A stretch of 59,935 nt of DNA from Verrucomicrobiota bacterium (GTDB taxonomy: Bacteria; Verrucomicrobiota; Verrucomicrobiia; Limisphaerales; UBA8199), in NCBI GenBank assembly GCA_029974925.1, contig JARKQH010000351.1, positions 1-59,935 of the forward strand, in the 5' to 3' direction. Positions 1 through 59,935 of this stretch are shown piece by piece. Under the pieces are notes generated by a model. That model made no database searches. It was not told where the DNA came from and saw nothing but the letters and a program-made list of their open reading frames with translations. A program made the position numbers and the translations under genes. Numbering within the stretch: position 1 is the stretch's first letter; every line of letters begins with the position of its first letter.

Positions 1-102
1 CTTGCGGGCGAGGTGGAGGCGGGCCTGCCAGGAAAAGAGCTCAACTTCCGCCTGGAGATCGGGTTCGAGGATCACTCGCGGTCTTTGAGATTTCATACTC
101 AT
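1..102 (-). CDS. Possible 5' part of a prophage ORF running off the left edge (MSMKSQRPRVILEPDLQAEVELFSWQARLHLARK...)
   Basis: Open frame from ATG at 102 to the window edge, divergent from 179..727; too short to identify. Confidence 0.3.
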   Translation of the reverse strand, partial: MSMKSQRPRVILEPDLQAEVELFSWQARLHLARK

Positions 103-178
103 TTTGAATATGTTGGGATCATATCAGGTGGGGTTGGACAAAGGCTGTCCAGGGGCAATTAAAGAAGCGAATTAGCAT

Positions 179-727
179 ATGACAAAGAGAATGGCATGGA
201 TGGCGCTGGCATTGATGTGGCTGGTGGATGCATATGGGGGCGGCGATGAGGTGATCAAGCAGCGGGCGAACGAGTTGCGGGCGAAGGCCAGGGAGTCGGG
301 GCAATCAGCGCGAGGGGCGAGTCTGGGGAGGCAGCATCCGATGGCGAAGCGGAATCCGGAGGCCTGGGCGGTTCGGGTGCGGGAGCTGGGGAAGGCGCCG
401 TGGCGGGTGGTGGATGGGGTGACGAACCACATCAGCAGCCCGGGATGGATGCACTTTTACGGGCGGGTGACGGGGGTGAATGGGGATGGGGTTTTCGTCA
501 CGGGGCGATATGAGCGGCTGGATGGGCGGGAGCCGATGGCTGGAGAGCGGGATTTTTTCGTGCGGCATTTTCCGTTTTCAGTTGCCGATGGGGATCGCAT
601 TGAGATGGGGCATTGGCTGGTGGCGAAGGAGGCGGGGACGTATCGGTACGTGACGGTGCTGGGCGCCATGAGGACGCTGAGGTGTTTGGATTACGGGGCG
701 GTGGTTGGGCCGCCAGGAAAGAAGTAA
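179..727 (+). CDS. Exported hypothetical protein (prophage moron)
   Basis: Signal-peptide-like N-terminus MTKRMAWMALALMWLVDAYG; beta-rich C-terminus ending Y-x-Y-x-TVLGA-x-RT...DYG; convergent with gpG. Confidence 0.7.
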   Translation: MTKRMAWMALALMWLVDAYGGGDEVIKQRANELRAKARESGQSARGASLGRQHPMAKRNPEAWAVRVRELGKAPWRVVDGVTNHISSPGWMHFYGRVTGVNGDGVFVTGRYERLDGREPMAGERDFFVRHFPFSVADGDRIEMGHWLVAKEAGTYRYVTVLGAMRTLRCLDYGAVVGPPGKK

Positions 728-772
728 GGATGGCGATTCGGGCCGGGCGGCCTGCCTGGGGCACGTGATGGC

Positions 773-1408
773 TCAGGCTGCGGGCGGGGGGCCCTCGGCA
801 CGGAGGAGCAGATGGGCGGTGCGGGTCATGGCTTTGCGGGCGGCGGCGGCGAGGTCCGTAGTGGGGGGCCGTTCGTCGGGATGCGGGCGGTGGGTGACGG
901 AGGGCACGAGTTTGAAGAGGGGGCGGCTGAGGAGGCGGGAGAGCTTGCCTTTGCCGCGTTTTTCGAGGACTTCGCGGGCGAGGAAGACGCCTTTGCTGAG
1001 CTCGATGACTCGGAGGCCCGGGAAAGCGTGGCGAATGGAGCCTTTGCCGGAGGCGGCGTAGGCCTCGGCAGTGAGTGGGATGGCCAGGAGCCTGCGGCGT
1101 TTGGGGGTGACGACGCCGCCGGTGATGCGGTGGACGAAACGGGGGTCGGCGATGGTGATTTCGGCGCCGGCATTGGAGACCTTGGCGATCCCGACATTGC
1201 GCTCGACGGAGGCTGGGCCGCCGGCGAAGAAGTATTGGGGGGGCCAACCTTTGGCGTTGGGGCGGGCTTGGAGGGCTTTGAGGTGTTTGGAGATGGCGAC
1301 CTGGATGGCTTTGGCGCCGGCTTGGAAGATTGGGGCGGGAGCGCGGACCTGAGCCATGAGGCGGCGGAGCTCGGGGGTGATCGTATTTTTGTCGAGCTTA
1401 ATGGTCAT
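773..1408 (-). CDS. Phage virion morphogenesis protein (Mu gpG-like)
   Basis: Basic 211-aa protein downstream of MuF with helical N-terminus and VTPKRRRLLAIP motif; Mu synteny. Confidence 0.7.
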   Translation of the reverse strand: MTIKLDKNTITPELRRLMAQVRAPAPIFQAGAKAIQVAISKHLKALQARPNAKGWPPQYFFAGGPASVERNVGIAKVSNAGAEITIADPRFVHRITGGVVTPKRRRLLAIPLTAEAYAASGKGSIRHAFPGLRVIELSKGVFLAREVLEKRGKGKLSRLLSRPLFKLVPSVTHRPHPDERPPTTDLAAAARKAMTRTAHLLLRAEGPPPAA

Positions 1409-1730
1409 GCCGATCCTGCAGGGATTTCAGCTCCCACCAGAAGGATTCATAGGCGCGGAGCTTGGGATATTGGGTTGGGCTGTGGGCGATGGCGCTTTTG
1501 AAGTTTGGGTAGGTCACTGAATCGCCCAGGGCGCGGAGGATATTGGGGATGGCCTCGGGTCCGACAAGGATGCGGTAGTGGTAATCGGCATCCGGGCTGA
1601 CGATGATTTTGGGGGTGAGGCCGGCGGCGGCCTCAAGGGCGACCAAGTCAGTGCGGCAGCGGGCGCGGACGTGGAAGGCGCCATCTTTTTTGACGATGGA
1701 GAAAAAGCCGAGTGCGGAGGCTATCCACAT
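1398..1730 (-). CDS. Conserved phage hypothetical (MWI...GFFSIV...VRAR...DY-x-YR type); candidate immunity protein
   Basis: 110 aa; its start overlaps the upstream stop at 1730 and its end overlaps gpG. Confidence 0.75.
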   Translation of the reverse strand: MWIASALGFFSIVKKDGAFHVRARCRTDLVALEAAAGLTPKIIVSPDADYHYRILVGPEAIPNILRALGDSVTYPNFKSAIAHSPTQYPKLRAYESFWWELKSLQDRHDH

Positions 1731-2074
1731 CAGAGCTTGGAGGCGGCGCTGAGCTGGCCGGATGCAAGCAGGGCGTTGAACCGAGCGGCAGCCGCGACAA
1801 TCTTTGGGTGGTCAGTGAGGCGGTCGAATCGCTGGACTATGCCGTCGCGCTCGATATCCGTATAGATAGGCCAATCGGGGTTATTATTGATTGGCTCGCA
1901 ACAGGCCAGGCCGTCTTCGATGAGGGTGGGCTTGGACTGGATGTCGCATTCGATGCCGCTAATGATGGCGCGCGGGACGAAATGGCCGGGCGCGTCCGGG
2001 TCTTCGATGATATAAGCCCTTTCGAACCGCAGGGTATCGAAATTGCTTTCGATTATTTTTGTTCCGTTTCCCAT
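1730..2074 (-). CDS. Small acidic hypothetical protein; candidate immunity protein for the MuF toxin domain
   Basis: 114 aa; start overlaps the MuF 3' end by 22 nt; locally lower GC. Confidence 0.7.
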   Translation of the reverse strand: MGNGTKIIESNFDTLRFERAYIIEDPDAPGHFVPRAIISGIECDIQSKPTLIEDGLACCEPINNNPDWPIYTDIERDGIVQRFDRLTDHPKIVAAAARFNALLASGQLSAASKL

Positions 2075-4794
2075 TTGGTATGGTCTGCGGGCGGGTCAGT
2101 CGAGACGGACTGTCCAGTCACGTTTCGGGTCTTCAGCCCGTGGGCCATGTAGGCGACCTCGTTTTCGCGGTCACCGTAGAAGAAAGTATCGCCCATGCCT
2201 GGACTTTGTTCAAGGAAATAAACGCCCACGATTCGGCAATGAGGCACGGCTGTGACGGTTTTAGCACCGGAAAAGACCTGGGTGAAGAGAGAGCCTGATG
2301 CGTAAATGCCTCTGGGGTATATGCCTGACTCTCCTGGTCGAAACGGTACGGCCCGCGGGTCCTCCTCCGTGCGGAGCACGCGGAGCAATTTGGCCTGGCG
2401 ATCATTGCCTGGGAAATCCATGCGGCCGAGCATTTCCTGGACGAAGGCATGGAACATTTCAAAGGAGCGATCATATACTTGGCGTTGCTGGCCAGAAAGA
2501 CTTGAAAGAATGTCCGCGGGCGGGACGCCATGGAAACTGGATGGCGGGACATTTTGGAGCCGCTCGAATAGCCAACGCTTGAGTTGTTTGGACTCATTAG
2601 AATTTGAGCTTTGTGCTTGGTGATAGGCCCATTTTTTGATGACCTCATAATCGCCGCCGCGTTCGCGCATGTGCGCGGCGAGCCGGACCATGGCACTGTC
2701 CGGTTGGGTGGACGCTTGGCTTTGTGGCATTGGAATTTGGGCGAAATGGCCAATTTTGACGGTGGGCTTGCCTAGCGCCGCTTCGAGCTCGGCGATGGTC
2801 TTGAGATAGGCTTTGGCCATGGCCTGTTCGGCGGGGCTTCCGGAGGTTGCCAGTTGGGCCAGGTGGTTTTTTTGTGCCAAAGCGGCTTGGATTTTGCTCT
2901 GATTATACTGGGTATCGCCTTGGCCATGGTGGAAGTTCACACTGGTCACGGCCGCCTTGATCGTCAAAAACGTCTGTTCATGCGGATTCTCAATGCGAGC
3001 GCGCGAATAACGTGCGGTGCGGAGGTTATCGAAGGCTCGGCCCTGAGCATCGGCGAGGATGACCGGGTCGGTCTTATGCAATGATGCATGGAGTAACCCC
3101 GAGATGCCGGCCTTGCGGAGGCCGATCATTTCCTCGGTGATGCGGTCGGCGTGGCGCGGGATGAAGCTGGCCTCTTTATATTCGAGGGCCTTATTGGCGA
3201 CATCGCGAAGATGCTGGATGCGGCTGGATAGGGCGGGTTGAAGATCGGGCGGCGCGGTGTCCAGGATGGCTTGGAAATTGGTATCGCGAATGGTGGCGGC
3301 GAGTTGATAGAAATCGAGCGAGGCAAAGAGTTGAGCGGTCTGGGGGTTGGTGGCCGGATTGCGGAGAGACCACAATTCGGCTGGGTATTCATCCCACTCG
3401 CTGGCGGATTTGCGGGCGCCCTGGGCGCGGAAGCGGAGGGAGCCTCCGTTGTCAATGCGCCAGACATTGCCCGAGCGATCCACAAGGATGTTATCGAGGG
3501 ATGCGCCGGCGACATCCCAGTTGCCGAGCAGGGCATCAATGTGGAAGCCTTGATGGAGTTGGGCGAGCACGCGCTGTCGGGCTTCCGGGGATGCGCCAGC
3601 GAGGTAATCGTGAAGGGATTGGCCGGCGATGTATTCGGCGATTTTGACGGGGTTGCCGGCGCCATCCTGGACGAGGCGGGCCATGGGGACGCGGATACCG
3701 GCGGCGCGATAGAGAGCATCGGCGGTGAACTCTTCGCGGACATGGTCGGGCGAATTGCCGCGTTTGACGACGAACTGGCGGCCTTTGGCGTCGCGCATGA
3801 GCGTCGCGCCGGTGGATCCGCCCAGGGATCGGACGAAAGAGAGCTGGTCGAGGTCTGGGATATTGGGTTCGGCTGGGCCTGGGGGCTCCTCGGCGGCGGG
3901 CGGTCCGGCGGGGGCTGGGGCTTGCTCGGGCGGGATGGCGAGCTTTTTGCCGGCGCGATCGCCGGTCCACCAGGCGGCGCCGTCCTGGATTTTGATTTGG
4001 CGGCCAAAGACCTGCTTAAGATGAGTGATCAAATCCGGGTCCAGATTGGTGACAGAGGCGTGGAGCTGGTCGTTAAAATCGCGCTCGGCTGTGGGCTTGG
4101 GGAGCTCGCCGGCTTTGAGGAGGCCGAGGGAGACGGCTTCGTCGTAATCCACATCTTCGACGCCCATGCCGGAGTTGAAGTCGAAGGGGGGCCATGGGGT
4201 ATTGAAGCGGGACAATTGGGCCCAGATGGGCGAGGTTTTGAGGGCGACCCATGGGGCGGGCAGGGCATCCTGCCAGGCGATGGCCTCGCCGGCTTCGGCC
4301 CAGCGGGCGCTCCAGTCGCGCGGGACCTTGGCGGCGCGTTCGCGGACGAGGCGCCAGGCTGGGAAAGCGATGAGGGCGCCTGGGGATTGGTCGAGTTTCC
4401 ATCGGGCATAGCCGGTGGCCTGCTGGGTTTGGATGTCGAAAATGAGGCCGAGGCGCGGGATGGAGGTGATATCCTGGATGGTGCCCTGTTTGGCTGGGTC
4501 TGTGGGAGCGAGGCCTTCGGCTGCGGCGAGATCGCGGATGGCATCAATGAAGGAGGAGCGGTCGAAGAGGGCATCCTTATCGCCGGTGAGGCGTTCGCGC
4601 TGGAGGGCGATTTGGGCCTGGAGCCGGTCCTGGATGGCCTGGAGTAGTTTGGCAGAAGTGATGGTGGCTGAGAATTGGGCGCGTTCGCGGAGGGCGAGGG
4701 GGACTTCAGCCCAATCGCGGCTTTTGAGGATTGAGCCGACGGGGGTTTTGGCGGAGATTTTCGCCAGGGCATCGGCGAGCGGTTGAGGTTGCAT
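2053..4794 (-). CDS. MuF (Mu gpF/SPP1 gp7-like) head morphogenesis protein with C-terminal kinase-like and ADP-ribosyltransferase-like domains
   Basis: Directly after the portal. N-terminal MuF-like region (RLGLIFDIQ...PWPPFDFNSGMGV), Pro/Ala linker, GGSTGA...FVVK...EE...DALLGNWDV...DN...RIDNGG kinase motifs, then RVLRTE / YASGS / ENE motifs. Confidence 0.85.
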   Translation of the reverse strand: MQPQPLADALAKISAKTPVGSILKSRDWAEVPLALRERAQFSATITSAKLLQAIQDRLQAQIALQRERLTGDKDALFDRSSFIDAIRDLAAAEGLAPTDPAKQGTIQDITSIPRLGLIFDIQTQQATGYARWKLDQSPGALIAFPAWRLVRERAAKVPRDWSARWAEAGEAIAWQDALPAPWVALKTSPIWAQLSRFNTPWPPFDFNSGMGVEDVDYDEAVSLGLLKAGELPKPTAERDFNDQLHASVTNLDPDLITHLKQVFGRQIKIQDGAAWWTGDRAGKKLAIPPEQAPAPAGPPAAEEPPGPAEPNIPDLDQLSFVRSLGGSTGATLMRDAKGRQFVVKRGNSPDHVREEFTADALYRAAGIRVPMARLVQDGAGNPVKIAEYIAGQSLHDYLAGASPEARQRVLAQLHQGFHIDALLGNWDVAGASLDNILVDRSGNVWRIDNGGSLRFRAQGARKSASEWDEYPAELWSLRNPATNPQTAQLFASLDFYQLAATIRDTNFQAILDTAPPDLQPALSSRIQHLRDVANKALEYKEASFIPRHADRITEEMIGLRKAGISGLLHASLHKTDPVILADAQGRAFDNLRTARYSRARIENPHEQTFLTIKAAVTSVNFHHGQGDTQYNQSKIQAALAQKNHLAQLATSGSPAEQAMAKAYLKTIAELEAALGKPTVKIGHFAQIPMPQSQASTQPDSAMVRLAAHMRERGGDYEVIKKWAYHQAQSSNSNESKQLKRWLFERLQNVPPSSFHGVPPADILSSLSGQQRQVYDRSFEMFHAFVQEMLGRMDFPGNDRQAKLLRVLRTEEDPRAVPFRPGESGIYPRGIYASGSLFTQVFSGAKTVTAVPHCRIVGVYFLEQSPGMGDTFFYGDRENEVAYMAHGLKTRNVTGQSVSTDPPADHTKWETEQK

Positions 4795-4830
4795 GGCGCG
4801 GCGTCAGCGGCGAACCCGGACGGGCCGGGG

Positions 4831-6501
4831 TCAGGAGCCGGAGCGGATGGCGACATCGGGGTTTTTGCGGACCTGGCGGCGGACCTCGTCGAGGATGGAC
4901 TGGCCCATGGCGGCTTCGAGGAGGCGGGCGAGGTCATCATGATCCATGCGATCGAATAGCTCGGGGATTTTGCGGGTGGCAGCGGAGAGGAAGTCGAGGA
5001 GGTCCTGGTCGGAGAGGGAGTGGTCAGCCGCCTTGGTCTGGAGATCGGCGAGGAAGTCCTGGATGGGATTGAGCCAGGAGCTGGGGACGCCGAGGGATTG
5101 GGCGATGGCATTTTGGGCGGCGAGGGTGCGGAGGGCGGTGGTGGATTGCGGTGCTGGCGAGAAGGATGGGGATGGCGGCGCGGCGGGGACCCGACGCTGG
5201 ATGACCAACCCGAGTCGTTCATTGATGACGGGAATGGACTCATCGGCGGGTTCAAGGCCTGCCCGGGAGAGGATTTCGAGGAGCTCGGCGAGGGTTTTGG
5301 CGTCTTCGTCGGAGAGTCCGCCCCATACTGGTTTTGGGGCAGCGCCGCGGAGACCGTTGATGCGGAGGAATTGGGTGAAGAGCTGTTTGGCAATGGTCTC
5401 GCCCAGCTTGAGCTGGTCGAACATGCGGATGTCTTCTCGGACGGCGGCTTGGAGTGAGGCGGTGCCGGAGCCGAGGCCGGTGGGGGCGGCTTCGGCGGAG
5501 AGTGTTTGGCCGACGATGATTTTGGAGATTTCGCGGTTGCAGACGTTCAGGAATTTTTCGTGGGCATCGGCGAGGCCGGAGATGGCGATTTCTTTGAGTT
5601 CGATTTGGGTATCGTGGTCCACGACGAGCCCGCCGATTTTGCTGGCCAGGGAGAAGGCTTCCTGGAGGAAGGTGATGGCCTCCTGATTTTTGGAGTCGGT
5701 ATGGCCGACGGGGAAGGGAACCCCATAGCGTTCCATGGCGCGGGCGAACCAGTCGCGGGCGAGGGTGGAGACGAGCCACCAGAAGAGGATGGCGCGCATT
5801 GGGCCGCCGAAGCAGTCGCGCAATCCGGTGAGGAGATGGCCACGGTGGACGATATGGCGGTCGGGTTCGAGGGGGTAGGCCTCGGTATAGGAGTAGATGA
5901 CGCGGCCGGAGGAGTCGGTGGCGTAAAGCCGGATATCGGGTTCCCACTCGGCGGGCGGGGCGGTCTCGGCGGGAGTGGGGGCATTCGAGACGGCCGGGGT
6001 TTTGGGTCGGAAGCAGAGCAGGACGGGGTTGATGGGCTCGAAGCGGTGCAGCGTGTAGCGGAGGCCGAGGGCATCGGCGGCATCGCCACGGGCGACCGGC
6101 CGGAAGATTTTCTCGCTCACTGCGACCGGCCAGAGACAGGAATCGAGCAGGTGGATGAGGCCATCGTTCCAGTTTTCGCAGTCGCGGATCATTTGGGTGA
6201 CGGCGGCGGCGGCGCGGAGGTCTTCCGGCTTGGATTTATCGGCGGGAAGGATGGAGAGGGGTTGGGCAATGATGGCGAGTTTGCGCTTGTTGAACTCGGC
6301 CTGGACATGGGAGCCGCCCGCGATCAGATCGCGATAGTAAGTGAAGAGGTTGCGGGTATCGCCGGCTTCGGCCGCGCGGATGGCGGCCTGGACGGCCGAG
6401 ACCGTGGCATTGGCTGAGAGGTTGGCGGGCTCATAGGAGAGGTGCACGCGCGCCTTGCGGGCGGTCGGGATGAGGTTGGCAATAGCTTGGAGGAGGTTCA
6501 T
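4831..6501 (-). CDS. Portal protein (Mu gp29/DUF935 family)
   Basis: After TerL; motifs AMERYGVPFPVG, NREISKIIVGQTLS, QAAVREDIR typical of DUF935. Confidence 0.9.
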   Translation of the reverse strand: MNLLQAIANLIPTARKARVHLSYEPANLSANATVSAVQAAIRAAEAGDTRNLFTYYRDLIAGGSHVQAEFNKRKLAIIAQPLSILPADKSKPEDLRAAAAVTQMIRDCENWNDGLIHLLDSCLWPVAVSEKIFRPVARGDAADALGLRYTLHRFEPINPVLLCFRPKTPAVSNAPTPAETAPPAEWEPDIRLYATDSSGRVIYSYTEAYPLEPDRHIVHRGHLLTGLRDCFGGPMRAILFWWLVSTLARDWFARAMERYGVPFPVGHTDSKNQEAITFLQEAFSLASKIGGLVVDHDTQIELKEIAISGLADAHEKFLNVCNREISKIIVGQTLSAEAAPTGLGSGTASLQAAVREDIRMFDQLKLGETIAKQLFTQFLRINGLRGAAPKPVWGGLSDEDAKTLAELLEILSRAGLEPADESIPVINERLGLVIQRRVPAAPPSPSFSPAPQSTTALRTLAAQNAIAQSLGVPSSWLNPIQDFLADLQTKAADHSLSDQDLLDFLSAATRKIPELFDRMDHDDLARLLEAAMGQSILDEVRRQVRKNPDVAIRSGS

Positions 6502-6648
6502 GGGGACTCGAACGTCATCGTTGCGGTATTGGCTGGTCGGTGGCCGAGGAAATGCCTTCCGCCGCGTTTCGCGGATAGGTAGGACGCGCGATTGGAGGCC
6601 TGGGGGTGTGGCGGGCCGGGCTGAGGTGAAAAACTTTCCTGGGCCATT

Positions 6649-8049
6649 TTAGAGCGATCCTCCATGGTATGAGCCCACGGCGACGGCTTGGGCGTATCCG
6701 GCGGTTTTGCTTTGCCGCGCGGCGTGGAGAGCCAGCGCGAGCGCCCAAAAGCGATCGGCGTGGCCATTTTTGCCGCGGTCGGCAGTAAAGCGGATGTTGC
6801 CGGCGGCGGTGGTTTCTTTTTTGACCGCGCGGAGGTCCGCGCGGATGGCTGGGTCGGACGGGATGCGGATCGAGCGGTCCTCGAAGGCAGCGCGGAGGGG
6901 ATAGGCTAGCTCTTCCTTGACTGGGGCGCTGAATTGGACTGGTTCAACTCGGTAGGGGCCGAAGCGGCGTTGGGCGCGTTCGGCGAATTGGCGTCCGATG
7001 CCGGTGGCGTCAATGCAGGCGCGGCGCAGGGCGGGGAGGTGGAGGAGCTGGTAGAGCCGGTCTTCCTGGGCATCGAAAGGGGTGTTCTGGAGGGTGAGGA
7101 CGGTGCGCGTGTAGCAGACATCGCCGAGCCGTTCGAGGACCCAGATGACGGTCAGGTCATGGTCGCGGCCGACGTCCACGCCCACGTAGAGGCGGCCTTT
7201 GGCGTCGAGGAGGTCTGTCTGCCAGGGATCGGCAGGCTGATATTCGCAGGCCTGGATGAGGTCATAGGAGAGGAAGGCGGCCGAGTCATCGGAGGGGATG
7301 CACATGTATTCCTGGAGGAAGGTTTCCTCGTCGGGGCAACCGCGGCGGACGAAATCGAAATAATCGGCCTCATCCATGGCCTGGCGCTCGTCGCCGGGCT
7401 GGAGTTTGGACTGGAGCTTGTAGAGGAAGCCCTGGTCGAGGGCGTCCTGGAGAGTGATGCGGTGGTGGGAGATACGCTTTGGGTTGCCTTTATGCACGAT
7501 CTCATTGACGAGATCGGCGAAGAAATTGGCTGAGCCGCGATGGGTCGAGATGATTTCAAGGGAACCGCCCCAGGTGATGCCTGGGTAGGCGATGGCATAG
7601 AGTTTGCGGGGGTCGGCATGGAGCGCGAACTCGTCGAGGATACGGCGGCCGCGTTTGCCGGCTTGGGCGTCGGGGTTGGAGGAGAGGGAATGCGTGCGAT
7701 GGCCGTTGGCGTATTGCAGGACATATGCCGAGTTTTTCGAGGCATCCACGACGGTTTGGCCGAGGTCGGCGGCGGCGACATGGAGGAGGGCGGCGAAGTG
7801 TTTGCAATCCTCGATGAGGAGGCGGGCCTGGAGGTCGTCGCGGGAGGAGACCCAATCATCGGTGGAGGAGTTTTGGAGGGAGGTGGTGGAGACCAGCTTG
7901 TAGGCGGTGGCCCAGGACATGCCGATTTGGCGGGATTTTTCGACGAGGATGAGCCGGGATTTGTCGCGGATGTAGCGGGCCTGATATGGGAGCATGAGGG
8001 CATCCCTGGACGGGATGACTTTGGCTCGGCCTGGGCGACGTGAGCTCAT
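6649..8049 (-). CDS. terL: Terminase large subunit (Mu gp28-like)
   Basis: LPYQ...EKSRQIGMSW Walker A, ILDEFA Walker B, GVDVGR nuclease motif, HADRFWALALA terminus. Confidence 0.95.
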   Translation of the reverse strand: MSSRRPGRAKVIPSRDALMLPYQARYIRDKSRLILVEKSRQIGMSWATAYKLVSTTSLQNSSTDDWVSSRDDLQARLLIEDCKHFAALLHVAAADLGQTVVDASKNSAYVLQYANGHRTHSLSSNPDAQAGKRGRRILDEFALHADPRKLYAIAYPGITWGGSLEIISTHRGSANFFADLVNEIVHKGNPKRISHHRITLQDALDQGFLYKLQSKLQPGDERQAMDEADYFDFVRRGCPDEETFLQEYMCIPSDDSAAFLSYDLIQACEYQPADPWQTDLLDAKGRLYVGVDVGRDHDLTVIWVLERLGDVCYTRTVLTLQNTPFDAQEDRLYQLLHLPALRRACIDATGIGRQFAERAQRRFGPYRVEPVQFSAPVKEELAYPLRAAFEDRSIRIPSDPAIRADLRAVKKETTAAGNIRFTADRGKNGHADRFWALALALHAARQSKTAGYAQAVAVGSYHGGSL

Positions 8050-8699
8050 AGGAGCCTGGCGGCTTCCTCGATTTTGGCGAGGGTCTCGGGGGTGATGCCG
8101 CCGGCTTTCGCATCTGAGAGGGCGCCTTCGATCCGGCGTTTTTGAGCGGCGACCTTCTCCTGATATTCCTTGAGCCGCTGCTGGAATGCGGCTTTGGCGA
8201 GCGCCAATTCCTCATCCTTGCGTTTGAGGCGTTCGGCGTCGAGGTTGGCGCGTTGTTGGGCGATTTCGGTGGAGCGGAGGGAGGTGAGACCGCGGATGAG
8301 CTCGGCGAGCTCTGCTGGATCATGCTGTTTGTGGTCGGCGGCCGCCTCGGCGGCTTCAAGGAGCTCAAGGATTTTTCCGGCGGCGATGGCGGCAGCGCCG
8401 GCGGCGATGGAAGAATCATTGGCCTTGGCGAGATCGGCGGCGAAGGCGGCAAGCTCTTTGATGCGGTGGGTCCGGTCCTGTTTGCGGAGCCAGTCCTGGT
8501 ATCCTCCCTGACGCCAGTCGGACAGGTTTTGGGCGTTGATCGGCTTGCCGCCGAATCGGGCGGATAGGACCTGGACGGCCTCCGGATGGCTGTTGATCCA
8601 TGGCAGAATGTCCGGTCCAAGCTGGCCGGCCTGGAGCCGGCGGTTGAGTTCCTCGCGCAGGGCCAGGGGGAGGCGCGCGATTTTGCCGATGCGGGCCAT
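8046..8699 (-). CDS. Terminase small subunit (DUF3486/Mu gp27-like)
   Basis: GKIARLPLALREELNRRL N-terminus; stop overlaps the TerL start. Confidence 0.85.
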   Translation of the reverse strand: MARIGKIARLPLALREELNRRLQAGQLGPDILPWINSHPEAVQVLSARFGGKPINAQNLSDWRQGGYQDWLRKQDRTHRIKELAAFAADLAKANDSSIAAGAAAIAAGKILELLEAAEAAADHKQHDPAELAELIRGLTSLRSTEIAQQRANLDAERLKRKDEELALAKAAFQQRLKEYQEKVAAQKRRIEGALSDAKAGGITPETLAKIEEAARLL

Positions 8700-8702
8700 A
8701 GG

Positions 8703-8963
8703 TCAGTGACGTTCGGTGTAGAGGAGGCCTTGGCCGGTGGCGGCGTACCATCTGGAGCGTCCCAGCGGGTCGAAAGCGGCGTGGACGTGGCCCAAAGAGA
8801 TCAGTAGATCGAGCGCGGACTCGACATCAGCTTCGGAGCAGGGGAAGTCGAGCTCGGTTTTGATGCGGCGCAGGATGCCCGCGATGGGCAACGCGGCGGG
8901 GTGGCGGGTGGCCAGGCAATCGAGGACAGCATGGCGCAGGAGCTCTTTATCTTCCGGGGACAT
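8703..8963 (-). CDS. Mu gp26-like small helical/winged-helix protein
   Basis: 86 aa immediately upstream of TerS; LDLLISLGHV...ATGQG pattern. Confidence 0.65.
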   Translation of the reverse strand: MSPEDKELLRHAVLDCLATRHPAALPIAGILRRIKTELDFPCSEADVESALDLLISLGHVHAAFDPLGRSRWYAATGQGLLYTERH

Positions 8964-8965
8964 GG

Positions 8966-9355
8966 CTAAAAGCGGCTATTGATTTTGCCCTCGATGCGGC
9001 CGAGGGCGCGCTCGATATCGGCGAAGGACTTGGCGAGGACGGTGCGGATGGCGTTGTCCTCGGCGCGCATCGTGTTCCAGAGGGCGGTGATTTCGTGATC
9101 ATGGCCATCGAGGCGGCGGCCGATTTCGACGTGCTTTTCGTGGCACTGTGCGACGGTGGCATAGGCTGGGGAGGCGCGGACTTCGAGGGGTTGAGGTTCG
9201 ATCTGGCGCCGCCGGTTGCGGGCGGTGATGATCGAGATGACGGTGGCAGCGCCTCCGGCGATGCCCGTGAGAAACAAGATGGCCTGCTTCAGGAATGTTG
9301 GGTCAACATTCTGCAATTGGGCGAGCATAAGAGCACGACATGCACCGTCCGGCAT
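8966..9355 (-). CDS. Single-TM coiled-coil protein (Mu gp25-like position)
   Basis: Hydrophobic segment AILFLTGIAGGAATVISII followed by a heptad-like region; TGATG coupling with the upstream ORF. Confidence 0.65.
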   Translation of the reverse strand: MPDGACRALMLAQLQNVDPTFLKQAILFLTGIAGGAATVISIITARNRRRQIEPQPLEVRASPAYATVAQCHEKHVEIGRRLDGHDHEITALWNTMRAEDNAIRTVLAKSFADIERALGRIEGKINSRF

Positions 9356-9564
9356 CAGTTATTTTGGGTGGGGAGATAAGCTGGGTCCTGAGTGCGCGCC
9401 CAGAGGGCGGCACGGAATGCAGCTTCATCGGCTGGGGACCATTCGCCGGACTGCATTGCGGCCGAGCGGACGGCCTGAATCCAGGCGATGAGTTTATCCA
9501 GGCCGGTGCTGACGTAAGGCAGGGCAGCCAGGACCATTTGCAGGATGACGATTTCTTTGCTCAT
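9355..9564 (-). CDS. Small phage hypothetical protein
   Basis: 69 aa, tightly packed between neighbours on the same strand. Confidence 0.7.
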   Translation of the reverse strand: MSKEIVILQMVLAALPYVSTGLDKLIAWIQAVRSAAMQSGEWSPADEAAFRAALWARTQDPAYLPTQNN

Positions 9565-9567
9565 GAA

Positions 9568-10158
9568 TTACTCCGGTCTGGGGGCGAGGATGACGGATTC
9601 CCAAGCCTGCGCGAGGTCGAGGGTTTGGCGGAAAGTGGCCAATGCGGTGTAGAGGTCATTGGAGGAGGCGCGGGCGGCGAGGTAGGCGGTCTTGAGGTCA
9701 TCGAGCTGGAACTGGAGCATTAGGGCGCGGGGGATGTTGGTGGGGCCATATTCCGGAGAATCATAGGTTATGGGCGCGCGGAGCCACTCGCAGAATTGAT
9801 GGTAGGCCGGGGCGTTGGTGCGCCAGAAGTCGCGCTGGGTATGATTGACGGCGAGAATGAGGTCGAAGGTGGCGCGGGCTGTTTGCTGGGTTTGCTCGAC
9901 GCGGATGATGAGCGGGTTTGCGTCCGGCTGGAGGGGGGCGCAGGAGACCAGGCAGAGGGATAGGAGGATGATGGGGGCGGATTTACCGAGTCCGGCGCGG
10001 AGGAAGGCCAGAGCGGAGAGGCCGAGCACCGCCAGGACTTTTTCGTCGAACTCGTAGATGCCGGCCCAGACGCCGGCCAGATAGAGGAGGCCGATGATGA
10101 TGGTCAGGTAGGTTTTGCGGCCTTTCAAGAACTCGCGGAGCGTCGAAAACATGTCCAT
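9568..10158 (-). CDS. Holin-like two-TM segment fused to a lipoprotein (internal lipobox); candidate holin/spanin
   Basis: KGRKTYL + two TM helices, then IILLSLCLVSC lipobox and an amphipathic helical domain; first gene of the left arm. Confidence 0.65.
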   Translation of the reverse strand: MDMFSTLREFLKGRKTYLTIIIGLLYLAGVWAGIYEFDEKVLAVLGLSALAFLRAGLGKSAPIILLSLCLVSCAPLQPDANPLIIRVEQTQQTARATFDLILAVNHTQRDFWRTNAPAYHQFCEWLRAPITYDSPEYGPTNIPRALMLQFQLDDLKTAYLAARASSNDLYTALATFRQTLDLAQAWESVILAPRPE

Positions 10159-10311
10159 AGCACTGAAGTTAAAGCATCACTGGTCCCGCCGCGTAAATCG
10201 GTGGTTGCGTATTCGGCGGGGATTGCAGAGATGATTGAAAAGGCCGCAAATAGCGCAAAGCTCGCCAGGTGCGATGGACGTACGAGGAGAGATGGGTTTT
10301 AAGGGAGGCAG
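10159..10311. promoter_or_regulatory. Divergent intergenic region, probable bidirectional late promoter
   Basis: Non-coding gap between oppositely oriented operons; CCCGCCG (10185-10191)/CGGCGGG (10214-10220) inverted pair; GGGAGG RBS before 10312. No clear sigma70 boxes. Confidence 0.45.
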
Positions 10312-11322
10312 ATGACTGAGAGTGCCATGTTGGAATCGCTGCCGGAGCTGTCGAGCTGTCGAGTCTCGAACAGCGCATTGAGTGGCGCGGAGCTGCCGGG
10401 CCGGATCAAGATTTTGAACTGGGGGGTGAACGAAAGCACAAAGGGAGCCTTTCGGGTGGGAGAGCATACGGTGGCGGTACTCGAGGCCAATCAACGCGCG
10501 CTGGGGTATGAGCGGGTGGCGATTGATTTCAACCATGCGAGCGTGCCTGGCTCGGAGGATTATGAGAAGGGTCAGCCGCCGGCGATTTTTGGGTACGGGC
10601 GGGTGAAGGTGCTGCGCGGAGACGGTGTCTGGCTGGAGGATATTGTCTGGACGCCGATGGGACGGGAGCATGCGCGCAACTACGAGGATTTGAGTCCGGC
10701 CATACATGTGGCGCCCGGAGAAGAGGGCGAGGTGGACTTTGTGCATTCCGTGGCGCTCACACCGAACGGGGCGTTGCGGGACGTGACGTTTTTCAGTGCA
10801 ACAAAAACAATGACTATGAGCGATAAAGCGAACATGCCCGCGAACGGGCAAGTGGTCACCCTGGCTGCGCTGGCCGGGGCGTTGGGCCTCGGGGCGGAAG
10901 CCGGCGAGGCGGCGGTGATGGAGCGAGTTCGGCACCTGGGCGCGCTGGAGGGCCGGATCAAGGAATTGGAGGCGTTGAAGGGCGGGAACGCGCCAGACGT
11001 GACGGCGCTGACGGGCCGGCTGGCCGAGCTGGAGAAAATGGTGAAAGCGAGCGCGGAGGCTGCGGAAAAGGCCGAGCGGGAGAAGATCATTCAGTTGTTC
11101 ACGGCGGAGGGGAAGGTGCCCAAGGGGGCCGACGGCAAGGAGCTCAGCGCGGAGGAGCTGGGCAAGATGAGTCTGGAGACATTGCGCATGCTGCGCGCGA
11201 ACACGCCGAGCACGGTGCCGTTGCATGCGCGCGGGAAACGCCCGGGCGCAGGGGATGGCGAATTGAAAGGTTTGGCGCGGGTCGCGGCCGCATTTGCGCG
11301 GCAGGTGGCGGGCCAAGTGTAG
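10312..11322 (+). CDS. Mu-like prohead protease/scaffold (gpI/gp32)
   Basis: VAIDFNHAS, WTP-x-G, Y-x-DLSP, HSVALT-x-NGAL motifs; charged helical scaffold C-terminus; strong RBS. Confidence 0.9.
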   Translation: MTESAMLESLPELSSCRVSNSALSGAELPGRIKILNWGVNESTKGAFRVGEHTVAVLEANQRALGYERVAIDFNHASVPGSEDYEKGQPPAIFGYGRVKVLRGDGVWLEDIVWTPMGREHARNYEDLSPAIHVAPGEEGEVDFVHSVALTPNGALRDVTFFSATKTMTMSDKANMPANGQVVTLAALAGALGLGAEAGEAAVMERVRHLGALEGRIKELEALKGGNAPDVTALTGRLAELEKMVKASAEAAEKAEREKIIQLFTAEGKVPKGADGKELSAEELGKMSLETLRMLRANTPSTVPLHARGKRPGAGDGELKGLARVAAAFARQVAGQV

Positions 11323-11367
11323 AGCGCTGCGCAAAATCATCCAATAGATAACTGAGGATAACAGACT

Positions 11368-12327
11368 ATGAGTAGAGGATACACAACGTTACTCGATATC
11401 GCGGCCCGCAGCGGCAGTGATGCCGTCGTGGGGCTGATTGAGGATGCCACGACCTATGCGCCGGAATTTTCGGTGATTCCGGCGATGACCAAGCCGGGGA
11501 CGACTTACCGCGTGACGCGGCGGACCGACCTGCCCACCGCGAGTTTTCGGGCGGTGAATGAATCGGCGGCGATTGGCAAGAGCACTTTTGAGCAGGAATT
11601 GAAGCAGATGTACTTCCTGGACGTGCCATTGCAGGTGGACGAGGCCGCGGTGAAGGGGGACGACGGGTCGGCTGGGGACTTTCTGGCGCAGGAAGCGCAG
11701 GGGGCGTTGGCAGCGGCGACGATCAAGCTGGGGCGGCAGGTGTATTACGGCACCAGCGCGGATGCGAAGGGATTCGCCGGGCTGCAGAGCCAGTCCGTGG
11801 GCAAGTGGCCCGCCGGCGGGACGACCAACACGACGAGCGCCTACCTTGTATGGCTCGGGCGGCAGGGGGTTGCATTCGTGATCGGGCGGGATGGCGAGAT
11901 CGCATTGCCGGCGTGGACGAAGCAGGCGGTCACGGCCGACGCGACGCAGCGGATGGCCTGGGTGACGAATCTGAGCGCCTATGTAGGCTTGCAAGTGGGC
12001 AGCGCCAAGGCGGTATGGCGGGTGACCGGCATCAGCGTGGCGGCTCCACTGACGGATGCGCGTGGGGCCGGCCTGTTGAGCAAGGTGCCGCTGGATCGCA
12101 GGGCTGGACTGCGCTGGTTCATGAACCGCACGGCGATTTACACGCTGCAGAAGAGCCGGGCGACCGCGGGATATATTGCTGCGACGCCCGGAGGCAGCCC
12201 GACACAGGAAGTAGGGTTCTGGATGGAGGCGCCGACCACACTGGCCGGCATACCGATTACGCTGACGGACAGCCTGCTAGATACCGAGACGAACTCGGGC
12301 ACGGCTGACACCTACGCCGAGGAATGA
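11368..12327 (+). CDS. Major capsid protein
   Basis: Follows the protease; 319 aa; RRTDLPTASFRAVNE...KGFAGL...GIPITLTDSL pattern of HK97-fold capsids. Confidence 0.85.
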   Translation: MSRGYTTLLDIAARSGSDAVVGLIEDATTYAPEFSVIPAMTKPGTTYRVTRRTDLPTASFRAVNESAAIGKSTFEQELKQMYFLDVPLQVDEAAVKGDDGSAGDFLAQEAQGALAAATIKLGRQVYYGTSADAKGFAGLQSQSVGKWPAGGTTNTTSAYLVWLGRQGVAFVIGRDGEIALPAWTKQAVTADATQRMAWVTNLSAYVGLQVGSAKAVWRVTGISVAAPLTDARGAGLLSKVPLDRRAGLRWFMNRTAIYTLQKSRATAGYIAATPGGSPTQEVGFWMEAPTTLAGIPITLTDSLLDTETNSGTADTYAEE

Positions 12328-12364
12328 TGAACTAACAGCCTCATCTACCAAAGAAAGGAACAAT

Positions 12365-12784
12365 ATGGCAAGTCCGACAACGACACGCAATTTGCAGGAC
12401 GCGCAGTTGGCCGCGACGGCGAATCTGCCGAATGCGGCCAACACGGTCAATGCCAGCGGGATTGACCTGGGTGCGGCGGCGCCCTACCCGATCCAGGAGA
12501 AATTGACCGCTCAAATCAGCCACACGGCTGCTCCCGGGGCGAACAACAAGAACATAAACTTTGCGCTCCAGGATTCGGCGGACAACACCGCGTTCGCGAA
12601 TGTGTCGCTGATTGCGAATCCGGTGCTGCGGAGCGTGGATGCGAACAACAACGGCCACAGCGCCAACTCCGTGACGATTGCGCTGCCGCCGAGCATTCGC
12701 CGATATATCCGATGTACGGCGACTGGCGAACTGAACGGCGGGGATAGCAGCGCCGGCACGTTCACCTTGAAGCTCCTGTTCTGA
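12365..12784 (+). CDS. Capsid decoration/cement protein (Bbp16-like)
   Basis: 139-aa beta-rich protein after the capsid; GIDLG and LQDSADN-x-x-F motifs; AAAGGA RBS. Confidence 0.65.
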   Translation: MASPTTTRNLQDAQLAATANLPNAANTVNASGIDLGAAAPYPIQEKLTAQISHTAAPGANNKNINFALQDSADNTAFANVSLIANPVLRSVDANNNGHSANSVTIALPPSIRRYIRCTATGELNGGDSSAGTFTLKLLF

Positions 12785-12799
12785 TTTCTGTTCCTGGAT

Positions 12800-12835
12800 G
12801 GGCCTGGGCGGTCAGTGGTGGGGCCGCCCAAGCCC
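12800..12835 (+). terminator. GC-rich hairpin after the capsid/decoration genes
   Basis: GGGCCTGGGCGG (12800-12811) pairs with CCGCCCAAGCCC (12824-12835) with one mismatch; no clear U tract. Confidence 0.5.
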
Positions 12836-12847
12836 GATTAGCATGAG

Positions 12848-13417
12848 ATGACAGGGGTGACACAGAGTGAACAGATGGAGCGGCGGGAGGCGAGGCGGAC
12901 GCGGTTGGACCTGCTGCAGCGGCTGCCGCCCGGGCCCGGTGCCGAGCTGGGGGTGTTCCGGGGGGACTTTTCGCAGAGCATCCTGGAGGTGGCGCGCCCC
13001 AGCAAACTCTATCTGGTGGATTTGTTTGCCGGCGAGCAGTGTAGCGGGGACGTGAACGGGTCACGTTTCGAGACGGTGGACATGGCCGGGATGGAAGCGG
13101 TGATCAGGCGACGCTATGCCGGGCGGGCTGATGTGGAGGTAGTCAAGGGTGTATCCTGGGACTGGCTCAGGCGGCAATCCGCCGGCAGCCTGGCCTGGGT
13201 GTACATTGACACCGATCACAGCTATATGACGACGGTCATGGAGTTGCGTTGGGCCGCACATGCCGTGGCGCGCGGCGGCGTCATCGCCGGGCATGACTAT
13301 CACAATGAGTTATTCCCGGGCGTGGTGCGCGCAGTGCGTGAGTTCGCCGCCCAGCGCAGGCTGCATGTCGAGGTATATGACGGGGACCGGTTGGCGAGCT
13401 ATGTGATGGTGGCATGA
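12848..13417 (+). CDS. Class I SAM-dependent methyltransferase (Methyltransf_24-like)
   Basis: GAELGVFRG, LYLVD, WVYID-x-DHSY, IAGHDY motifs. Confidence 0.9.
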   Translation: MTGVTQSEQMERREARRTRLDLLQRLPPGPGAELGVFRGDFSQSILEVARPSKLYLVDLFAGEQCSGDVNGSRFETVDMAGMEAVIRRRYAGRADVEVVKGVSWDWLRRQSAGSLAWVYIDTDHSYMTTVMELRWAAHAVARGGVIAGHDYHNELFPGVVRAVREFAAQRRLHVEVYDGDRLASYVMVA

Positions 13418-14184
13418 CCAGGCAGAGGAAAGTCTTCGTGGCGGTGCCGGTCTATGGTGGGCTTGACCCATTCTTCGGGCAGAGTTTGTTGCGGCTCGCC
13501 GCAGAGCCCCCATGCGAGATGATGCTGCGGATGCATGTTGGGGACAGCCTGGTGGCGCGAGCGCGGAACAGCTTGACTCGCGATTTTCTGGAGAGCGATT
13601 GCAGCCATCTGTTGTTCGTGGATTCGGACCTGATTTTTGCTCCGGAGCATATCGCGCGGATTATGGGGCACGAGGAGGACGTTGTGGGTGGGATGTATCC
13701 GAAGAAGCAGGAGGGGGCGCTGCACTGGGTGGTGAACGGATGCCAGACCGCGAGACAGGCGCGGGCGGACGGGCTGCTGGAGGTGCAATATATCGGGACG
13801 GGTTTTCTGCGGGTGGCACGGCGGGTATTCGAGGCGATGATCGAGCGATGGGGACTGGAGCTGCGATATGCGCCGGATCATGCGCCGCATCTGATGGAGT
13901 ACGATTTTTGGAGTGTGGGCACGTATCAATACCCGGATGGGTACCGGCGATATTTGAGCGAGGACTGGTATTTTTGCCAACGCTGGCTGGATCTGGGTGG
14001 GAAGGTGTGGGCGGACACGAAGATCGTGCTCAAGCACGTTGGCACGGCGGTGTATCCGCTGCAGGCGCAAGAACGTGAACTTTTCGGCCCGGCCGCCTCT
14101 TCACAGGGGCCGGCGTCGAGCCCGGCCGGCGGCGAAGTCGCCCCCGCCCCGGCTTGGCACCATTTGCCTGGTGGGGTGCTATGA
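13414..14184 (+). CDS. Glycosyltransferase (GT-A/family 2-like, phage type)
   Basis: VFVAVPVYG, ARARN, LLFVDSD (DxD), GTGFL, YLSEDWYFC, LKHVG; ATGA overlap with the methyltransferase. Confidence 0.9.
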   Translation: MTRQRKVFVAVPVYGGLDPFFGQSLLRLAAEPPCEMMLRMHVGDSLVARARNSLTRDFLESDCSHLLFVDSDLIFAPEHIARIMGHEEDVVGGMYPKKQEGALHWVVNGCQTARQARADGLLEVQYIGTGFLRVARRVFEAMIERWGLELRYAPDHAPHLMEYDFWSVGTYQYPDGYRRYLSEDWYFCQRWLDLGGKVWADTKIVLKHVGTAVYPLQAQERELFGPAASSQGPASSPAGGEVAPAPAWHHLPGGVL

Positions 14185-14197
14185 GGTGAGCTGAGGC

Positions 14198-14608
14198 ATG
14201 GGGTACGTGACGCAAGCGCAGATTGAGACGGCGATCCCGGGGCCGCGGCTCCGCGACGCATTGGACGACGATGGCGATGGGCAGGCGGACGAGGGGTTGT
14301 TGGATGCGATCATCGCGAGCGTGGATGGAGCGGTGGATGCTTATCTGGCCGGGCTCTATGACGTGCCCTTTGCGACGCCGCCGGCGCCCGTGATCGAGGC
14401 GAGCCTCGTGTTTGCGTGCGAGCGGATCTATGACCGGCGGCCCGGGGCCGAAGATCGCAATCCATGGCGTTCGCGCGCGGATTGGTGGCGGGAGCGGCTG
14501 GAGCGGATCGGCAAGGGAGAGATACCGCTGGATGCGGGGAGTGGGCGGAGCTTCGCGCCTGGGGCGAGCGTGACGGAGAATGTGAGTGTGGATGGGGGGA
14601 TGGGCTGA
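14198..14608 (+). CDS. Head-tail connector (Mu gp36/DUF1320)
   Basis: YVTQAQI...VDAYLAGLYDVP...LERIGKGEIPL pattern. Confidence 0.85.
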   Translation: MGYVTQAQIETAIPGPRLRDALDDDGDGQADEGLLDAIIASVDGAVDAYLAGLYDVPFATPPAPVIEASLVFACERIYDRRPGAEDRNPWRSRADWWRERLERIGKGEIPLDAGSGRSFAPGASVTENVSVDGGMG

Positions 14609-15081
14609 TGACGATTGCGGAACAATTGAAGGCGATCGCAGCGGTATTGAGGCCATGGGCGGAGCGGAACCGGAGCTCGGTGACCATCTTGTCGGACCAG
14701 GTGCACCTGCTGGAACTCTTGCGTCTGAAGCCCGGCGCGGTGCTGATTGGGCTCCTGTTTGAGAGCGAGACCGTGCGGGGGGAATGGGATAACCTTGGGC
14801 GGGTGGACCGGGCATACAAAGTGATTGTGACGCGCGGTCGCGGGCTGAAGCTGGACAGCGGCGAGAGCCTGGTGGGGACCAGCTCGGAGGATCGGCCTGT
14901 ATTCGAGCTGGTGGAGGAGGCGCGGGAACTGGTGCGGACGGCGGAGATTGGCGAGGTTGAGGGACGGCCGGAATATCGCGGGATCGGCCAGTATGAATTG
15001 CAGGGGGCGATATTTGACGGATGGGAAGTGCGATTTGTGATTGGCACGGCGATCCCGGAGTTGGTGGAGGGGGCGTCATGA
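14608..15081 (+). CDS. Tail completion/terminator protein (Mu gp37-like position)
   Basis: Start reassigned to ATG 14608 (TGATG overlap with gp36); 157 aa. Confidence 0.6.
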   Translation: MTIAEQLKAIAAVLRPWAERNRSSVTILSDQVHLLELLRLKPGAVLIGLLFESETVRGEWDNLGRVDRAYKVIVTRGRGLKLDSGESLVGTSSEDRPVFELVEEARELVRTAEIGEVEGRPEYRGIGQYELQGAIFDGWEVRFVIGTAIPELVEGAS

Positions 15082-18000
15082 GCCGATGCGCAGCAGTATT
15101 ATTGGCGATCCTTGGACTGTCCATGCCGGCCTGGGGCGTGACGGTGCGCTTTGCTCTGAGCGATTTCACTGCGCAGCCGGCGGCCAACCGGCGGGTGCTG
15201 GTGGCGCCTTTGGGGCCGACGACGAACGAGAGCGCGGTGGTGTCGGCGGATTTGGCGCGGTACACGACGGATACCAATGGGGTGTTTTGGATGTCGAATG
15301 TGGTCGCTGGATATTATGAGGCGCAGGTGCAGGCGCCGCCGACGCGGAGCACATTGCTGTTCCAGTTTCCGGGCGGGACGAATACGGTGGAGGCGAAGGA
15401 TTACCTGGTGCCGCCGGCGGATGCACCGCTGAATCTGGCTTACACTAAGGCCGAGGTGGATGCGTTGATTGCAGCGGCGGGCGCGGGCGGGGCGCTGACC
15501 AACAACGAGACGCGGGACGTGAGCTTTCAGGGGGCGCTGTCGGTGTCCAGCAATGTGACGGTTGCCTCGCTGGTGTCAATTGACACCCTTGGAGTTGGCC
15601 GGTTCAAGGGGTTGCAGGGTATCGGCGAGGGCGAGCCGGTGCAAGCCCCGGACGGGATTGTCAAGAACGAGTACTGGGAACCATTGGACCTGCCGAGCGG
15701 GTTCAATGTTGGTTACGGAGCAATAATCGCGAATGATGCCGGGAACTTTACCACGTATGGCACGGTCACCGCAGCAGCTTTGGTCGGCAACGGCAACGGC
15801 CTGACCAACCTCACAGCCAGCAATTCCATTGTGGCCGGCACAATCACCACGAACCTGATGGATGCGGCGGCATATGCCTTGTTTGCCAGCAGCGGCAGCG
15901 CCGAGAGTTTGGTGTATAACGTAACGGACTTTGGTGCGAACGGTGCGGACGGTAATGACGACACTGTGGCTATTCAGGCAGCGTTGGATGCAGCGGCGGC
16001 TGGATACGACACCTATACCGGTCGGCGTATCGTGTATCTGCCGGCTGGACGGTACTACATCACCAACACCCTTTGGTTGAAGAATCACGGCATTACCGTG
16101 CGCGGCGATGGCATGTACGCCACCTTAATTCGAATGCAGGCCAACACCAATGCGTTCGGCAGTTGGACCAACCGGGTGCTGTGGTACTGCAACTTTGAGA
16201 AGTTCAATGTTTATAAGGATGTCGTGCTGCAGAGTGTGGCAACCCCGGCAGCGTTCTACTTTGTGGCGCCGGATTCGAAGCAAGTGGCACATCGGTTTAG
16301 GTTCGATGAGGTGGGGTGCAGCGGGTTTTACTATGGAATCTATGTGCGGCACGCTGTGGGACTGTACGCTCAGCGGTGCGAGTTTTACGGGTGCAATTAC
16401 GCCTTCTACATGGAGAAGAGTGATGCGACCACGTTTGTGAACTGTCACGCCGGGGACGCCTACGACTCGCAAAGTGCGATAGCCTCGGCTACGAACCGGT
16501 TTGGGGCCACGCATTCGGCTGCGTGGACATACAAGAACACCCCTACAGCCTCCAGGGGGTTTTCGCTGGTAGTGATTGGGGGAGAGTCCCGGCGGGTGGA
16601 TAACGTGTTCGACCTCCAGTCTGGCGTGGTGAATATCGTAGGGACTCATTGTGAGCTGATTTATGACAGCTTGTTGAAGGCGTCCGGGTCTGGTGTCTCC
16701 GGCGGTATCGTGTCTGGTCTCTCGTGCGTGAATCTGGTGGAGAGCCGGACACCGCACGCAGCCATGCGGTTTTTGGATGGCACCGGCAGGCGGTTTTCTC
16801 TCGGACCCTGTTATTGGCCGTACAGCCGCCCACTGGCGCAGGTGGAGCAGGCGGGGGATTATGTGCACTACACCGGCCAGCCAGTGTTGATGAGCAATAC
16901 CGTTTCGAGCATCAGTTGGTACATGCCCGTGGCTACGAACAAGGTGGTGGTGGCGGCCGGGAACAATGTGACCGTGACGCCATCGCAGTCTGGGCCAGTG
17001 ACCACTTACACCGTGGCTGCCACTGGCGGCAGTGCTGCACCGACGCCAGCGCGGGTGTACACCACCAACTACACCGTGGACCTAAGCCAGAGCGGATACC
17101 TGGAGTTGGTGAGCACAGGGGAGGCGTTTGGCTTATCCCTGAGCAATGCGGGCGAGCGGTCGGTCACGGTGCTGACGACGACCAATCCGATCAATTACGT
17201 GTCCTGGCCGCGCGCGTGGTGGTCGGCGGGTGAGCCGTCCGGCCTCGGTTACAACTACGCGCTGCGGATGCGGATTCAGCGGGTGAACAGTGATGACGTA
17301 GCGCACATCACAGCCTCAGAGGTCGAATGCGCGCCGCTGGTGGATGAGGACGCGCAAGCCTTCCTAGACCGCGCGGGCATCACCGACGCTACCATCAGCA
17401 ATGCGGTGCAGGGCCTGGTCGTAGCCTTGAAGGCGACCAACTTGTGGTCCAAGGCTGATGCCATTTTCCCGTTTGTGGGCGGGACAAGCAACAGCACGCG
17501 GATGAATCTGCGACGGGACGACAAGCACATTGTTTGGGGCAACCAAGTGACGTTTGATGCGGATGGCGTGTGGGGCAAGAAGGGGCTTGCGCCGGGGGTG
17601 GGACGCGGCGAGTTCGCATGGGACTTCACGAGCACGACGAACCAATTTCAGACCAACGCCTGCTCGATTGGGTGGTACATCGGGGTGACACATACGAACG
17701 TCGCGAACAACGAAAACGTTGTATGCATGGGCGCGTTTTCGTTTGGTGGCCGCAGTGTGTTTGGTTGCTGGGCACAATATGGCACGAATCTCAATGGCCA
17801 ACTGTGTGGCTGGACCACTGTGGGCACGACGGGTGCATCGGAGTTTCGTGGGGCGACGGTCGTTTCGCGAACCAACAGCACGAGCTTGTTTGGTGTTGGG
17901 CGTATTACCGCGTCCAGCACGTCATCGAGCACGACCGGCACGCCTACGAGCGCGACGCAATTTGGCATCCTCGGCGCGGACGACGGCGAGGCGCAGAACT

Positions 18001-18125
18001 ACCTATGCTACCCCGGTCAGCTTCGGTTTGCGTGGGTGGGCGGTGCGCTCAGCGCGAATGAGGCGTTGGAACTCAAGCGGTTGATGGACGTGTTTAACAC
18101 TGCCTTGGGTCGGGCGGCGCCGTGA
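15078..18125 (+). CDS. Tail-spike-like depolymerase with N-terminal signal peptide, Stf-like N domain, beta-helix and C-terminal lectin-like domain
   Basis: Start at ATG 15078 (ATGA overlap). MSRCAAVLLAILGLSMPAWG signal; VYNVTDFGA...DDTVAIQAA...VYLPAGRYYI beta-helix entry motif; DEDAQAFLDRAGITD...LWSKADAIFPFVGG phage domain. Confidence 0.85.
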   Translation: MSRCAAVLLAILGLSMPAWGVTVRFALSDFTAQPAANRRVLVAPLGPTTNESAVVSADLARYTTDTNGVFWMSNVVAGYYEAQVQAPPTRSTLLFQFPGGTNTVEAKDYLVPPADAPLNLAYTKAEVDALIAAAGAGGALTNNETRDVSFQGALSVSSNVTVASLVSIDTLGVGRFKGLQGIGEGEPVQAPDGIVKNEYWEPLDLPSGFNVGYGAIIANDAGNFTTYGTVTAAALVGNGNGLTNLTASNSIVAGTITTNLMDAAAYALFASSGSAESLVYNVTDFGANGADGNDDTVAIQAALDAAAAGYDTYTGRRIVYLPAGRYYITNTLWLKNHGITVRGDGMYATLIRMQANTNAFGSWTNRVLWYCNFEKFNVYKDVVLQSVATPAAFYFVAPDSKQVAHRFRFDEVGCSGFYYGIYVRHAVGLYAQRCEFYGCNYAFYMEKSDATTFVNCHAGDAYDSQSAIASATNRFGATHSAAWTYKNTPTASRGFSLVVIGGESRRVDNVFDLQSGVVNIVGTHCELIYDSLLKASGSGVSGGIVSGLSCVNLVESRTPHAAMRFLDGTGRRFSLGPCYWPYSRPLAQVEQAGDYVHYTGQPVLMSNTVSSISWYMPVATNKVVVAAGNNVTVTPSQSGPVTTYTVAATGGSAAPTPARVYTTNYTVDLSQSGYLELVSTGEAFGLSLSNAGERSVTVLTTTNPINYVSWPRAWWSAGEPSGLGYNYALRMRIQRVNSDDVAHITASEVECAPLVDEDAQAFLDRAGITDATISNAVQGLVVALKATNLWSKADAIFPFVGGTSNSTRMNLRRDDKHIVWGNQVTFDADGVWGKKGLAPGVGRGEFAWDFTSTTNQFQTNACSIGWYIGVTHTNVANNENVVCMGAFSFGGRSVFGCWAQYGTNLNGQLCGWTTVGTTGASEFRGATVVSRTNSTSLFGVGRITASSTSSSTTGTPTSATQFGILGADDGEAQNYLCYPGQLRFAWVGGALSANEALELKRLMDVFNTALGRAAP

Positions 18126-18147
18126 TAAAGGACAGACAAGAGAAAGG

Positions 18148-19479
18148 ATGAATATGCAGAACGAACGACGTAAGTGGAAATCGGCGGCGCTGGTGGCGGC
18201 GCTGGCAGTGGCGCTGCTGGCCCTGGCGCCGCCGGCCAGGGCGGAGACATATTGGAGCGCGAAGGATGGCATGCCGTGGCCGTGGAATCCGGGCTGGCCG
18301 GCGCTGTGGCTCAGCAACAGCCCGAGCGGGGAGCACCACTTGCTCCTGGATAACGACCAGGCTGTGGTGGCCACGGCGCAGGGCTTGCTCAGCGGGGCGA
18401 TCGCGATGGAGAGCCTACAGGAGGACCCACCGACACCGCCAGGGGGCGGAGGCGGGGGCGGCGAGCCGGAACCGGAGCCCTATACGAATGCCCTGGTGCA
18501 GGTGATCGGGATGATGTGTTACAGCAACCTGACGCCGGTGACATGGGGGCTGCGGGACGGCAGCGGACGTGACCAGAGCTGGCCGAACTGGACAGTACCC
18601 AGTCCGCCCATAGACCCCAACGGCGGGACTATGCACGTGCTCTGGGAAAACCCGGACCCCGCCCTGATGAGCAGTCAGGAATGGACCGGATTCTGCATTG
18701 TGGACATTACGAAGGAGTTCGACGGGCAGACTGTCACACTACGAACCAACGACGTGCAGACTGTTACGTTTCCCCCTGAGGTGGCCGTCTCGCCATACTT
18801 CGGGCTCTCCTTCCAGTTTACACCCACGACGTTCACATTCGTGTTTGCCTGGACGAACGAACAAGGCCAGGTCGCCACGGCCTATTCCAATCACGTGTTC
18901 CACGCCCCGGACCTGACAGGAAAATTGGACACCAACCTGTTTTTATATTGGGCCACGAACAGGTTTGCCTTCACGAATGAGACGCAGTATTGGCAGCACA
19001 CGGCCGTCTTGTGGGCTTATCCGTATTTTAAGGTGGAAACCAATCAAAACTCCGAGGTGAAGACAAACTGGCACTTTATCACGCACGTGCTCAACCCGGT
19101 GGGACACTGGATGGCGCGGAAGGGGTATGTGACCCAGGAGCTTGAGCGCGGCATCAAGGAACTCTATGGCAACCAGTTTGACAGCCCGTTTGGCGGGCTG
19201 GGTGGTGGGGGTTTTGGCCGCGGATATTACATTCCGCGCGAGCGGCAACGGCGCTGGACCGGCGAGGACTTTCTGCGCGAGTTTGGCACAGACGGCGACC
19301 GCCCTGTGGAAGTACCCCCAAGCCAGCTCTACAATCCGCCACGCGAAAGGTACAATGGGGTGCCGAGCTACGAGATCATCGTGATCACCAACGTCCCGCC
19401 AGGAGGCATGTGGGTGACATGCGAACTAGTGCCCTACGGTTGGCAGTATGAAGGCACCAATGTCTGGACCTATCCTTAG
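18148..19479 (+). CDS. Exported hypothetical protein with Pro/Gly linker
   Basis: Clear signal peptide ...AALVAALAVALLALAPPARA|E; PPTPPGGGGGGGEPEPEP linker; beta-rich body. Confidence 0.8.
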   Translation: MNMQNERRKWKSAALVAALAVALLALAPPARAETYWSAKDGMPWPWNPGWPALWLSNSPSGEHHLLLDNDQAVVATAQGLLSGAIAMESLQEDPPTPPGGGGGGGEPEPEPYTNALVQVIGMMCYSNLTPVTWGLRDGSGRDQSWPNWTVPSPPIDPNGGTMHVLWENPDPALMSSQEWTGFCIVDITKEFDGQTVTLRTNDVQTVTFPPEVAVSPYFGLSFQFTPTTFTFVFAWTNEQGQVATAYSNHVFHAPDLTGKLDTNLFLYWATNRFAFTNETQYWQHTAVLWAYPYFKVETNQNSEVKTNWHFITHVLNPVGHWMARKGYVTQELERGIKELYGNQFDSPFGGLGGGGFGRGYYIPRERQRRWTGEDFLREFGTDGDRPVEVPPSQLYNPPRERYNGVPSYEIIVITNVPPGGMWVTCELVPYGWQYEGTNVWTYP

Positions 19480-19650
19480 AATAGCAGCTTGCGGATGAGC
19501 CAGCAAACTGGTGCGGCGGCGCCGCTTGTGTGCCACGGAATAAGGAACATGACGACCAAAGGTTTAAGGAAGGATATGCCGAGCACGACGTGGGTGAAGG
19601 TCGTCGCGCCGGCGGCCAAAAGGCCAACCTTGAACCAAGAGTCCGTGCTC

Positions 19651-20154
19651 ATGCGCTGGCGCAGCCTAACCCGGCTGGCGTTACGAATCAAGCTTTGGGT
19701 GCTGGTGGCTGGGTGGGTTGAAGCCGTGTGGGCCGCCGAGCCGCCAGCGCTGCCGCCGCTGCCGGCCGCGCCGGCGCCGGGCCGGGTGAGTGTGACGCTG
19801 GCGTGGGAGGCGAGCCCAAGTCCGGAAGTGACACGGTACCGGGTGTACTGGGGGCCAAGCAAGGGACAATACACAAATTATGTGGAAACGCCGTTGCGGG
19901 TGCTGACGATCCCAGGGCTCATGCTCCCGCAATACTTTGCGGCGACGGCGGTAAGCAGCAACGGGCTGGAAAGCGCGTTCAGTGACGAGGTGGGCGGGCG
20001 GCCTGTGACGGTCGTGTGGGTGCAGGGGCGCACAAACCTGACCAGCGGACAGGGGTGGACGAGGTGGACGGAGTTGGCGGAGGCGGTGGTGGATAGGGCG
20101 CGGCTGCCGGAGCAGTTGTACCTCAGACTGCGGATGACGAATGAGTGGCGATGA
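19651..20154 (+). CDS. Exported fibronectin type III-like protein
   Basis: VTLAWEASPSPEVTRYRVYWG...YFAATAVSSNGLESAFSDEV FN3-like motif after a signal-like N-terminus; start uncertain (in-frame upstream ATGs exist). Confidence 0.75.
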   Translation: MRWRSLTRLALRIKLWVLVAGWVEAVWAAEPPALPPLPAAPAPGRVSVTLAWEASPSPEVTRYRVYWGPSKGQYTNYVETPLRVLTIPGLMLPQYFAATAVSSNGLESAFSDEVGGRPVTVVWVQGRTNLTSGQGWTRWTELAEAVVDRARLPEQLYLRLRMTNEWR

Positions 20155-20405
20155 GCGCGAGGGTTGACAGGTCTGGGTATCCAGGGGGATGGCAGGGGCT
20201 GACGCAGCGGGAGTGGGAGGTGGCGATCGCGCTGGCGCGGGACAGGAGTGTGAAGGAGATTGCAGCGGAGCTGGGGGTGAGCGCGAAGACGGTGGAATAT
20301 TATTGGGCACGGATCAAGGCGAAGGTTGGGGTGCGGAGCTATGTGGGGCTCACGCTGTGGATGGCGAGGCGGGGCCTGTTGAGATTTCCGGGGCGCGAAA
20401 AATGA
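20151..20405 (+). CDS. Stand-alone LuxR/GerE-type helix-turn-helix protein
   Basis: LTQREWEV...KEIAAELGVSAKTVEYYWARIKAKVG; ATGA overlap with the upstream gene. Confidence 0.9.
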   Translation: MSARVDRSGYPGGWQGLTQREWEVAIALARDRSVKEIAAELGVSAKTVEYYWARIKAKVGVRSYVGLTLWMARRGLLRFPGREK

Positions 20406-20415
20406 ATACTGAACT

Positions 20416-20808
20416 ATGAGCACGCCTGTAATTAAACCGAGTGGCAATATTGCCATACTGTGGGGCACGGACAATGCAATGAGTGCGCCGAGCGGGGCGC
20501 TGATTGATACACTGCAGCTCACGCCGAAGAATGGCTCGCCGATCGAGATCGAAGGCAATCAGGGGTTCACCGCGATCCAGGTGGGCCTGCGGGATGGGTT
20601 CGATGCGCGAGCGACCTGTGTCTATGATGCCAATAAGGCATACCCGAAAGAGGGGGACACGGTGATCCTGGTGGGGCCGAAGCAAGACGGGAATAGCGGG
20701 ACCACAAACTACAACTGCACGTTTTGGGCCTGGCAATTCGGCCGCGCGAAGAAGGGGCAGGCGACGATCGAGTTGATGTTCACGCATCGGCCGGACATCA
20801 ACGGGTGA
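20416..20808 (+). CDS. Probable major tail tube protein
   Basis: 130-aa beta-rich protein upstream of the chaperone/tape measure; assignment mainly by position. Confidence 0.55.
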   Translation: MSTPVIKPSGNIAILWGTDNAMSAPSGALIDTLQLTPKNGSPIEIEGNQGFTAIQVGLRDGFDARATCVYDANKAYPKEGDTVILVGPKQDGNSGTTNYNCTFWAWQFGRAKKGQATIELMFTHRPDING

Positions 20809-20831
20809 AGTGGGACCGATAGCCAGGAGCC

Positions 20832-21926
20832 ATGAGGACGATCATGCGGAGGGCTGGCTGGTGCATCGCGGCGGCGGCGCTGGGGTGCTGCTGGAGTGTC
20901 GCGGCGCAGTTCGCGACGGTGACTGGCACGATCCTGGGCTGGACGAATTGCACGGGCCCGGGCACGAACGTCAGTTTCACGCCGGATTCGCCATATATCC
21001 TGGTCGGGACGAACCTGTATGTGACGAGCCGGCAGGAGGCGCCCATCGGGACCGACGGGAGCTTCGGACTGCAATTGGCTCCCGGGGGATACAAGGTGCG
21101 GATGCCTGGAGTGCCCGGATATGTGCCGATTGTCGTGCCGGACACGACGAACACCTATGTGTTCAGCGAGTTGGTGACGAATGCGCCGACGTTCAACTGG
21201 ACGAACTATGTCTATCCGGTGCCGATTGCGGCCTGGGCGGCATACGATGCCGGATCGAGCACGCTGGATTTGACGGAGGCGACAAATCTGGCGGCGGGGC
21301 AGACGGTGGTGCTGGACTTGCTGGTCGTGACGAACCGCGGGATATATGGGGCGATTTGGGGGGCGATTTATTTGGATGCGACAAGTCGGGCGGTGGCAAT
21401 CGGGCTGGACCCGATCTGGACGAACGGGCAATCGAGTTTGATTGTGGGGGATGGGGCCGGGGTATCGGGGAGTCACTCGGCCGCCGTCGGGCTGCGCGCG
21501 GAGGTGGTGGATGGGGCGAGCTGTGTGGCGCTGGGGGAAGATGCGAGCGCGAGCGGTTTCAGCAGCATTGCCATCGGCAACTATGCGAGCGCGACGGCCA
21601 ACGGGTCCGTGGCGATCGGGGCGCTGGGGGCCGCGGCCGGGGCAAATACGATCGTGATCAATGCGCTGGGGAGCGGACTGGAAGAGACCAATATCCAGCG
21701 GGTGGTGCTGGCCGGGGCAGGGATCCGGTTGGTCGGGGAAGTTTTTGGGGCGGGCCCGCTGGCCATGACCAACGGGTACTACTTCCCGAGCAACGCGCTG
21801 AGCGCCTGGCCGGCGGCGCCACGGAGCGAAGGGGAGGCATTCATTGGGAACTCCAATGGTGTCGTCTATCTGCTGACGTCGGGGACGGGTTTGAGTTGGA
21901 CGAGCACGAACAAACTTGGACCATGA
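20832..21926 (+). CDS. Tail-fibre/adhesin-like protein with signal peptide, Stf-like N domain and YadA-head repeats
   Basis: MRTIMRRAGWCIAAAALGCCWSVAA|Q signal; TVTGTI...DGSFGLQLAPGGYKV N domain; repeats AVAIG, SAAVG, CVALG, SIAIG, SVAIG. Confidence 0.8.
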   Translation: MRTIMRRAGWCIAAAALGCCWSVAAQFATVTGTILGWTNCTGPGTNVSFTPDSPYILVGTNLYVTSRQEAPIGTDGSFGLQLAPGGYKVRMPGVPGYVPIVVPDTTNTYVFSELVTNAPTFNWTNYVYPVPIAAWAAYDAGSSTLDLTEATNLAAGQTVVLDLLVVTNRGIYGAIWGAIYLDATSRAVAIGLDPIWTNGQSSLIVGDGAGVSGSHSAAVGLRAEVVDGASCVALGEDASASGFSSIAIGNYASATANGSVAIGALGAAAGANTIVINALGSGLEETNIQRVVLAGAGIRLVGEVFGAGPLAMTNGYYFPSNALSAWPAAPRSEGEAFIGNSNGVVYLLTSGTGLSWTSTNKLGP

Positions 21927-21927
21927 G

Positions 21928-22488
21928 ATGAGCGACGCGGACGAATTGTATCCAGGGCAGAAACGGGAAGTGGCGGAGCGGGCGGCGCGGGAGGCGGCAT
22001 ACGCGCAGGCGAATGGGGCGGTGTTGCCCGGGCCATTGGCTGAGGCGATTGAGCCGGAGCCGGTCGAGGTGGCCGGGTTGCGGGTGCGGCGGGTGGTACA
22101 TTACGATTTCGTGTTGCTGCGGCGGCTCAACAGCCCGCTGCTGAAGCAACTGGCGCGTGCGGCCGAGGGCCAAGCAGGCGGGACGGAGTTTTCGGACGAG
22201 GATGCGTACGTGATGGTCTGGCAGTTTACGCGGCCGGTGCGCGAGGCGGCGGCCTATCTGGCGGAGCATGGGGCTAATGGCGTGAGGGCGGCAGCGCTGG
22301 AGAGCATCGGATGCGCGTTGGGCCCGGTGGAGGTGGGATTGCTGGTCCAGGCGGTGGAACGTGAGTTCGTGCGGGCGCTGAGCACGGTGGTGAAATATGA
22401 ACCGGCGAGGCCCGCGGGGGCAGATGGCGGAGGCGCGGTTTTTATGCCGCCACCAGCGGGCCGGATGACGGGCTCGGCTGGTGGCTAG
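21928..22488 (+). CDS. Tail assembly chaperone (lambda gpG-equivalent)
   Basis: Directly upstream of the tape measure, with a slippery site near its 3' end. Confidence 0.75.
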   Translation: MSDADELYPGQKREVAERAAREAAYAQANGAVLPGPLAEAIEPEPVEVAGLRVRRVVHYDFVLLRRLNSPLLKQLARAAEGQAGGTEFSDEDAYVMVWQFTRPVREAAAYLAEHGANGVRAAALESIGCALGPVEVGLLVQAVEREFVRALSTVVKYEPARPAGADGGGAVFMPPPAGRMTGSAGG

Positions 22489-22685
22489 ACTATATGTGCC
22501 GGCTGGTCAAAACGTATGGGTTCGCGCGGGAATGGGTGCTCTATGACCTGCCGAGTTGCGAGGGTTGGGCGTGGTATTCCTGGGCATGGGAGAATCTGGA
22601 ATGGGGCGGGGTGGAGCGGGCGAGCCTAGGCTATGTTGGGGCGGAAGCGGAGAGGATTTTGAGTCGAGGCGGTAGGGTGAAATAA
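22440..22685 (+). CDS. -1 frameshift extension of the tail chaperone (gpGT-equivalent)
   Basis: -1 frame open from G GTT TTT (22437-22443): FYAATSGPDDGLGWWLDYMCRLVKTYG... to the stop 3 nt before the tape measure. Confidence 0.7.
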   Translation, partial: FYAATSGPDDGLGWWLDYMCRLVKTYGFAREWVLYDLPSCEGWAWYSWAWENLEWGGVERASLGYVGAEAERILSRGGRVK

Positions 22686-22688
22686 AGT

Positions 22689-23996
22689 ATGGCTGGAGTC
22701 CTGTCATTCACGCTGGGGCTGGAGGGCTCGAATTTTCTGCGGACTTTGGGCATGGCCTCGGGGCAGGTGTTGAGCTTCGCGGCCGTCATGGAGGGGGTGA
22801 GCCGGATTGCAGGGGCGACCTGGGCGCAGATCGAGCGGGGGGGCGCGCTGAGCGATTTGAGCGCGCGGACGGGCGAGAGTGTGCGCGGCTTGTATCAACT
22901 GGAGGAGGCGCTGAAGGTGGCGGGATTGGGTGCGGGTTCGTTGGCGCCGATGCTGGGACAGTTGCAGCAGGCCATGAGCGGCATTGATATGCGGGGGGAG
23001 CGGACGGAGAAGGTTTTCTGGGCGCTGGGGCTGGACTTGGAGCAGTTGCGCAAGGCCGGCGCGGTGGAGCAGTTCGAGGCGCTGGCTGGGGCGCTGGGGC
23101 AACTGGACAAGACGAGCGCGGCCGGGGTGGCGGCGAAGTTGTTTGGGCGGGAAGGGGGCGGCGCGTTTTTGCAGGTGGCGCGGGACATGGCTGGATTTCG
23201 GGAGGCACTTGCTGCGAGTGCGCAGACGGCCGCCTTGTTTGAGGAGCGTGCCCGGGCGTTTGACCGCATTGGGGATACGCTGACGATCATCAAGAGCCGG
23301 GTCGGGGGCTTGTTCGCCGGGATAGCCGAGGGAGCCGCGCCGGCGCTGCAGGCGATCTTGGATTTCGTCAATGGTCTGGATTTCGAGGGGATCGGCCAGC
23401 GGATTGGGGGGATTTTGACGGCCATCACGCAGGCGTTCCGCGAGGGGCGGGTGAGCGAATTGATAGCGGTGTCCATTCACGCGGGTTTGGTGGCGGGATT
23501 CAAGGCGCTGCCGGATTTGGTCATTGCCGGTTTTGCGAAGGCTCTGGAAAATAAATACGTCAAGATGGTCATTGGGGCCACCAGTCCGCTGGCCTTGGCT
23601 GGATTGGAGCTGTACAAGGGGCCGGGACTGAGCTGGTCTGAGATCAGCAAAGGTGCGCTGGCGAGCATGTTGGACGATCTGGGGGAGGCAGGGGCTCCGT
23701 TGCAGAAGCTGATTGATGAGTTGGTGCAGAATGCCGGTGCGCCTCGGCCTGCGGTGTCTGGGGCGAAGCTGGGGCGGAGTTTGTCGGGGTTGCTCCAGAG
23801 CGAGGGGAAGGGCTACAAGCCTGAGTTCACCGAGATCGAAAAACTGGGCTTTGTGTTTACTGGCGGTGGCCCTGGAGCGCTGGATTACCAGCGGCAGACG
23901 AGCGTCAATACGGCGAAGATGGTGGACTTGTTCAAGATTGGGCTCGATCTGCTGACGCAACAATTGCGGGCGGCGACATTCGCGAATATCGGATGA
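22689..23996 (+). CDS. Tape measure protein (short, 435 aa)
   Basis: Ala/Gly/Leu-rich helical protein; LSDLSARTGES, KLFGREG motifs; hydrophobic central part. Confidence 0.85.
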   Translation: MAGVLSFTLGLEGSNFLRTLGMASGQVLSFAAVMEGVSRIAGATWAQIERGGALSDLSARTGESVRGLYQLEEALKVAGLGAGSLAPMLGQLQQAMSGIDMRGERTEKVFWALGLDLEQLRKAGAVEQFEALAGALGQLDKTSAAGVAAKLFGREGGGAFLQVARDMAGFREALAASAQTAALFEERARAFDRIGDTLTIIKSRVGGLFAGIAEGAAPALQAILDFVNGLDFEGIGQRIGGILTAITQAFREGRVSELIAVSIHAGLVAGFKALPDLVIAGFAKALENKYVKMVIGATSPLALAGLELYKGPGLSWSEISKGALASMLDDLGEAGAPLQKLIDELVQNAGAPRPAVSGAKLGRSLSGLLQSEGKGYKPEFTEIEKLGFVFTGGGPGALDYQRQTSVNTAKMVDLFKIGLDLLTQQLRAATFANIG

Positions 23997-24277
23997 AAAT
24001 TGTGAGCTTAAAAGTGGCAGGCATAGAGGAGACACCGGCGGCGGCGCCGGCGGGACCGAGGCAAGTGGTGGCGGATGAGCCGGAGCCGGGGTTTATTCGG
24101 AAGATCACGCTAGGCCCGGAGGGATTGATGATTTGCCGGGGGGAGGTGGCGGTATTGGTGCCGCTGAGCGGGCTGATAAGCGTGGCATTGGAGGCGGAGC
24201 CGGCATTGCGAGCGGCGTGTGAGTCGAGCATTTGCCACGATGGCAACAGCAGAACTAATAAGACTGCAGGGGAGTGA
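23993..24277 (+). CDS. Hypothetical tail-region protein
   Basis: 94 aa; overlaps both neighbours by 4 nt. Confidence 0.65.
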   Translation: MKIVSLKVAGIEETPAAAPAGPRQVVADEPEPGFIRKITLGPEGLMICRGEVAVLVPLSGLISVALEAEPALRAACESSICHDGNSRTNKTAGE

Positions 24278-25008
24278 TGGCGGCGACACCGACATACGTA
24301 GGGGCGATAGCGACTCTGGCGGAGGACCCGGGGTCGCCGCAGACCGTACTTGGGGAGTCGGTGGTCAGGACGCGGACCTACCGCGGGACCTACGCGGTAT
24401 GCGCGGCGTCGGCATTGCCGCGGGGGACATTGGGGACGGGGGACGAGACGGGGTTCATTGTGCGGCAATGCACCTACGCGCGGGAGAAGGGGGACCGGGG
24501 GATATTGGTGGTCGAATGGGAGGCCACGGCCGGGAGCATATTACCAGCCCCACCGGATGAGTTCAGCCTTGAGCCGTTCGACATCAACCCGAGGGTGGAG
24601 CGGCATCCGAATTTCCAGAATGTGACCGCTCAAGAATTGGCGCAGATTTGGCAGGCGCGCAACGGGGCAACGGCGGATGAGCGGGATGAGGCGCTGCATT
24701 GGGTATATAAAAACGGCAGAGAGCATGCGGTGGTGCTTGTGGACTTGGTCGTCAAGGGAGTCGAGAATTACTATTTGAGCGGCTTGAAGTTTACGCAGTT
24801 GATTCACAGCTACGCGGCGCCGAGCTGCAGTTTGGGTGGATTTGTCCAGATGCCATTCGGGGCCGGATCAGGCTTGATCCCGAGCGGGGCGAGCTGGCTG
24901 CGCAAAGCGGATGGGCTGACATGGAGCGGCGGCGTCTATAAACTGACCAGGACATGGGTGGGCGCGCCGCTCGGCCATTGGGACCCGGTGATATATCCCG
25001 TGGTATGA
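24274..25008 (+). CDS. Putative distal tail/hub protein
   Basis: 244 aa after the tape measure; RTRTYRG and W-x-LTRTW patterns; positional call. Confidence 0.55.
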   Translation: MMAATPTYVGAIATLAEDPGSPQTVLGESVVRTRTYRGTYAVCAASALPRGTLGTGDETGFIVRQCTYAREKGDRGILVVEWEATAGSILPAPPDEFSLEPFDINPRVERHPNFQNVTAQELAQIWQARNGATADERDEALHWVYKNGREHAVVLVDLVVKGVENYYLSGLKFTQLIHSYAAPSCSLGGFVQMPFGAGSGLIPSGASWLRKADGLTWSGGVYKLTRTWVGAPLGHWDPVIYPVV

Positions 25009-25931
25009 GGTCTCCACTACGAGTTGGGCAGGATGCCAGGAGGAACTGGCGCAGGATTAACGAGCTGGATGCGGCCTTGGCCAGGACGGATCGCGCCGTA
25101 GAGGCCCAGGGGATTGAGCTGGCGGGGATGGGGAGATTGGCGGCATATCAGGGGTTGGGATTGCATCCATTCCGGCTATACCGGCTGACTTTGAGGCGGG
25201 TGGGGTGGAGCGGAGGCGCCGAGTGGCGGACTTTCCGCGTGCGGGCGGGGCGAGTGATGGGCACGGATGTGACGTCCGGGACGGATGGTGTGGCTGATCC
25301 CGACGGGGGTGTGAAGCCGGATGGGCCATTCGATGTGGTGGTGCCGGAGAATTGTCCGAGGTATTGGTTCTGGCTGGATTTGAGCGGGACGCCGACGGTG
25401 CGACATGGGGAGGACCCAGCACAATCCGGCTGGAGCGGATGTCCGGAGCCGGATGCGGAGCATGTGCCGATTGGGTGGGTGGATACGCGCAGCAAGGCCG
25501 CCGAGGGTATCGCGGTAGTCCGGCAGTTTTTGCGGGGCGATGTAGTGGTGGCCGGAGGGGGCGGCGCGGAGGTGAAGCGGTACCGCGTGAAAAGCGTCTC
25601 GGCGAATTATCTGGTTTGCCGCACGTGGGATGGCGCGAATGAGGGCGGGGCGGATGTCAATGTGGCCAAAGCGCCGGAGCTGCGACATGTGGCGAGTGAG
25701 GCTGTGGAGGGGATCACGATCTCTTACACGTATCAGTCGCGGCCCGACAATCTGGATGGCCAGCGGCTTGCCAGCGCGGCCGGGTTTGCCACCCAGACCG
25801 AGATTGTGATCCCGGTGTGGCGTGTGAACTCGGAGATTTGGGCGGTGAAGCCTTCCGGGGGCACGGGTGTGACCGAGGCGGCTTGGTTGGACCTGAATGC
25901 GGCCGGGCGGATGTGGTGCCAGGTATTGTAA
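25005..25931 (+). CDS. Putative tail tip/baseplate protein
   Basis: Start reassigned to ATG 25005 (ATGA overlap); N-terminal coiled coil then beta domains; 308 aa. Confidence 0.6.
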   Translation: MRSPLRVGQDARRNWRRINELDAALARTDRAVEAQGIELAGMGRLAAYQGLGLHPFRLYRLTLRRVGWSGGAEWRTFRVRAGRVMGTDVTSGTDGVADPDGGVKPDGPFDVVVPENCPRYWFWLDLSGTPTVRHGEDPAQSGWSGCPEPDAEHVPIGWVDTRSKAAEGIAVVRQFLRGDVVVAGGGGAEVKRYRVKSVSANYLVCRTWDGANEGGADVNVAKAPELRHVASEAVEGITISYTYQSRPDNLDGQRLASAAGFATQTEIVIPVWRVNSEIWAVKPSGGTGVTEAAWLDLNAAGRMWCQVL

Positions 25932-26806
25932 TGAGCATCCCTGCCAGCAGCATGTTGGGAAGCAGCCTGCGGAGCTCGATGCAAGGCGCAATGCTCCGCG
26001 AAGCGAGACGGGTCGGCATGTTATGCAGGGAGCATTTTGTTCTGCCAAATGCTATCTACCGGACGGAATGGTGGGCGGCCGATTCGGCGCATATTGCGGC
26101 GTCACACAGATTCATCGTAACATCATATGGCCCACCTGATACTCCATGGCCAACCATGTCGCATATTGAGACCAAGATCGTGGAGGCGCCGGGATGGACG
26201 TTGACAAGCGGGGCGTGGCAATTGCCCATGTGGGCGGTGCAATCTACCGGCGACCACTTCATCATCAATCGCGTTCCGGGATCATACAACGCCACGTATT
26301 TCACCACGATGGGTTCCATGGTCTTCCCGCAGCCTGGCGGCGAAATTTCCGATTCGATATTTCTGCGTCGTGGGCGATGGCGCATCACATATCAAGCGGA
26401 GATCGGCGATGTTGCGTTCTTCACTACTCAGGTGCAGGTGGGAGAATTTGAATATCAAGTCGAACATCGGGATTACGCAATTTTTGAGATATGGATGACA
26501 CCGCGCTGGAGCAGCATGGCGGCCAATAGCGTGCCGGGATCGAATTGGCTGCCGCCGGCGATGTGGGTGCCTGGCTCTGGGCCTGACCCGCGCGCCAAAT
26601 TAGTGGTGCGGGAATTAATAGGCCGGAACGGCTCGATCAGTGGCCAGCGTGAGCTCGATTTGTTCGACGGATGTTATTGGGCTGGATGGGTCTCAACGTT
26701 GGCTCTTGGCGATTACTACGTTTTTCCGGATTATATCCCCTGGCGGTGGCCGATCGGAGAAGAACAGTTCGGATCATATCTTGATGTCTGGTTTGAACGG
26801 ATCTGA
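25931..26806 (+). CDS. Last prophage gene, putative receptor-binding/tail protein
   Basis: Start at ATG 25931 (TAATG overlap); 291 aa, Trp/Tyr-rich, lower GC than neighbours. Confidence 0.65.
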   Translation: MSIPASSMLGSSLRSSMQGAMLREARRVGMLCREHFVLPNAIYRTEWWAADSAHIAASHRFIVTSYGPPDTPWPTMSHIETKIVEAPGWTLTSGAWQLPMWAVQSTGDHFIINRVPGSYNATYFTTMGSMVFPQPGGEISDSIFLRRGRWRITYQAEIGDVAFFTTQVQVGEFEYQVEHRDYAIFEIWMTPRWSSMAANSVPGSNWLPPAMWVPGSGPDPRAKLVVRELIGRNGSISGQRELDLFDGCYWAGWVSTLALGDYYVFPDYIPWRWPIGEEQFGSYLDVWFERI

Positions 26807-26810
26807 CTGT

Positions 26811-26843
26811 CGAGACCTCCGCATATAGGCAGCGGATGTCTCG
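26811..26843 (+). terminator. Hairpin after the last tail gene
   Basis: CGAGACCTCCGC (26811-26822) / GCGGATGTCTCG (26832-26843): 12-bp stem with one mismatch, 9-nt loop. Confidence 0.55.
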
Positions 26844-26867
26844 CGGTGCTTCGGCCAGGCCGCCGCA

Positions 26868-26940
26868 GACCCATCGCAGACCCATTCAGGCGCACGTTAC
26901 GACCCATTCACGCTACGCGCGCCTTTTTCCCCAGTTTTCA
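26868..26940. repeat. Putative prophage right end with transposase-binding repeats and terminal CA
   Basis: GACCCAT at 26868, GACCCATTCA at 26879 and 26901 (11- and 22-bp spacing); ...CAGTTTTCA ends at 26940 next to host coding sequence. Confidence 0.65.
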
Positions 26941-27390
26941 GTCCAATCCACCGCCGAGGCCAGGGACCATGCCCGGGCGGTCTATTGGATCACTCAGGTC
27001 CTGTTTGCCCTCTTGTTGATTGTCGCCGTGGTCATCGCGGTATTCGCGCTCATTGCCTCCATGGCCGGCGCGGTGCTCGAGCGGCGGCGCGAGGTCGGGG
27101 TGCTCAAGGCGTTGGGCTTGCGCCGCGGGGGATTGTTCAAGCTGTTTTTGCTCGAAGCCCTCGTGCTGACCCTTTCCGCCGGCATTGCCGGAGGGGTCGT
27201 GGGTTTCGCGCTGGCCTGGCTTTTTGTTTATCAAGCCACCGTCCTTATGGAAATTGCGGCTGCTTTTACCATGCCTTACCTCACGTTTGCCGCCACCCTC
27301 GTAATCAGCCTCCTGGCCGGCTTGCTGGCCTCCTACATCCCCACGCGGAGTCTCCTGCGCCAAACCGCGGCCGGGATTCTTCGCGGATGA
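26941..27390 (+). pseudogene. 3' remnant of an FtsX/MacB-type ABC permease interrupted by the prophage
   Basis: AVLERRREVGVLKALG FtsX motif plus three to four TM helices; the 5' part is replaced by phage-end sequence. Confidence 0.85.
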
Positions 27391-27592
27391 ACCGGCCCGC
27401 CCGGCTCACTCGGCGGCCGCCCGGCGGCCCCCGGCAAATTGAACGTTGCAGAGTTTTGAAGGTCTGCACTATATAGTAACCACGCAAATGCAGCCCAGCG
27501 CGCATGGTGGGGTCGGCGAACGCAGACCGTTGAAACCGGAGGGCGACCGCCCCGCCGGCCGGGGGCGACAGGTTCACTCCGTCGGGTTCGCC

Positions 27593-29785
27593 ATGTTCTC
27601 CTCAGGGTCAGCCGGTTCCCGGGCCGGCCGATTCCGGCTGCGAGCTCTTTCCGGCCTTTGGTGGCTTGCCGCGGCGTTAAGTCTCGCCTTGTTCCTGCCC
27701 GCGCGCGCGGCCATTCAATTCGATGCGTTTCTGGGCTACGACGGCATTGTGCCCGAGGCCTGCTGGTTCCCCGTGGTGTTCGAGATCAAGAACGACGGCC
27801 CGGGTTTCAACGCCACCGTCGAGTTGTCCCCGGGCAATCTCAACCAGGGCCAGACTTATCGCGTCAAGGTCGAGCTGCCCACCGGCACCCTCAAGCGGCT
27901 GGTGGTTCCCGTCTTTTCCAGCACGCGCGGTTTCGCCTCCTGGGATGCCCGCTTGCTCGATGACCGGGGCAAACTGCGCGCCGAACAGCCCGACTTGCGT
28001 CCCCGCCGCCAGATTGCCGCCGGCACCCCGTTGATTGGCGCTCTGTCCCGCACCGCCGGCGGCGCGCCCCAAATTCGCCCCATCCTCCCCCAAGTGGGCG
28101 AGTTGCAGCCCGGCTCCGCCCGTCTCTTGCCGGCCATTTTCCCGGACAACCCGCTCGTGCTCGAGGGGCTGGACGCCCTCTATTTGAACTCGGAACGCGC
28201 CACCGACCTGAATGTGAACCAGGTCCAGGCGCTGCTGGCGTGGTTGCACGCCGGCGGCCATCTCATTATTGCCGTCGAGCAGCCGTCGGACATTTCCTCC
28301 TCGCCCTGGCTGAAGGCAATCTTCCCCTGCGCTCTTCAAGGGATGAAGCCGTTGGAAAGTCATCCCGAACTGCAACGCTGGCTCAAGGAACCCTGGCCGG
28401 TGAACCCGGTGTATGCGGCCGTTCGCACCCACAGTCCTGGTCGTTCCTCCACGACAGCGGCCAACACCGAATCGCCTTTTGAAACCCTCCCGGACGATTT
28501 CGATTTCGAGCGAGCGCCCCTGCAGGTGGCGGTGGGCAAAGTCCGCGAAGGACGGGTTGCGTTGGCGTCGGGCGACGTCCCGTTGCTCGTGACCGCGTCC
28601 CGCGGCGCGGGACGGGTCACCGCGCTCCTGTTCAGCCCCGAGCGCGAGCCGGTGCGGTCGTGGAAGAATCTGCCGGTGTTCTGGGCGCGGCTGGCGGAGG
28701 TGCCCGGTTCCTGGTATGTTCTCTCGGATTTCAACCTGCAGGGCGGGTGGGGCACCGACGGCATTTTTGGCGCGATGCTCGACAGCCGGCAGGTGCACAA
28801 ACTGCCCCTGACCTGGCTGTTCTTGCTGCTGATCGTCTATTTGGCGGTGATCGGTCCGCTGGACCATTACTGGCTCAAGCGCATCGGCAAGCCGATGCTC
28901 ACCTGGATCACCTTCCCGTGCTACGTCGTGCTGTTTTCCCTCCTGATTTACCTCATCGGTTACAAACTCCGCGCCGGAGAATCCGAATGGAACGAATTGC
29001 AGGTGGTTGACCTGTTGGAAAAGACCGACGGCGCCGAATTGCGGGGCCGCACCTACGTGTCCATTTATTCGCCCTCGAACGAAAAGTACACCCTGGTCGG
29101 GCGCCAGCAAACGGCCACCTTGCGCGGCGAATTCCGCGGACTGTGGAGCGGCGGCCAGAACACGGAAAAAGTCCAGCTCACCCAGGCCGGCGAGACGTTT
29201 CAGGCCGAGGTGTTTGTCCCGGTCTGGACGAGCCAGTTGCTGGTCAGCGACTGGTGGCAATCCGCCACGCCGCCCGTTCGGATCACGGTGTCCCGCCAGT
29301 CTCCCGGCTGGACGTTGCGTGTGGACAACCGCACAGACGCAAAGCTCACCGACTGCCACCTGGCGTTCGGGGACCGGCTGATCCGCCTGGGCGAAGTCGG
29401 GCCGCGACAGGCGGCCTCCTTCCCCGTGCGTCCCGAAGCCGGCGTGGAATTGCGAAATTTCGTGCTGCAGCACGGCAGTCGCTTCCAGCAGGCGGTGCAG
29501 TCCCGCCAATATGCTTTCGGTGACGCCGAACGCGGGCGTTTGGACGATTTGCCCAACTCCGCCATGGGCGTGACCTTCCTGTCCTACCTCGCTCAGCCAC
29601 AACATCAGGCCGGCACCTTTGTCTCGCCGCCAGGCTTGGATTTGTCGCCGGTGCTGGCGCGCGAAGGCACGGCGGTGTTTCTGGCCTGGGCTTCAGACTA
29701 CACCCCCGTTCCGTCCCTGCGTCAGTTTACGCCCAAACGCGGCCAGCGTCACACCCTGTGGCGGGCGGTGGTCGAGATGCCATGA
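27593..29785 (+). CDS. Membrane/exported protein with glutamine-amidotransferase-like domain (ABC-associated)
   Basis: Signal ending PARA|A; LDALYLN...WLHAGGHLII GATase-like segment; two TMs (YLAVIGPLDHYWLK; WITFP). Confidence 0.75.
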   Translation: MFSSGSAGSRAGRFRLRALSGLWWLAAALSLALFLPARAAIQFDAFLGYDGIVPEACWFPVVFEIKNDGPGFNATVELSPGNLNQGQTYRVKVELPTGTLKRLVVPVFSSTRGFASWDARLLDDRGKLRAEQPDLRPRRQIAAGTPLIGALSRTAGGAPQIRPILPQVGELQPGSARLLPAIFPDNPLVLEGLDALYLNSERATDLNVNQVQALLAWLHAGGHLIIAVEQPSDISSSPWLKAIFPCALQGMKPLESHPELQRWLKEPWPVNPVYAAVRTHSPGRSSTTAANTESPFETLPDDFDFERAPLQVAVGKVREGRVALASGDVPLLVTASRGAGRVTALLFSPEREPVRSWKNLPVFWARLAEVPGSWYVLSDFNLQGGWGTDGIFGAMLDSRQVHKLPLTWLFLLLIVYLAVIGPLDHYWLKRIGKPMLTWITFPCYVVLFSLLIYLIGYKLRAGESEWNELQVVDLLEKTDGAELRGRTYVSIYSPSNEKYTLVGRQQTATLRGEFRGLWSGGQNTEKVQLTQAGETFQAEVFVPVWTSQLLVSDWWQSATPPVRITVSRQSPGWTLRVDNRTDAKLTDCHLAFGDRLIRLGEVGPRQAASFPVRPEAGVELRNFVLQHGSRFQQAVQSRQYAFGDAERGRLDDLPNSAMGVTFLSYLAQPQHQAGTFVSPPGLDLSPVLAREGTAVFLAWASDYTPVPSLRQFTPKRGQRHTLWRAVVEMP

Positions 29786-29888
29786 GCACCCGCAACCAAC
29801 CCATGCCCTCGCTGGAAGGCGTCCCCGCAAAGCCTCGCGGGGGGCCTCCCCAAGGCCTTGAATGGGCCGGCCCCGAGCTTTTCTGCGT

Positions 29889-30851
29889 ATGACTGAAGCC
29901 GCTCCTCCCCCTCTCCCCATTCCCGCCGTCCAAACCTTCGGCCTGAGCCGCATGTATGGCAGCATCGCCGCACTTCAGGGGCTGGACCTTACCGTCAACC
30001 AAGGCGACCTGTTTGGGTTTATCGGCTCGAACGGCGCCGGCAAAACCACCACCCTGCGCATTCTGGCCACGTTCCTCGCCCCCTCGGCGGGCAGCGCTCA
30101 GATTCTCGGCCATGATGTTGTGCGTGACGCGGACGCGGTGCGGCACGTGATTGGTTACATGCCGGACTTCTTTGGCGTGTACAAGGACATGGAAGTCACC
30201 GAGTACCTGGACTTTTTTGGGGCTTGCTACAAAATCCCGGCCGCCCAGCGGGAGAAAACCGTCAACGATGTCCTGGAATTGGTCGGGTTAAGCGAAAAGA
30301 AGGGCGCCTTGATTGGCGCGCTGAGCCGGGGGATGCAGCAGCGCCTGGGACTGGCGCGCGTGCTGATTCATGACCCCCAATTGCTGCTGCTGGATGAGCC
30401 GGCCAGCGGCCTGGACCCGCGGGCGCGTATTGAAATGATGGCGATTCTCCAGGAACTGCAGCGGTTGGGCAAAACCATCATCATCTCTTCTCATATCCTG
30501 AGCGAGCTTCAAACCCTGTGCAACCGGGTGGCCATCATCGAAAAGGGCCGGCTGATTTACAGCGGGCCCGTTCAGGGGGTGCGCGACCAAATGTCGCAAG
30601 GGCGGGTGATGTGGGTGCGCGTTTCCAGCGATCCGGCGCAGGCCTTGGAGTTGCTCCGGGCCCGCCCCGAAATCGCGGAGGTCACCGCCGCGGACGGCGA
30701 AATCAAAGTCACTCTGGCCAGTTTCGACACCGATCACAGCCTGGTCGCCGAGGTGCTGGTCAAGGGAGGCGCCAAACTCATCGAGTTGCGCGAGGATGAA
30801 ATCGGCCTTGAAGAAGTGTTCATGCGGGTGACTCGGGGTGAGACTCAGTGA
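29889..30851 (+). CDS. ABC-2 type transporter ATP-binding protein
   Basis: GSNGAGKTT Walker A, LSRGMQQR signature, LLLLDEP Walker B. Confidence 0.95.
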   Translation: MTEAAPPPLPIPAVQTFGLSRMYGSIAALQGLDLTVNQGDLFGFIGSNGAGKTTTLRILATFLAPSAGSAQILGHDVVRDADAVRHVIGYMPDFFGVYKDMEVTEYLDFFGACYKIPAAQREKTVNDVLELVGLSEKKGALIGALSRGMQQRLGLARVLIHDPQLLLLDEPASGLDPRARIEMMAILQELQRLGKTIIISSHILSELQTLCNRVAIIEKGRLIYSGPVQGVRDQMSQGRVMWVRVSSDPAQALELLRARPEIAEVTAADGEIKVTLASFDTDHSLVAEVLVKGGAKLIELREDEIGLEEVFMRVTRGETQ

Positions 30852-30863
30852 GTGTCCTGGAGA

Positions 30864-32267
30864 ATGATGATCGCGACCCACTTTATTCGATCCGCGGCGG
30901 CTCTGCTGGCGGCGGCGACGCTCGCCAGCCACGCAGCCGCCCCGCGTCCCAATTTGATTTTCATCCTCGCCGATGACCTGGCCCAGGGCGACCTCGGCTG
31001 TTACGGCCAGCGACTGATTCAGACCCCCAACCTGGACCGCATGGCCGCCGAGGGCATGCGGTTCACCCAGGCTTACTGCGGCACGTCGGTTTGCGCCCCC
31101 TCGCGCGCGTCCCTCCTCACGGGATTGCACACCGGCCACTGCCCCATCCGGGCCAATCGGGAAATCCAACCCGAAGGCCAGATGCCTCTGCCCGCGGGGA
31201 CAATGACCGTGGCGAAGTTGCTCAAGGAGGCCGGTTATGCCACCGCTTGCATCGGCAAATGGGGCATGGGCATGTTCGACACCACCGGCAGCCCCCTCAA
31301 GGTGGGCTTTGACTTCTTCTTCGGCTACAACTGCCAGCGCCACGCCCACAGTTATTTCCCCACCTACCTCTATCGCAACGATCAGCGCTTCGAGTTGCCC
31401 GGCAACGACGGCAAGGGCGTCGGCCGCACTTACGCGCAAAACCTGATTGCGGACGAAACCCTGGCCTGGGTGCGGGCGCATCGCGACCAGCCCTTCTTCC
31501 TCTTCTATGCCGTGACCCTCCCGCACGGCCGCCACGAGATTGATGACCTGGGCATTTACGCGGACAAACCCTGGACCCCGCTCCAGAAAACCTACGCCGC
31601 CCAGGTCACCCGCCTGGACTCGGATATCGGCCGCTTGCTGGCGCTGCTTCAGGAGTTGAACCTGGACCATCGCACCCTGGTCATCGTGTCGGGCGACAAT
31701 GGCTCTTCCTTTGCGCCCAACTCCGAAATCGGACGGCTCTTCAACCAGACGATGGGCGGTCGTTTGCGCGGCTACAAGCGTTCCCTGTACGAAGGGGGTT
31801 TGCGTCAGGCTTGCATCGCGCGCTGGCCCGGCGTGGTGCCCGCCGGGCGCGTGTGTGATCAGCCGTGGGCCTTTTGGGATTTCCTGCCCACGGCGGCCGA
31901 GCTGGCTGGCGCGCGCCTGCCCAAGGGGTTCAAGACCGATGGACTCTCCATTGTTTCGTTGCTCAAGGGTGGCAAAGCGCCCAAGCGCGACTATTTCTAT
32001 TGGGAGCTGCATGAAGCCCAGCCCGTCCAGGCCATCCGCTTCGGCAAATGGAAGACCGTCAAAAACGGGCCCAATGCGCCCTTGGAACTCTACAATCTCG
32101 AAACGGACATGGCCGAAAGCCGGAACCTGGCCCGGGCCGAGCCGCGGCTCGTGGCCCGAGCCGCGCGGCTTATGAAACAAGCCAGAGTGGACGATCCCAA
32201 CTGGCCCCTGACCGCCCTGGGACGAAGCGCGACGGGAAGCCCCCGCTCCGCCGTCCCGGCAAAATAA
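30864..32267 (+). CDS. Arylsulfatase (Cys-type)
   Basis: Signal peptide; ADDL; [11 protein letters not shown]; GKWGMG; SGDNG. Confidence 0.95.
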
Positions 32268-32280
32268 TGCACGACACCTG

Positions 32281-33714
32281 ATGAAGTTGTTTCCCGCTGC
32301 CAAGGCTGTTCTGGCCACGCTGGCCTTCTGGATGGCCGGACTGGCCTGCCATTCGCCCGCCGAATCCCCGGCCGTCAAACCCAACATCTTGTGGCTCATC
32401 GCCGAGGATTTCGGACCCCACCTCGGCTGCTACGGCACCCGCGAAGTGACCACCCCGCACCTCGACCGCCTCGCGGCCGAGGGCGTGCGTTACACGCGCT
32501 TCTACACCACTGCGCCCGTGTGCTCGGCCAGTCGCAGCGCCTTCATGACCGGCCTGTACCAGACCACGCTGGGAGCCCACCATCATCGCTCGAATCGGGG
32601 CGTCAACTTTCCCCTCCCGCCCGGCGTGCGCGTGCTCACCGACTGGTTGCGCGACGCCGGTTACTTCACCGCCAACCTGACCAAGCTGCCGGACGCCATC
32701 GGATTTCGAGGCACCGGCAAGACGGACTGGAATTTCACTTATTCGGGCAACCCCTATGACTCCGCGGATTGGGAGGATTTGAAAACCCACCAGCCGTTTT
32801 TTGCGCAAATCAATTTCCACGAAACCCACCGCGACTTCAATGGCCGGCCGCTGGCGGACCCCGCCAAAGTCGAAATTCCCCCTTACTATCCTGATCACCC
32901 GGTCACGCGGAAGGATTGGGCCGCTTACCTGGACGCTGCTTCGGAGCTGGATCGAAAGATTGGGCGGGTCCTCGAGCAATTGGAGCGGGATGGCCTGGCC
33001 GACAGCACGGTCGTGGTCTTCTTCGGCGACAACGGCCAGGCACACGTCCGCGGCAAGCAGTTCTGCTACGAGTCCGGGCTCCAGGTGCCTCTCATTGTTC
33101 GGTGGCCCAAGGCGTTGCCCCGGCCCAAACATTGCGAGGCGGGCAAGGTGGACGCCCGCCTGTTGGAAGCCATAGACCTGGCGCCGACCATGCTGGCCCT
33201 GGCGGGCGCGCCGATCCCCGCAAAAATGCAGGGCCGGCCGTTTCTGGGCGACCGCGCGGCCGAGCCCAAGTCCTTCGTGTTTGGCGCGCGGGACCGTTGT
33301 GATGAAACGACCATGCGCATTCGCACCGTTCGAGACGAACGCTACCGCTACATCCGCAGCTTTACCCCGGAGGTTCCCCTCCTGGCGCCCAACAAATACA
33401 AGGAAACCCAATACCCCGTCTGGAACTTGATCAAGGAGCTCCATGCCCAGGGCAAACTCACGCCGGTCCAGGAAACGCTTTGCCAGCCCCGTCTGCCGGA
33501 CGAGGAACTCTACGACCTCGATCAGGACCCTTTCGAAATTCACAACCTGGCGCAATCCAGCCAGCCGGAAGCCCAGGCCGCGCTCAAGCGCCTGCGGGCC
33601 GCGCTTGAACAGTGGATCATTGACACCGATGACCAGGGCCGTTTTCCCGAAGCCAGCCGCAATGGCAATCCCAATTCCCGAAAAAGACCCGCAAACAAAC
33701 AGGCAAACTCGTGA
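32281..33714 (+). CDS. Sulfatase (sulfamidase-like)
   Basis: AEDFG; CSASRSAFMTG; FGDNG; LYDLDQDPFE. Confidence 0.92.
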   Translation: MKLFPAAKAVLATLAFWMAGLACHSPAESPAVKPNILWLIAEDFGPHLGCYGTREVTTPHLDRLAAEGVRYTRFYTTAPVCSASRSAFMTGLYQTTLGAHHHRSNRGVNFPLPPGVRVLTDWLRDAGYFTANLTKLPDAIGFRGTGKTDWNFTYSGNPYDSADWEDLKTHQPFFAQINFHETHRDFNGRPLADPAKVEIPPYYPDHPVTRKDWAAYLDAASELDRKIGRVLEQLERDGLADSTVVVFFGDNGQAHVRGKQFCYESGLQVPLIVRWPKALPRPKHCEAGKVDARLLEAIDLAPTMLALAGAPIPAKMQGRPFLGDRAAEPKSFVFGARDRCDETTMRIRTVRDERYRYIRSFTPEVPLLAPNKYKETQYPVWNLIKELHAQGKLTPVQETLCQPRLPDEELYDLDQDPFEIHNLAQSSQPEAQAALKRLRAALEQWIIDTDDQGRFPEASRNGNPNSRKRPANKQANS

Positions 33715-35252
33715 ACCTGACCTTCCCCGAACTCAGCCGGCAGACCTTGCTTGCGTTGGCAATCGCCGCCGTTTTCGCCCTGCCGGCCATCACCTCCTCC
33801 GCCAGCCCGCCGCCCAACATCATCCTGATCTATGGCGATGACATTGGCTACGGGGACTTTGGTTGTTACGGCGGGACCGGCGCGAAGACCCCGAACGTGG
33901 ATCGCCTGGCAAAGGAGGGGCTGCGCTTCACCAGCGCCTATGCCTCCTCCGCCACCTGCACTCCCTCGCGTTATTCCCTCCTGACCGGCCAATACGCCTT
34001 CCGAAAAAAGGGAACCGGGGTTCTGCCCGGCGACGCCGCCCTGATCATCGAACCGGGCCGCCCCACGCTGCCCTCAATCCTCAAACAGGCCGGCTACACC
34101 ACCGCGGTCGTCGGCAAATGGCATCTCGGCCTCGGAGAGGCCGGAAAACCGCTCGACTGGAACGCCGAAATCAAACCCGGCCCGCGGGAAATCGGCTTTG
34201 ATTACTCCTACATCATGGCGGCGACGGGCGACCGCGTGCCGTGCGTCTATGTCGAAAACCATCGGGTGGTCGGCTTGGTTTCCGACGATCCCATCCAGGT
34301 GAACTATCAGGAGGCCTTTCCCGGCGAACCCGACGGCGTCAAAGACCGCGCCACGCTCAAACTGGACTGGAGCCATGGGCACAACCAGGCCGTGATCAAC
34401 GGGATTGGCCGCATCGGCTACATGAAAGGCGGCAAGGCCGCGCTCTGGAAGGACGAAGACATGGCCGACGTCTTCACCAAACAGGCCCTGCAGTTTATCG
34501 AACGCGCCAAGACTCAGCGCTTTTTCCTCTATTTTGCCACTCACGACGTCCACGTTCCCCGGGTGCCCCATCCGCGGTTTGTCGGCAAAAGCAGCATGGG
34601 CCCTCGCGGCGATGCCCTGGTCCAGTTCGATTGGTGTGTGGGGGAAATCCTCAAAACGCTCGACCGCCTCAACCTCGCCGACCGCACGTTGGTTCTTCTT
34701 TCCAGCGATAACGGGCCGGTGTTGGACGACGGTTACAAGGACCAGGCCAACGAGAAGCTTGGCGACCACCGCCCCGCCGGGCCTCTCCGCGCCGGCAAAT
34801 ACAGCCTCTTTGAGGGCGGAACCCGCATGCCTTTCCTTGTCCGTTGGCCCGGCCGCGTCAAACCCGGCCAGTCGGACGCGCTCTTCTCCCAGGTGGATTT
34901 GCCCGCCACCCTCGGCGCCTTGGCGGCAGGCGGGGCCAATCCGGAGCTTTGGCCGGACAGCCGCAACCTGCTGCCCGCCTTGCTGGGGGACACTCCAACC
35001 GGCAGGGACCACGTCGTCGAGCACGCCAACCGTCTGGCCATCCGCCGCGGCAAATGGAAGTTCATCCCGCCCGGCCAAACCTCCGACCAACTCGGCCCGT
35101 GGCGCAAGGTTCAGATTGCCGAGCCGGGATTGTTGTTTGATTTGGACGCCGATCCCGGCGAAACCCGCGACCTGGCCGCAGCCCATCCCGAAGTGGTCAG
35201 TGAACTGAAAGCCCTCCTGGCTCAAATTCGCGACAGCGGTAGGACCCCCTAG
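33711..35252 (+). CDS. Arylsulfatase
   Basis: GTG start overlapping the previous stop; GDDIG; CTPSRYSLLTG; GKWHLG; SSDNG. Confidence 0.95.
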   Translation: MNLTFPELSRQTLLALAIAAVFALPAITSSASPPPNIILIYGDDIGYGDFGCYGGTGAKTPNVDRLAKEGLRFTSAYASSATCTPSRYSLLTGQYAFRKKGTGVLPGDAALIIEPGRPTLPSILKQAGYTTAVVGKWHLGLGEAGKPLDWNAEIKPGPREIGFDYSYIMAATGDRVPCVYVENHRVVGLVSDDPIQVNYQEAFPGEPDGVKDRATLKLDWSHGHNQAVINGIGRIGYMKGGKAALWKDEDMADVFTKQALQFIERAKTQRFFLYFATHDVHVPRVPHPRFVGKSSMGPRGDALVQFDWCVGEILKTLDRLNLADRTLVLLSSDNGPVLDDGYKDQANEKLGDHRPAGPLRAGKYSLFEGGTRMPFLVRWPGRVKPGQSDALFSQVDLPATLGALAAGGANPELWPDSRNLLPALLGDTPTGRDHVVEHANRLAIRRGKWKFIPPGQTSDQLGPWRKVQIAEPGLLFDLDADPGETRDLAAAHPEVVSELKALLAQIRDSGRTP

Positions 35253-35325
35253 CCGGGAGCGGGACGCCGCCACGGCTCCCCTCACAAGCAAAGCAACCGG
35301 GCCGCGCCCCCGCCCGCTGCCCGGC

Positions 35326-37059
35326 TCACATCCCGGTGCCGGTCTGGCGAAGGACGAATAACGCGAGGAACTCCGCCGCCTTGCGAATCTCTTCCAGCTC
35401 GATCTGCTCCTGGTCGGCGTGCGCAAAGGCCAGTTGGCCGGGACCGAAGGTGAGGACCTCCATGCCGGGATATTCCGTCGCGAACAGCCGCGCATCGCAG
35501 GAGACGGTCCAGCCCAGCACGGGTTCCTGCGGCGGCAGCCCGCAAAGCTTCGCCGCGGCGAGCGCGTTGCGCATCGAGGCGGAGTCCGGGTCCCCATCGA
35601 ACGCCACGTTGTGAAGCTTTTCGTAGGTGACCTTGACCAGCGGCCCCGCGGGAGCTGTTCTGCCGAGGTGCCGGAGATAACTCTCGGCCCCGCGTTGGGC
35701 GGCCCGTTCCAAGCGCGTCATCACTTCGGTGATCGAATGGGTTGGCACAAAACCCTGTCCGCCCTCGAGGACCAGTTCGCTCCCCGCCGCCCGCTCGTCG
35801 AGTTCAAATCTCACCTTTCCCCCCGCCGCGGCTTCCAGCCGGGCACGCGAGTAAACCAGGCTTCGCACCAGGTGCGCCATCTTGGTAATGGCCCCATCCC
35901 GCTCGCGGATGGCGCCCATGTGGCCCGTCGCGCCATGAACGGTGATGCGGAAGGTCCTGCCGGAGCGGTTCACTTCAAAATGTTTCGGCACCATGGGCTT
36001 GCCCGTGGCCGGGTCGGCAACCTGGGATTTGTCTCCGTAAAGCCCCACGTAGGTGCGCAGGCCCGACTCAAGGCAGTCCCTCAACAATTGTTCGGCCTGC
36101 GGTGTGGCCGGCTTGGAAAAGACCACGCGAAAACGCACTTCGCCGCAAATCCGGCTCGGATGCTCGCCAAACGGACCAATGATGCCGTGGCAGGTCTGCA
36201 CCGGGCGCTGCGGAAACAGCGGGTGATGGCTTTCGGTCCGAATCGCCGCGCCCTCCTTTTCCATCTCTTCGTTCACGAACGCGAACATCTCGAAGGCGGA
36301 GACCCCTCGCGGCGGTTTGAGCGCCGCGCGATACCACACCGCGCCCCGGTTGGCCGGGTGAACTCTCAACCCGGTGCACTCGCAGACCACAAGAGTGTCG
36401 TAAAGCGACTTCAATTCCCGGTCCACCGCCAACGACAACGACCCGTTTCCGCCGGTTTCTTCCTCCACGACAAACATGCCCACCACATTCCGGTTGAACC
36501 GCACGTTCCGGCATCCCAGCGTCTCGGAAAGCACCTTCAATGCGCCCACAATCCCCACCAGCGGACCCTTGTCGTCGCATGCCCCCCGGCCAAACACCGT
36601 TCCCCCTTGCACTCGGGGCGGAAAATACGGCGCCACCACGTCCACGTGCGCGTTCAAGCCAACCGATGCCCCCCCTTGCTTTCGGCCTTCGCCGGGAATC
36701 ACGCAAACCAGGTTTGAACGGTTGCCGTAAACCTCGCGGGGTGAAAGTCCGGCCGGGCGGCTCGCTGTCTTGGTGAAGTGAAGCAGCGAGTAATGGGGAT
36801 GCTTCGCGATGGCGGGGTTCACCGGCCGCCTCTCCAGCCGTAGGCCGGGGAACGCCAGCCCGGCCAGCTCGCGCTCCAGGATGCGGAAACAGGCGTCTTC
36901 GGCCCGTCTCATCCGCTCCACTTTCGGCGACGGCGTGGTGTCCACCCGGCATAACTCGACCAGCAGGTCGCGAAGATATTTCAAAAACGCCGGCGCGCGG
37001 GTGCGAGCCAGAATGTCCGTCGTTACTTTCGTTTGAGTCCGGAGCGAAGCAGACGCCAT
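35326..37059 (-). CDS. M20/M25/M40 metallo-amidohydrolase (ArgE/DapE-like)
   Basis: NAHVDVV, GRGACDDKG, EEE, C-terminal AH motifs; start reassigned to ATG 37059. Confidence 0.85.
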   Translation of the reverse strand: MASASLRTQTKVTTDILARTRAPAFLKYLRDLLVELCRVDTTPSPKVERMRRAEDACFRILERELAGLAFPGLRLERRPVNPAIAKHPHYSLLHFTKTASRPAGLSPREVYGNRSNLVCVIPGEGRKQGGASVGLNAHVDVVAPYFPPRVQGGTVFGRGACDDKGPLVGIVGALKVLSETLGCRNVRFNRNVVGMFVVEEETGGNGSLSLAVDRELKSLYDTLVVCECTGLRVHPANRGAVWYRAALKPPRGVSAFEMFAFVNEEMEKEGAAIRTESHHPLFPQRPVQTCHGIIGPFGEHPSRICGEVRFRVVFSKPATPQAEQLLRDCLESGLRTYVGLYGDKSQVADPATGKPMVPKHFEVNRSGRTFRITVHGATGHMGAIRERDGAITKMAHLVRSLVYSRARLEAAAGGKVRFELDERAAGSELVLEGGQGFVPTHSITEVMTRLERAAQRGAESYLRHLGRTAPAGPLVKVTYEKLHNVAFDGDPDSASMRNALAAAKLCGLPPQEPVLGWTVSCDARLFATEYPGMEVLTFGPGQLAFAHADQEQIELEEIRKAAEFLALFVLRQTGTGM

Positions 37060-37205
37060 GGTGGCCGTTACTAACTCAGAAAGCTCCCCCACTGTCAAGG
37101 AGTCGGAAGGACAATTTTCGGAACGAAAATCGGCTGTGGACGCGTTGCACGCCCTCTCTCCCATGGCGGCACTCCCGCCCCGCGCCAGCGTGCGTCAACT
37201 TGAAA

Positions 37206-37644
37206 AGAATTTGCATTGGGGTCGCCCGCCTCGACTGCGCGCTGCGCGCGTGAGTTCCCCTGAGTGTTCCTCGCGAAATCCTCAAATCTCAAATCTGAAA
37301 TCCTAAAATCTGAAATTCATTGAAAACCCTGACGACCGTGAACCTGCGGTCCGACCCGGCCACCCCCGAGTGGGCAACCGCGCTCGAGGCGCACGGGGTG
37401 CGATTCACGGCCTTGGACACCAGCCCGCCCTGGGGACTGATTAGAATTTGCTTTAGGGGCGCCCGCCTCGACTGAGCGCTGCGCGCGTGAGTTCCCCTCA
37501 CTGTTCCGCTTGAAATCCTCAAATCTCAAATCTGAAATCCTAAAATCTGAAATCCATTGGAAGTCCTGACGACTGTGAACCCGCGGTCCGACCCGACCAC
37601 GCCCGAGTGGGCAAGCGCGCTCGAGGCGCGCGGGGTGCGATTCA
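37206..37644. repeat. Two imperfect direct repeats of 202 bp (period 237 bp) with internal AAATCT(C/G) heptamer arrays and hairpins
   Basis: 37206-37407 aligns with 37443-37644 at a constant 237-bp offset. Confidence 0.95.
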
Positions 37645-37779
37645 GGTAATCGGCCCACCAAAGACGTTGCGCGCGACCCGCTCAGCCCGGCGAGGTCCCC
37701 AAGGGACCGGCGGCAACAGCCCAAGCTTTCAACATTGGGTGACTGGGACGACCGGCCTGCAAGCACCGAAAAAACGGCT

Positions 37780-37827
37780 GAAGGTGGGAAAGTAGGAAGG
37801 TAACAAGGTAGGAAGGTGCGAAGGTTT
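37780..37827. repeat. Six tandem octamers, consensus GAAGGTRG
   Basis: gaaggtgg gaaagtag gaaggtaa caaggtag gaaggtgc gaaggttt. Confidence 0.85.
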
Positions 37828-38205
37828 AGCGTGAGGAGGTCAGCGGTCCGTGTCTGGGTCGCGCAGTTGTGCGGTCTCGGAATCTTGTCCCTGTCTTTGT
37901 GCCGTTGCGTTCTTTGCGGGCGATTCACTTCGCGGCCGTATGCCTCACACCAAGGACGCAAAAGACGCCCGAAACTTCCGCGTCCGTCTGCGTGGTCTGC
38001 GGGCCCCTCCGTCGAACCGCCGAGACGCAACGGAACGCAGAGCTCTGGCAATGCACGCTAGGCCATTTCCGCCCGCACACCCCACCTCAGCCGTTCCTCC
38101 GGGAGAGGTCAGGGTCGCAGGGGACGGCGCGCCCGACCCCGAAGGCTCAGGTGCGGCGCGCAGAACCCGGGAGGAGGCTCCACGCGTGACCGTGCGCGAG
38201 AACCG

Positions 38206-38352
38206 ACCGCGGATTTCGCGGATTTCACAGATGGCCTGCAAGCCAGACGGCCTGTGGCGTGACCGACCCGGCTCACCTGTCCCCGACAGCGCCATCCTTG
38301 CCGCTATGCTCTCCCGCTCTTTCTTATCCGTGCCATTCGCGCCATCCGCGGT
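38206..38352. repeat. MITE/REP-like element with 27-bp imperfect inverted ends made of three 9-mers
   Basis: Left ACCGCGGAT TTCGCGGAT TTCACAGAT; reverse complement of right end ACCGCGGAT GGCGCGAAT GGCACGGAT. Confidence 0.75.
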
Positions 38353-38656
38353 CAAACCGGGATTGGAAAGGAGGCTGGTGGTTGAGGCTCAGCCCCGGCC
38401 CCGACGGTGGGCTGTCCCCGGAAAATGGGCGGCATATGGGCTGACGAGGCCCGCCGATTACGAAGGAGGAAGCAGGGAAAGGCGGGTCTGATAATCGGAT
38501 TAAGGTCAGTCCGGAGGGTCGGCGGTCGGGCGGGAAGAATCTGGGTGAAAAAATCCACTTGTGAAAATTCGAACGTTGATGCACTGTCTCCGGGCTTTTG
38601 GGAAAACGATTGGCTTGACACCCCGGGCTGCGGTGTCTCCCGGATACGAATTAAAA

Positions 38657-39607
38657 ATGCTATTCGTTAGACTAACGTTAATTTGGCTCTGGATAGCCGG
38701 AGGCATGTGCGTCATGCCAGCCGTTGGCGCCGACCTGCATGCAAGTCCGGACGCGGCGGTCGGCGAGGTTTCGGCGCATGCGGAAGGGGTTGGGCACGAA
38801 CAACATCACGAGCTTCCGCCCAAAGCGCTGGAGATTGGCCGGGTGCTGGGCATTCCCATTACGAACTCGATGGTGATTTCGTGGGGAGTGGCGATTGGAT
38901 TGATCGTGTTTGCGCAGCTTGCCACGCGCCGCATGCAACTGGTGCCGTCCGGAGCCCAGAACTTCTGGGAGTGGCTGGTCGAAAGCCTGTATGATTTCCT
39001 CGAGGGCATCATTGGCAGCGAACTGGTCAAGAAGACCTTCTGGTTCTTTGCGACGATCTTCATCTTTATCCTTTTCACCAACTGGGTCAGCCTGATTCCC
39101 GGCGTCGGAACGTTGGGATGGGGCACGCGGACAGACCGCGGTTTTCAGGTCGAGACACCCTGGCTGCGGGGAGGCAACGCGGATTTGAACATGACCTTTG
39201 CCATGGCCATGATTTTCTTCGTCCTCTGGACCGTGTGGGCGCTCCAGGCCAACGGCGTGGGCGGCTTCATCAAGCACTTGTTCGCGCCCAAGGGAGACAC
39301 GACGGGATTCCTGAAGGCCCTGATGGTCATCGTATTCATTGCGGTCGGATTTCTGGAGATCATTTCGATTTTGTTCCGCCCGATCTCGCTGAGTTTCCGG
39401 TTGTTCGGGAATATTTTCGCGGGCGAGAACATGCTGGAGTCCATGATGGTGCTGGTGCCGTCGCTAAGCTGGTTGCTGCCGGTGCCGTTTTATTTCATGG
39501 AGCTGTTGGTGGGTCTGGTTCAGGCCATGGTGTTTATGCTGCTCACCGCCGTGTTCACCATGCTGATTTGTCAGCATGATGAGGAACACCCGGCCGCCTC
39601 TCATTAG
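38657..39607 (+). CDS. atpB: F0 ATP synthase subunit a
   Basis: ITNSM, P-x-GAQNFWEW, SLSFRLFGNIFAGE, LVQAMVF; start ATG 38657 likely. Confidence 0.95.
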   Translation: MLFVRLTLIWLWIAGGMCVMPAVGADLHASPDAAVGEVSAHAEGVGHEQHHELPPKALEIGRVLGIPITNSMVISWGVAIGLIVFAQLATRRMQLVPSGAQNFWEWLVESLYDFLEGIIGSELVKKTFWFFATIFIFILFTNWVSLIPGVGTLGWGTRTDRGFQVETPWLRGGNADLNMTFAMAMIFFVLWTVWALQANGVGGFIKHLFAPKGDTTGFLKALMVIVFIAVGFLEIISILFRPISLSFRLFGNIFAGENMLESMMVLVPSLSWLLPVPFYFMELLVGLVQAMVFMLLTAVFTMLICQHDEEHPAASH

Positions 39608-39695
39608 CGTCGGCGGGCGGTGAAAAATCCAATTTCGGCAGTTTGACCGTGTTCAATCGCGGGAGCTGCCGGACGAGAGAGAAAGGAAAACATAT

Positions 39696-39908
39696 ATGTT
39701 GATGCCTATGTTGGCGGAGTTGGCGGGCAACCTGCACGTCGGTCTGGCGGCGCTCGGCGCGGCCATCGGTGTGGGATTCATCGGCATGAAAGCCGCTGAA
39801 GCGGTCGGGCGCAATCCCGGCGCGGCCACCAAGATTCTGGTTCAGGCGATTCTCGCAATTGCGTTCGCCGAGGCCATTGTCTTTTACGCCATCTTCCTGG
39901 TGAAATAA
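39696..39908 (+). CDS. atpE: F0 ATP synthase subunit c
   Basis: GAAIGVG, GRNP loop, AFAEA essential Glu. Confidence 0.97.
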   Translation: MLMPMLAELAGNLHVGLAALGAAIGVGFIGMKAAEAVGRNPGAATKILVQAILAIAFAEAIVFYAIFLVK

Positions 39909-39957
39909 CCGCCAGGGGCGCGGGGCCCTTGCGGCTCCGCGCCCGGGCATTGAGCGA

Positions 39958-40515
39958 GTGTTTATGGAGCAGATCATGTTTTTTGGCAGTATCGGCAGCG
40001 ATTTGGCCGGGATGGCGAAGAACACCGCCCACACTTTCGGCGTGAACTGGCCGCTGTTTATCGCCCAGGTGGTCAACTTCACCCTCGTGGCGGTGCTGCT
40101 TTATTTCTTCGCCTATAAACGCGTGCTGGCCATGCTCGAGGAGCGGCGCCAGCGAATCGCCGAGGGCCTGGCCAACGCGGAGAAAATCAAGGCGGAACTC
40201 GCCCGGGCCGAACAACAGCGGCAGGAAACCCTGGCCCAAGCCAACGCCCAAGCCACCAAGCTCATCGAGGAGGCGCGGGCCGCCGCCGCCCGGGTGCAGG
40301 AGCAGGAAACCCAGAAAGCCATTGCCACCGCCGAGCAGATCATCAGCAAGGCCCGCGAGGCCGCCGCGGCGGACCACGCCCGCATGCTGGCCGAATTGAA
40401 GCGGGAAGTCGGCCGGCTGGTGGTGCAGACCACCGCCACCGTCACCGGCAAGGTTTTGACTCCGGACGACCAGCGGCGGCTGGCCGAGGAAGCGGCCCGC
40501 CAGATCGCGGCTTGA
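39958..40515 (+). CDS. atpF: F0 ATP synthase subunit b
   Basis: NWPLFIAQVVNF TM, LEERRQRI coiled coil; start may be ATG 39964. Confidence 0.95.
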   Translation: MFMEQIMFFGSIGSDLAGMAKNTAHTFGVNWPLFIAQVVNFTLVAVLLYFFAYKRVLAMLEERRQRIAEGLANAEKIKAELARAEQQRQETLAQANAQATKLIEEARAAAARVQEQETQKAIATAEQIISKAREAAAADHARMLAELKREVGRLVVQTTATVTGKVLTPDDQRRLAEEAARQIAA

Positions 40516-40528
40516 GGGGCGCAACGGC

Positions 40529-40921
40529 ATGAAAGTCTCGAAACAAGCGCGACGCGAGGCGAAAGCCCTCTTCCGCGGCTGTCTCCGTGACGGCGCGCTG
40601 GACGAAGGGCGGGTCAAGGCCTCCGTCCAATGGCTCCTCGAGCGCAAGCCGCGCGGCTACCTGGCCATTGCCGCCCACTTTCAGCGCCTGGTGAAGCTGG
40701 AATTGGAGCGGCGCACCGCCCGGGTCGAAAGCGCCACCCCGCTGGCGCCCGAGTTGCAGGCCGGCATCCAGACCCAGCTCTCCCGCCTGTACGGGGCAGG
40801 CTTGAACATCAATTTTGTGCACAATCCCGCCTTGATTGGCGGATTGCGGGTCAAGGTGGCGAGTGACGTCTATGACGGGAGCATCCAAGGCCGGTTGAAC
40901 CAATTGGCTGCCAGTTTTTGA
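40529..40921 (+). CDS. atpH: F1 ATP synthase subunit delta (short form)
   Basis: VESATPL, NPALIGGLRVKV...DGS motifs. Confidence 0.93.
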   Translation: MKVSKQARREAKALFRGCLRDGALDEGRVKASVQWLLERKPRGYLAIAAHFQRLVKLELERRTARVESATPLAPELQAGIQTQLSRLYGAGLNINFVHNPALIGGLRVKVASDVYDGSIQGRLNQLAASF

Positions 40922-40933
40922 TCAGATTCAGAT

Positions 40934-42466
<1,533 letters not shown>

Positions 42467-42475
42467 CGCCCGTCA

Positions 42476-43354
42476 ATGCCCAGCACCCGCGACATCCGCC
42501 GGCGCATCAAGTCGGTCAAGAACACGGCCCAGATCACCAAGGCCATGCAGATGGTCGCCGCCTCGAAAATGCGGCGGGCGCAGCAGGCGGCCCTGGCCGG
42601 ACGCCCCTACGCCACCATGATGAACGGCGTGCTGGCCGAGGTCACCCATCACGCCGGCGATTTCACCCACCCCCTGATGGAGGAACGGGAAATCAAGAAA
42701 CGCTGCGTCATCCTGGTCAGCAGCGACAAGGGCCTGTGCGGCGCCCTCAACAGCAATCTGCTGCGCGAAGCCGCCCGGTTCGACAAGGCCACCACCCTCT
42801 TCATCACCGCCGGGCGCAAGGCCGCCCAGTTCGTGGCCCGCACGCGGCGCCACCTGGCCGCCGAGTTCACCTACAAGGACGCGCCCTTGTTCAGCGAGGC
42901 GCGGGCCATCTGCAAATTCGCGCGCGAGCTGTTCGTCCGCGGCGAGGTGGACGTGGTCGAGGTGCTGTACACGAATTTTGTCTCGACGTTGAATCAAAAG
43001 CCCGAGGTGATCCAACTGCTCCCGGTGGGCGAGATCAAGGGCTTCACCATCGGCGTCCACGGCGAGGAGCGCGCGCAAAAACTCGAACGGGGCGCCACCG
43101 AGTTTTTGTTCGAGCCCTCGGCCGGGCAGGTGCTGGGGGCGTTGCTGCCGCACTACCTCAACTTCCAGATTTACCAGGTGCTGCTCGAGGCCAAGGCCAG
43201 CGAGCACAGCGCGCGGATGGTGGCGATGAAGAACGCGACGGACAACGCGCACCAGCTCATCCGCGACCTCACCCTGCAATACAACAAGATGCGCCAGGCC
43301 AGCATCACCAACGAGCTGCTCGAAATCAGCAGCGCCGCCATGGCCCTGAGCTGA
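42476..43354 (+). CDS. atpG: F1 ATP synthase subunit gamma
   Basis: IKSVKNTAQITKAMQMVAASK, SDKGLCG, RQASITNEL. Confidence 0.99.
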   Translation: MPSTRDIRRRIKSVKNTAQITKAMQMVAASKMRRAQQAALAGRPYATMMNGVLAEVTHHAGDFTHPLMEEREIKKRCVILVSSDKGLCGALNSNLLREAARFDKATTLFITAGRKAAQFVARTRRHLAAEFTYKDAPLFSEARAICKFARELFVRGEVDVVEVLYTNFVSTLNQKPEVIQLLPVGEIKGFTIGVHGEERAQKLERGATEFLFEPSAGQVLGALLPHYLNFQIYQVLLEAKASEHSARMVAMKNATDNAHQLIRDLTLQYNKMRQASITNELLEISSAAMALS

Positions 43355-43370
43355 CCCCCGGAATTTCTGA

Positions 43371-44789
<1,419 letters not shown>

Positions 44790-44813
44790 GCTGGCGCGCG
44801 CGCCCCACCCGTC

Positions 44814-45227
44814 ATGGCCAATCGTTTGAAACTCGAGATCGTCACCCCGGAGGCCCTGACCTACTCGGCAGAGGTCGAGATGGTCACCCTGCCGGGCATC
44901 GAGGGGGAAATGGGAGTTTATCCCAACCACGTGCCTTTGATGACCCAAATCATGGCGGGCGAGGTCATCGCGCGCAAGGATGGGCAGGATCAATTCCTGG
45001 CGGTGGGCGAGGGCTTTGTGGAGATCACCGCCGAACGGGTGGCGATCATGACCGACATGGCCATCCTGGCCGAGAACATTGACGAGGCCAAAGCGGAAGA
45101 GGCCCGCCGGCGGGCCGAGGCGCGCCTGAACGAAAAACTGGATGATGCCGAAGCGGCGCTGGTCAACGCGGCGCTGGCACAGTCCCTGGCCCAGCTCAAG
45201 GTCAAACGCCGCCAGCGCGGCGGGTAG
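44814..45227 (+). CDS. atpC: F1 ATP synthase subunit epsilon
   Basis: LEIVTPE, GEMGVYPNH motifs; last gene of the atp operon. Confidence 0.97.
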   Translation: MANRLKLEIVTPEALTYSAEVEMVTLPGIEGEMGVYPNHVPLMTQIMAGEVIARKDGQDQFLAVGEGFVEITAERVAIMTDMAILAENIDEAKAEEARRRAEARLNEKLDDAEAALVNAALAQSLAQLKVKRRQRGG

Positions 45228-45323
45228 CGTTCCCAACACCGGCCAGGTTTTCGACAGCGGGGCAGGGCAGGGGACCCGGGCGGCCCAGCCCCCGCCGGCA
45301 GCCCTGGCGCCCCTGTCACCCTG

Positions 45324-47345
45324 TCAATGGCCGAGCAAGGCTTTTGCGGCGCGATAAACGTTCTCGGAAGTGAAACCAAACTGCTGCCACAATTCCTTGA
45401 ACGGCGCCGACGCGCCAAATCCCTCGCGGGCAATCAACGCCCCGTCCAGGCCAATGTAACGATGCCAGCCCAGCGGGGCGCCGGCTTCGATCGCCACCCG
45501 CTTCCGCACCGCGGGCGGCAGGACCTGGTCGCGATACTCGCGAGGCTGCCTTTCGAACAGCTCGAAGGAGGGCATGCTCACCAGCCGCACTTTGATCCCC
45601 TCGGCCGCCAGCTTCTCCGCCGCCTCGCAACAGAATTGCACTTCCGAGCCGCTGCCGATCAGGATCACGTCGGGCGTGCCGTTCGAATCGGCCAGGATGT
45701 AGCCGCCGCGTCGAAGCCCGGCGGCCGGCGCGTAGCGAGTGCGGTCCAGCGTGGGCATGGCCTGCCGGCTCAGGATGAGGGCGACGGGATTCTTTTGTTG
45801 CTCGAGGGCGACACGCCAGGCTTCGGCCACCTCGTTTGCGTCGGCCGGCCGGATGACCACCATGTGGGGAATGGCACGGAGGGCGGCGAGCTGTTCGATG
45901 GGCTGATGGGTCGGCCCATCTTCACCCACCCCGATGCTGTCATGGGTGAAGACATGAATCACAGGCAGTTCCATCAGCGCGGCCAGGCGCAGGGCCGGCT
46001 TCGCATAATCCGAGAACACAAAAAAGCCGGAGCCATAAGGACGGAGTTTGCAGAGGGCCATGCCGTTGCAAATCGCGGTCATGGCATGCTCGCGCACCCC
46101 GAAGTGGAAATTGCGGCCACCGTATGCGCCTTTGGCGAAGTCGCCCGCGCCCGACAGGTTGGTCTTGGTTGAGGGGGCCAGGTCCGCCGCGCCACCCAAC
46201 AACCACGGCACGGTTTTGGCAATGGCATTCAAAACCTTCCCGCCGGATTCGCGTGACGCCAGACCCTTCGCGTCCGCCGGGAATGTCGGAATCTCGCGGT
46301 CCCAACCCTCGGGAAGGCGGCCGGACTGAAGCAATTCCCACTCCCGCGCCAGGTCCGGATGGGCTTGGCCATAGGCGGCGAGCTGCTGTTTCCAGGCCTC
46401 CTCGGCCGCCGCGCCGCGCTTGAGGGCTTGCCGGGTGTGGTCCAGGACCTCCTGCGGGACCAGAAACTTGGCGTCCTCCGGCCAGCCGTAGCGTTTCTTG
46501 GTCAGGCGAATTTCCTCCTCGCCCAAGGGCTCGCCGTGGGCCGCGTGAGTATCCTGTTTGTTGGGGGCGCCGTAGCCGATGTGGCTGTCCACGATGATCA
46601 GCGACGGGCGGCTGGTTTCCTTGCCGGCCAGTTCGATTGCCCGGGCCAGGGCAGGGAGGTCATTGACATCGCCGACATGCTGCACATTCCACCCGTAGGC
46701 AAGGAAGCGGGTGGCGACGTCTTCGCTGAAAGCCAAATGGGTGCCGCCTTCGATGGTGATGCGGTTGTTGTCGTAAATCCAGAGGAGTTTGTGCAGACCG
46801 AGATGGCCGGCAAGCGAAGCCGCTTCGCTCGACACCCCTTCCATCATGTCCCCATCCCCGCAAATGGCGAAGGTGCGGAAGTCCACCAGTTCATGCCCCG
46901 GCCGGTTGAAATGCGCCGCCAGCCAGCGTTCCGCGATGGCGATGCCGACGCTGGTGCCCAAGCCCTGCCCGAGCGGGCCGGTGGTCACCTCCACCCCGGG
47001 GGTCAACCCATGCTCGGGGTGGCCGGGGGTGCGGCTGGCCCATTGGCGGAACCGCTTCAGTTCCTCGAGGGGCAGATCGTAACCGAACAAGTGGAGCAGG
47101 CTGTAAAGCAGCATCGAACCATGGCCGCCCGAGAGGATGAAGCGGTCGCGATTGGGCCACTGCGGGTTGGCGGGGTTGTGCCGCAGGTAGCGGTCCCAGA
47201 GGAGGTAAGCCACGGGGGCCAGCGCCATCGGCGCGCCCGGATGGCCGGACTTGGCCTGCTGAACGGCATCCATCGCAAGCGTGCGGATGGTGTTGATGCA
47301 AAGTTGGTCGAGCGGAGAGGTGGTTTGGCGATCGAGCGGGGTCAT
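45324..47345 (-). CDS. tkt: Transketolase
   Basis: [35 protein letters not shown]. Confidence 0.98.
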
Positions 47346-47384
47346 GTTCTGGATAAGATGGGTGAGGATTGAATCATGAGCGGA

Positions 47385-48140
47385 TCAGAGTTTGAGCGCG
47401 CGCTGGCGATAAGCTTCATCGGGGCGTCCCGCAATCCGCTGCACGTTCGCGTCGGAGAAGAAAACGGGGCCTCCCAACGCGGCCGCGCCGACGAAAATGC
47501 GGGCGGCTTTTTCAGCCATCAACATGGCCGAAAGCACGGCCTGGCGCGTGGCCCCCAGCGTAATGAGGCCGTGGTTTTCCATCAGCACCACGCGCGGTTG
47601 CTGATGCCGCTGTTTGATGAAATCCTCGGTGGCCTCCCGGATCGCTTGGGCCAGTTTCAAGCCCGGGTCCGTATAGGGCACAAAAACCGAAGCCGTGCCG
47701 CAGCAGACGATTTCGTCGGGAAACATCCGGCGGGTGGCGAAATCCCGCGCGCGCGGCGAGCAAAGGATTTGGTTCACGGTGGTGGCATGGCTGTGTCCGA
47801 CAAACTTGATGCCGGGCAACGTGAGGAAGTAGGCATGGAAAACCGCCTCGACCGACGGTTTCTTGGCGCCGGCATCCACGCGCGCCCCCAGCAGCGCCTG
47901 GTCAATTTCCTGGTCGGTGAGGCTGGCCTTTTCGAGCAACGGCAACAGCGCTGAAAACCGGCATTCGACAACGTCCTCGGGCTGGAGTGTGCCCAGACAG
48001 GTGCCGCTGGCTTTGACCAGAAAGGTTTCGTCGCCGAGGCGGGCGGAGGTGTTGCCCTCGCCCAGCATGGCCAGGCCGCGTTCTTCGCGGCCGATTTCAT
48101 GGGAGAGCGTGAGGAGTTCCTGGAGGATGGGATTTTGCAT
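47385..48140 (-). CDS. Class II aldolase/adducin family protein
   Basis: GEGNTSAR, KPSVE, GHSH, NHG metal motifs. Confidence 0.9.
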   Translation of the reverse strand: MQNPILQELLTLSHEIGREERGLAMLGEGNTSARLGDETFLVKASGTCLGTLQPEDVVECRFSALLPLLEKASLTDQEIDQALLGARVDAGAKKPSVEAVFHAYFLTLPGIKFVGHSHATTVNQILCSPRARDFATRRMFPDEIVCCGTASVFVPYTDPGLKLAQAIREATEDFIKQRHQQPRVVLMENHGLITLGATRQAVLSAMLMAEKAARIFVGAAALGGPVFFSDANVQRIAGRPDEAYRQRALKL

Positions 48141-48153
48141 AATTCAAGAGGGC

Positions 48154-48966
48154 TTAGTTCATTTCCTGGCCGCCGGTCACGCTGAGGGCAATGCCGGTGA
48201 TGTAGGAGGACTGGTCCGAGGCGAGGAAGACCACGGCGTTGCACACATCGTCGTACGTGCACCCGCGCTTCATGGGCACCTGGTTGATGTAGGCCTGACG
48301 CACTTCCTCGATCGTGGTGGCGCCGGGCACCTTGCCCGCGCGGAGGTACTGCACAAAAAGGCCTTTCTCCGGGTGGGTCCACAACGGCGAATCCAGCAGA
48401 TTGCCGGGGCAAATCGCATTGCAGCGAACGTGGTAGGGCGCCATCTCCAGCGCAACACTCTGCGTGTGCCCGATGCCGCCAAATTTGCTGGCCGCGTAGG
48501 CCGAGTTGGCGGCGCTGCCGCGTTTGCCCGACTTCGAGTTGATATTGATGATCGAACCGCTGCGCTGCGCTTTCATGATCCGGCACGCATGCTTGGTGGT
48601 CAGAAAATAGCCGAACAGATTCACATTCATCACCGCGCGCCAGCGCTCCGCATCCGCCTCCGCGATCGGCTCGGCAATCAAAATGGCGGCGTTGGCCACC
48701 ACAATGTCCACCCGTCCGAATCGCGCCACGGTGCGGTCAAACAGTGCCGCCACCTCCGGCTCGTGGGTGACGTCCACTTTGAGCCCCACCACCTCGCGGC
48801 CGGCTTCCCGGCCCAGCTCGCCCACCGCCGCCATGACACCCTGCTCGTTGATGTCCGCAACGACCACCTCGCAGCCTTCGCGCAGCAGGCGCCGGGAGAT
48901 GGCGTAGCCAAGCCCCTGCGCGCCGCCGGTCACAATCGCAACTTTGCCCTGCAAATCCGCGCTCAT
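48154..48966 (-). CDS. srlD: SDR oxidoreductase, sorbitol-6-phosphate 2-dehydrogenase-like
   Basis: TGGAQGLG, INSKSGK, NSAYAASKFGGIG, CPGNLLDSPLW resemble SrlD; start ATG 48966. Substrate unproven. Confidence 0.75.
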   Translation of the reverse strand: MSADLQGKVAIVTGGAQGLGYAISRRLLREGCEVVVADINEQGVMAAVGELGREAGREVVGLKVDVTHEPEVAALFDRTVARFGRVDIVVANAAILIAEPIAEADAERWRAVMNVNLFGYFLTTKHACRIMKAQRSGSIININSKSGKRGSAANSAYAASKFGGIGHTQSVALEMAPYHVRCNAICPGNLLDSPLWTHPEKGLFVQYLRAGKVPGATTIEEVRQAYINQVPMKRGCTYDDVCNAVVFLASDQSSYITGIALSVTGGQEMN

Positions 48967-50573
48967 GACTGCCACGCCCCTTTCACCAGCGCGTCCTCCG
49001 CTTCCCGGGTCCAACGGCCGTTGTCCAGCGGCAGCCGCCCCTCCAACTCCGGAAGCGCGGTGAGGCGCAGTCCCTTGCAGGCCGGATAGACAAGAATCTT
49101 GCCGGGCATCAGGTTCTTCTCCACCGCGCGAATCCCGTCAATCGCCCCTTCAAGCCCCGAGACGGCGGCGACGGAAAGATTGGTGTCGAGCTGGCGGGAA
49201 ACCACCTTGGAAAGGACCAGCTTCATATCTTCGAGCGTCGAGCCGCTGGTGCCGATGAAATAAAGCGCTTTCTCGATGTAAGCGTCCAAGTCCAGCTCGG
49301 CGGTGACGTTGGCCGGGATGCCGGCGAAGATATTGATGATGGCGTGCGGGGCGGCCGAAGGAATGGCCTGAACCACCAAGGCGGGCACGGGGGCCATCAG
49401 GACAATGTAATCGAATTTTTCCGCCAGCTTGTCCTTGCTGGGATTGTAGGGGCGCAAAACGAGGCCGTTTTTGCGCGCCACCGGCCCGGCCAGCTTTTCC
49501 AGGACCGCCAGGCGCTCATCACTGAGGTCGCCGGCATAGACTGTGACGCCGGGCACACCCTGGCACAGGTCACGGATGACATGCATCGTGCCCATCGGGC
49601 CCGCCGCCCCGATGATGTTGATTCTGTTGTTGGGGCGAATTTCGGCGGTGGGCGGGATGCAGCGCATGGCGGCGGCGGGATCCGATCCCGGCGTGCCGAT
49701 GAGGCGGATGCCGCCATAGTGGACGCGGCCAACCTGGGAAACCACGGGTCTGCCGAATTTTTGGCCACCTTGCACAATGTTGAACAAACCGCTGACCGCC
49801 ACTTTTGAAAACAACCGTTCAACGGTCTGCGGATTTGCACCGAAGTAGATGACGTCGTCGTAGGCTGCGTCCTTCAGGCCGGCCACTTGGTCGGCCGTAG
49901 CGAAGGTGGTGTTGGCCGGCTGCCCCGGAAGATGGCGCACGCGCGACGGGTCCACCGGCGACTCGCCGACCACCAGCAATTGTCCGCCAGCCTTGAGGGT
50001 TTGGCGCTGCTTTTCGACGTAGGAGTCCTCCACGCAAGCCCACGGTTCGCATAATGCCAGGGCCGAGGCTGAAAGGTCCTCCGGCACGGGAATGAGCATG
50101 GATTCCCCGTCCGGCGCCGTGATCACCCGCTCATCCATTAAAACGTATTCCTGCAGCGCTCCTTCAAAATTGTAGCCGAAGGCGGAAGCAGACCCCGCCG
50201 TGGGCAGCCAGCGGTAATCCGTTTGGACAAGGTATCGCTCGCCCGGTTTGTACCGCGTCACCTGGCTGCCTACCTTGACGATCCGAACCACGGTCTCGTG
50301 GCCGGGAACCGTCGGCTTGTCGCCCGGCACATAATTCGGCATTTCCGCCAAAGCCGATCTTTCAATGCCGGATGCCACCTCGGACTTCCGGGCGTGCCCG
50401 GAGAATTGCTTGAGCAGTTTCAGGTCTGAAAAGCACAGTCCGACAACCTCGACCCGCCCAAGGATTTGGCGCGGGCCGGGTTGAAAGACCGGTTTGGCTG
50501 CGTTGAGGCGAAGCTGGTCGGGGCCAACCAACTGGACGGCTCGTTGTGTTTGCGGGAGGGGAATGTTGTTCAT
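48963..50573 (-). CDS. Zn-binding (MDR) dehydrogenase, L-sorbose-1-phosphate reductase-like, extended
   Basis: GLCFSDLK, PGHE, EPWAC, GAAGPMG, GTSGS; start ATG 50573. Confidence 0.8.
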   Translation of the reverse strand: MNNIPLPQTQRAVQLVGPDQLRLNAAKPVFQPGPRQILGRVEVVGLCFSDLKLLKQFSGHARKSEVASGIERSALAEMPNYVPGDKPTVPGHETVVRIVKVGSQVTRYKPGERYLVQTDYRWLPTAGSASAFGYNFEGALQEYVLMDERVITAPDGESMLIPVPEDLSASALALCEPWACVEDSYVEKQRQTLKAGGQLLVVGESPVDPSRVRHLPGQPANTTFATADQVAGLKDAAYDDVIYFGANPQTVERLFSKVAVSGLFNIVQGGQKFGRPVVSQVGRVHYGGIRLIGTPGSDPAAAMRCIPPTAEIRPNNRINIIGAAGPMGTMHVIRDLCQGVPGVTVYAGDLSDERLAVLEKLAGPVARKNGLVLRPYNPSKDKLAEKFDYIVLMAPVPALVVQAIPSAAPHAIINIFAGIPANVTAELDLDAYIEKALYFIGTSGSTLEDMKLVLSKVVSRQLDTNLSVAAVSGLEGAIDGIRAVEKNLMPGKILVYPACKGLRLTALPELEGRLPLDNGRWTREAEDALVKGAWQS

Positions 50574-50583
50574 GGAAAAAAAA

Positions 50584-51879
50584 CTAATCAATCCGGCTGA
50601 GAATTGCCTCAGGGGTAACCTCCTCCCCCAGGCTGCCAAGACAGCTTTCGCCGCCCGGACGAAGCCTCCGGCCGATCTTTTCGTAAAACTCATTCCGCGC
50701 GTCGGGGGAGGGGAACCATTTGCGGCTCCAAGGGCTCAGATACCCCAAGCCCGCGCGGCGTTGGAGCACGGAATGGGCATAAACAATGTGAGCCCCTTTC
50801 CGGAAAATGGGCAGCAAGGGGGCCAGTTCCGCCGTCTCGAACGAATCAACAAACTTGTTGCCCGGCGCGTTCATCTCCGTCCCGACGAGAATCGGGAACT
50901 GGCGCTTTTCAGCCTGCTCCACCACCTCGTAAAGGTTGCGCACTTTCTCATCCTTGACCCCGGGCGTGTAGTTGCGGTCCGGAATGATGTTCAGGGCGGC
51001 GGCGCCACTGGCGAGGGCAACCTCGAAGAGCTCGTCGAGAGCCCGCTCGCCGGCGGAGGTTCCGTCCAGCCAGGTCAAGGTCGGAATCGCGCCGCACTCG
51101 AGAATGAATCGGTTCATGTCGGCCATGAGCGGGAAGGAGCCCGCCCCGGGCTGCACGTAACCAACCCCGCCCTGTTTCATGGTCCGCGCGCGAATCAGGT
51201 TTTGCAGCTTGGCCCCTTCGGGCGGGGCGTCCCCCAGCTTTTGTTTCCAGAAGCTGGCGCGCGCGGCGGGATCGGGAAAGACAGCGGCCGCCTTGCGCTG
51301 GTAGGCCTCGCAAAGGTGGCGCTCGGTCGCGTTGCCTTTCGGGGTGAGGGGCAGGACATCGCGGGCAAAATCCAGCTCGACGGGGCTGAGGAAGGTGTTG
51401 ACGCGGCGGGCCACGTCCTGCGTCCGCTGGGCCGCGGCCTGGCGCATGGCATCGAGAAAGGGATGCCTGGCCTCCCGCGTGAAACCAACCCCCATGTGAT
51501 AGGCAATGCCCGGCTCTCCAGGAGAATTGATCACCCGGGTGGCGAATTCGGGCACATAAACCCTCGACTCGAGACTCACACACGCCTTGAGCTCGAGCAA
51601 ACGGCCCGCCTCGAGAAACTCCTCCAACCCGTCCAGCACGTCGAAATCCACAATTCCAGCCACCTCGAGACCGGCCTTGCGGGCCAGCCAGGCAAAATGC
51701 GAGGGCGAATAACCGTAGGCGTTGTAGGAGAAAAACGTGTGCGCGTGAAGATTGATCGCCCCCCCGGGCGCCGGCAGCACAATTCGTCCCGAGCGGGCGG
51801 CTTCGATCAGCGCCAGCAAGGCTTCCCGACGACGGCTGGCGTCGAACTCATCAAGTTGCTTTTCGAACCGTTCAATCAT
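50584..51879 (-). CDS. PHP-domain protein
   Basis: INLHAHT...GIVDFD N-terminal PHP motif; start ATG 51879 likely. Confidence 0.75.
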   Translation of the reverse strand: MIERFEKQLDEFDASRRREALLALIEAARSGRIVLPAPGGAINLHAHTFFSYNAYGYSPSHFAWLARKAGLEVAGIVDFDVLDGLEEFLEAGRLLELKACVSLESRVYVPEFATRVINSPGEPGIAYHMGVGFTREARHPFLDAMRQAAAQRTQDVARRVNTFLSPVELDFARDVLPLTPKGNATERHLCEAYQRKAAAVFPDPAARASFWKQKLGDAPPEGAKLQNLIRARTMKQGGVGYVQPGAGSFPLMADMNRFILECGAIPTLTWLDGTSAGERALDELFEVALASGAAALNIIPDRNYTPGVKDEKVRNLYEVVEQAEKRQFPILVGTEMNAPGNKFVDSFETAELAPLLPIFRKGAHIVYAHSVLQRRAGLGYLSPWSRKWFPSPDARNEFYEKIGRRLRPGGESCLGSLGEEVTPEAILSRID

Positions 51880-52116
51880 AGCTGCCAAGGATGCCTCGCC
51901 GGCATTGCCGCAACGCAACCCGCTCGGAGGCTGGCCGCGATTGGGATCGAGCGCCGTGGAAGACCACTCTCAAAAGCGCCAGCATCCTAAAGCCGCGTTC
52001 CCACGGGTCAACTGCAAAAATCTCGACCACGCCGGCCAACGCGATCCCCCCGGCAGGGGGGCTGTGTCGGGATCGCCTTGGCTTTCAGGCGCGCGGCGGC
52101 TAAACTCCTACTGTTG

Positions 52117-52557
52117 ATGAGGAACCCTCGAACCAGGACGGCCCTGGGTCGCAACCTTGGCAGTTTGTTGGGGAGGCCCGGGAATTCGCCTGCGCGCGAG
52201 CATCCGACGGCCTCGACGCCATCGCTTTCCCCGGGCATTTCCGCCTTGGTTCACGGCGCGGCCAAAGATTCCCAAAGCGCGGAAAGGGGCGGCCCGTCGC
52301 AGTCTGGTGGTTCCCAGTCGCCGCCTGCAAACCAACGCGGCCCGGTCGAGTCCTTGCCCGTCAACCCCGGCAGGCGCAGGCGAACCCAACGCCTGCTCCG
52401 AGGGTCATTGCTTCTGGCCGACCTTGCCCTGGTCCTTTTGGTGGCCCGGCTCGCGTTTGGAGGAGACATCCAGCTTGGCGCCTGGGGGACGGTCTTGTGC
52501 GCGGTTGCCGTCACCCTCGGCGGCTGGCTGAGCTGGATGGCCTTCCGGTTGGAGTAG
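52117..52557 (+). CDS. Hypothetical membrane protein
   Basis: Low-complexity N-terminus, two C-terminal TM helices. Confidence 0.55.
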   Translation: MRNPRTRTALGRNLGSLLGRPGNSPAREHPTASTPSLSPGISALVHGAAKDSQSAERGGPSQSGGSQSPPANQRGPVESLPVNPGRRRRTQRLLRGSLLLADLALVLLVARLAFGGDIQLGAWGTVLCAVAVTLGGWLSWMAFRLE

Positions 52558-52703
52558 TCGCCCTGCCCACCGCCGGGTTTGCCCGGCCTCAAAGCCCGGG
52601 CCGGCCGGGGAGCGAAACTCCTTTTCGCACGCTTGCTGTCCCACGGCTGATGGGCAATCTTTACTCCCGCATGCTCAACGGTGAATCCACAACCTCACGG
52701 ATT

Positions 52704-53945
52704 ATGGCCTCTCCCACCTGGTGTGCTCCCGCCCTGAATCGCCGCAGTTTCCTGCGTTCGTCCCTTTGTGCCGGCGCGAGCCTGTTGCTTGTGCCAAGGA
52801 TGGGGCGGGGAGACGATACCCCCTCCTCCGGCCCGCCGGACATTCCTGCGCCGTGCGCCGCCGACCGTTGGCAAAAGCTGGGGGTGGTGCTCGAGCCGAC
52901 CGAGGCCTGGGAGGGCGATGACATTCAGAATTTTACCACCCGGGCCGAACCTTTGGACAACGAACGCTGGAGAATTTGGTATTCCACCTCGGGCGCGGCT
53001 CGCGCCTATGGCATTGCCTGGGCCGAGGGCGTGCCGGGTGAGCCGATGAAGAAGACCCCGGCCGTGTACACGACGGGAGCCGCGGCGGACGCTCCGTTGG
53101 CCATCGGAAACCTGCCCGAGAAATGGAAACCGGTCCAGCCGGTTCATCTCCAACTGCCCAATGGCCGCCACCGGCTTTATTTCTGGGCGCATGGCCCGCA
53201 AATCTGCCGATACCTCGCGGCGGAGAGCGACGATGGCCGCCGCTACCATGTGCTCAATCCACTCGAAGGAGTGCTTTATCATCCCAACGACCGCGCGGCT
53301 TTTGGCGTCCCTTCACCGGACGGCGTCATGTTCCGCCGGGAAAAGAGCCCGGACCGCCCCGCCGGCGAGGCGGCGGCGACCCCTCCATTGATTTCCAATG
53401 ACGCCACGAACATCTATCTGCTGCCGGATGGCTCGTTCGAGCTCTACACGGTGGCGTTGGTGCCGGTTCCCAAATCCGATCCGGCCTATATCGCGGAAGA
53501 CAATGCTCCGGGTTACTTGCGGGTGGTGGACCGCCTGGTCTCGGGCGATGGACTGCACTTTGAAAAGCGCCAACGGATTATTCAGCGCGATGCCAACGAC
53601 TTTGTGGACCAGCAGTTTTACTACCTGTCCATGACGCCGACGCCCCGCGGGCGCGTAGGCATGCTGGGGCATTATCGCTGCGCCGCTCAAACCATGGACC
53701 TGGAGTGGTGTTTTTCGCCCGACGGCGTGAAATGGCACCGGCCAAGCCGCCAGGCCTGGATACCCCGCGGAAACCCTCCGGCTCCGGACTGCTACGGCAT
53801 TTACGCCGCCAGCCAGCTCGTCAACCAGAACGGACGCTGGCACCTCTTTTACACCGGCGTCAACAGCGCCCACAACGGAAAACACTCGTACGGCAAGCCT
53901 CGACAGGTCATTATGCTCGCCATGACCCGGTCAATCTGGGCCTGA
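52704..53945 (+). CDS. Tat-exported beta-propeller glycoside-hydrolase-like protein (GH32/43/130 clan fold)
   Basis: NRRSFLR twin-arginine signal; repeated W-x-x-W-Y, S-x-DG-x-x-(F/W/Y) and HLFYTG propeller patterns. Confidence 0.7.
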   Translation: MASPTWCAPALNRRSFLRSSLCAGASLLLVPRMGRGDDTPSSGPPDIPAPCAADRWQKLGVVLEPTEAWEGDDIQNFTTRAEPLDNERWRIWYSTSGAARAYGIAWAEGVPGEPMKKTPAVYTTGAAADAPLAIGNLPEKWKPVQPVHLQLPNGRHRLYFWAHGPQICRYLAAESDDGRRYHVLNPLEGVLYHPNDRAAFGVPSPDGVMFRREKSPDRPAGEAAATPPLISNDATNIYLLPDGSFELYTVALVPVPKSDPAYIAEDNAPGYLRVVDRLVSGDGLHFEKRQRIIQRDANDFVDQQFYYLSMTPTPRGRVGMLGHYRCAAQTMDLEWCFSPDGVKWHRPSRQAWIPRGNPPAPDCYGIYAASQLVNQNGRWHLFYTGVNSAHNGKHSYGKPRQVIMLAMTRSIWA

Positions 53946-53965
53946 GGAAATCGCGTCCCTGCCCC

Positions 53966-54697
53966 TCACCCGCTCATTCGCGGGTCCGGGATGCCAAACC
54001 GGGCCTTGATGGCCAGCAAATCCTTTACTTGCGCGGGCGACATCTCGGACAAGGGCCGGCCCAGTTGCGCGGCGATGCAGAGCGTCTGACAATACGCCTC
54101 GAGAATCTCCAGCTTGAAGTAGGCATCCTCAAGGCTGGAATGGCTCCACGCGACCACCCCGTGGTTCGCCATCAGAATGGTGTTGTGGCGGTCCACCAGC
54201 GCCGCCACCTCGTGACCCAAATCGGGCGTCCCCGGCGTCCGATATGGCGCCAGAGCCGTCGAAACAAACAGTTCGTATTCCGAAATCCGGCCCGTCGGCG
54301 GCACAATCCCCGCCAAACCGTAAGCCGTTCCGTAGGGGGGATGTCCGTGAACGGTCGCCACCGCCCGGGGCTGGCGTTTCATGATTTCCAAGTGCATCAG
54401 AATCTCGCTGGTGCGCCGTTGGTCCCCGGCCATCTGCGCTCCGTTCAGGTCCACCAGGCACAAATCTTCAGGCTTCATGAAACCTTTCGAGACCAGCGTC
54501 GGGGTGCATAATACCAGGTCGGACGCCACCCGAATCGCCAGGTTGCCACCATTCCCATCCACGTAAGCCCGCTGCCACATCCGCCGGCCCACATCACAAA
54601 TCTGTTGCTTGCAGCGCGTTACCTCCGGCCCGTTGAAAAACTTCTCAATTTCCACCCGCGGGCTCTTTGAACTGATCTCCGCCAATGCGTCTGTCAT
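53966..54697 (-). CDS. Class II aldolase (fuculose/rhamnulose-1-phosphate aldolase-like)
   Basis: GNGGNLAIR, TPTLVSKG, TSEILMH, VHGHPP, NHG; start ATG 54697. Confidence 0.9.
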   Translation of the reverse strand: MTDALAEISSKSPRVEIEKFFNGPEVTRCKQQICDVGRRMWQRAYVDGNGGNLAIRVASDLVLCTPTLVSKGFMKPEDLCLVDLNGAQMAGDQRRTSEILMHLEIMKRQPRAVATVHGHPPYGTAYGLAGIVPPTGRISEYELFVSTALAPYRTPGTPDLGHEVAALVDRHNTILMANHGVVAWSHSSLEDAYFKLEILEAYCQTLCIAAQLGRPLSEMSPAQVKDLLAIKARFGIPDPRMSG

Positions 54698-54904
54698 GGT
54701 TGCGCCCCAACATAGGTTCCTCCGATTGGGCTGTCGAGCCGCCACCCGCCCAAACATTTTCTGAAACAAAAAGCCCCTGCGGTGGGTTATGCCTGCAGAC
54801 GAATGTATGAAAATCGTTTGGGTTAAACCGCTGAGTTATGCCAGTGTTTTGCTTGTGGCCGGCCGCCGTGCCTGAAACGTCGTCCGCCCGCCCAGGGCAA
54901 CTCG

Positions 54905-55543
54905 ATGACCGAAACGCAAGAGTTCGAGACGTTCATGCGTAATTACCAGAACATGGTATTCACGACCGCCCTGCGCCTGGTTGCCAACCCCGCCGAGGCC
55001 GAGGACATCTCCCAGGACGTATTCCTGAAGGCGTTCCAGCACTTTGCCGATCTCCGCGCCAACCCCTCCGCTGGCGGCTGGCTCAAACGCGTCGCGACCA
55101 ACCTCAGCCTGAATCACCTCACTCGCTACCGTTCCCGCTGGCGCTTTTTCTCCGAATTCTCCTCGGGCAGCGAGGACGACGTGGAGGACGGCGTCGAGTT
55201 TCCCGCCGCACAGGACATCGAAAGCGACCTTGACCTCGCCGACCGCCACCAACTGGTCGAGGCCGCGCTTCAAAAGCTGCCCGCCGCCCAACGCGTCCCG
55301 CTGGTCCTTTATCATCTCGACGGCCTCGGTTACGAAGAAATCGCCGCCCGCCTCAACGTCTCACTGGCCAAAGTTAAAACGGACATTTTTCGCGGACGCG
55401 AAGCGCTGCGCCGGAAATTGCGACTCAAACTGGAAGAAAACCCGGGCGATGGCAGCGCTGCCACGGCCGCGGCAACCAGCCAGGCGGGGCAGGGCAGGGG
55501 ACACCACGCCGACGGAGCTTCGCTTTCGGCCCGCAGCTCTTGA
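54905..55543 (+). CDS. ECF RNA polymerase sigma factor
   Basis: AEDISQDVFLKA, WLKRVATN, YEEIAARLNVSLAKVKTDIFRGR. Confidence 0.95.
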   Translation: MTETQEFETFMRNYQNMVFTTALRLVANPAEAEDISQDVFLKAFQHFADLRANPSAGGWLKRVATNLSLNHLTRYRSRWRFFSEFSSGSEDDVEDGVEFPAAQDIESDLDLADRHQLVEAALQKLPAAQRVPLVLYHLDGLGYEEIAARLNVSLAKVKTDIFRGREALRRKLRLKLEENPGDGSAATAAATSQAGQGRGHHADGASLSARSS

Positions 55544-55559
55544 CGAAGGCACCCATTCC

Positions 55560-56030
55560 ATGAACCCAGACTACGAAAAACAACTGGACGCCGCGGTGGA
55601 TCGGATGCTAAAAGGCCTGCCGGACGTTGAAGCGCCCCCCAGTCTGGCGCCGCGGGTCCTGCGTGCTCTGGAGGCGCGACTCGCGCCCGCCGCGGCGCGG
55701 AGGTCCTGGCAAAACTGGCCCGCGTCGTTGCGTTGGCCGGCGCTGGCCGCCCTGGCCGCGTGCTTTGCTGCGCTTTGTTTCGGTTCCTGGTGGCTGGTCC
55801 AAACCGAGCCGCTCACGCTGGCCTGGCATCAAATCGAGGCGTGGGGGGCTCAGATTGCGACCTTCTGCAATGCCTTCAAAGCCGTGCTGGGGGCGGTCTT
55901 CCTGGCCATTCGACAACTCAGTCCCGCCCTCCTGCTGGGCGGCTGCGTTGCCGCCGCCCTGGCCTACGGCTGTTGCCTGGCCCTGGGCACCGTCTATTTC
56001 CGCCTGGCATTGAGCAGGTACAAACACTGA
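55560..56030 (+). CDS. Putative membrane anti-sigma factor
   Basis: Directly after the sigma; APPSLAPRVL motif; two TM segments. Confidence 0.7.
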   Translation: MNPDYEKQLDAAVDRMLKGLPDVEAPPSLAPRVLRALEARLAPAAARRSWQNWPASLRWPALAALAACFAALCFGSWWLVQTEPLTLAWHQIEAWGAQIATFCNAFKAVLGAVFLAIRQLSPALLLGGCVAAALAYGCCLALGTVYFRLALSRYKH

Positions 56031-56044
56031 ATTGAGGATTCCCC

Positions 56045-57691
56045 ATGAAGAACCATATCTCCACATACCTTGCTGTGATGGGCTTGAGTGCCGCCGCCTG
56101 CGCGGCGCCGCTTGCCACGCCCCCGCTGGCCGCCGGCTCGGTTCCTGAGCCCGGGACCCAGCTCCTCCACACCATCCTCCATCCATCCCTTTCCATCCTT
56201 CATTCCCACCTCAGCGGACTGCCAGCGCCCATCCTGGCCCAGGTCGCTTTGCCGGAAGAGCCGGCGGGCACGCCGTCAGGGCAGGGGAAACAAGGCCTCC
56301 GGCGGGACGCGCTTGTCGTGATTGGCAAGAGCGTGGAACTGGCCGCCGAGGACACCGCGGATGCGGTGGTCGCCATCGGCGGCTCGGTTACTATCCACGG
56401 GAAAGTTACCGGCGCTGCCGTCGCCATCGCCGGAAATGTCACGGTTCACGGCGAAGTGAAAGACGCGGCCGTGGCGGTTCTCGGCGATGTGAACGTCGAG
56501 CCAGACGCCCTCGTTCGCGGGGATGCGGTGGCCGTCGGCGGACGCGTGAAGGTGGCGGAGGGTGGAACCGTCCAGGGGGGCACACAGGAGGTGGATTTCG
56601 GGATGCTGGGAATTGCCACGCCCGAGTGGCTGCGCTTGTGGTTTGTGGAATGCGTCCTAAAGCTGCGCCCCATGGCCCCGAACGTCGGCTGGCTGTGGGG
56701 GGTCGCCGGCGGGTTCTTCCTGTTCTATTTCCTGGTCGCCCTGCTGTTTCCCCGGCCCGTCCGCGCCTGTGCCGAGGAGTTCATCGAGCGGCCCGCCACC
56801 ACGTTCTTGATGGGGTTGCTGACAAAAATCCTGGTGCCGGTTGTGTTCGTCATCCTCGCCGCCACGGGCATTGGCCTGGTCGTCATTCCGTTCCTTTGCG
56901 CCGCATTGATCTTCGCCGGCATCATTGGAAAAGTCGCCCTCCTTCAAGCCATGGGGGTGGCGGCGGGACGCCAATTGAACAATTCGTTGCTGCAGAAACC
57001 CCTCATCGGGTTTTTCCTGGGCGCCATCTTCCTGCTGGTCCTTTACATGGTGCCCGTGCTGGGCCTCGTCGCCTTCAGCGTCGCCGGGGTCTGGAGCATC
57101 GGCGGGGTGGTCACGGCAACTTTTGGCGGCCTGCGACGCGAGATTCCGCCGAAGACAGGCGGGCAGCAGGCGGGACCACCGGGCCTCAACGCCGGCTTGC
57201 CCCCCTCCGATTCGGCTGCCTTCACCGCCCCGGCCGGGGACGCAAGCATGGCATCCCCCTCGCAATCCCTTGCCCCAACGGGCGCCGTGCCGCCCGTGAC
57301 CGAATTGGTTTCCCACCCTCGCGCCTCATTCTGGGAACGCATGGGCGCCGGCTTTCTGGACACCGTCCTGGTCAGTATTCTCAGCGCGGTGGTTGGCGGT
57401 CCGCCCCTGGGTTTTCTGGTTGCCCTGGCCTATTTTGCGGGCATGTGGGCGTGGAAAGGCACGACCATTGGCGGCATTGTCCTGGGTCTGAAAGTTGTCC
57501 GGCTCGATGGCGCCGCCGTGACCTTCCCCGTCGCCCTGGTCCGCGGCCTGGCCGCCGCCTTCTCGGTGGTTGTTCTCTTCCTCGGCTTTCTCTGGATTGC
57601 CTGGGACAAGGACAAACAGGGTTGGCACGACAAAATCGCCGGAACCCTGGTCCTCAAACTGCCCCGCGGCACGCCGCTGGTTTGTTTCTGA
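56045..57691 (+). CDS. Membrane protein with bactofilin-like beta-helix repeats and C-terminal RDD domain
   Basis: AVVAIGGSVTIHGKVTGAAVAIAGNV repeats; multiple TMs; RMGAGFLD, TIGGIVLGLKVV, QGWHDKIAGT RDD motifs. Confidence 0.85.
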   Translation: MKNHISTYLAVMGLSAAACAAPLATPPLAAGSVPEPGTQLLHTILHPSLSILHSHLSGLPAPILAQVALPEEPAGTPSGQGKQGLRRDALVVIGKSVELAAEDTADAVVAIGGSVTIHGKVTGAAVAIAGNVTVHGEVKDAAVAVLGDVNVEPDALVRGDAVAVGGRVKVAEGGTVQGGTQEVDFGMLGIATPEWLRLWFVECVLKLRPMAPNVGWLWGVAGGFFLFYFLVALLFPRPVRACAEEFIERPATTFLMGLLTKILVPVVFVILAATGIGLVVIPFLCAALIFAGIIGKVALLQAMGVAAGRQLNNSLLQKPLIGFFLGAIFLLVLYMVPVLGLVAFSVAGVWSIGGVVTATFGGLRREIPPKTGGQQAGPPGLNAGLPPSDSAAFTAPAGDASMASPSQSLAPTGAVPPVTELVSHPRASFWERMGAGFLDTVLVSILSAVVGGPPLGFLVALAYFAGMWAWKGTTIGGIVLGLKVVRLDGAAVTFPVALVRGLAAAFSVVVLFLGFLWIAWDKDKQGWHDKIAGTLVLKLPRGTPLVCF

Positions 57692-57748
57692 CGGAACGTA
57701 TTTCCTTTCCTTTGCGCCCGTTCCGGCTATCTTCTACCCCGCTGGAAG

Positions 57749-59539
57749 ATGGACGTAGCGCACATAAGAAACTTTAGCATCATTGCCCATATTGACCATG
57801 GCAAGACGACCCTGTCGGATCGTCTGCTGCATCGTACCGGCACGATTTCGACCCGGGAGATGGAGGACCAGCTCCTCGATTCGATGGACCTCGAAAAGGA
57901 GCGGGGGATCACCATCAAGGCGCACCCGGTGACCATGCTCTACCGGGCCGCAAACGGCGAAACTTACGAGCTGAACCTGATTGATACCCCGGGTCATGTG
58001 GACTTCTCCTACGAAGTGTCCCGCAGCCTGAGCGCCTGCGAGGGAGCGCTGTTGATCGTGGATGCCGCCCAGGGGGTGGAAGCGCAAACCGTGGCCAATG
58101 TGCACCTGGCCATGAAGCAAAACCTCACGATTATCCCCGTAATCAACAAAATTGATCTGCCCCACGCCAACGTCCCCCTGGCCAAACAACAGCTCGAGGA
58201 CATCCTCGCGATCCCGGCGGACACCGCCATTCTGGCCAGCGCCAAGGAAGGGATTGGCATTGACGAAATTCTCGAGGCGATCGTGGCCCGGATTCCGCCC
58301 CCGACCCCGACCGGCGCCGGCTCGCTCCAGGCGCTGGTATTTGATTCCTACTTCGACACCTACAAGGGCGTCGTCACCCACGTGCGGGTCTTCAATGGCG
58401 AGCTGAAACCGGGCCTGCAGGTCAAACTCCTCCATTCCGGCAAACACGTCGAGGTCAAGGAAGTCGGCAGCTTCAACCCCAAACCTTACGTCCGCGAAAA
58501 GCTCGAGGCGGGGGAAACCGGCTACCTGACCGCCAACATCAAGTCGCCCCAGGAAGTCAAGATGGGCGACACCATCACCGATACCCGGCATCCGGCGCCC
58601 GCGCTGCCCGGCTTCCAGGAAATCCATCCGATGGTCTTCAGCGGGCTCTATCCCATCAACACCGCCGACTACGAGCATCTCAAGGCCAACCTGGCCAAGC
58701 TCCAGCTCAATGACTCGGCCTTCGTTTACCAGCCCGAAACGTCCGTGGCGCTGGGGTTCGGCTTTCGTTGCGGCTTTCTCGGGCTCTTGCATCTGGAAAT
58801 TGTCCAGGAACGCCTCCGGCGCGAATACGGCATGGATATCATTGCCACCTATCCCAGCGTCATTTACCGCGTCACCCTCACCGATGGCACCCTCAAGGAG
58901 GTGGACAACCCCGCCTATCTCCCGGAGCCCAATTACATCCAGAAAATCGAAGAGCCGGTGGTCCGCGCCTTTGTCATTTGTCCCAACGAAAACATCGGGG
59001 ACATGATGGCGCTGATCTCGGAAAAACGGGGATCGGTGGACCACACAGAAACCCTGGATTCGCGACGGGTCATGCTCACCAGCGTGGTGCCGCTCAATGA
59101 AATACTCATTGACTTCCATGACCGGATCAAGAGCCTCACCCGCGGCTACGGCTCCATGGACTACGAACACGCCGGCTACCAGGAATCGGACATGGTCAAG
59201 CTCGACATGCTCGTCAACGGCGAGTCGGTGGACGCCTTTTCCTGCATCGTTCACCGCGACAAAGCGGAGGGCAGGGGACGGGCCCTCGCCGCCAAGCTCA
59301 AGGAGGTCATCCCCCGCCAGCAATACGCCGTGGCCATTCAGGCCGCCATCGGCGGAAAAATCATCGCCCGCGAAACCGTCAGCGCCCTGCGCAAGGATGT
59401 CACCGCCAAGTGTTATGGCGGGGACATTACGCGCAAACGCAAACTGCTGGAAAAACAAAAGGAAGGCAAAAAACGCATGAAAGCCGTCGGCTCGGTCAAT
59501 ATCCCCCAGGAAGCCTTCATCGAAGTGCTCAAAGCCTGA
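57749..59539 (+). CDS. lepA: Translation elongation factor 4
   Basis: [43 protein letters not shown]. Confidence 0.99.
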
Positions 59540-59557
59540 GCCCGCAGCCGCACCCTC

Positions 59558-59935
59558 ATGATCTCCCGATGGTTTCTCTCCCGAACGGTCCGCCACGCCA
59601 CGGCGATGCGGCGGCACGTCCAAAAGCTGCTCAACCACCAACGCGACATCCTTTCGCCTCAGGCCCTCGAAGCCCTGCAGTCGGCGTTGGGCGAGCTGCG
59701 CCAGGCCCTGGCAACGGGGGCGGACAAAGAGGCGCTCCAAAAGCAAATGGAGAGCCTCGAGAAGACCGCCAACAAATGGCTCAAACCCTATCCACATCCC
59801 GCGTGGAGGGAGAACGTCGAGGTGCTCCTGGTCGCCCTGGCCATCGCCATGGGCATCCGCACCTTCTTCCTCCAGCCCTTCAAGATTCCCACCGGCTCCA
59901 TGCAGCCCACGCTTTACGGCGTCACCTCGGTTCCC
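59558..59935 (+). CDS. lepB: Signal peptidase I (5' part, truncated by the window edge)
   Basis: Translates to ...WRENVEVLLVALAIAMGIRTFFLQPFKIPTGSMQPTLYG, including the catalytic Ser box; follows lepA. Confidence 0.95.
   Translation, partial: MISRWFLSRTVRHATAMRRHVQKLLNHQRDILSPQALEALQSALGELRQALATGADKEALQKQMESLEKTANKWLKPYPHPAWRENVEVLLVALAIAMGIRTFFLQPFKIPTGSMQPTLYGVTSVP

Follow-up and report, generated by a model that had tools for sequence, protein, structure and literature searches.

Spike- and fibre-like proteins with predicted export signals are encoded in the late operon of a Mu-like prophage in a sludge Verrucomicrobium (host Verrucomicrobiota). The window, i.e., the whole stretch of DNA analysed, comprises 59,935 nt. 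Export signals on such proteins are hard to reconcile with the assembly of virus particles in the cytoplasm. The explanation placed first here, tentatively and ahead of free exported enzymes or adhesins, is that the exported spikes join the virions after the inner membrane has been breached. Signal-bearing spike/fibre-like relatives number more than 100, are uncultured, and occur in tailed and tailless viruses; no published description was found in a literature search. With similar reserve, the block is regarded as joining two things, namely a receptor-binding spike/fibre part (p1015 and p364) and a mobile accessory cassette (p443, p167, and a LuxR-type gene). The features concerned are as follows.

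14608..15081, + strand, 157-aa late gene in the position of Mu gp37; its stop overlaps the p1015 start as ATGA (sequence 15070-15081)
15078..18125, + strand, p1015, spike-like; predicted signal aa 1-20, N-domain aa 21-110, linker, beta-helix, C-terminal domain
15138..15407, + strand, N-domain copy 1 (90 aa), beginning directly at the predicted mature N-terminus of p1015
18148..19479, + strand, p443; predicted signal (aa 1-32), then an N-domain that hardly varies (aa 33-~112, with a Gly/Pro linker at its end), followed by a hypervariable C-terminal region
19651..20154, + strand, p167; predicted signal (peptide or anchor) at the N-terminus, linker rich in Pro, FN3-like domain, small C-terminal domain
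20151..20405, + strand, LuxR/GerE-type HTH protein of 84 aa (PF00196, 54 bits)
20416..20808, + strand, 130-aa late protein without a signal, separating the cassette from p364
20832..21926, + strand, p364, fibre-like; predicted signal aa 1-25, N-domain copy 2 aa 28-115, YadA-head-like repeats ~aa 200-300, C-module aa 308-364
21753..21923, + strand, C-module (57 aa) at the extreme C-terminus of p364, ..NALSAWPxAPRxxGEAFxGNSNGVVYLLTSGxGxxWTSTNKLxP
21928..22488, + strand, downstream late gene at the tail chaperone position; its start is 2 nt past the p364 stop

Organization of the Late Operon

The upstream neighbour of the gene in the gp37 position (14198-14608) matches PF07030 (Mu Gp36) and phrog_195 (head-tail adaptor). 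The 130-aa protein gave no match in family searches, is kept in the near-identical prophage L088, and is presumed from its position alone to be the tail tube. The gene in the chaperone position shows weak similarity to L001:204-743 and is followed by the tape measure gene (22689-23996). The original prediction described the signal-bearing genes as translationally coupled to structural genes. Coupling was found for 15078 (ATGA), for 19651, whose stop overlaps the LuxR start at 20151 as ATGA, and for 20832, which is followed at 21928 by the ATG of the next gene; gaps of 22-23 nt precede 18148 and 20832. The ATGA or near-zero-gap coupling ties p1015 and p364 to structural genes, which points to late, structural-level expression. 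Promoter and terminator signals of the signal-bearing genes did not rise above chance. The GC skew falls over 16-20 kb, which suggests a recent exchange and counts against the virion reading.

Predicted Signal Peptides

Among the 20 late genes on the + strand, a basic start followed by a strongly hydrophobic segment at the N-terminus was detected only in 15078, 18148, 19651, and 20832, the same four for which Sec-like N-termini had been proposed. Their Kyte-Doolittle maxima over 10 aa were 2.89, 3.08, 1.94, and 2.26, respectively; the remaining genes reached at most 1.97, away from the N-terminus. Signal peptides were called from n/h/c anatomy together with conservation, export itself being predicted. 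The Sec criteria were a basic n-region, an uncharged h-region of 7-15 residues, and small residues at -3/-1, all within the first ~35 residues. The three Sec (signal peptidase I) regions are present in p1015, p443, and p364; p167 shows them too, but with a Glu inside the h-region and an uncertain start. Cleavage is predicted between MSRCAAVLLAILGLSMPAWG and V in 15078, whose ATG overlaps the preceding stop (ATGA) and has GGAGG 6 nt upstream, between MNMQNERRKWKSAALVAALAVALLALAPPARA and E from the 18148/18154 start, between MRTIMRRAGWCIAAAALGCCWSVAA and Q from the 20832/20844 start, and between MRWRSLTRLALRIKLWVLVAGWVEAVWA and A in 19651. For the last gene, other ATGs at 19495, 19549, and 19576 lie upstream and leave the start ambiguous; in the comparison with L088, conservation sets in only at the hydrophobic segment.

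True starts downstream of the hydrophobic segments, named in the original prediction as a possible refutation, were ruled out in three cases, since a conserved domain sets in 0-3 residues past the predicted cleavage site. Upstream, signal-including starts are supported for three of the four genes. Conservation in homologues, raised together with the four signals, was found at six phage loci, among them L001, L003, L004, L086, and L100. A signal was kept in every complete homologue examined, with its sequence drifting, and was present in 71 of the 97 proteins of at least 250 aa in the C-module family described below, those without it being mostly truncated or having a wrong start. The occurrence of the same pattern in unrelated uncultured phages indicates that it belongs to the system and is not an accident of annotation.

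It is very improbable that the hydrophobic N-termini do not act as export signals in vivo and represent wrong starts, buried helices of fibre or baseplate, or membrane tethers on the cytoplasmic face. The ambiguous start of p167 and the short signal of p1015 with its one basic residue would agree with this. However, the conserved domains lying right after the predicted cleavage sites place the starts upstream, and the basic-hydrophobic-small-x-small anatomy is retained under sequence drift in about 70 family members. The basic residues ahead of the hydrophobic core, moreover, predict an N-in/C-out topology and thus export of the bulk of the protein, and the FN3 domain of p167 is one that secreted host proteins natively carry, its host paralogues being located directly behind signal peptides. 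A Tat signal was considered for p443, which has RR in the n-region, and was rejected, as no TIGR01409 match was obtained in the NCBIfam search of the proteins and the homologue P0008 lacks RR.

Shared N-Terminal Domain

The beta-sandwich proposed to follow the signal in two of the proteins was recovered as an HMM family (A4) of 14 members, all of which start 0-3 aa after the cleavage site. It is carried by two different proteins of one phage, p1015 and p364 in the window and likewise proteins of 519 and 947 aa in L003. One docking domain common to several proteins is the usual design of receptor-binding proteins. The suggested likeness to the lambda Stf N-terminal domain (phage_tail_N) was not upheld, since PF08400 gave no match at E<=10 and hhalign of the 14-member profile against residues 1-150 of lambda orf-401 yielded a probability of 0.2%. 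A weak match to CarboxypepD_reg (E 5e-4) points, weakly, to a CarboxypepD_reg/transthyretin-like fold. This fold class is common among ordinary secreted cell-surface proteins of the phylum, so the domain could anchor to the envelope rather than to the particle. Across the seven contigs from which N-domain type and virion type were compared, the beta-sandwich was seen only where a tape measure gene is present, namely in the window, L001, and L003, and not in the PM2-like L086 and L100, nor in L004.

Domain Composition of p1015 and p364

The beta-helix spike anticipated in p1015 was confirmed as a pectate-lyase-type beta-helix (~aa 242-674; 48 bits with PF12708, cut-off 27), with matches to the tail spike family phrog_2234 (E 1e-7) and to the pectin lyase PDB 7chu (E 5e-8). 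The C-terminal domain covers aa 756-1015. The signal peptide and N-domain of p1015 and also its C-terminal domain recur in L001:7228-10032, and alignment of the beta-helix with the signal-bearing protein of L086 gave 42% identity over 465 aa. The YadA-head-like repeats of p364 scored 23.9 bits with PF05658, slightly below its cut-off of 25, and gave weak matches to solved PDB heads of trimeric autotransporter adhesins (E 0.003-0.05). The C-terminal beta-barrel YadA_anchor was not matched in p364, which ends in the C-module instead; with no anchor, p364 is not a YadA-type autotransporter. By their domain make-up, both p1015 and p364 look like receptor-binding proteins.

The C-module is a three-stranded beta-meander (AlphaFold pLDDT 81-95) without a Pfam or NCBIfam match. 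At E<=1e-3, its profile (A3) retrieved 252 cluster representatives, of which 103 also passed E<=1e-10; the module is C-terminal in almost all, and the family size of at least 252 clusters is a lower bound. Nearly every full-length member has a signal peptide. The family spans siphovirus-like, podovirus-like, and PM2-like (tailless) genomes, and the module is found on differing enzyme types (SGNH-like and beta-helix). The C-modules of p364 and L086 are 78% identical. A role as a host sorting tag (PEP-CTERM, T9SS CTD, etc.) was rejected, as the module occurs in one copy in its own genome and in none of 400 other Verrucomicrobiota genomes (0/400), and no model matched it.

Relatives, Virion Types, and the Possible Roles of the Spikes

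L086 and L100 were assigned as PM2-like (Corticoviridae-type) because the double jelly-roll coat protein P2 was recognised with PF18628 and PF25513, whose cut-offs were reached or exceeded, and because of a run of small TM proteins. In both, every large protein other than the signal-bearing one is a membrane protein. L086 shares the distal domains (beta-helix and C-module) with the window and differs in the N-terminal part. Between the tail modules of the window, L001, and L003, little or no relatedness could be detected. Spikes and fibres of tailed phages (P22 gp9-type, multi-spike phages) are comparable in the beta-helix, PHROG tailspike matches, and late-operon position, in the modular build from an N-anchor through a variable enzyme or adhesin to a distal tip, with an N-domain common to two proteins, and in the exchange of distal domains between unrelated virus types. 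In contrast to known tailed-phage spikes, which have no signal peptide, every member here starts with a predicted cleavable Sec-type signal; in addition, the genes precede those of tube and chaperone, and no homologue was found in any cultured phage.

According to the virion reading, p1015 and p364 would be made together with the late structural genes and exported by a cleavable Sec signal peptide, whose removal would leave the 90-aa beta-sandwich as the mature N-terminus. The next domain would be a glycan-cutting beta-helix in p1015, or YadA-like adhesive repeats with the C-terminal beta-meander in p364. Both proteins may fold and trimerise in the periplasm, and fibre-less cytoplasmic particles would meet them only once the holin opens the inner membrane, whereupon the N-domain would dock. 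Before the breach, they may already act on envelope glycans. In the original prediction, addition to virions in the periplasm, display on the lysogen, and release as decoys were put forward as candidate fates, and each may apply. To our knowledge, no tailed phage adds fibres outside the cytoplasm, which counts against this scheme. The gene is located before the tube gene in the window and between chaperone and tape measure in L003; such placement is odd for fibres, looks moron-like, and also speaks against it. No further candidate for the receptor-binding role was identified in the prophage. Three small distal tail proteins (244, 325, and 292 aa) are without an assigned function, and one of them could be the true receptor-binding protein.

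Free exported enzymes or adhesins that never join the particle and work in the periplasm or on the surface are a more doubtful explanation. Late in infection, they would strip or mask the phage's own receptor or loosen capsule or slime, so that progeny would not be lost on debris and could escape; the receptor-binding look would then reflect the same glycan target. The signal peptide is thereby explained without a topological problem, and the N-domain fold class typical of secreted host proteins, the differing gene positions among relatives, the domains common to virus types infecting similar hosts, and the SGNH-like or beta-helix enzymes on the same C-module are all consistent with it. A cell-encoded analogue is WceF of Pantoea stewartii, a trimeric tailspike-fold glycanase that acts on the exopolysaccharide of its own cell after removal of an N-terminal export signal (PMC7949094). 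WceF, however, has a Tat signal and is encoded in a chromosomal EPS cluster, whereas the present proteins are phage-encoded, Sec-type, and coupled to virion genes. Free enzymes would also leave this prophage and the PM2-like elements without a recognisable receptor-binding protein, and they explain neither why two different proteins of the same phage have a common domain placed precisely at the mature N-terminus nor why this N-terminal part changes with virion type while distal parts stay; lysis would free such enzymes anyway. The MAT fibre proteins of Bdellovibrio bacteriovorus are phage-fibre-like mosaic trimers, exported and then displayed outside the cytoplasm, with a shared N-terminal part and diverse tips (PMC10769870). 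Likened here by description, they differ in being cellular proteins of a predator encoded outside virus structural operons.

The Putative p443-p167-LuxR Cassette

The constant N-domain and hypervariable C-terminal region of p443 were observed in an alignment (A2) with P0007 and P0008. The variation is found between near-identical prophages, with 18479-19686 replaced by 1175 other letters in run X3. Family and fold searches with p443 gave no family and no usable fold. A homologue lies beside LuxR in the PM2-like prophage L086, and p443 is, judging by these comparisons, a hypervariable, presumably exported protein with a fast-changing C-domain that travels with the p167-LuxR pair. The LuxR protein of the window is 39% identical to that of L086 and 46% identical to that of L096. 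In L096:967-1650, a single ORF encodes a GerE HTH (residues 6-62), the TM segment GMGLIGLIGLIGQMGV, a Pro-rich linker, and an FN3 domain; p167 is 74% identical to this C-terminal FN3 part. With an HTH, a single TM segment, and an extracytoplasmic domain combined in the same chain, this ORF encodes a predicted membrane-spanning one-component regulator. The arrangement of N-terminal cytoplasmic HTH, single TM, and periplasmic domain is that of ToxR/CadC-type regulators, but the DNA-binding domain is of the GerE/LuxR type and not an OmpR-type winged helix, the periplasmic part is FN3, and the halves in the window are two coupled genes whose products would have to interact.

A signal-FN3 gene coupled into LuxR is conserved in the window, L088, and L086. 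The sequence relationships identify p167 not as a fibre but as a putative FN3 protein, either exported or tethered to the membrane, that partners the neighbouring LuxR regulator; the two may form a split version of the membrane-spanning regulator. The view of the four genes as one spike/fibre set therefore stands for p1015 and p364 and fails for p167, given the LuxR fusion in L096, and for p443, a cassette protein also present in a PM2-like prophage. In L086, the FN3-like, LuxR, and p443 genes are situated at the prophage end next to the integrase. The trio looks like a mobile cassette, and the earlier argument against unrelated morons was thus half right.

A wider proposal, possible though on balance unlikely, is that a broad set of Verrucomicrobiota viruses, both tailed and PM2-like tailless, build their particles in two compartments and report on the envelope through LuxR-FN3. 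Heads, tails, or capsids would be cytoplasmic, while receptor-binding spikes would pass through Sec and mature in the periplasm, docking by the newly cut N-terminus only between holin opening and outer-membrane rupture. LuxR, coupled to the exported FN3 sensor, would report the envelope state or the exported pool to late transcription.

Lysogenic-conversion cargo, displayed or secreted by the lysogen under LuxR control as adhesins, biofilm modifiers, or superinfection-exclusion factors, appears improbable for the block as a whole. Such cargo would resemble the Eib adhesin and regulator cassettes of E. coli prophages, and the Eib/YadA-type adhesins of lambdoid prophages share the prophage origin, signal peptide, YadA-head-like repeats, and neighbouring tail genes and small LuxR-type regulator. 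The LuxR-type gene inside the block, joined to p167 by the L096 fusion, the typical cargo position of the L086 trio, and the hypervariability of p443 favour it as well. On the other hand, p1015 and p364 show coupling to structural genes and lack promoter or terminator signals beyond chance, and p364 has the 57-aa C-module in place of the autotransporter anchor and a YadA_head score below the Pfam cut-off; cargo suits the p443-p167-LuxR cassette better than the two spikes. The lambda morons lom and bor are likewise genes for exported proteins among the tail genes of a temperate phage; they have their own promoters and encode outer-membrane barrels or lipoproteins, whereas the genes here are large, receptor-binding-like, and translationally coupled.

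Genomic context and occurrence

The window, contig C481, belongs to a 5.7-Mb assembly of 487 contigs. The host RpoB was 90-94% identical to those of Verrucomicrobiota/Limisphaerales-type MAGs, and the host is thus a diderm Verrucomicrobium. A Mu-like prophage spans bases 1 to ~26,800 and extends past the contig start; its genes include those for the large terminase, portal, MuF-like protein, protease, major head protein, Mu gp36-type adaptor, and tape measure. The small distal tail proteins had no family match, and no endolysin family was recognised among the scannable leftward genes (window 1-10200). The 14-23 kb stretch was present in at least 20 metagenome runs (sludge, wastewater, and digester). 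No RNA runs holding the region were found, and a promoter/terminator scan of it gave signals at chance level. The following genes were considered:

15078..18125, plus strand: p1015, spike-like protein with a beta-helix
18148..19479, plus strand: p443
19651..20154, plus strand: p167, FN3 protein
20151..20405, plus strand: LuxR, an 84-aa LuxR/GerE-type HTH protein
20832..21926, plus strand: p364, spike-like protein with a YadA-like region

Predicted export signals

N-terminal hydrophobicity was scored on the translations of 20 plus-strand late genes, and only p1015, p443, p167, and p364 stood out with strongly hydrophobic N-termini. In all four predicted signals, a basic n-region precedes a hydrophobic core that lacks charges, and the residues at -3/-1 are small. 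The start of p1015 overlaps the stop of the preceding gene as ATGA and has GGAGG 6 nt upstream. An extra in-frame ATG two or four codons downstream in p443 and p364 leaves the signal unchanged, and three ATGs lie upstream of the assigned p167 start. In the near-identical prophage L088, the region upstream of this gene is unrelated, and identity starts at the hydrophobic segment. Conservation in homologues, described below, was the main test of the predicted signal peptides. The presence of genes with signal-peptide-like N-termini within the virion operon, as originally predicted, is real and firmer than could be known from the first reading. The interpretation attached to it stood in part: receptor-binding-like proteins with predicted export are encoded in the virion operon, but the four genes are not one set and are better split into a spike pair (p1015 and p364) and a putative regulator cassette.

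Export for oxidative folding was rejected, cysteine making up 0.83% of the signal-bearing and 0.77% of the other structural proteins. A lipoprotein reading of p364 (..AALG|CC) was judged unlikely, the -3 residue being Ala rather than Leu/Val/Ile and the Cys not being conserved in the family. The Tat route was dismissed for p443, which did not match the Tat model. In the C-module family (see below), Gln comes directly after many predicted cleavage sites (..A|Q), p364 and most proteins of phage contigs L001 and L002 being examples; the pattern is reminiscent of the pyroglutamate 'Q-rule' of Bacteroidota signal peptidase I substrates.

Terminal domains of the spike-like proteins

In p1015 and p364, the signal is followed by a 90-aa beta-sandwich (N-domain). 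The family gathered by iterated HMM included 14 distinct proteins, among them p1015, p364, a 934-aa protein of L001, and a 947-aa protein of the IMG/VR contig L003; in 14/14, the domain begins 0-3 residues past the predicted cleavage site. Its proposed likeness to the lambda Stf tail fibre was rejected: PF08400 gave no hit, and comparison with the Stf N-terminus by hhalign returned a probability of 0.2%. Outside similarities were weak (CarboxypepD_reg at E 5e-4, under the cut-off; NOMO repeats; transthyretin-type proteins), and in other Verrucomicrobiota genomes the profile matched only CarboxypepD_reg repeats of giant secreted proteins. The alignment was too variable for a pattern scan.

Word-based protein searches with p1015, p364, and p443 gave almost no matches, and cultured phages held no homologue of p1015, p443, or the C-module. 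The latter denotes the last ~57 residues of p364, the only part common to its few matches, the bodies of which differ (YadA-like or SGNH-like). When 1.84 billion cluster representatives were screened with a C-module profile built from six sequences (A3), 252 matched at E<=1e-3, 103 of them at E<=1e-10, almost always at the extreme C-terminus. A strongly hydrophobic N-terminus reading as a classical signal peptide was found in 71 of the 97 matches of at least 250 aa; the other 26 were mostly fragments, wrong starts (P0004 and P0009), or repeat-protein false positives. That the hydrophobic N-termini are not export signals is regarded as very improbable.

In the AlphaFold model (50-row alignment), the C-module consists of a short helix plus a meander of three strands, with pLDDT 81-95, and the rest of p364 has no confident fold; Foldseek against PDB and BFVD returned nothing below E 0.1. 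The host genome contains one copy of the C-module and 400 other Verrucomicrobiota genomes contain none, which indicates that it is virus-borne; a role as a host sorting tag was rejected on the same counts. A pattern scan of a genome-contig collection for the module gave no match. In contig L096, a 40-aa C-module remnant (855-974; 75% identical to the p364 end, with no ORF of at least 60 aa) directly precedes a LuxR-TM-FN3 fusion ORF (967-1650); it resembles a scar left by recombination where two modules meet.

Related proteins in other viruses

The p364 matches sharing the C-module lie on phage contigs, L001 and L002, which carry three to five consecutive genes with predicted signal peptides, downstream of the tail genes and upstream of the holin and endolysin genes. 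The L001 protein at 7228-10032 is 30% identical to p1015 over the signal peptide and first domain and 38% identical over the C-terminal domain. In L003, genes for signal-bearing proteins of 519 and 947 aa separate the tube/chaperone genes from that for the tape measure. The IMG/VR contig L004, of low GC content, contains terminase, portal, scaffold, and capsid genes, followed by a signal-bearing 171-aa gene and then a gene for a signal-bearing 919-aa beta-helix protein ending in a C-module. The window, L001, and L003 have tail modules that are barely related to one another.

A coat protein with the PM2-type double jelly-roll, recognised by PF18628 and PF25513 scores that reached or exceeded the cut-offs, is encoded on contigs L086 and L100/L101, together with a holin and a series of small membrane proteins. 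The only large protein of L086 (836 aa) has a predicted signal peptide, a beta-helix 42% identical to that of p1015 over 465 aa, and a C-terminal part that matches the YadA-like region of p364 and ends in a C-module 78% identical to that of p364. L100 encodes a signal-bearing 665-aa protein comprising a Pect-lyase beta-helix and a C-module. The shared beta-helix and C-module imply that one set of distal domains is used both by a Mu-like siphovirus and by a membrane-containing virus without a tail, the two being similar in GC content; altogether, distal domains move among three virus morphotypes. The part adjoining the cleavage site differs between the proteins of the Mu-like prophage and the PM2-like virus, the N-terminal part of the 836-aa protein being unlike those of p1015 and p364. 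PHROG and Pfam scans of such alternative N-terminal parts (L086 and others) revealed no anchor family; they may resemble a common fibre N-terminal motif. A signal-less alternative receptor-binding protein was not visible in the elements examined.

Some further features of signal-bearing proteins were noted. The two large signal-bearing proteins of L003 (519 and 947 aa) have homologous signal peptides, which means that gene and signal were duplicated together; a cold-shock-domain-like ORF (L003:7334-7640) reads without a stop into the 947-aa gene. Clear signal peptides are also present in the products of L003:1451-1945 (164 aa) and L004:6390-6905 (171 aa), both directly after the major capsid gene, where decoration-protein genes usually lie. 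Neither protein is related to the other or to window 12365-12784, and the two phage contigs are themselves unrelated. Signal-bearing proteins of L001 (14001-14552) and L002 (13809-14399) have an aromatic last residue (..VAWRF and ..FKLSF), like outer-membrane barrels; their genes adjoin the holin/endolysin genes and may belong to a lysis cassette of an unusual kind. In the host genome, the 2.2-kb contig C229 has a reverse-strand gene (1056-2204) whose product bears a predicted signal peptide and shares 30% identity with p1015 over residues 217-360, which cover the linker and beta-helix start. The mature N-terminus of this product (GSLFTYQGRL..) is of a type found in several C-module proteins, and the protein may be a second prophage spike.

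Possible fate of the signal-bearing spikes

Textbook accounts of assembly put the receptor-binding proteins of tailed phages, and those of PM2- and PRD1-type viruses, in the cytoplasm. A spike-like family of at least 252 clusters with predicted export signals would depart from this, and it is set apart from ordinary cases by the occurrence of its distal domains across three morphotypes and by the lack of any visible signal-less receptor-binding protein. We tentatively suggest that the exported spikes dock to particles after membrane breach. This reading is drawn from the receptor-binding-like build of p1015 and p364, a docking-type domain placed exactly at the mature N-terminus in two proteins per phage, the change of N-domain with virion type while distal domains are kept, the coupling of the spike genes to structural genes, and the absence of another visible receptor-binding protein. 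If the proteins do join particles, this would be a new assembly route, of consequence for host-range prediction, phage engineering, and the reading of viral dark matter.

Tail fibres bearing a signal peptide were not described in the literature searched. The nearest printed analogues include WceF, a tailspike fold with a Tat signal (PMC7949094), and the MAT fibres of Bdellovibrio (PMC10769870). WceF is a precedent for the proteins being free exported enzymes rather than virion parts, a simple explanation that accords with the varying gene positions and with an N-domain fold class typical of secreted proteins, and that we consider credible though somewhat less likely. The true receptor-binding proteins would then be hidden, and the viruses would export a receptor-directed enzyme kit, a little-studied management of the host surface at lysis.

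Putative regulator cassette

The predicted signal of p443 is kept in both of its two relatives; the first ~80 mature residues and the Gly/Pro linker are almost invariant, and the C-terminal 320 residues are 40-50% identical. AlphaFold gave no usable model of p443 (pLDDT 29), and IMG/VR held no match to p443 or p167. Between the window and the otherwise near-identical L088, the stretch 18479-19686 is replaced. A digester metagenome run (X3, ~40x coverage) carries the same alternative p443 allele as L088, with 18479-19686 replaced by 1175 letters, 19975-20052 by 76, and 20161-20268 by 139; elsewhere it matched at ~98-99%, with 47-71 letters differing in each 2.7-3.7-kb piece. These replacements affect the C-domain of p443 together with the n-region of p167, a portion of the FN3 domain, and the LuxR N-terminus.

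The p167 protein is 74% identical to the C-terminal part of the fusion encoded by L096:967-1650, a single ORF in which a GerE HTH (residues 6-62) is followed by a hydrophobic segment, then by a Pro-rich linker, and last by an FN3 domain; in the window, the p167 and LuxR genes overlap as ATGA. Three host paralogues of the p167 FN3 (on C112, C323, and C307; 44-53% identical) each come immediately after the signal peptide in a large secreted repeat protein, and this FN3 type is apparently a standard opening domain of the proteins that this host exports. From these sequence comparisons, we read p167 and LuxR as a putative split membrane-spanning regulator and p443 as a partner or as cargo of the cassette. 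In L086, the p443 relative lies at the prophage end, adjoining the integrase, and is preceded by genes for a signal-bearing FN3-like protein of 96 aa and for a LuxR protein. The LuxR cassette and this cargo-like position would fit cargo displayed by the lysogen; the two spikes, however, are coupled to late genes, and such an explanation of the signal-bearing genes is improbable. The LuxR-FN3 pair is a candidate phage-borne membrane-spanning signalling device, and a single widespread sludge prophage suffices as a test bed for these readings.

In window 16000-20000, the GC skew drops to 0.11-0.13, compared with 0.24-0.33 in the flanking late genes, and the GC content goes down to 0.59-0.62; this dip is compatible with more recent exchange affecting the body of p1015 and the stretch from p443 to p167.

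Follow-up and report, generated by a model that had tools for sequence, protein, structure and literature searches.

A Mu-like transposable prophage with non-canonical ends splits an FtsX-family permease gene in a Verrucomicrobiota bacterium

Introduction

Where exactly does a prophage stop and the host gene that it interrupts resume, and what do its tips and its footprint in the target say about the way it was inserted? The question is raised by positions 26811–27390 of a 59,935-nucleotide stretch of DNA from a Verrucomicrobiota bacterium (the window), which is the whole of contig C481 in an assembly of 487 contigs (G000). A preliminary description made from the letters alone had placed the right end of a Mu-type prophage here, disrupting a permease of the FtsX family, and this was borne out when we found both junctions. 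A terminal CA-3′ and a D-D-E triad are treated as near-invariant in Mu, Tn7, and retroviral-type transposition. From the analysis given below, we conclude that the element is a Mu-like transposable prophage with non-canonical ends.

Results

The right end of the prophage

The last phage gene, found by the Pfam/PHROG search, occupies window positions 25817–26806 on the + strand, and it is followed on the same strand by an imperfect hairpin at 26811–26843 (CGAGAC-C-TCCGC / GCGGA-T-GTCTCG; 11 pairs and a 9-nt loop). This hairpin had been described as terminator-like. The hairpin itself is there, with a fold of −24.1 kcal/mol, but its likeness to a terminator did not hold up: there is no T-tract, a terminator scan did not call it, and its z score against shuffled sequence is −1.47, with 22 of 200 shuffles folding as well or better. 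Downstream of it are phased GACCCAT repeats, just as first described, with starts at 26868, 26879, and 26901 and thus spacings of 11 and 22 bp; the last two contain exact copies of GACCCATTCA.

The prophage/host boundary lies at 26930/26931, as determined from an intact permease orthologue in a genome of the same genus (G001) and from contigs of the empty site in four metagenomes. DNA identity between G001 and the window begins at CCAGTTTTC, which is 26931, and is lost further left, and the CAGTTTTCA at the boundary, which encodes Q-F-S, is host permease sequence in the same-genus intact orthologue and in the empty-site contigs from sludge and wastewater. The permease protein of G001 has ...RYQFSVQSTAEA... 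where the window encodes ...PQFSVQSTAEA.... The junction had been expected at 26940/26941, with a tolerance of about 5 nt and with the permease frame resuming at V-Q-S (26941), but it is found 10 nt further left and the frame resumes at Q-F-S (26932), according to both the G001 orthologue and the empty-site contigs. That the intact G001 homologue aligns further left than 26941 is an outcome that the preliminary description had itself named as speaking against its junction. The TTTTCA with its terminal CA (26939–26940), which had been taken for the phage tip, is host DNA; since identity with the G001 protein and DNA starts at 26931, these bases are the permease codons F-S. The terminal 20 nt of the prophage are therefore those at 26911–26930 on the + strand (CGCTACGCGCGCCTTTTTCC), and the 3′ tip is CC rather than CA. 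Immediately to the right, at 26931–26934 on the + strand, is the right copy of a target-site duplication, CCAG, which is single in the empty site and double in the lysogen. There is also a sharp compositional boundary at this place, with a GC skew on the + strand of the window of +0.2 to +0.39 until about 26900 and of about 0 after it.

The split permease

The host gene encodes an FtsX-family permease, and the colinear full-length orthologue in G001 covers both of the pieces found in G000. In G001 the gene is intact: its open frame of 937 codons encodes a protein of 909 aa that has two FtsX stretches, the second of them covering residues 784–901. In tblastn searches, residues 1–786 of the G001 open frame match C327:10854-8497, on a second contig of the same assembly, and residues 786–937 match window positions 26932–27387. 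The insertion interrupts codon 758 of the 909, some 26 codons ahead of the second FtsX domain, so that the 3′ remnant in the window (26932–27390, + strand) consists of the last 152 codons, equivalent to G001 residues 758–909, and contains the second FtsX domain. The remnant is 89% identical to G001 (tblastn) and matches Pfam FtsX with an E value of 1e-18.

An ATG at 26836 had been noted to be in frame with the FtsX remnant, and it does open a hybrid frame of 184 aa at 26836–27390 (+ strand), made of 32 codons from the phage end and 152 permease codons. This ATG sits in the 3′ arm of the hairpin at 26811–26843, and we found no promoter-like site near it. On the other side of the insertion, the reading frame of the permease 5′ part continues through 96 codons of the left phage end (ORF C327:10770-8206, − strand), running across the end sites L1–L3 described below; a permease–phage fusion product of 854 aa is possible. 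Disruption of the permease is an ordinary consequence of insertion.

The left junction and the extent of the prophage

The 5′ part of the permease and inverted TGAATGGGTC repeats had been predicted for the left junction, and both are present, on contig C327. There, the permease 5′ part is followed by CCAG (C327:8497-8500 on the other strand) and then by the phage, and the junction reads ...GTTACCAG followed directly by GGGGACC...; in the permease direction, C327 runs ...GATGTGCGTTACCAG up to the junction and GGGGACCGCTACGGGAGGGTTGAATCTGGTC... beyond it. Two copies of TGAATGGGTC are found at this left end, at nt 104–113 and 116–125, and they are inverted with respect to the right end. The phage was expected to start with TG on this side, but it starts with GG.

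The two contigs can be joined directly, because the reverse complement of C327:1-141 is identical to window positions 1–141. From this exact 141-bp overlap, it follows that the prophage, with a length of 35,285 bp, is complete and that the break of the assembly inside it is an assembler artefact. No other contig of the assembly has ends shared by the start of C327 or the start of the window. The prophage thus consists of a right part of 26.9 kb (window 1–26930, + strand), delimited by Pfam/PHROG matches, the 141-bp overlap, and GC skew, and a left part of 8.5 kb (G000:C327:8496 to 1), which overlaps window positions 1–141. The overlap is located between the early operon and a divergent gene for a protein of 182 aa (window 179–727). 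Small contigs of high skew were considered as a missing middle of the prophage; none fitted, and the 141-bp overlap left no gap for one.

The left junction also bears on a canonical Mu-type end, in which the phage would stop at the CA of TTTTCA (26940), begin with TG on the left, and be flanked by a duplication of 5–6 bp, GTCCA or GTCCAA. TTTTCA is indeed present and the permease frame is open from there, and most of the transposable phages described so far are TG/CA-tipped with duplications of 5–6 bp (PMC8705779). However, the bases at 26931–26940 (CCAGTTTTCA) are the same as in the unoccupied site of four metagenomes and are conserved in G001, and the host sequence at the left junction ends ...TTACCAG and is then followed by GGGG, with neither GTCCA nor TG present. 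Moreover, no placement of the duplication yields a TG at the left end. A canonical TG/CA end with a 5–6-bp duplication is thus refuted by G001, the left junction, and the empty-site contigs together, and we give it a probability close to nil.

The empty site and the length of the duplication

The unoccupied site is present on contigs of four public runs, each from a different study (samples of sludge, bioreactor sludge, activated sludge, and wastewater). These contigs match the window from 26931 rightwards with 0–1 differences over 300 bp and break exactly at 26931. To the left of this position, all of them carry ...GGAGATTCGCGAGCGGTTTGATGTGCGTTA, the same host sequence as on C327, and the empty site reads ...GATGTGCGTTA and then CCAGTTTTCAG. 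Phage contigs are present as well in 2 of the 4 runs. Since empty-site contigs occur in four runs, two of which also contain phage contigs, sludge and wastewater populations are polymorphic for the insertion, and the phage is apparently active.

CCAG occurs once in the empty site, both in the four runs and in G001, and twice in the lysogen, and the base in front of it, C at 26930, is A in the empty site. From these two observations, it follows that the duplication is at most 4 bp long. A short target-site duplication that is single-copy in the empty site is therefore present as expected for a transposable phage, but it is CCAG in place of the GTCCA or GTCCAA of 5–6 bp that had been predicted. 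The footprint is 5 bp for Mu and 6 bp for B3; TG/CA tips, a 5–6-bp duplication, or both are found in published transposable phages; and the described Mu- and B3-like phages were all TG–CA tipped until the Leptospira TA-TA prophages (PMC8705779). Our search of the literature returned no paper on footprints of 4 bp or less or on GG/CC tips in transposable phages, and none describing transposable phages of Verrucomicrobiota or their ends.

The tips of the prophage are 5′-GG...CC-3′, which does not conform to TG...CA, and with placements of the duplication at 2–4 bp both 3′ tips are C. The footprint is read here from one insertion of this phage, and different features of the ends favor different lengths: a 4-bp duplication brings the TGAAT halves of the outermost sites L1 and R1 into register (at nt 21), a 3-bp duplication does so for the GGTC halves, and 2 bp is what the best terminal inverted repeat, GGGGA/TCCCC, requires. 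The locus is also a single base (26930, C instead of A) short of a 5-bp repeat, and Mu and Tn7 use 5 bp, so one may suppose a duplication of ACCAG whose right copy was later mutated to CCCAG or mis-assembled, with a right tip of ...TTTTTC. Such a repeat would require a later A-to-C change, given the A before CCAG in the empty site and the C at 26930, and thus an extra event; it would also put R1 out of register with L1 (20 versus 21 nt) and would still leave GG, not TG, at the left end. We therefore hold a mutated 5-bp duplication to be quite improbable and continue with a duplication of 4 bp or less.

Inverted sites at both ends

With distances counted from the tips and a 4-bp duplication assumed, each end of the prophage carries three sites. 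At the right end, on the + strand of the window, R1 (26901–26910; nt 21–30 from the tip) and R2 (26879–26888; nt 43–52) are exact copies of GACCCATTCA, and R3 (26868–26875; nt 56–63) is a partial site, GACCCATC. At the left end on C327, L1 (nt 21–31 from the tip) has one extra base, and L2 (nt 104–113) and L3 (nt 116–125) are exact copies of GACCCATTCA. All six sites point outward and are inverted between the two ends, and L1 and R1 are equidistant from their tips, both starting at nt 21, given the 4-bp duplication. In the 5.73-Mb genome there are 11 exact copies of the 10-mer, about as many as chance would give. Four of them form two pairs, one at each prophage junction and within 125 bp of it, and all four point outward; no other two copies in the genome are close together. 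A blind search of the joined prophage for inverted clusters returned only these end sites.

The sites of MuA in phage Mu are arranged as L1, a gap, and L2–L3 at the left end and as contiguous R1–R3 at the right end. The arrangement here, with L1, a gap of about 80 bp, and L2–L3 against contiguous R1-R2-R3, bears out the suggestion that the repeats resemble the layout of MuA sites. From their position and symmetry, the GACCCATTCA repeats are very probably sites at which the transposase binds the prophage ends.

The same repeats could in principle be regulatory sites, such as operators bound by the HTH_17 or repressor-like proteins, or packaging signals, with the transposase recognizing something else. 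The stop codon of the last gene at the left end (the HTH_17 gene, C327:8077-8373) does overlap L3, and binding of the transposase is read here from the placement of the sites. Yet within the prophage the sites occur only at the two ends and are mutually inverted, one copy lies 20 nt from each tip, and the L1/gap/L2–L3 versus R1-R2-R3 layout is that known for MuA sites. Operators would furthermore be expected where the divergent promoters lie, midway along the prophage, and that region has no copy. Regulatory or packaging sites thus seem to us an improbable alternative to putative transposase-binding sites.

Virion genes and the transposition machinery

The 35,285-bp element is of phage size and carries virion genes. 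Pfam and PHROG matches in the window identify a MuF-like gene (2053–4794, −), a Mu-type portal (4831–6501, −; E 7e-50), a large terminase (6649–8049, −), a major capsid gene (11368–12327, +), and a tailspike gene (15021–18125, +). On C327, the early operon (C327:40-8373, +) is transcribed towards the left end and includes genes for a transposase (C327:1121-3655, +; PHROG_310, E 7e-14), a MuB-like AAA+ ATPase (C327:3673-4626, +; AAA_22, E 2e-14; PHROG_296, E 2e-18), Gam (C327:5931-6650, +; Phage_Mu_Gam, E 4e-21), and, with its stop codon overlapping L3, the HTH_17 protein (C327:8077-8373, +; HTH_17, E 6e-9). Also on the + strand are a gene for a DnaA_C-type HTH protein (C327:7322-7765; Bac_DnaA_C, E 1e-15) and a frame matching PHROG_1123 (C327:7608-8075). 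An ORF of 185 aa on the − strand (C327:7821-8378) overlaps the plus-strand frames 7608-8075 and 8077-8373, and because the family matches fall on the plus-strand frames, the 185-aa ORF is probably a shadow frame. In relatives, the tblastn matches of the left-end frames of both strands land on the same DNA.

The real start of the transposase is probably near C327:1700, since its homologues are 650–750 aa long. At E 0.01 or better it has no Pfam hit except a weak HTH_29, and neither a sequence nor a profile search matched it to a PDB entry. True relatives of MuA all carry the Mu models PF02914 (DDE_2), PF09299 (Mu-transpos_C), and PF09039 (HTH_Tnp_Mu_2), and the transposase matches none of these models for MuA proper; an hhalign comparison with MuA is weak (E 0.03–0.045). 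An AlphaFold2 model of the protein (pLDDT 79) is matched by Foldseek to ShCAST TnsB (4e-14) and to the Mu transpososome (4fcy; 7.5e-10), with a TM score of 0.63 against the MuA core (1bcm), and Tn7 TnsB was matched as well. By this predicted fold only, the transposase is a member of the MuA/retroviral-integrase DDE superfamily. It has more than 170 homologues in metagenomes, almost none of which has a Pfam core domain.

Three acidic residues are invariant in our alignment of the transposase (alignment A1): D252 at the end of β1, E333 at the end of β4, and E366 in the helix after β5. The weak hhalign alignment puts D252 on the aspartate of the MuA GDG motif, E366 on MuA E392, and E333 at the place of MuA D336. 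The motifs around them are EADDAT for D252, W-R-F-E-x-G-x-W for E333, and PHQKPFIEGLFN for E366; D252 and E366 are conventional, and the invariant E333 is found at the place that the second catalytic Asp has in MuA, TnsB, and integrases. From these positions we infer a putative D-E-E catalytic triad, with Glu as the middle residue.

Relatives of the prophage

One insertion of this phage is seen, and two of its relatives (L043 and L035) lie in different contexts. In L043, the phage adjoins a recombinase-like gene, and the end sites CCACCCATTCACC and ACCCCTATTCAGG lie at distances of roughly 115 and 22 nt from this junction; this relative appears to have split a gene as well. The phage end at L043:19830-20103 (the sites and then ...ACGCGCGCCC) abuts a frame that resembles the helix-E region of a serine recombinase; the frame lacks the N-terminal catalytic part of such an enzyme. 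L035 has five GAAT(G/T)GGT sites at the start of its contig, and in a degenerate-motif scan for clusters over 63 metagenome loci only L035 was real; the clusters in L041 and L048 are false positives in coding sequence. The homologue P0001 is 86% identical to the transposase. Next to a transposase of 62% identity (G388:C22), the early region is conserved, and a search within 60 kb yielded neither structural genes nor a second end. An inverted-cluster search with 8-mers in G159, G160, G236, and G305 gave only chance matches, in high-GC regions. Within IMG/VR, a single-protein search found no relative and the L2–L3 pattern had no match; the matches to the R1–R2 pattern were two unrelated low-GC phages with 22-bp iterons. 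The order of genes varies within the lineage: in L035 a phage end lies on the upstream side of the early operon, which is also the Mu arrangement; in L037 and L054 the early genes lead directly into the packaging genes; and in L045 and L039 packaging and early genes are divergent.

Site-specific insertion, with a serine or a tyrosine recombinase acting on a short core of CCAG and the repeats serving as arm-type or accessory sites, has to be weighed here. Serine integrases need few identical core bases and often split genes, and the tips of this prophage are not CA. However, a six-frame search of the genome returned neither Phage_integrase nor Resolvase matches on the two contigs of the prophage (C327 and C481), and no Resolvase match anywhere in the genome; the phage has a transposase of MuA/TnsB fold together with a MuB-like ATPase and Gam; and the relatives adjoin unrelated sequence, L043 in a recombinase-like gene. 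Site-specific recombination is thus highly improbable as the origin of the insertion, and transposition is the reading that we take further.

Strand bias

The prophage has a GC skew of +0.233 on the permease-sense strand, as compared with about −0.03 in the host flanks, and the median absolute GC skew of 5-kb windows across the genome is 0.047. The skew is uniform, does not depend on the direction of the genes, and ends at both junctions. At third codon positions, where it is concentrated, the values are −0.5 to −0.63 for genes running leftward and +0.1 to +0.45 for those running rightward. Skew of this type is shared by only two of about 40 related loci, L035 and L036.

Discussion

We consider it highly likely that window positions 1–26930 and C327:1-8496 form one complete 35,285-bp Mu-like prophage that was inserted by DDE transposition into codon 758 of the 909-codon permease. 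This reading follows from the two junctions, the empty site, the increase of CCAG from one copy to two, the outward-pointing sites at both ends, the transposase of MuA/TnsB fold with its MuB-like ATPase and Gam, and the lack of a site-specific recombinase.

In the mechanism that we propose, subunits of the transposase would bind the GACCCATTCA sites R1–R3 and L1–L3 and pair the two prophage ends. The enzyme would then cleave after the terminal ...CC-3′ of each strand, and the cleaved ends would be joined to the target at positions staggered by 4 bp (possibly 3); repair of this stagger would give rise to the CCAG duplication. The split permease would be inactivated, with its 5′ part (758 codons) extended by 96 phage-encoded codons, and its 3′ part could come only from the in-frame ATG at 26836 or from read-through of the late operon.

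A broader proposal is that the phage belongs to a large undescribed lineage of Verrucomicrobiota transposable phages that cleave at CC-3′ with a D-E-E triad and a 4-bp stagger, and that the strand bias reflects strictly one-directional replication. We regard this proposal as a whole as possible, while leaning somewhat against it. The CC tips, the shorter stagger, and the probable middle Glu offer a test of how fixed the chemistry of Mu, Tn7, and retroviral-type transposition is. The end sequences together with the transposase would serve as genetic tools for Verrucomicrobiota, which have few, and the locus indicates that Mu-like prophages can escape both Pfam-based searches for transposases and end finders based on TG/CA.

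Comparison with known systems

The prophage is like Mu in being temperate and about 36 kb long, in its transpositional integration with a target duplication, and in encoding a transposase, an AAA+ activator of target DNA, and Gam along with a Mu-type portal and MuF-like head genes. It shares with Mu three inverted sites per end, with L1 set apart from L2–L3 and with contiguous R1–R3. It differs from Mu in having GG...CC tips rather than TG...CA and a duplication of at most 4 bp rather than 5, as well as in a site core of about 10 bp (GACCCATTCA) that starts 21 nt from the tip. Its transposase is missed by the Pfam models for MuA and apparently has Glu as the middle catalytic residue, its early operon points towards the left end, and its head genes are in two divergent blocks.

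Like the prophages of the B3/Tn552 type and the Leptospira TA-TA group, the element was defined in silico by comparing occupied with empty sites, and the Leptospira group is the published precedent for tips other than TG/CA (PMC8705779). Those prophages have a 6-bp duplication and a 3′-terminal A (PMC8705779), whereas the one described here has a duplication of 4 bp or less and a 3′-terminal C, and its host phylum is Verrucomicrobiota.

The best structural matches of the transposase are to TnsB of Tn7 and of CRISPR-associated transposons (ShCAST; 7svw, 8ea3, and 9bw1; E 4e-14 to 4e-10), and TnsB systems likewise use an AAA+ partner and arrays of end sites. In contrast, elements of the Tn7 type are not phages; their tips are TGT...ACA, their duplications are 5 bp long, and they depend on TnsA/TnsC and on targeting proteins. 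The prophage shows none of these Tn7 features and carries a full set of virion genes instead.

Follow-up and report, generated by a model that had tools for sequence, protein, structure and literature searches.

The 59,935-nucleotide stretch of verrucomicrobial DNA that was analysed (hereafter the window) carries a gene module, PHP-MDR(-SDR-aldolase), which we read from sequence comparisons, at a rough probability of 0.4, as a possible phosphorylative L-rhamnose (6-deoxyhexose) module for oxidising the methyl-carbinol end of the sugar to pyruvate/acetyl-CoA. Its core, a PHP-fold protein paired with an oversized MDR dehydrogenase, lies within rhamnose operons of related bacteria and so probably represents a step of deoxy-sugar breakdown that has yet to be described; no description of the PHP-MDR module or its function was found in the literature searched. 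Checking the open reading frames of the window gives five co-oriented genes on the minus strand in the order PHP-MDR-SDR-class II aldolase-tkt. These genes and the associated features are:

50584..51879, minus strand: PHP-fold metalloprotein of 431 aa, first gene, core partner of the MDR
48963..50573, minus strand: oversized Zn-type MDR dehydrogenase of 536 aa with an inserted Rossmann-like domain (PF08240 ADH_N)
48154..48966, minus strand: SrlD-clade short-chain dehydrogenase (SDR) of 270 aa, translationally coupled to the MDR (NF009050, tree)
47385..48140, minus strand: stand-alone RhaE-type class II aldolase of 251 aa (PF00596)
45324..47345, minus strand: transketolase, tkt, last gene of the run (TIGR00232)
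51880..52496, no strand assigned: divergent intergenic region 5' of the PHP gene, probable promoter region (sigma-70-like match)
53966..54769, minus strand: second class II aldolase (FucA/OtnC-like, aldII_b), 2 kb upstream (PF00596, 8e-40)

From the PHP gene to tkt the spacers are 10, -4, 13 and 39 nt, the negative value arising because the MDR stop and SDR start codons overlap in ATGA, and no terminator-like sites above chance were found between the five genes, so that the tight, co-oriented arrangement given in the earlier note is confirmed. The single sigma-70-like match (52011-51984, minus strand) is not above chance expectation. The operon is flanked by the ATP synthase operon on one side and by genes for an unknown secreted protein and the second class II aldolase on the other. 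This second aldolase scores 112 bits with the OtnC model (cut-off 250) and possibly belongs to the same regulon as the operon: it is kept in the nearest relative (L008), in G180 a homologue with 51% identity is ~2.4 kb away from rhaB, and FucA-like aldolases of lower identity (30-33%) adjoin rhaB in G180, G045 and G107.

Conservation was compared across 79 loci, 49 non-planctomycete and 30 planctomycete; besides Verrucomicrobiota and Planctomycetota, they represent a small number of further phyla. The PHP and MDR genes are adjacent in about 73 of them (46/49 non-planctomycete and 27/30 planctomycete) and are naturally fused in P0121-P0123. Among the non-planctomycete loci the SDR gene comes next in 40/49 and a RhaE-type aldolase gene follows it in 21/49, while tkt follows the module only in L008 (1/49, and 1/79 loci in all). 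The tkt product contains the N, Pyr and C domains, scores 877 bits with TIGR00232 (cut-off 682) and is the only match over that cut-off, that is, the sole canonical transketolase, in the genome. Judged by synteny, the conserved unit is PHP-MDR(-SDR-aldolase), and tkt is a housekeeping gene outside it that is probably co-transcribed with the module in this lineage only. The identities of the genes at family or fold level, their synteny, the fusions and the phyletic patterns are established. The earlier idea of an undescribed, conserved module of sugar-phosphate type is borne out for PHP-MDR, with the SDR and in part the aldolase, whereas the inclusion of transketolase is not. Because tkt lies outside the conserved unit and is the only canonical copy, the proposed feed into the pentose phosphate pathway is left without comparative support.

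The gene company of the module points to L-rhamnose. In Planctomycetota the pair lies between genes for rhamnulokinase and L-rhamnose isomerase, with a rhaB-like gene directly upstream in 26/30 loci and RhaA (25/30), GH172 (21/30) and a RhaEW-like aldolase/SDR gene downstream; these loci contain the RhaW-clade fusion only and no SrlD-clade SDR. A GH106 rhamnosidase, RhaA and a RhaE-type aldolase accompany PHP in L109, where a non-homologous, mannitol-1-P-dehydrogenase-like (MtlD-like) gene takes the place of the SDR, and RhaB-like kinases are adjacent in L111, L127 and L139. RhaA was found in 15 of 17 orthologue-bearing genomes, the RhaA search leaving two without it, and in 101/184 others. 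No kinase or PTS gene occurs in the operon or its immediate flanks, as the earlier note had stated, but this does not extend beyond the window: RhaB-type or PfkB kinases adjoin the module in most relatives, and the source genome has rhaA-rhaT-rhaB on another contig. This context speaks for L-rhamnose/deoxyhexose catabolism with a dedicated 2-oxoacid-dehydrogenase complex rather than for general polyol salvage.

That complex is encoded by DeoR-E1ab-E2-E3 clusters, which are syntenic with the module in about 15 loci of three phyla and in G107. In Verrucomicrobiota, synteny and co-occurrence tie the pair to the DeoR regulator and to the fused-E1 complex, which is an extra one because the source genome also has AceE/AceF. 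Fused E1ab is found in about 13/17 orthologue genomes and 10/10 paralogue genomes vs about 32/174 others, and within families f17 and f24 the complex and the long-MDR family occur together at the genus level; planctomycete carriers mostly have no fused E1. The E1 beta part passes the pyruvate-dehydrogenase E1-beta subfamily model.

Sister lineages have rha operons ending in lutABC, such as DeoR-RhaEW-RhaB-RhaA-LutABC in G024 of the same phylum and RhaB-aldolase-RhaA-LutABC in G180. A Deinococcus plasmid carries rhaI-rhaEW-rhaB-lutABC. LUD_dom (LutB/LutC) is absent from all 32 carrier genomes searched (0/17 orthologue, 0/10 paralogue and 0/5 planctomycete) vs its presence in 53/174 other genomes. 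This complementary pattern is partly phylogenetic, as whole families are without LutABC. LldD was not found in the source genome; the lactate-oxidising step is not strictly missing there because an NAD-dependent L-LDH is encoded.

The MDR has PF08240 ADH_N as its sole Pfam domain match. C47, H92 and E93 align to the catalytic Zn ligands of ADHs, and its GlCfsD and PGHE motifs, invariant in 23 sequences, align to GvChtD and PGHE of 1llu/4z6k; the four-Cys structural-Zn lobe is replaced by an invariant QTDYRW loop. GxGxxG and D349 indicate a predicted NAD type. The structure model shows an MDR fold in which an additional Rossmann-like beta/alpha unit (about residues 190-310) is inserted ahead of the Rossmann domain that carries GxGxxG, in agreement with the extra internal domain noted earlier for this protein of about 536 aa; ordinary Zn MDRs have a single Rossmann domain, about 340-380 aa in total and, in the ADH type, a structural-Zn lobe, an architecture that the operon MDR does not share. 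Orthologues are 60-90% identical across two phyla, with many invariant Lys/Arg in the loops around the Zn site. The MDR was placed in the threonine/butanediol/polyol dehydrogenase class, which oxidises CH3-CHOH- groups. Its previous SorE-like label would have as its sole basis the 'L-sorbose 1-phosphate reductase' names that JGI automatically gave to some orthologues; no match to a SorE model was among its NCBIfam hits.

The SDR scores 299.5 bits with NF009050 (sorbitol-6-P dehydrogenase SrlD, cut-off 307), and its G107 orthologue scores 308.2 bits. The tree joins it to E. coli SrlD (98/95), in line with its earlier SrlD-like label, although SrlD itself is on a long branch. The RhaW domains of Deinococcus, Rhodococcus, G024 and the planctomycete fusion form a separate sister clade (97/95), and membership of the SDR in the RhaW clade was rejected. 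The aldolase (PF00596, 2e-23) has its best NCBIfam matches in the N-terminal domains of bifunctional aldolase/SDR families. Aligned to RhaEW N-terminal domains, it conserves HSH, NHG and PSVE, with the HxH + H zinc triad and the PSxE motif, and shares with RhaEW a RhaE-specific insert of ~35 aa that is absent in AraD, the third class II aldolase of the genome, and in aldII_b. As separate genes, the aldolase (55 bits) and SDR (166 bits) do not pass the RhaEW equivalog TIGR02632 (cut-off 568). The genome contains neither a bifunctional RhaEW gene nor BMC shell genes.

The PHP-like protein has no Pfam (E <= 0.001) or NCBIfam match; PF02811 gives only a 'faint' match in a fused orthologue and occurs in 12% to 25% of the members of the nearest ESM Atlas clusters. 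The PHP call holds at the fold level, by Foldseek on the AlphaFold (AF2) model (pLDDT 88.7), for which the best matches are the PHP phosphoesterases 2yb1 (top; E 2.8e-10, TM by target 0.69), 3o0f/3e0f and RNase AM (9etk), with E from 3e-10 to 4e-8. The canonical ligand set comprises HxH, the Asp of SDG, the His of motif II, Glu, His, His and DxH. HxH (H45, H47) and E104 are invariant; in the alignment to 3e0f, 'SDG' is 'SYN' and 'DHD' is 'DFD', the SDG Asp position being Y/N in the family and the motif-II His being F79. By the N-terminal ligands compared, the trinuclear set of PHP phosphoesterases is incomplete. The pocket contains many invariant Arg/Lys besides HxH/E, and we infer a catalytic role for this partner.

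Based on these results, we propose that the rhaA/rhaT/rhaB cluster elsewhere in the genome would supply L-rhamnulose-1-P, which the RhaE-type aldolase would cleave into DHAP and L-lactaldehyde. The dehydrogenases would then oxidise the deoxy end, CH3-CHOH-, as far as the keto level, with the SDR serving as the RhaW counterpart and the NAD-type Zn MDR acting with its obligate PHP-fold partner, and the carbon would leave as pyruvate/acetyl-CoA through the DeoR-linked, fused-E1 complex. PHP-MDR may thus stand in for LutABC, which takes L-lactate to pyruvate and is found at this point in related rhamnose operons. We infer all the substrates, and L-lactate, L-lactaldehyde and C5 of a ketose-1-phosphate are candidates for the MDR. 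Several findings argue against this proposal. The SDR groups with a hexitol-phosphate dehydrogenase, E. coli SrlD, and not with RhaW domains; the MtlD-like replacement in L109 favours sugar-phosphate or polyol-phosphate substrates; and distant MDR paralogues, which adjoin PfkB/FGGY kinases and SDRs without PHP or aldolase, suggest sugar-phosphate substrates. To our knowledge, no Zn-MDR is a lactate dehydrogenase, and the genome has its own NAD-dependent L-LDH. Moreover, the LutABC complementarity is partly phylogenetic, RhaA is absent in two orthologue-bearing genomes, and the proposal does not account for the PHP partner, whose metal site departs from that of canonical PHP phosphoesterases.

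A rather doubtful alternative is a carbonyl-shift route, drawn by analogy with SorE/SrlD, that would form neither lactaldehyde nor lactate. In its four steps, the MDR with PHP would reduce the C2 keto group of L-rhamnulose-1-P to a 6-deoxyhexitol-1-P, re-oxidation at C5 by the SrlD-clade SDR would give a 1-deoxy-ketohexose-6-P, this acetoin-like methyl ketone would be cleaved into acetyl-CoA and tetrose-4-phosphate by the TPP/lipoyl E1E2E3 complex linked to DeoR, and the tetrose-4-phosphate would enter the pentose phosphate pathway. An epimerase or a parallel branch would be the role of the class II aldolase fold. Such a route would suit the SrlD-clade SDR translationally coupled to the MDR, its MtlD-like hexitol-phosphate dehydrogenase substitute in L109, the L-sorbose-1-P reductase names of several orthologues, the invariant Lys/Arg near the Zn site, and the kinases, which are the most regular neighbours throughout the long-MDR family, PHP-less paralogues included; the missing LutABC and the co-occurrence (genus level, f17 and f24) of an extra E1E2E3 under a sugar-phosphate-type DeoR would also fit. 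It needs three unprecedented activities, however, gives neither the RhaE-type aldolase nor the PHP partner a role, and meets planctomycete loci that have only the RhaW-clade fusion and mostly no fused E1; the E1 beta part passes a pyruvate-dehydrogenase model, and by our own working of the stereochemistry L-rhamnulose would give L-erythrose or D-threose phosphates unless an epimerase acts. It is unlikely that a lactaldehyde-free 6-deoxyhexose route is made up of PHP-MDR, the SrlD-clade SDR and the fused-E1 complex and runs via cleavage of a 1-deoxy-ketose phosphate, but if true, 2-oxoacid-dehydrogenase complexes would act on a new class of substrates and deoxy-sugars would have a new way into central metabolism.

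Far less probable is a diketo-hydrolase analogue, in which the MDR would oxidise L-rhamnulose-1-P at C4 and PHP would hydrolyse the 2,4-diketone to DHAP and L-lactate, a lactaldehyde-free parallel to the aldolase/dehydrogenase pair like LRA5/LRA6 of the non-phosphorylative pathway. It would account for the obligate, sometimes fused PHP-MDR pair directly after the kinase, and the HxH/E pocket with invariant Arg/Lys suits an anionic substrate, but its L-lactate would arise in carriers without LutABC and in a source genome without LldD, it is redundant with the RhaE/RhaEW of the same operons, and we know of no C-C hydrolase in the PHP fold. Similarly improbable is that all five genes, tkt included, form one polyol/ketose-phosphate salvage route into the pentose phosphate pathway, as in the earlier note, here with PHP as a sugar-phosphate phosphatase: the tight spacing, the 39-nt gap before tkt without a terminator-like site, the phosphoesterase relatives of the PHP fold and its fusion to a DUF89 phosphatase-family domain in P0124 are outweighed by a sole canonical tkt syntenic in 1/79 loci, a PHP protein without the motif-II His and SDG Asp of phosphoesterases, and the futility of a phosphatase in a kinase-dependent catabolic operon.

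Among the major sugars in polysaccharides of plants, algae and bacteria are rhamnose and fucose, and PVC bacteria are key polysaccharide degraders in soils and peat as well as in sludge and waters. In the middle of their rhamnose operons sits a two-protein enzyme with 60-90% identity across two phyla, which would replace the usual lactate-oxidation genes, and current pathway reconstructions for the carriers miss a step because PHP-MDR occurs in these operons without a function described in the literature searched. Solving the chemistry would give functions to two groups of proteins, the PHP-fold family, whose metal site is altered, and the MDR subfamily, in which the Rossmann domain is duplicated, and would tell whether sugar catabolism has recruited a complex of the pyruvate-dehydrogenase type.

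Among known systems, the PHP-family phosphoesterases (the Cv1693 3',5'-bisphosphonucleotide phosphatase 2yb1, BAD_1165 3e0f and RNase AM/TrpH) share with the operon PHP protein a distorted (beta/alpha)7 barrel with an insertion domain, the N-terminal HxH motif and the conserved Glu. The operon protein differs from them in falling below Pfam thresholds, in the replaced 'SDG' Asp and motif-II His, in being ~140 residues longer, and in always being paired with or fused to a dehydrogenase, with no nucleic-acid/nucleotide context. Like acetoin/pyruvate dehydrogenase complexes, the linked complex consists of a TPP E1, a lipoyl E2 with an E3-binding domain and an E3, but its E1 alpha and beta are fused into one polypeptide of ~770 aa, and it is co-directional with a DeoR regulator, additional to AceE/AceF and co-occurrent with the long-MDR family. 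The enterobacterial sorbose/glucitol system also has a Zn-MDR, the L-sorbose-1-P reductase SorE, followed by an SrlD-clade SDR (SrlD/SorD), and the operon SDR comes within 8 bits of the SrlD cut-off; substrates there are phosphorylated, as that of the operon presumably is. In contrast, the operon MDR is ~130 aa longer than SorE, with the inserted Rossmann-like domain, no structural-Zn lobe and an obligate PHP partner, and the operon has no PTS and a context of rhamnose, not sorbose, genes.

The RhaEW-type L-rhamnose pathway consists of RhaA/RhaI, RhaB and a bifunctional rhamnulose-1-P aldolase/L-lactaldehyde dehydrogenase (B. subtilis YuxG and C. aurantiacus Caur_2283; PMC3870299), and the RhaR regulons of RhaEW organisms include lldD/lldEFG (Rodionova et al., 2013; PMC3870299). 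It has the same gene company as the module, namely rhaA, rhaB, a DeoR-type regulator and a RhaE-type aldolase domain with the Zn triad and the RhaE insert. The SDRs of both belong to the SrlD/RhaW sister clades, the planctomycete loci carrying the RhaW-clade fusion, and both reach beyond lactaldehyde, the module as proposed here and the RhaEW pathway by lutABC/lldD. Unlike in that pathway, the operon aldolase and SDR are separate genes, the SDR branches with SrlD in the tree, there is no LutABC and an extra E1E2E3 complex is linked, and the most conserved members, the PHP-fold protein and the 536-aa MDR, are foreign to the pathway as described.

Five open reading frames occupy 45324-51879 of the window, all on the minus strand and separated by 10, -4, 13 and 39 nt, where the overlap is an ATGA that holds both the stop codon of the MDR and the start codon of the SDR; the co-oriented, tightly spaced genes described in the earlier note are thus present. 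Sequence scans found no terminator-like sites above chance inside the five-gene run, and the promoter/terminator scan as a whole yielded nothing above chance. The genes of the run and a second class II aldolase gene are:

50584-51879, minus strand: PHP, a PHP-fold protein of 431 aa with zero matches in family searches
48963-50573, minus strand: MDR, a long zinc dehydrogenase of 536 aa whose sole domain match in family searches is the GroES-like ADH_N
48154-48966, minus strand: SDR, a short-chain dehydrogenase of 270 aa, 299.5 bits with the sorbitol-6-phosphate dehydrogenase model (cut-off 307)
47385-48140, minus strand: aldII, a class II aldolase-fold protein of 251 aa that best matches the N-terminal domains in bifunctional aldolase/SDR families
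45324-47345, minus strand: tkt, last gene of the run, a canonical transketolase (TIGR00232, 877 bits; cut-off 682)
53966-54769, minus strand: aldII_b, a FucA/OtnC-like class II aldolase under all cut-offs

A complete F-type ATP synthase operon (38561-45227, plus strand), in which the a, b, alpha, gamma, beta and epsilon subunits are recognisable from translations, ends 97 nt from the tkt 3' end in convergent orientation. Divergent from the PHP gene is a 482-aa ORF (52497-53945, plus strand) with a twin-arginine-like signal (RRSFLRSS), which has no Pfam or NCBIfam match and, among the fetched loci, is present in the closest relative (L008) only. An ECF-type sigma factor ORF, an overlapping probable anti-sigma ORF and a 548-aa multi-pass membrane protein (54905-57691, plus strand) are followed by LepA (57749-59539).

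The 79 fetched loci with the MDR were examined by tblastn and ORF clustering, and include 49 non-planctomycete loci (Verrucomicrobiota plus MAGs labelled Alphaproteobacteria, Methylomirabilota and Gaiellaceae) and 30 planctomycete loci. By MAG label, groups that carry the MDR include Sedimentisphaerales as well as Methylacidiphilum-like and Roseiarcus-like strains. Conservation of the five-gene neighbourhood described in the earlier note is confined to part of the run. PHP lies immediately upstream of the MDR in 46/49 non-planctomycete and 27/30 planctomycete loci, and the SDR comes next in 40/49 and 0/30, respectively, while the aldolase is next in 21/49 (a figure entered for the non-planctomycete loci only) and the transketolase in 1/49 (L008) and 0/30. 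Natural PHP::MDR fusions of 945-968 aa are found, as is a PHP::DUF89 fusion (P0124; L109 8001-10481, 826 aa, 14 member sequences) whose second part is a DUF89/ARMT1-type phosphatase-family domain. These fusions indicate that PHP and MDR are a functional, and probably also a physical, pair; a prediction of their complex scored 0.00 and was counted neither for nor against. Because it is the only gene in its genome over the transketolase cut-off, the window's tkt is taken to be the housekeeping copy, placed by chance at the end of the operon, and the proposal that transketolase is part of a route feeding the pentose phosphate pathway is not supported. Two more transketolase-like loci under the cut-off, on contigs C7 and C144 of genome G000, may encode sugar-specific transketolase-like enzymes: one is a 618-aa frame and the other consists of separate N- and C-terminal parts beside an FGGY-like kinase. 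In a Planctomycetota MAG (JBDRTM010000302.1; L083/L084), rhaB-PHP-MDR occurs twice, inverted, with the two MDR genes ~4.7 kb apart, which is either a true inverted duplication or an assembly artefact.

The PHP model, built with 21 homologues (pLDDT 88.7), resembles PHP-family phosphoesterases, with 2yb1 the closest (E 2.8e-10), followed by 3o0f/3e0f and RNase AM. The family (255 clusters when grouped at 50% identity, E <= 1e-30) retains the HxH motif and a conserved Glu, while the 'SDG' Asp and the His of motif II are replaced, the latter turning 'DHD' into 'DFD'. Since ~90 positions are invariant, many of them Arg or Lys, we read PHP not as a relic but as an enzyme whose metal site has been altered. 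The MDR model (pLDDT 79) has the fold of polyol/threonine/butanediol dehydrogenases, lacks the structural-zinc lobe and contains a second Rossmann-like unit inserted at about residues 190-310, in agreement with the extra internal domain that had been noted in this ~536-aa protein; its conserved loops at residues 50-68, 79-91 and 119-137 were modelled with low confidence. By alignment, C47/H92/E93 match the catalytic zinc ligands of ADHs, and D349 after the GxGxxG strand indicates an NAD-type enzyme. Among the scored candidates are >5000 MDR relatives, and identity to the window protein is 74-100% for the best 120.

A maximum-likelihood tree places the window SDR, together with nine orthologues, in one clade with E. 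coli SrlD (98/95); the sister clade (97/95) consists of RhaEW C-terminal domains, among them that of the planctomycete fusion. aldII shares with RhaE domains the zinc His triad, the PSxE motif and a ~35-residue insert that is absent from AraD and from aldII_b. A split RhaEW made of aldII and SDR was consequently rejected for the SDR and retained for the aldolase. The idea that no gene but aldII could encode the rhamnulose-1-P aldolase is weakened by the FucA-like aldII_b 6 kb away and by FucA-like aldolases in G180 rha operons. A homologue of aldII_b (51% identity) lies ~2.4 kb from rhaB in G180, weaker FucA-like aldolases adjoin rhaB in G180, G045 and G107, and aldII_b may serve the same regulon as an alternative aldolase for ketose-1-P.

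Rhamnose genes recur around the pair. The planctomycete order is FolC, RhaB-like kinase (490 bits, rhamnulokinase model), PHP, MDR, GH172, RhaA (692 bits) and an unknown gene; a bifunctional aldolase/SDR often follows these. The metagenomic locus L109 carries GH106 rhamnosidase, RhaA, RhaE-type aldolase, PHP::DUF89, MtlD-like dehydrogenase, a PfkB (1-phosphofructokinase-like) kinase and a long MDR, and RhaB-like kinases adjoin the pair in other Verrucomicrobiota loci. Genes for DeoR and for the fused E1 alpha-beta, E2 and E3 of a 2-oxoacid-dehydrogenase complex precede or continue ~15 non-planctomycete loci; in G107 they share one strand with PHP-MDR within 12 kb. The G107 array reads PHP-MDR-SDR-mutarotase-PfkB-DeoR-E2-E3-E1. 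Next to it, at L138 1186-5746, are genes for a RhaB-like kinase, a sulfate permease of the SulP/STAS type and a protein of 439 aa in which two class II aldolase domains stand in tandem, a setting that may point to sulfated deoxy sugars. More distant paralogues of the long MDR (27-36% identity, frames of 550-830 aa) in L119-L125 (G002, G136, G013, G166, G082, G058) and L130 lie beside PfkB or FGGY kinases and DeoR/GntR regulators, in some cases also an SDR, without PHP; they make up a wider theme of kinase plus long MDR. L130, from a Deinococcus sp. AJ005 plasmid (SDR-MDR-FGGY-GntR; 31% identity), was the only match when plasmids were searched with the MDR.

Among 201 genomes of the phylum, 17 carry MDR orthologues; because these genomes are related and not independent, the following counts are descriptive only: RhaA is present in 15/17 carriers versus 101/184 others, fused E1ab in ~13/17 carriers and 10/10 genomes with the distant paralogues versus ~32/174 others, and LutB/LutC (PF02589) in 0/27 orthologue and paralogue genomes and 0/5 planctomycete carriers versus 53/174 others. 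Within families f17 and f24, fused E1ab tracks the MDR at the genus level. The window's genome (97.6% complete) belongs to a Verrucomicrobium with Verrucomicrobiota MAGs as closest relatives, and carries rhaA-rhaT-rhaB on contig C102 and DeoR-E1ab-E2-E3 on C472. The latter complex is an extra one, as the genome also has AceE/AceF and two more E2 genes, and its role as the cell's only PDH was rejected. Neither RhaEW nor a BMC shell protein was found in this genome, which has just three proteins of the class II aldolase fold, among them AraD in an ara cluster. An NAD-dependent L-LDH scores over its cut-off, so the L-lactate dehydrogenase step cannot be counted as missing.

We place the module in phosphorylative deoxyhexose (L-rhamnose) catabolism and not in a pentose-phosphate salvage route. 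In the mechanism that we prefer, with a probability of about 0.4 and with substrates that we infer throughout, L-rhamnulose-1-P would be cleaved by the RhaE-type aldolase, the methyl-carbinol end would be oxidised to the keto level by the SDR and the PHP-MDR pair, which would fill the slot of LutABC, and the extra DeoR-linked complex would make acetyl-CoA. By analogy with SorE/SrlD, the dehydrogenases might instead shift a carbonyl to give a 1-deoxy-ketose phosphate for cleavage by the E1E2E3 complex. The SrlD/MtlD-type partners and constant kinase neighbours fit this main rival better than the preferred mechanism, but it leaves the aldolase and PHP without explanation and has no SDR partner in Planctomycetota, and we consider it less likely. 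Less likely still are a diketo-hydrolase analogue and the transketolase-inclusive route first suggested.

Rodionova et al. (2013; PMC3870299) noted the presence of lactate dehydrogenase genes in RhaR regulons. Among non-carriers of the same phylum, one operon reads DeoR-RhaEW-RhaB-RhaA-LutABC (G024) and another RhaB-aldolase-RhaA-LutABC (G180), and a Deinococcus plasmid has rhaI-rhaEW-rhaB-lutABC. In the literature searched (including PMC3870299, PMC13608581 and PMC4207490), we found no description of the PHP/long-MDR pair, its fusions, its placement in rhamnose operons or its association with an extra 2-oxoacid-dehydrogenase complex; the superfamilies themselves are known.
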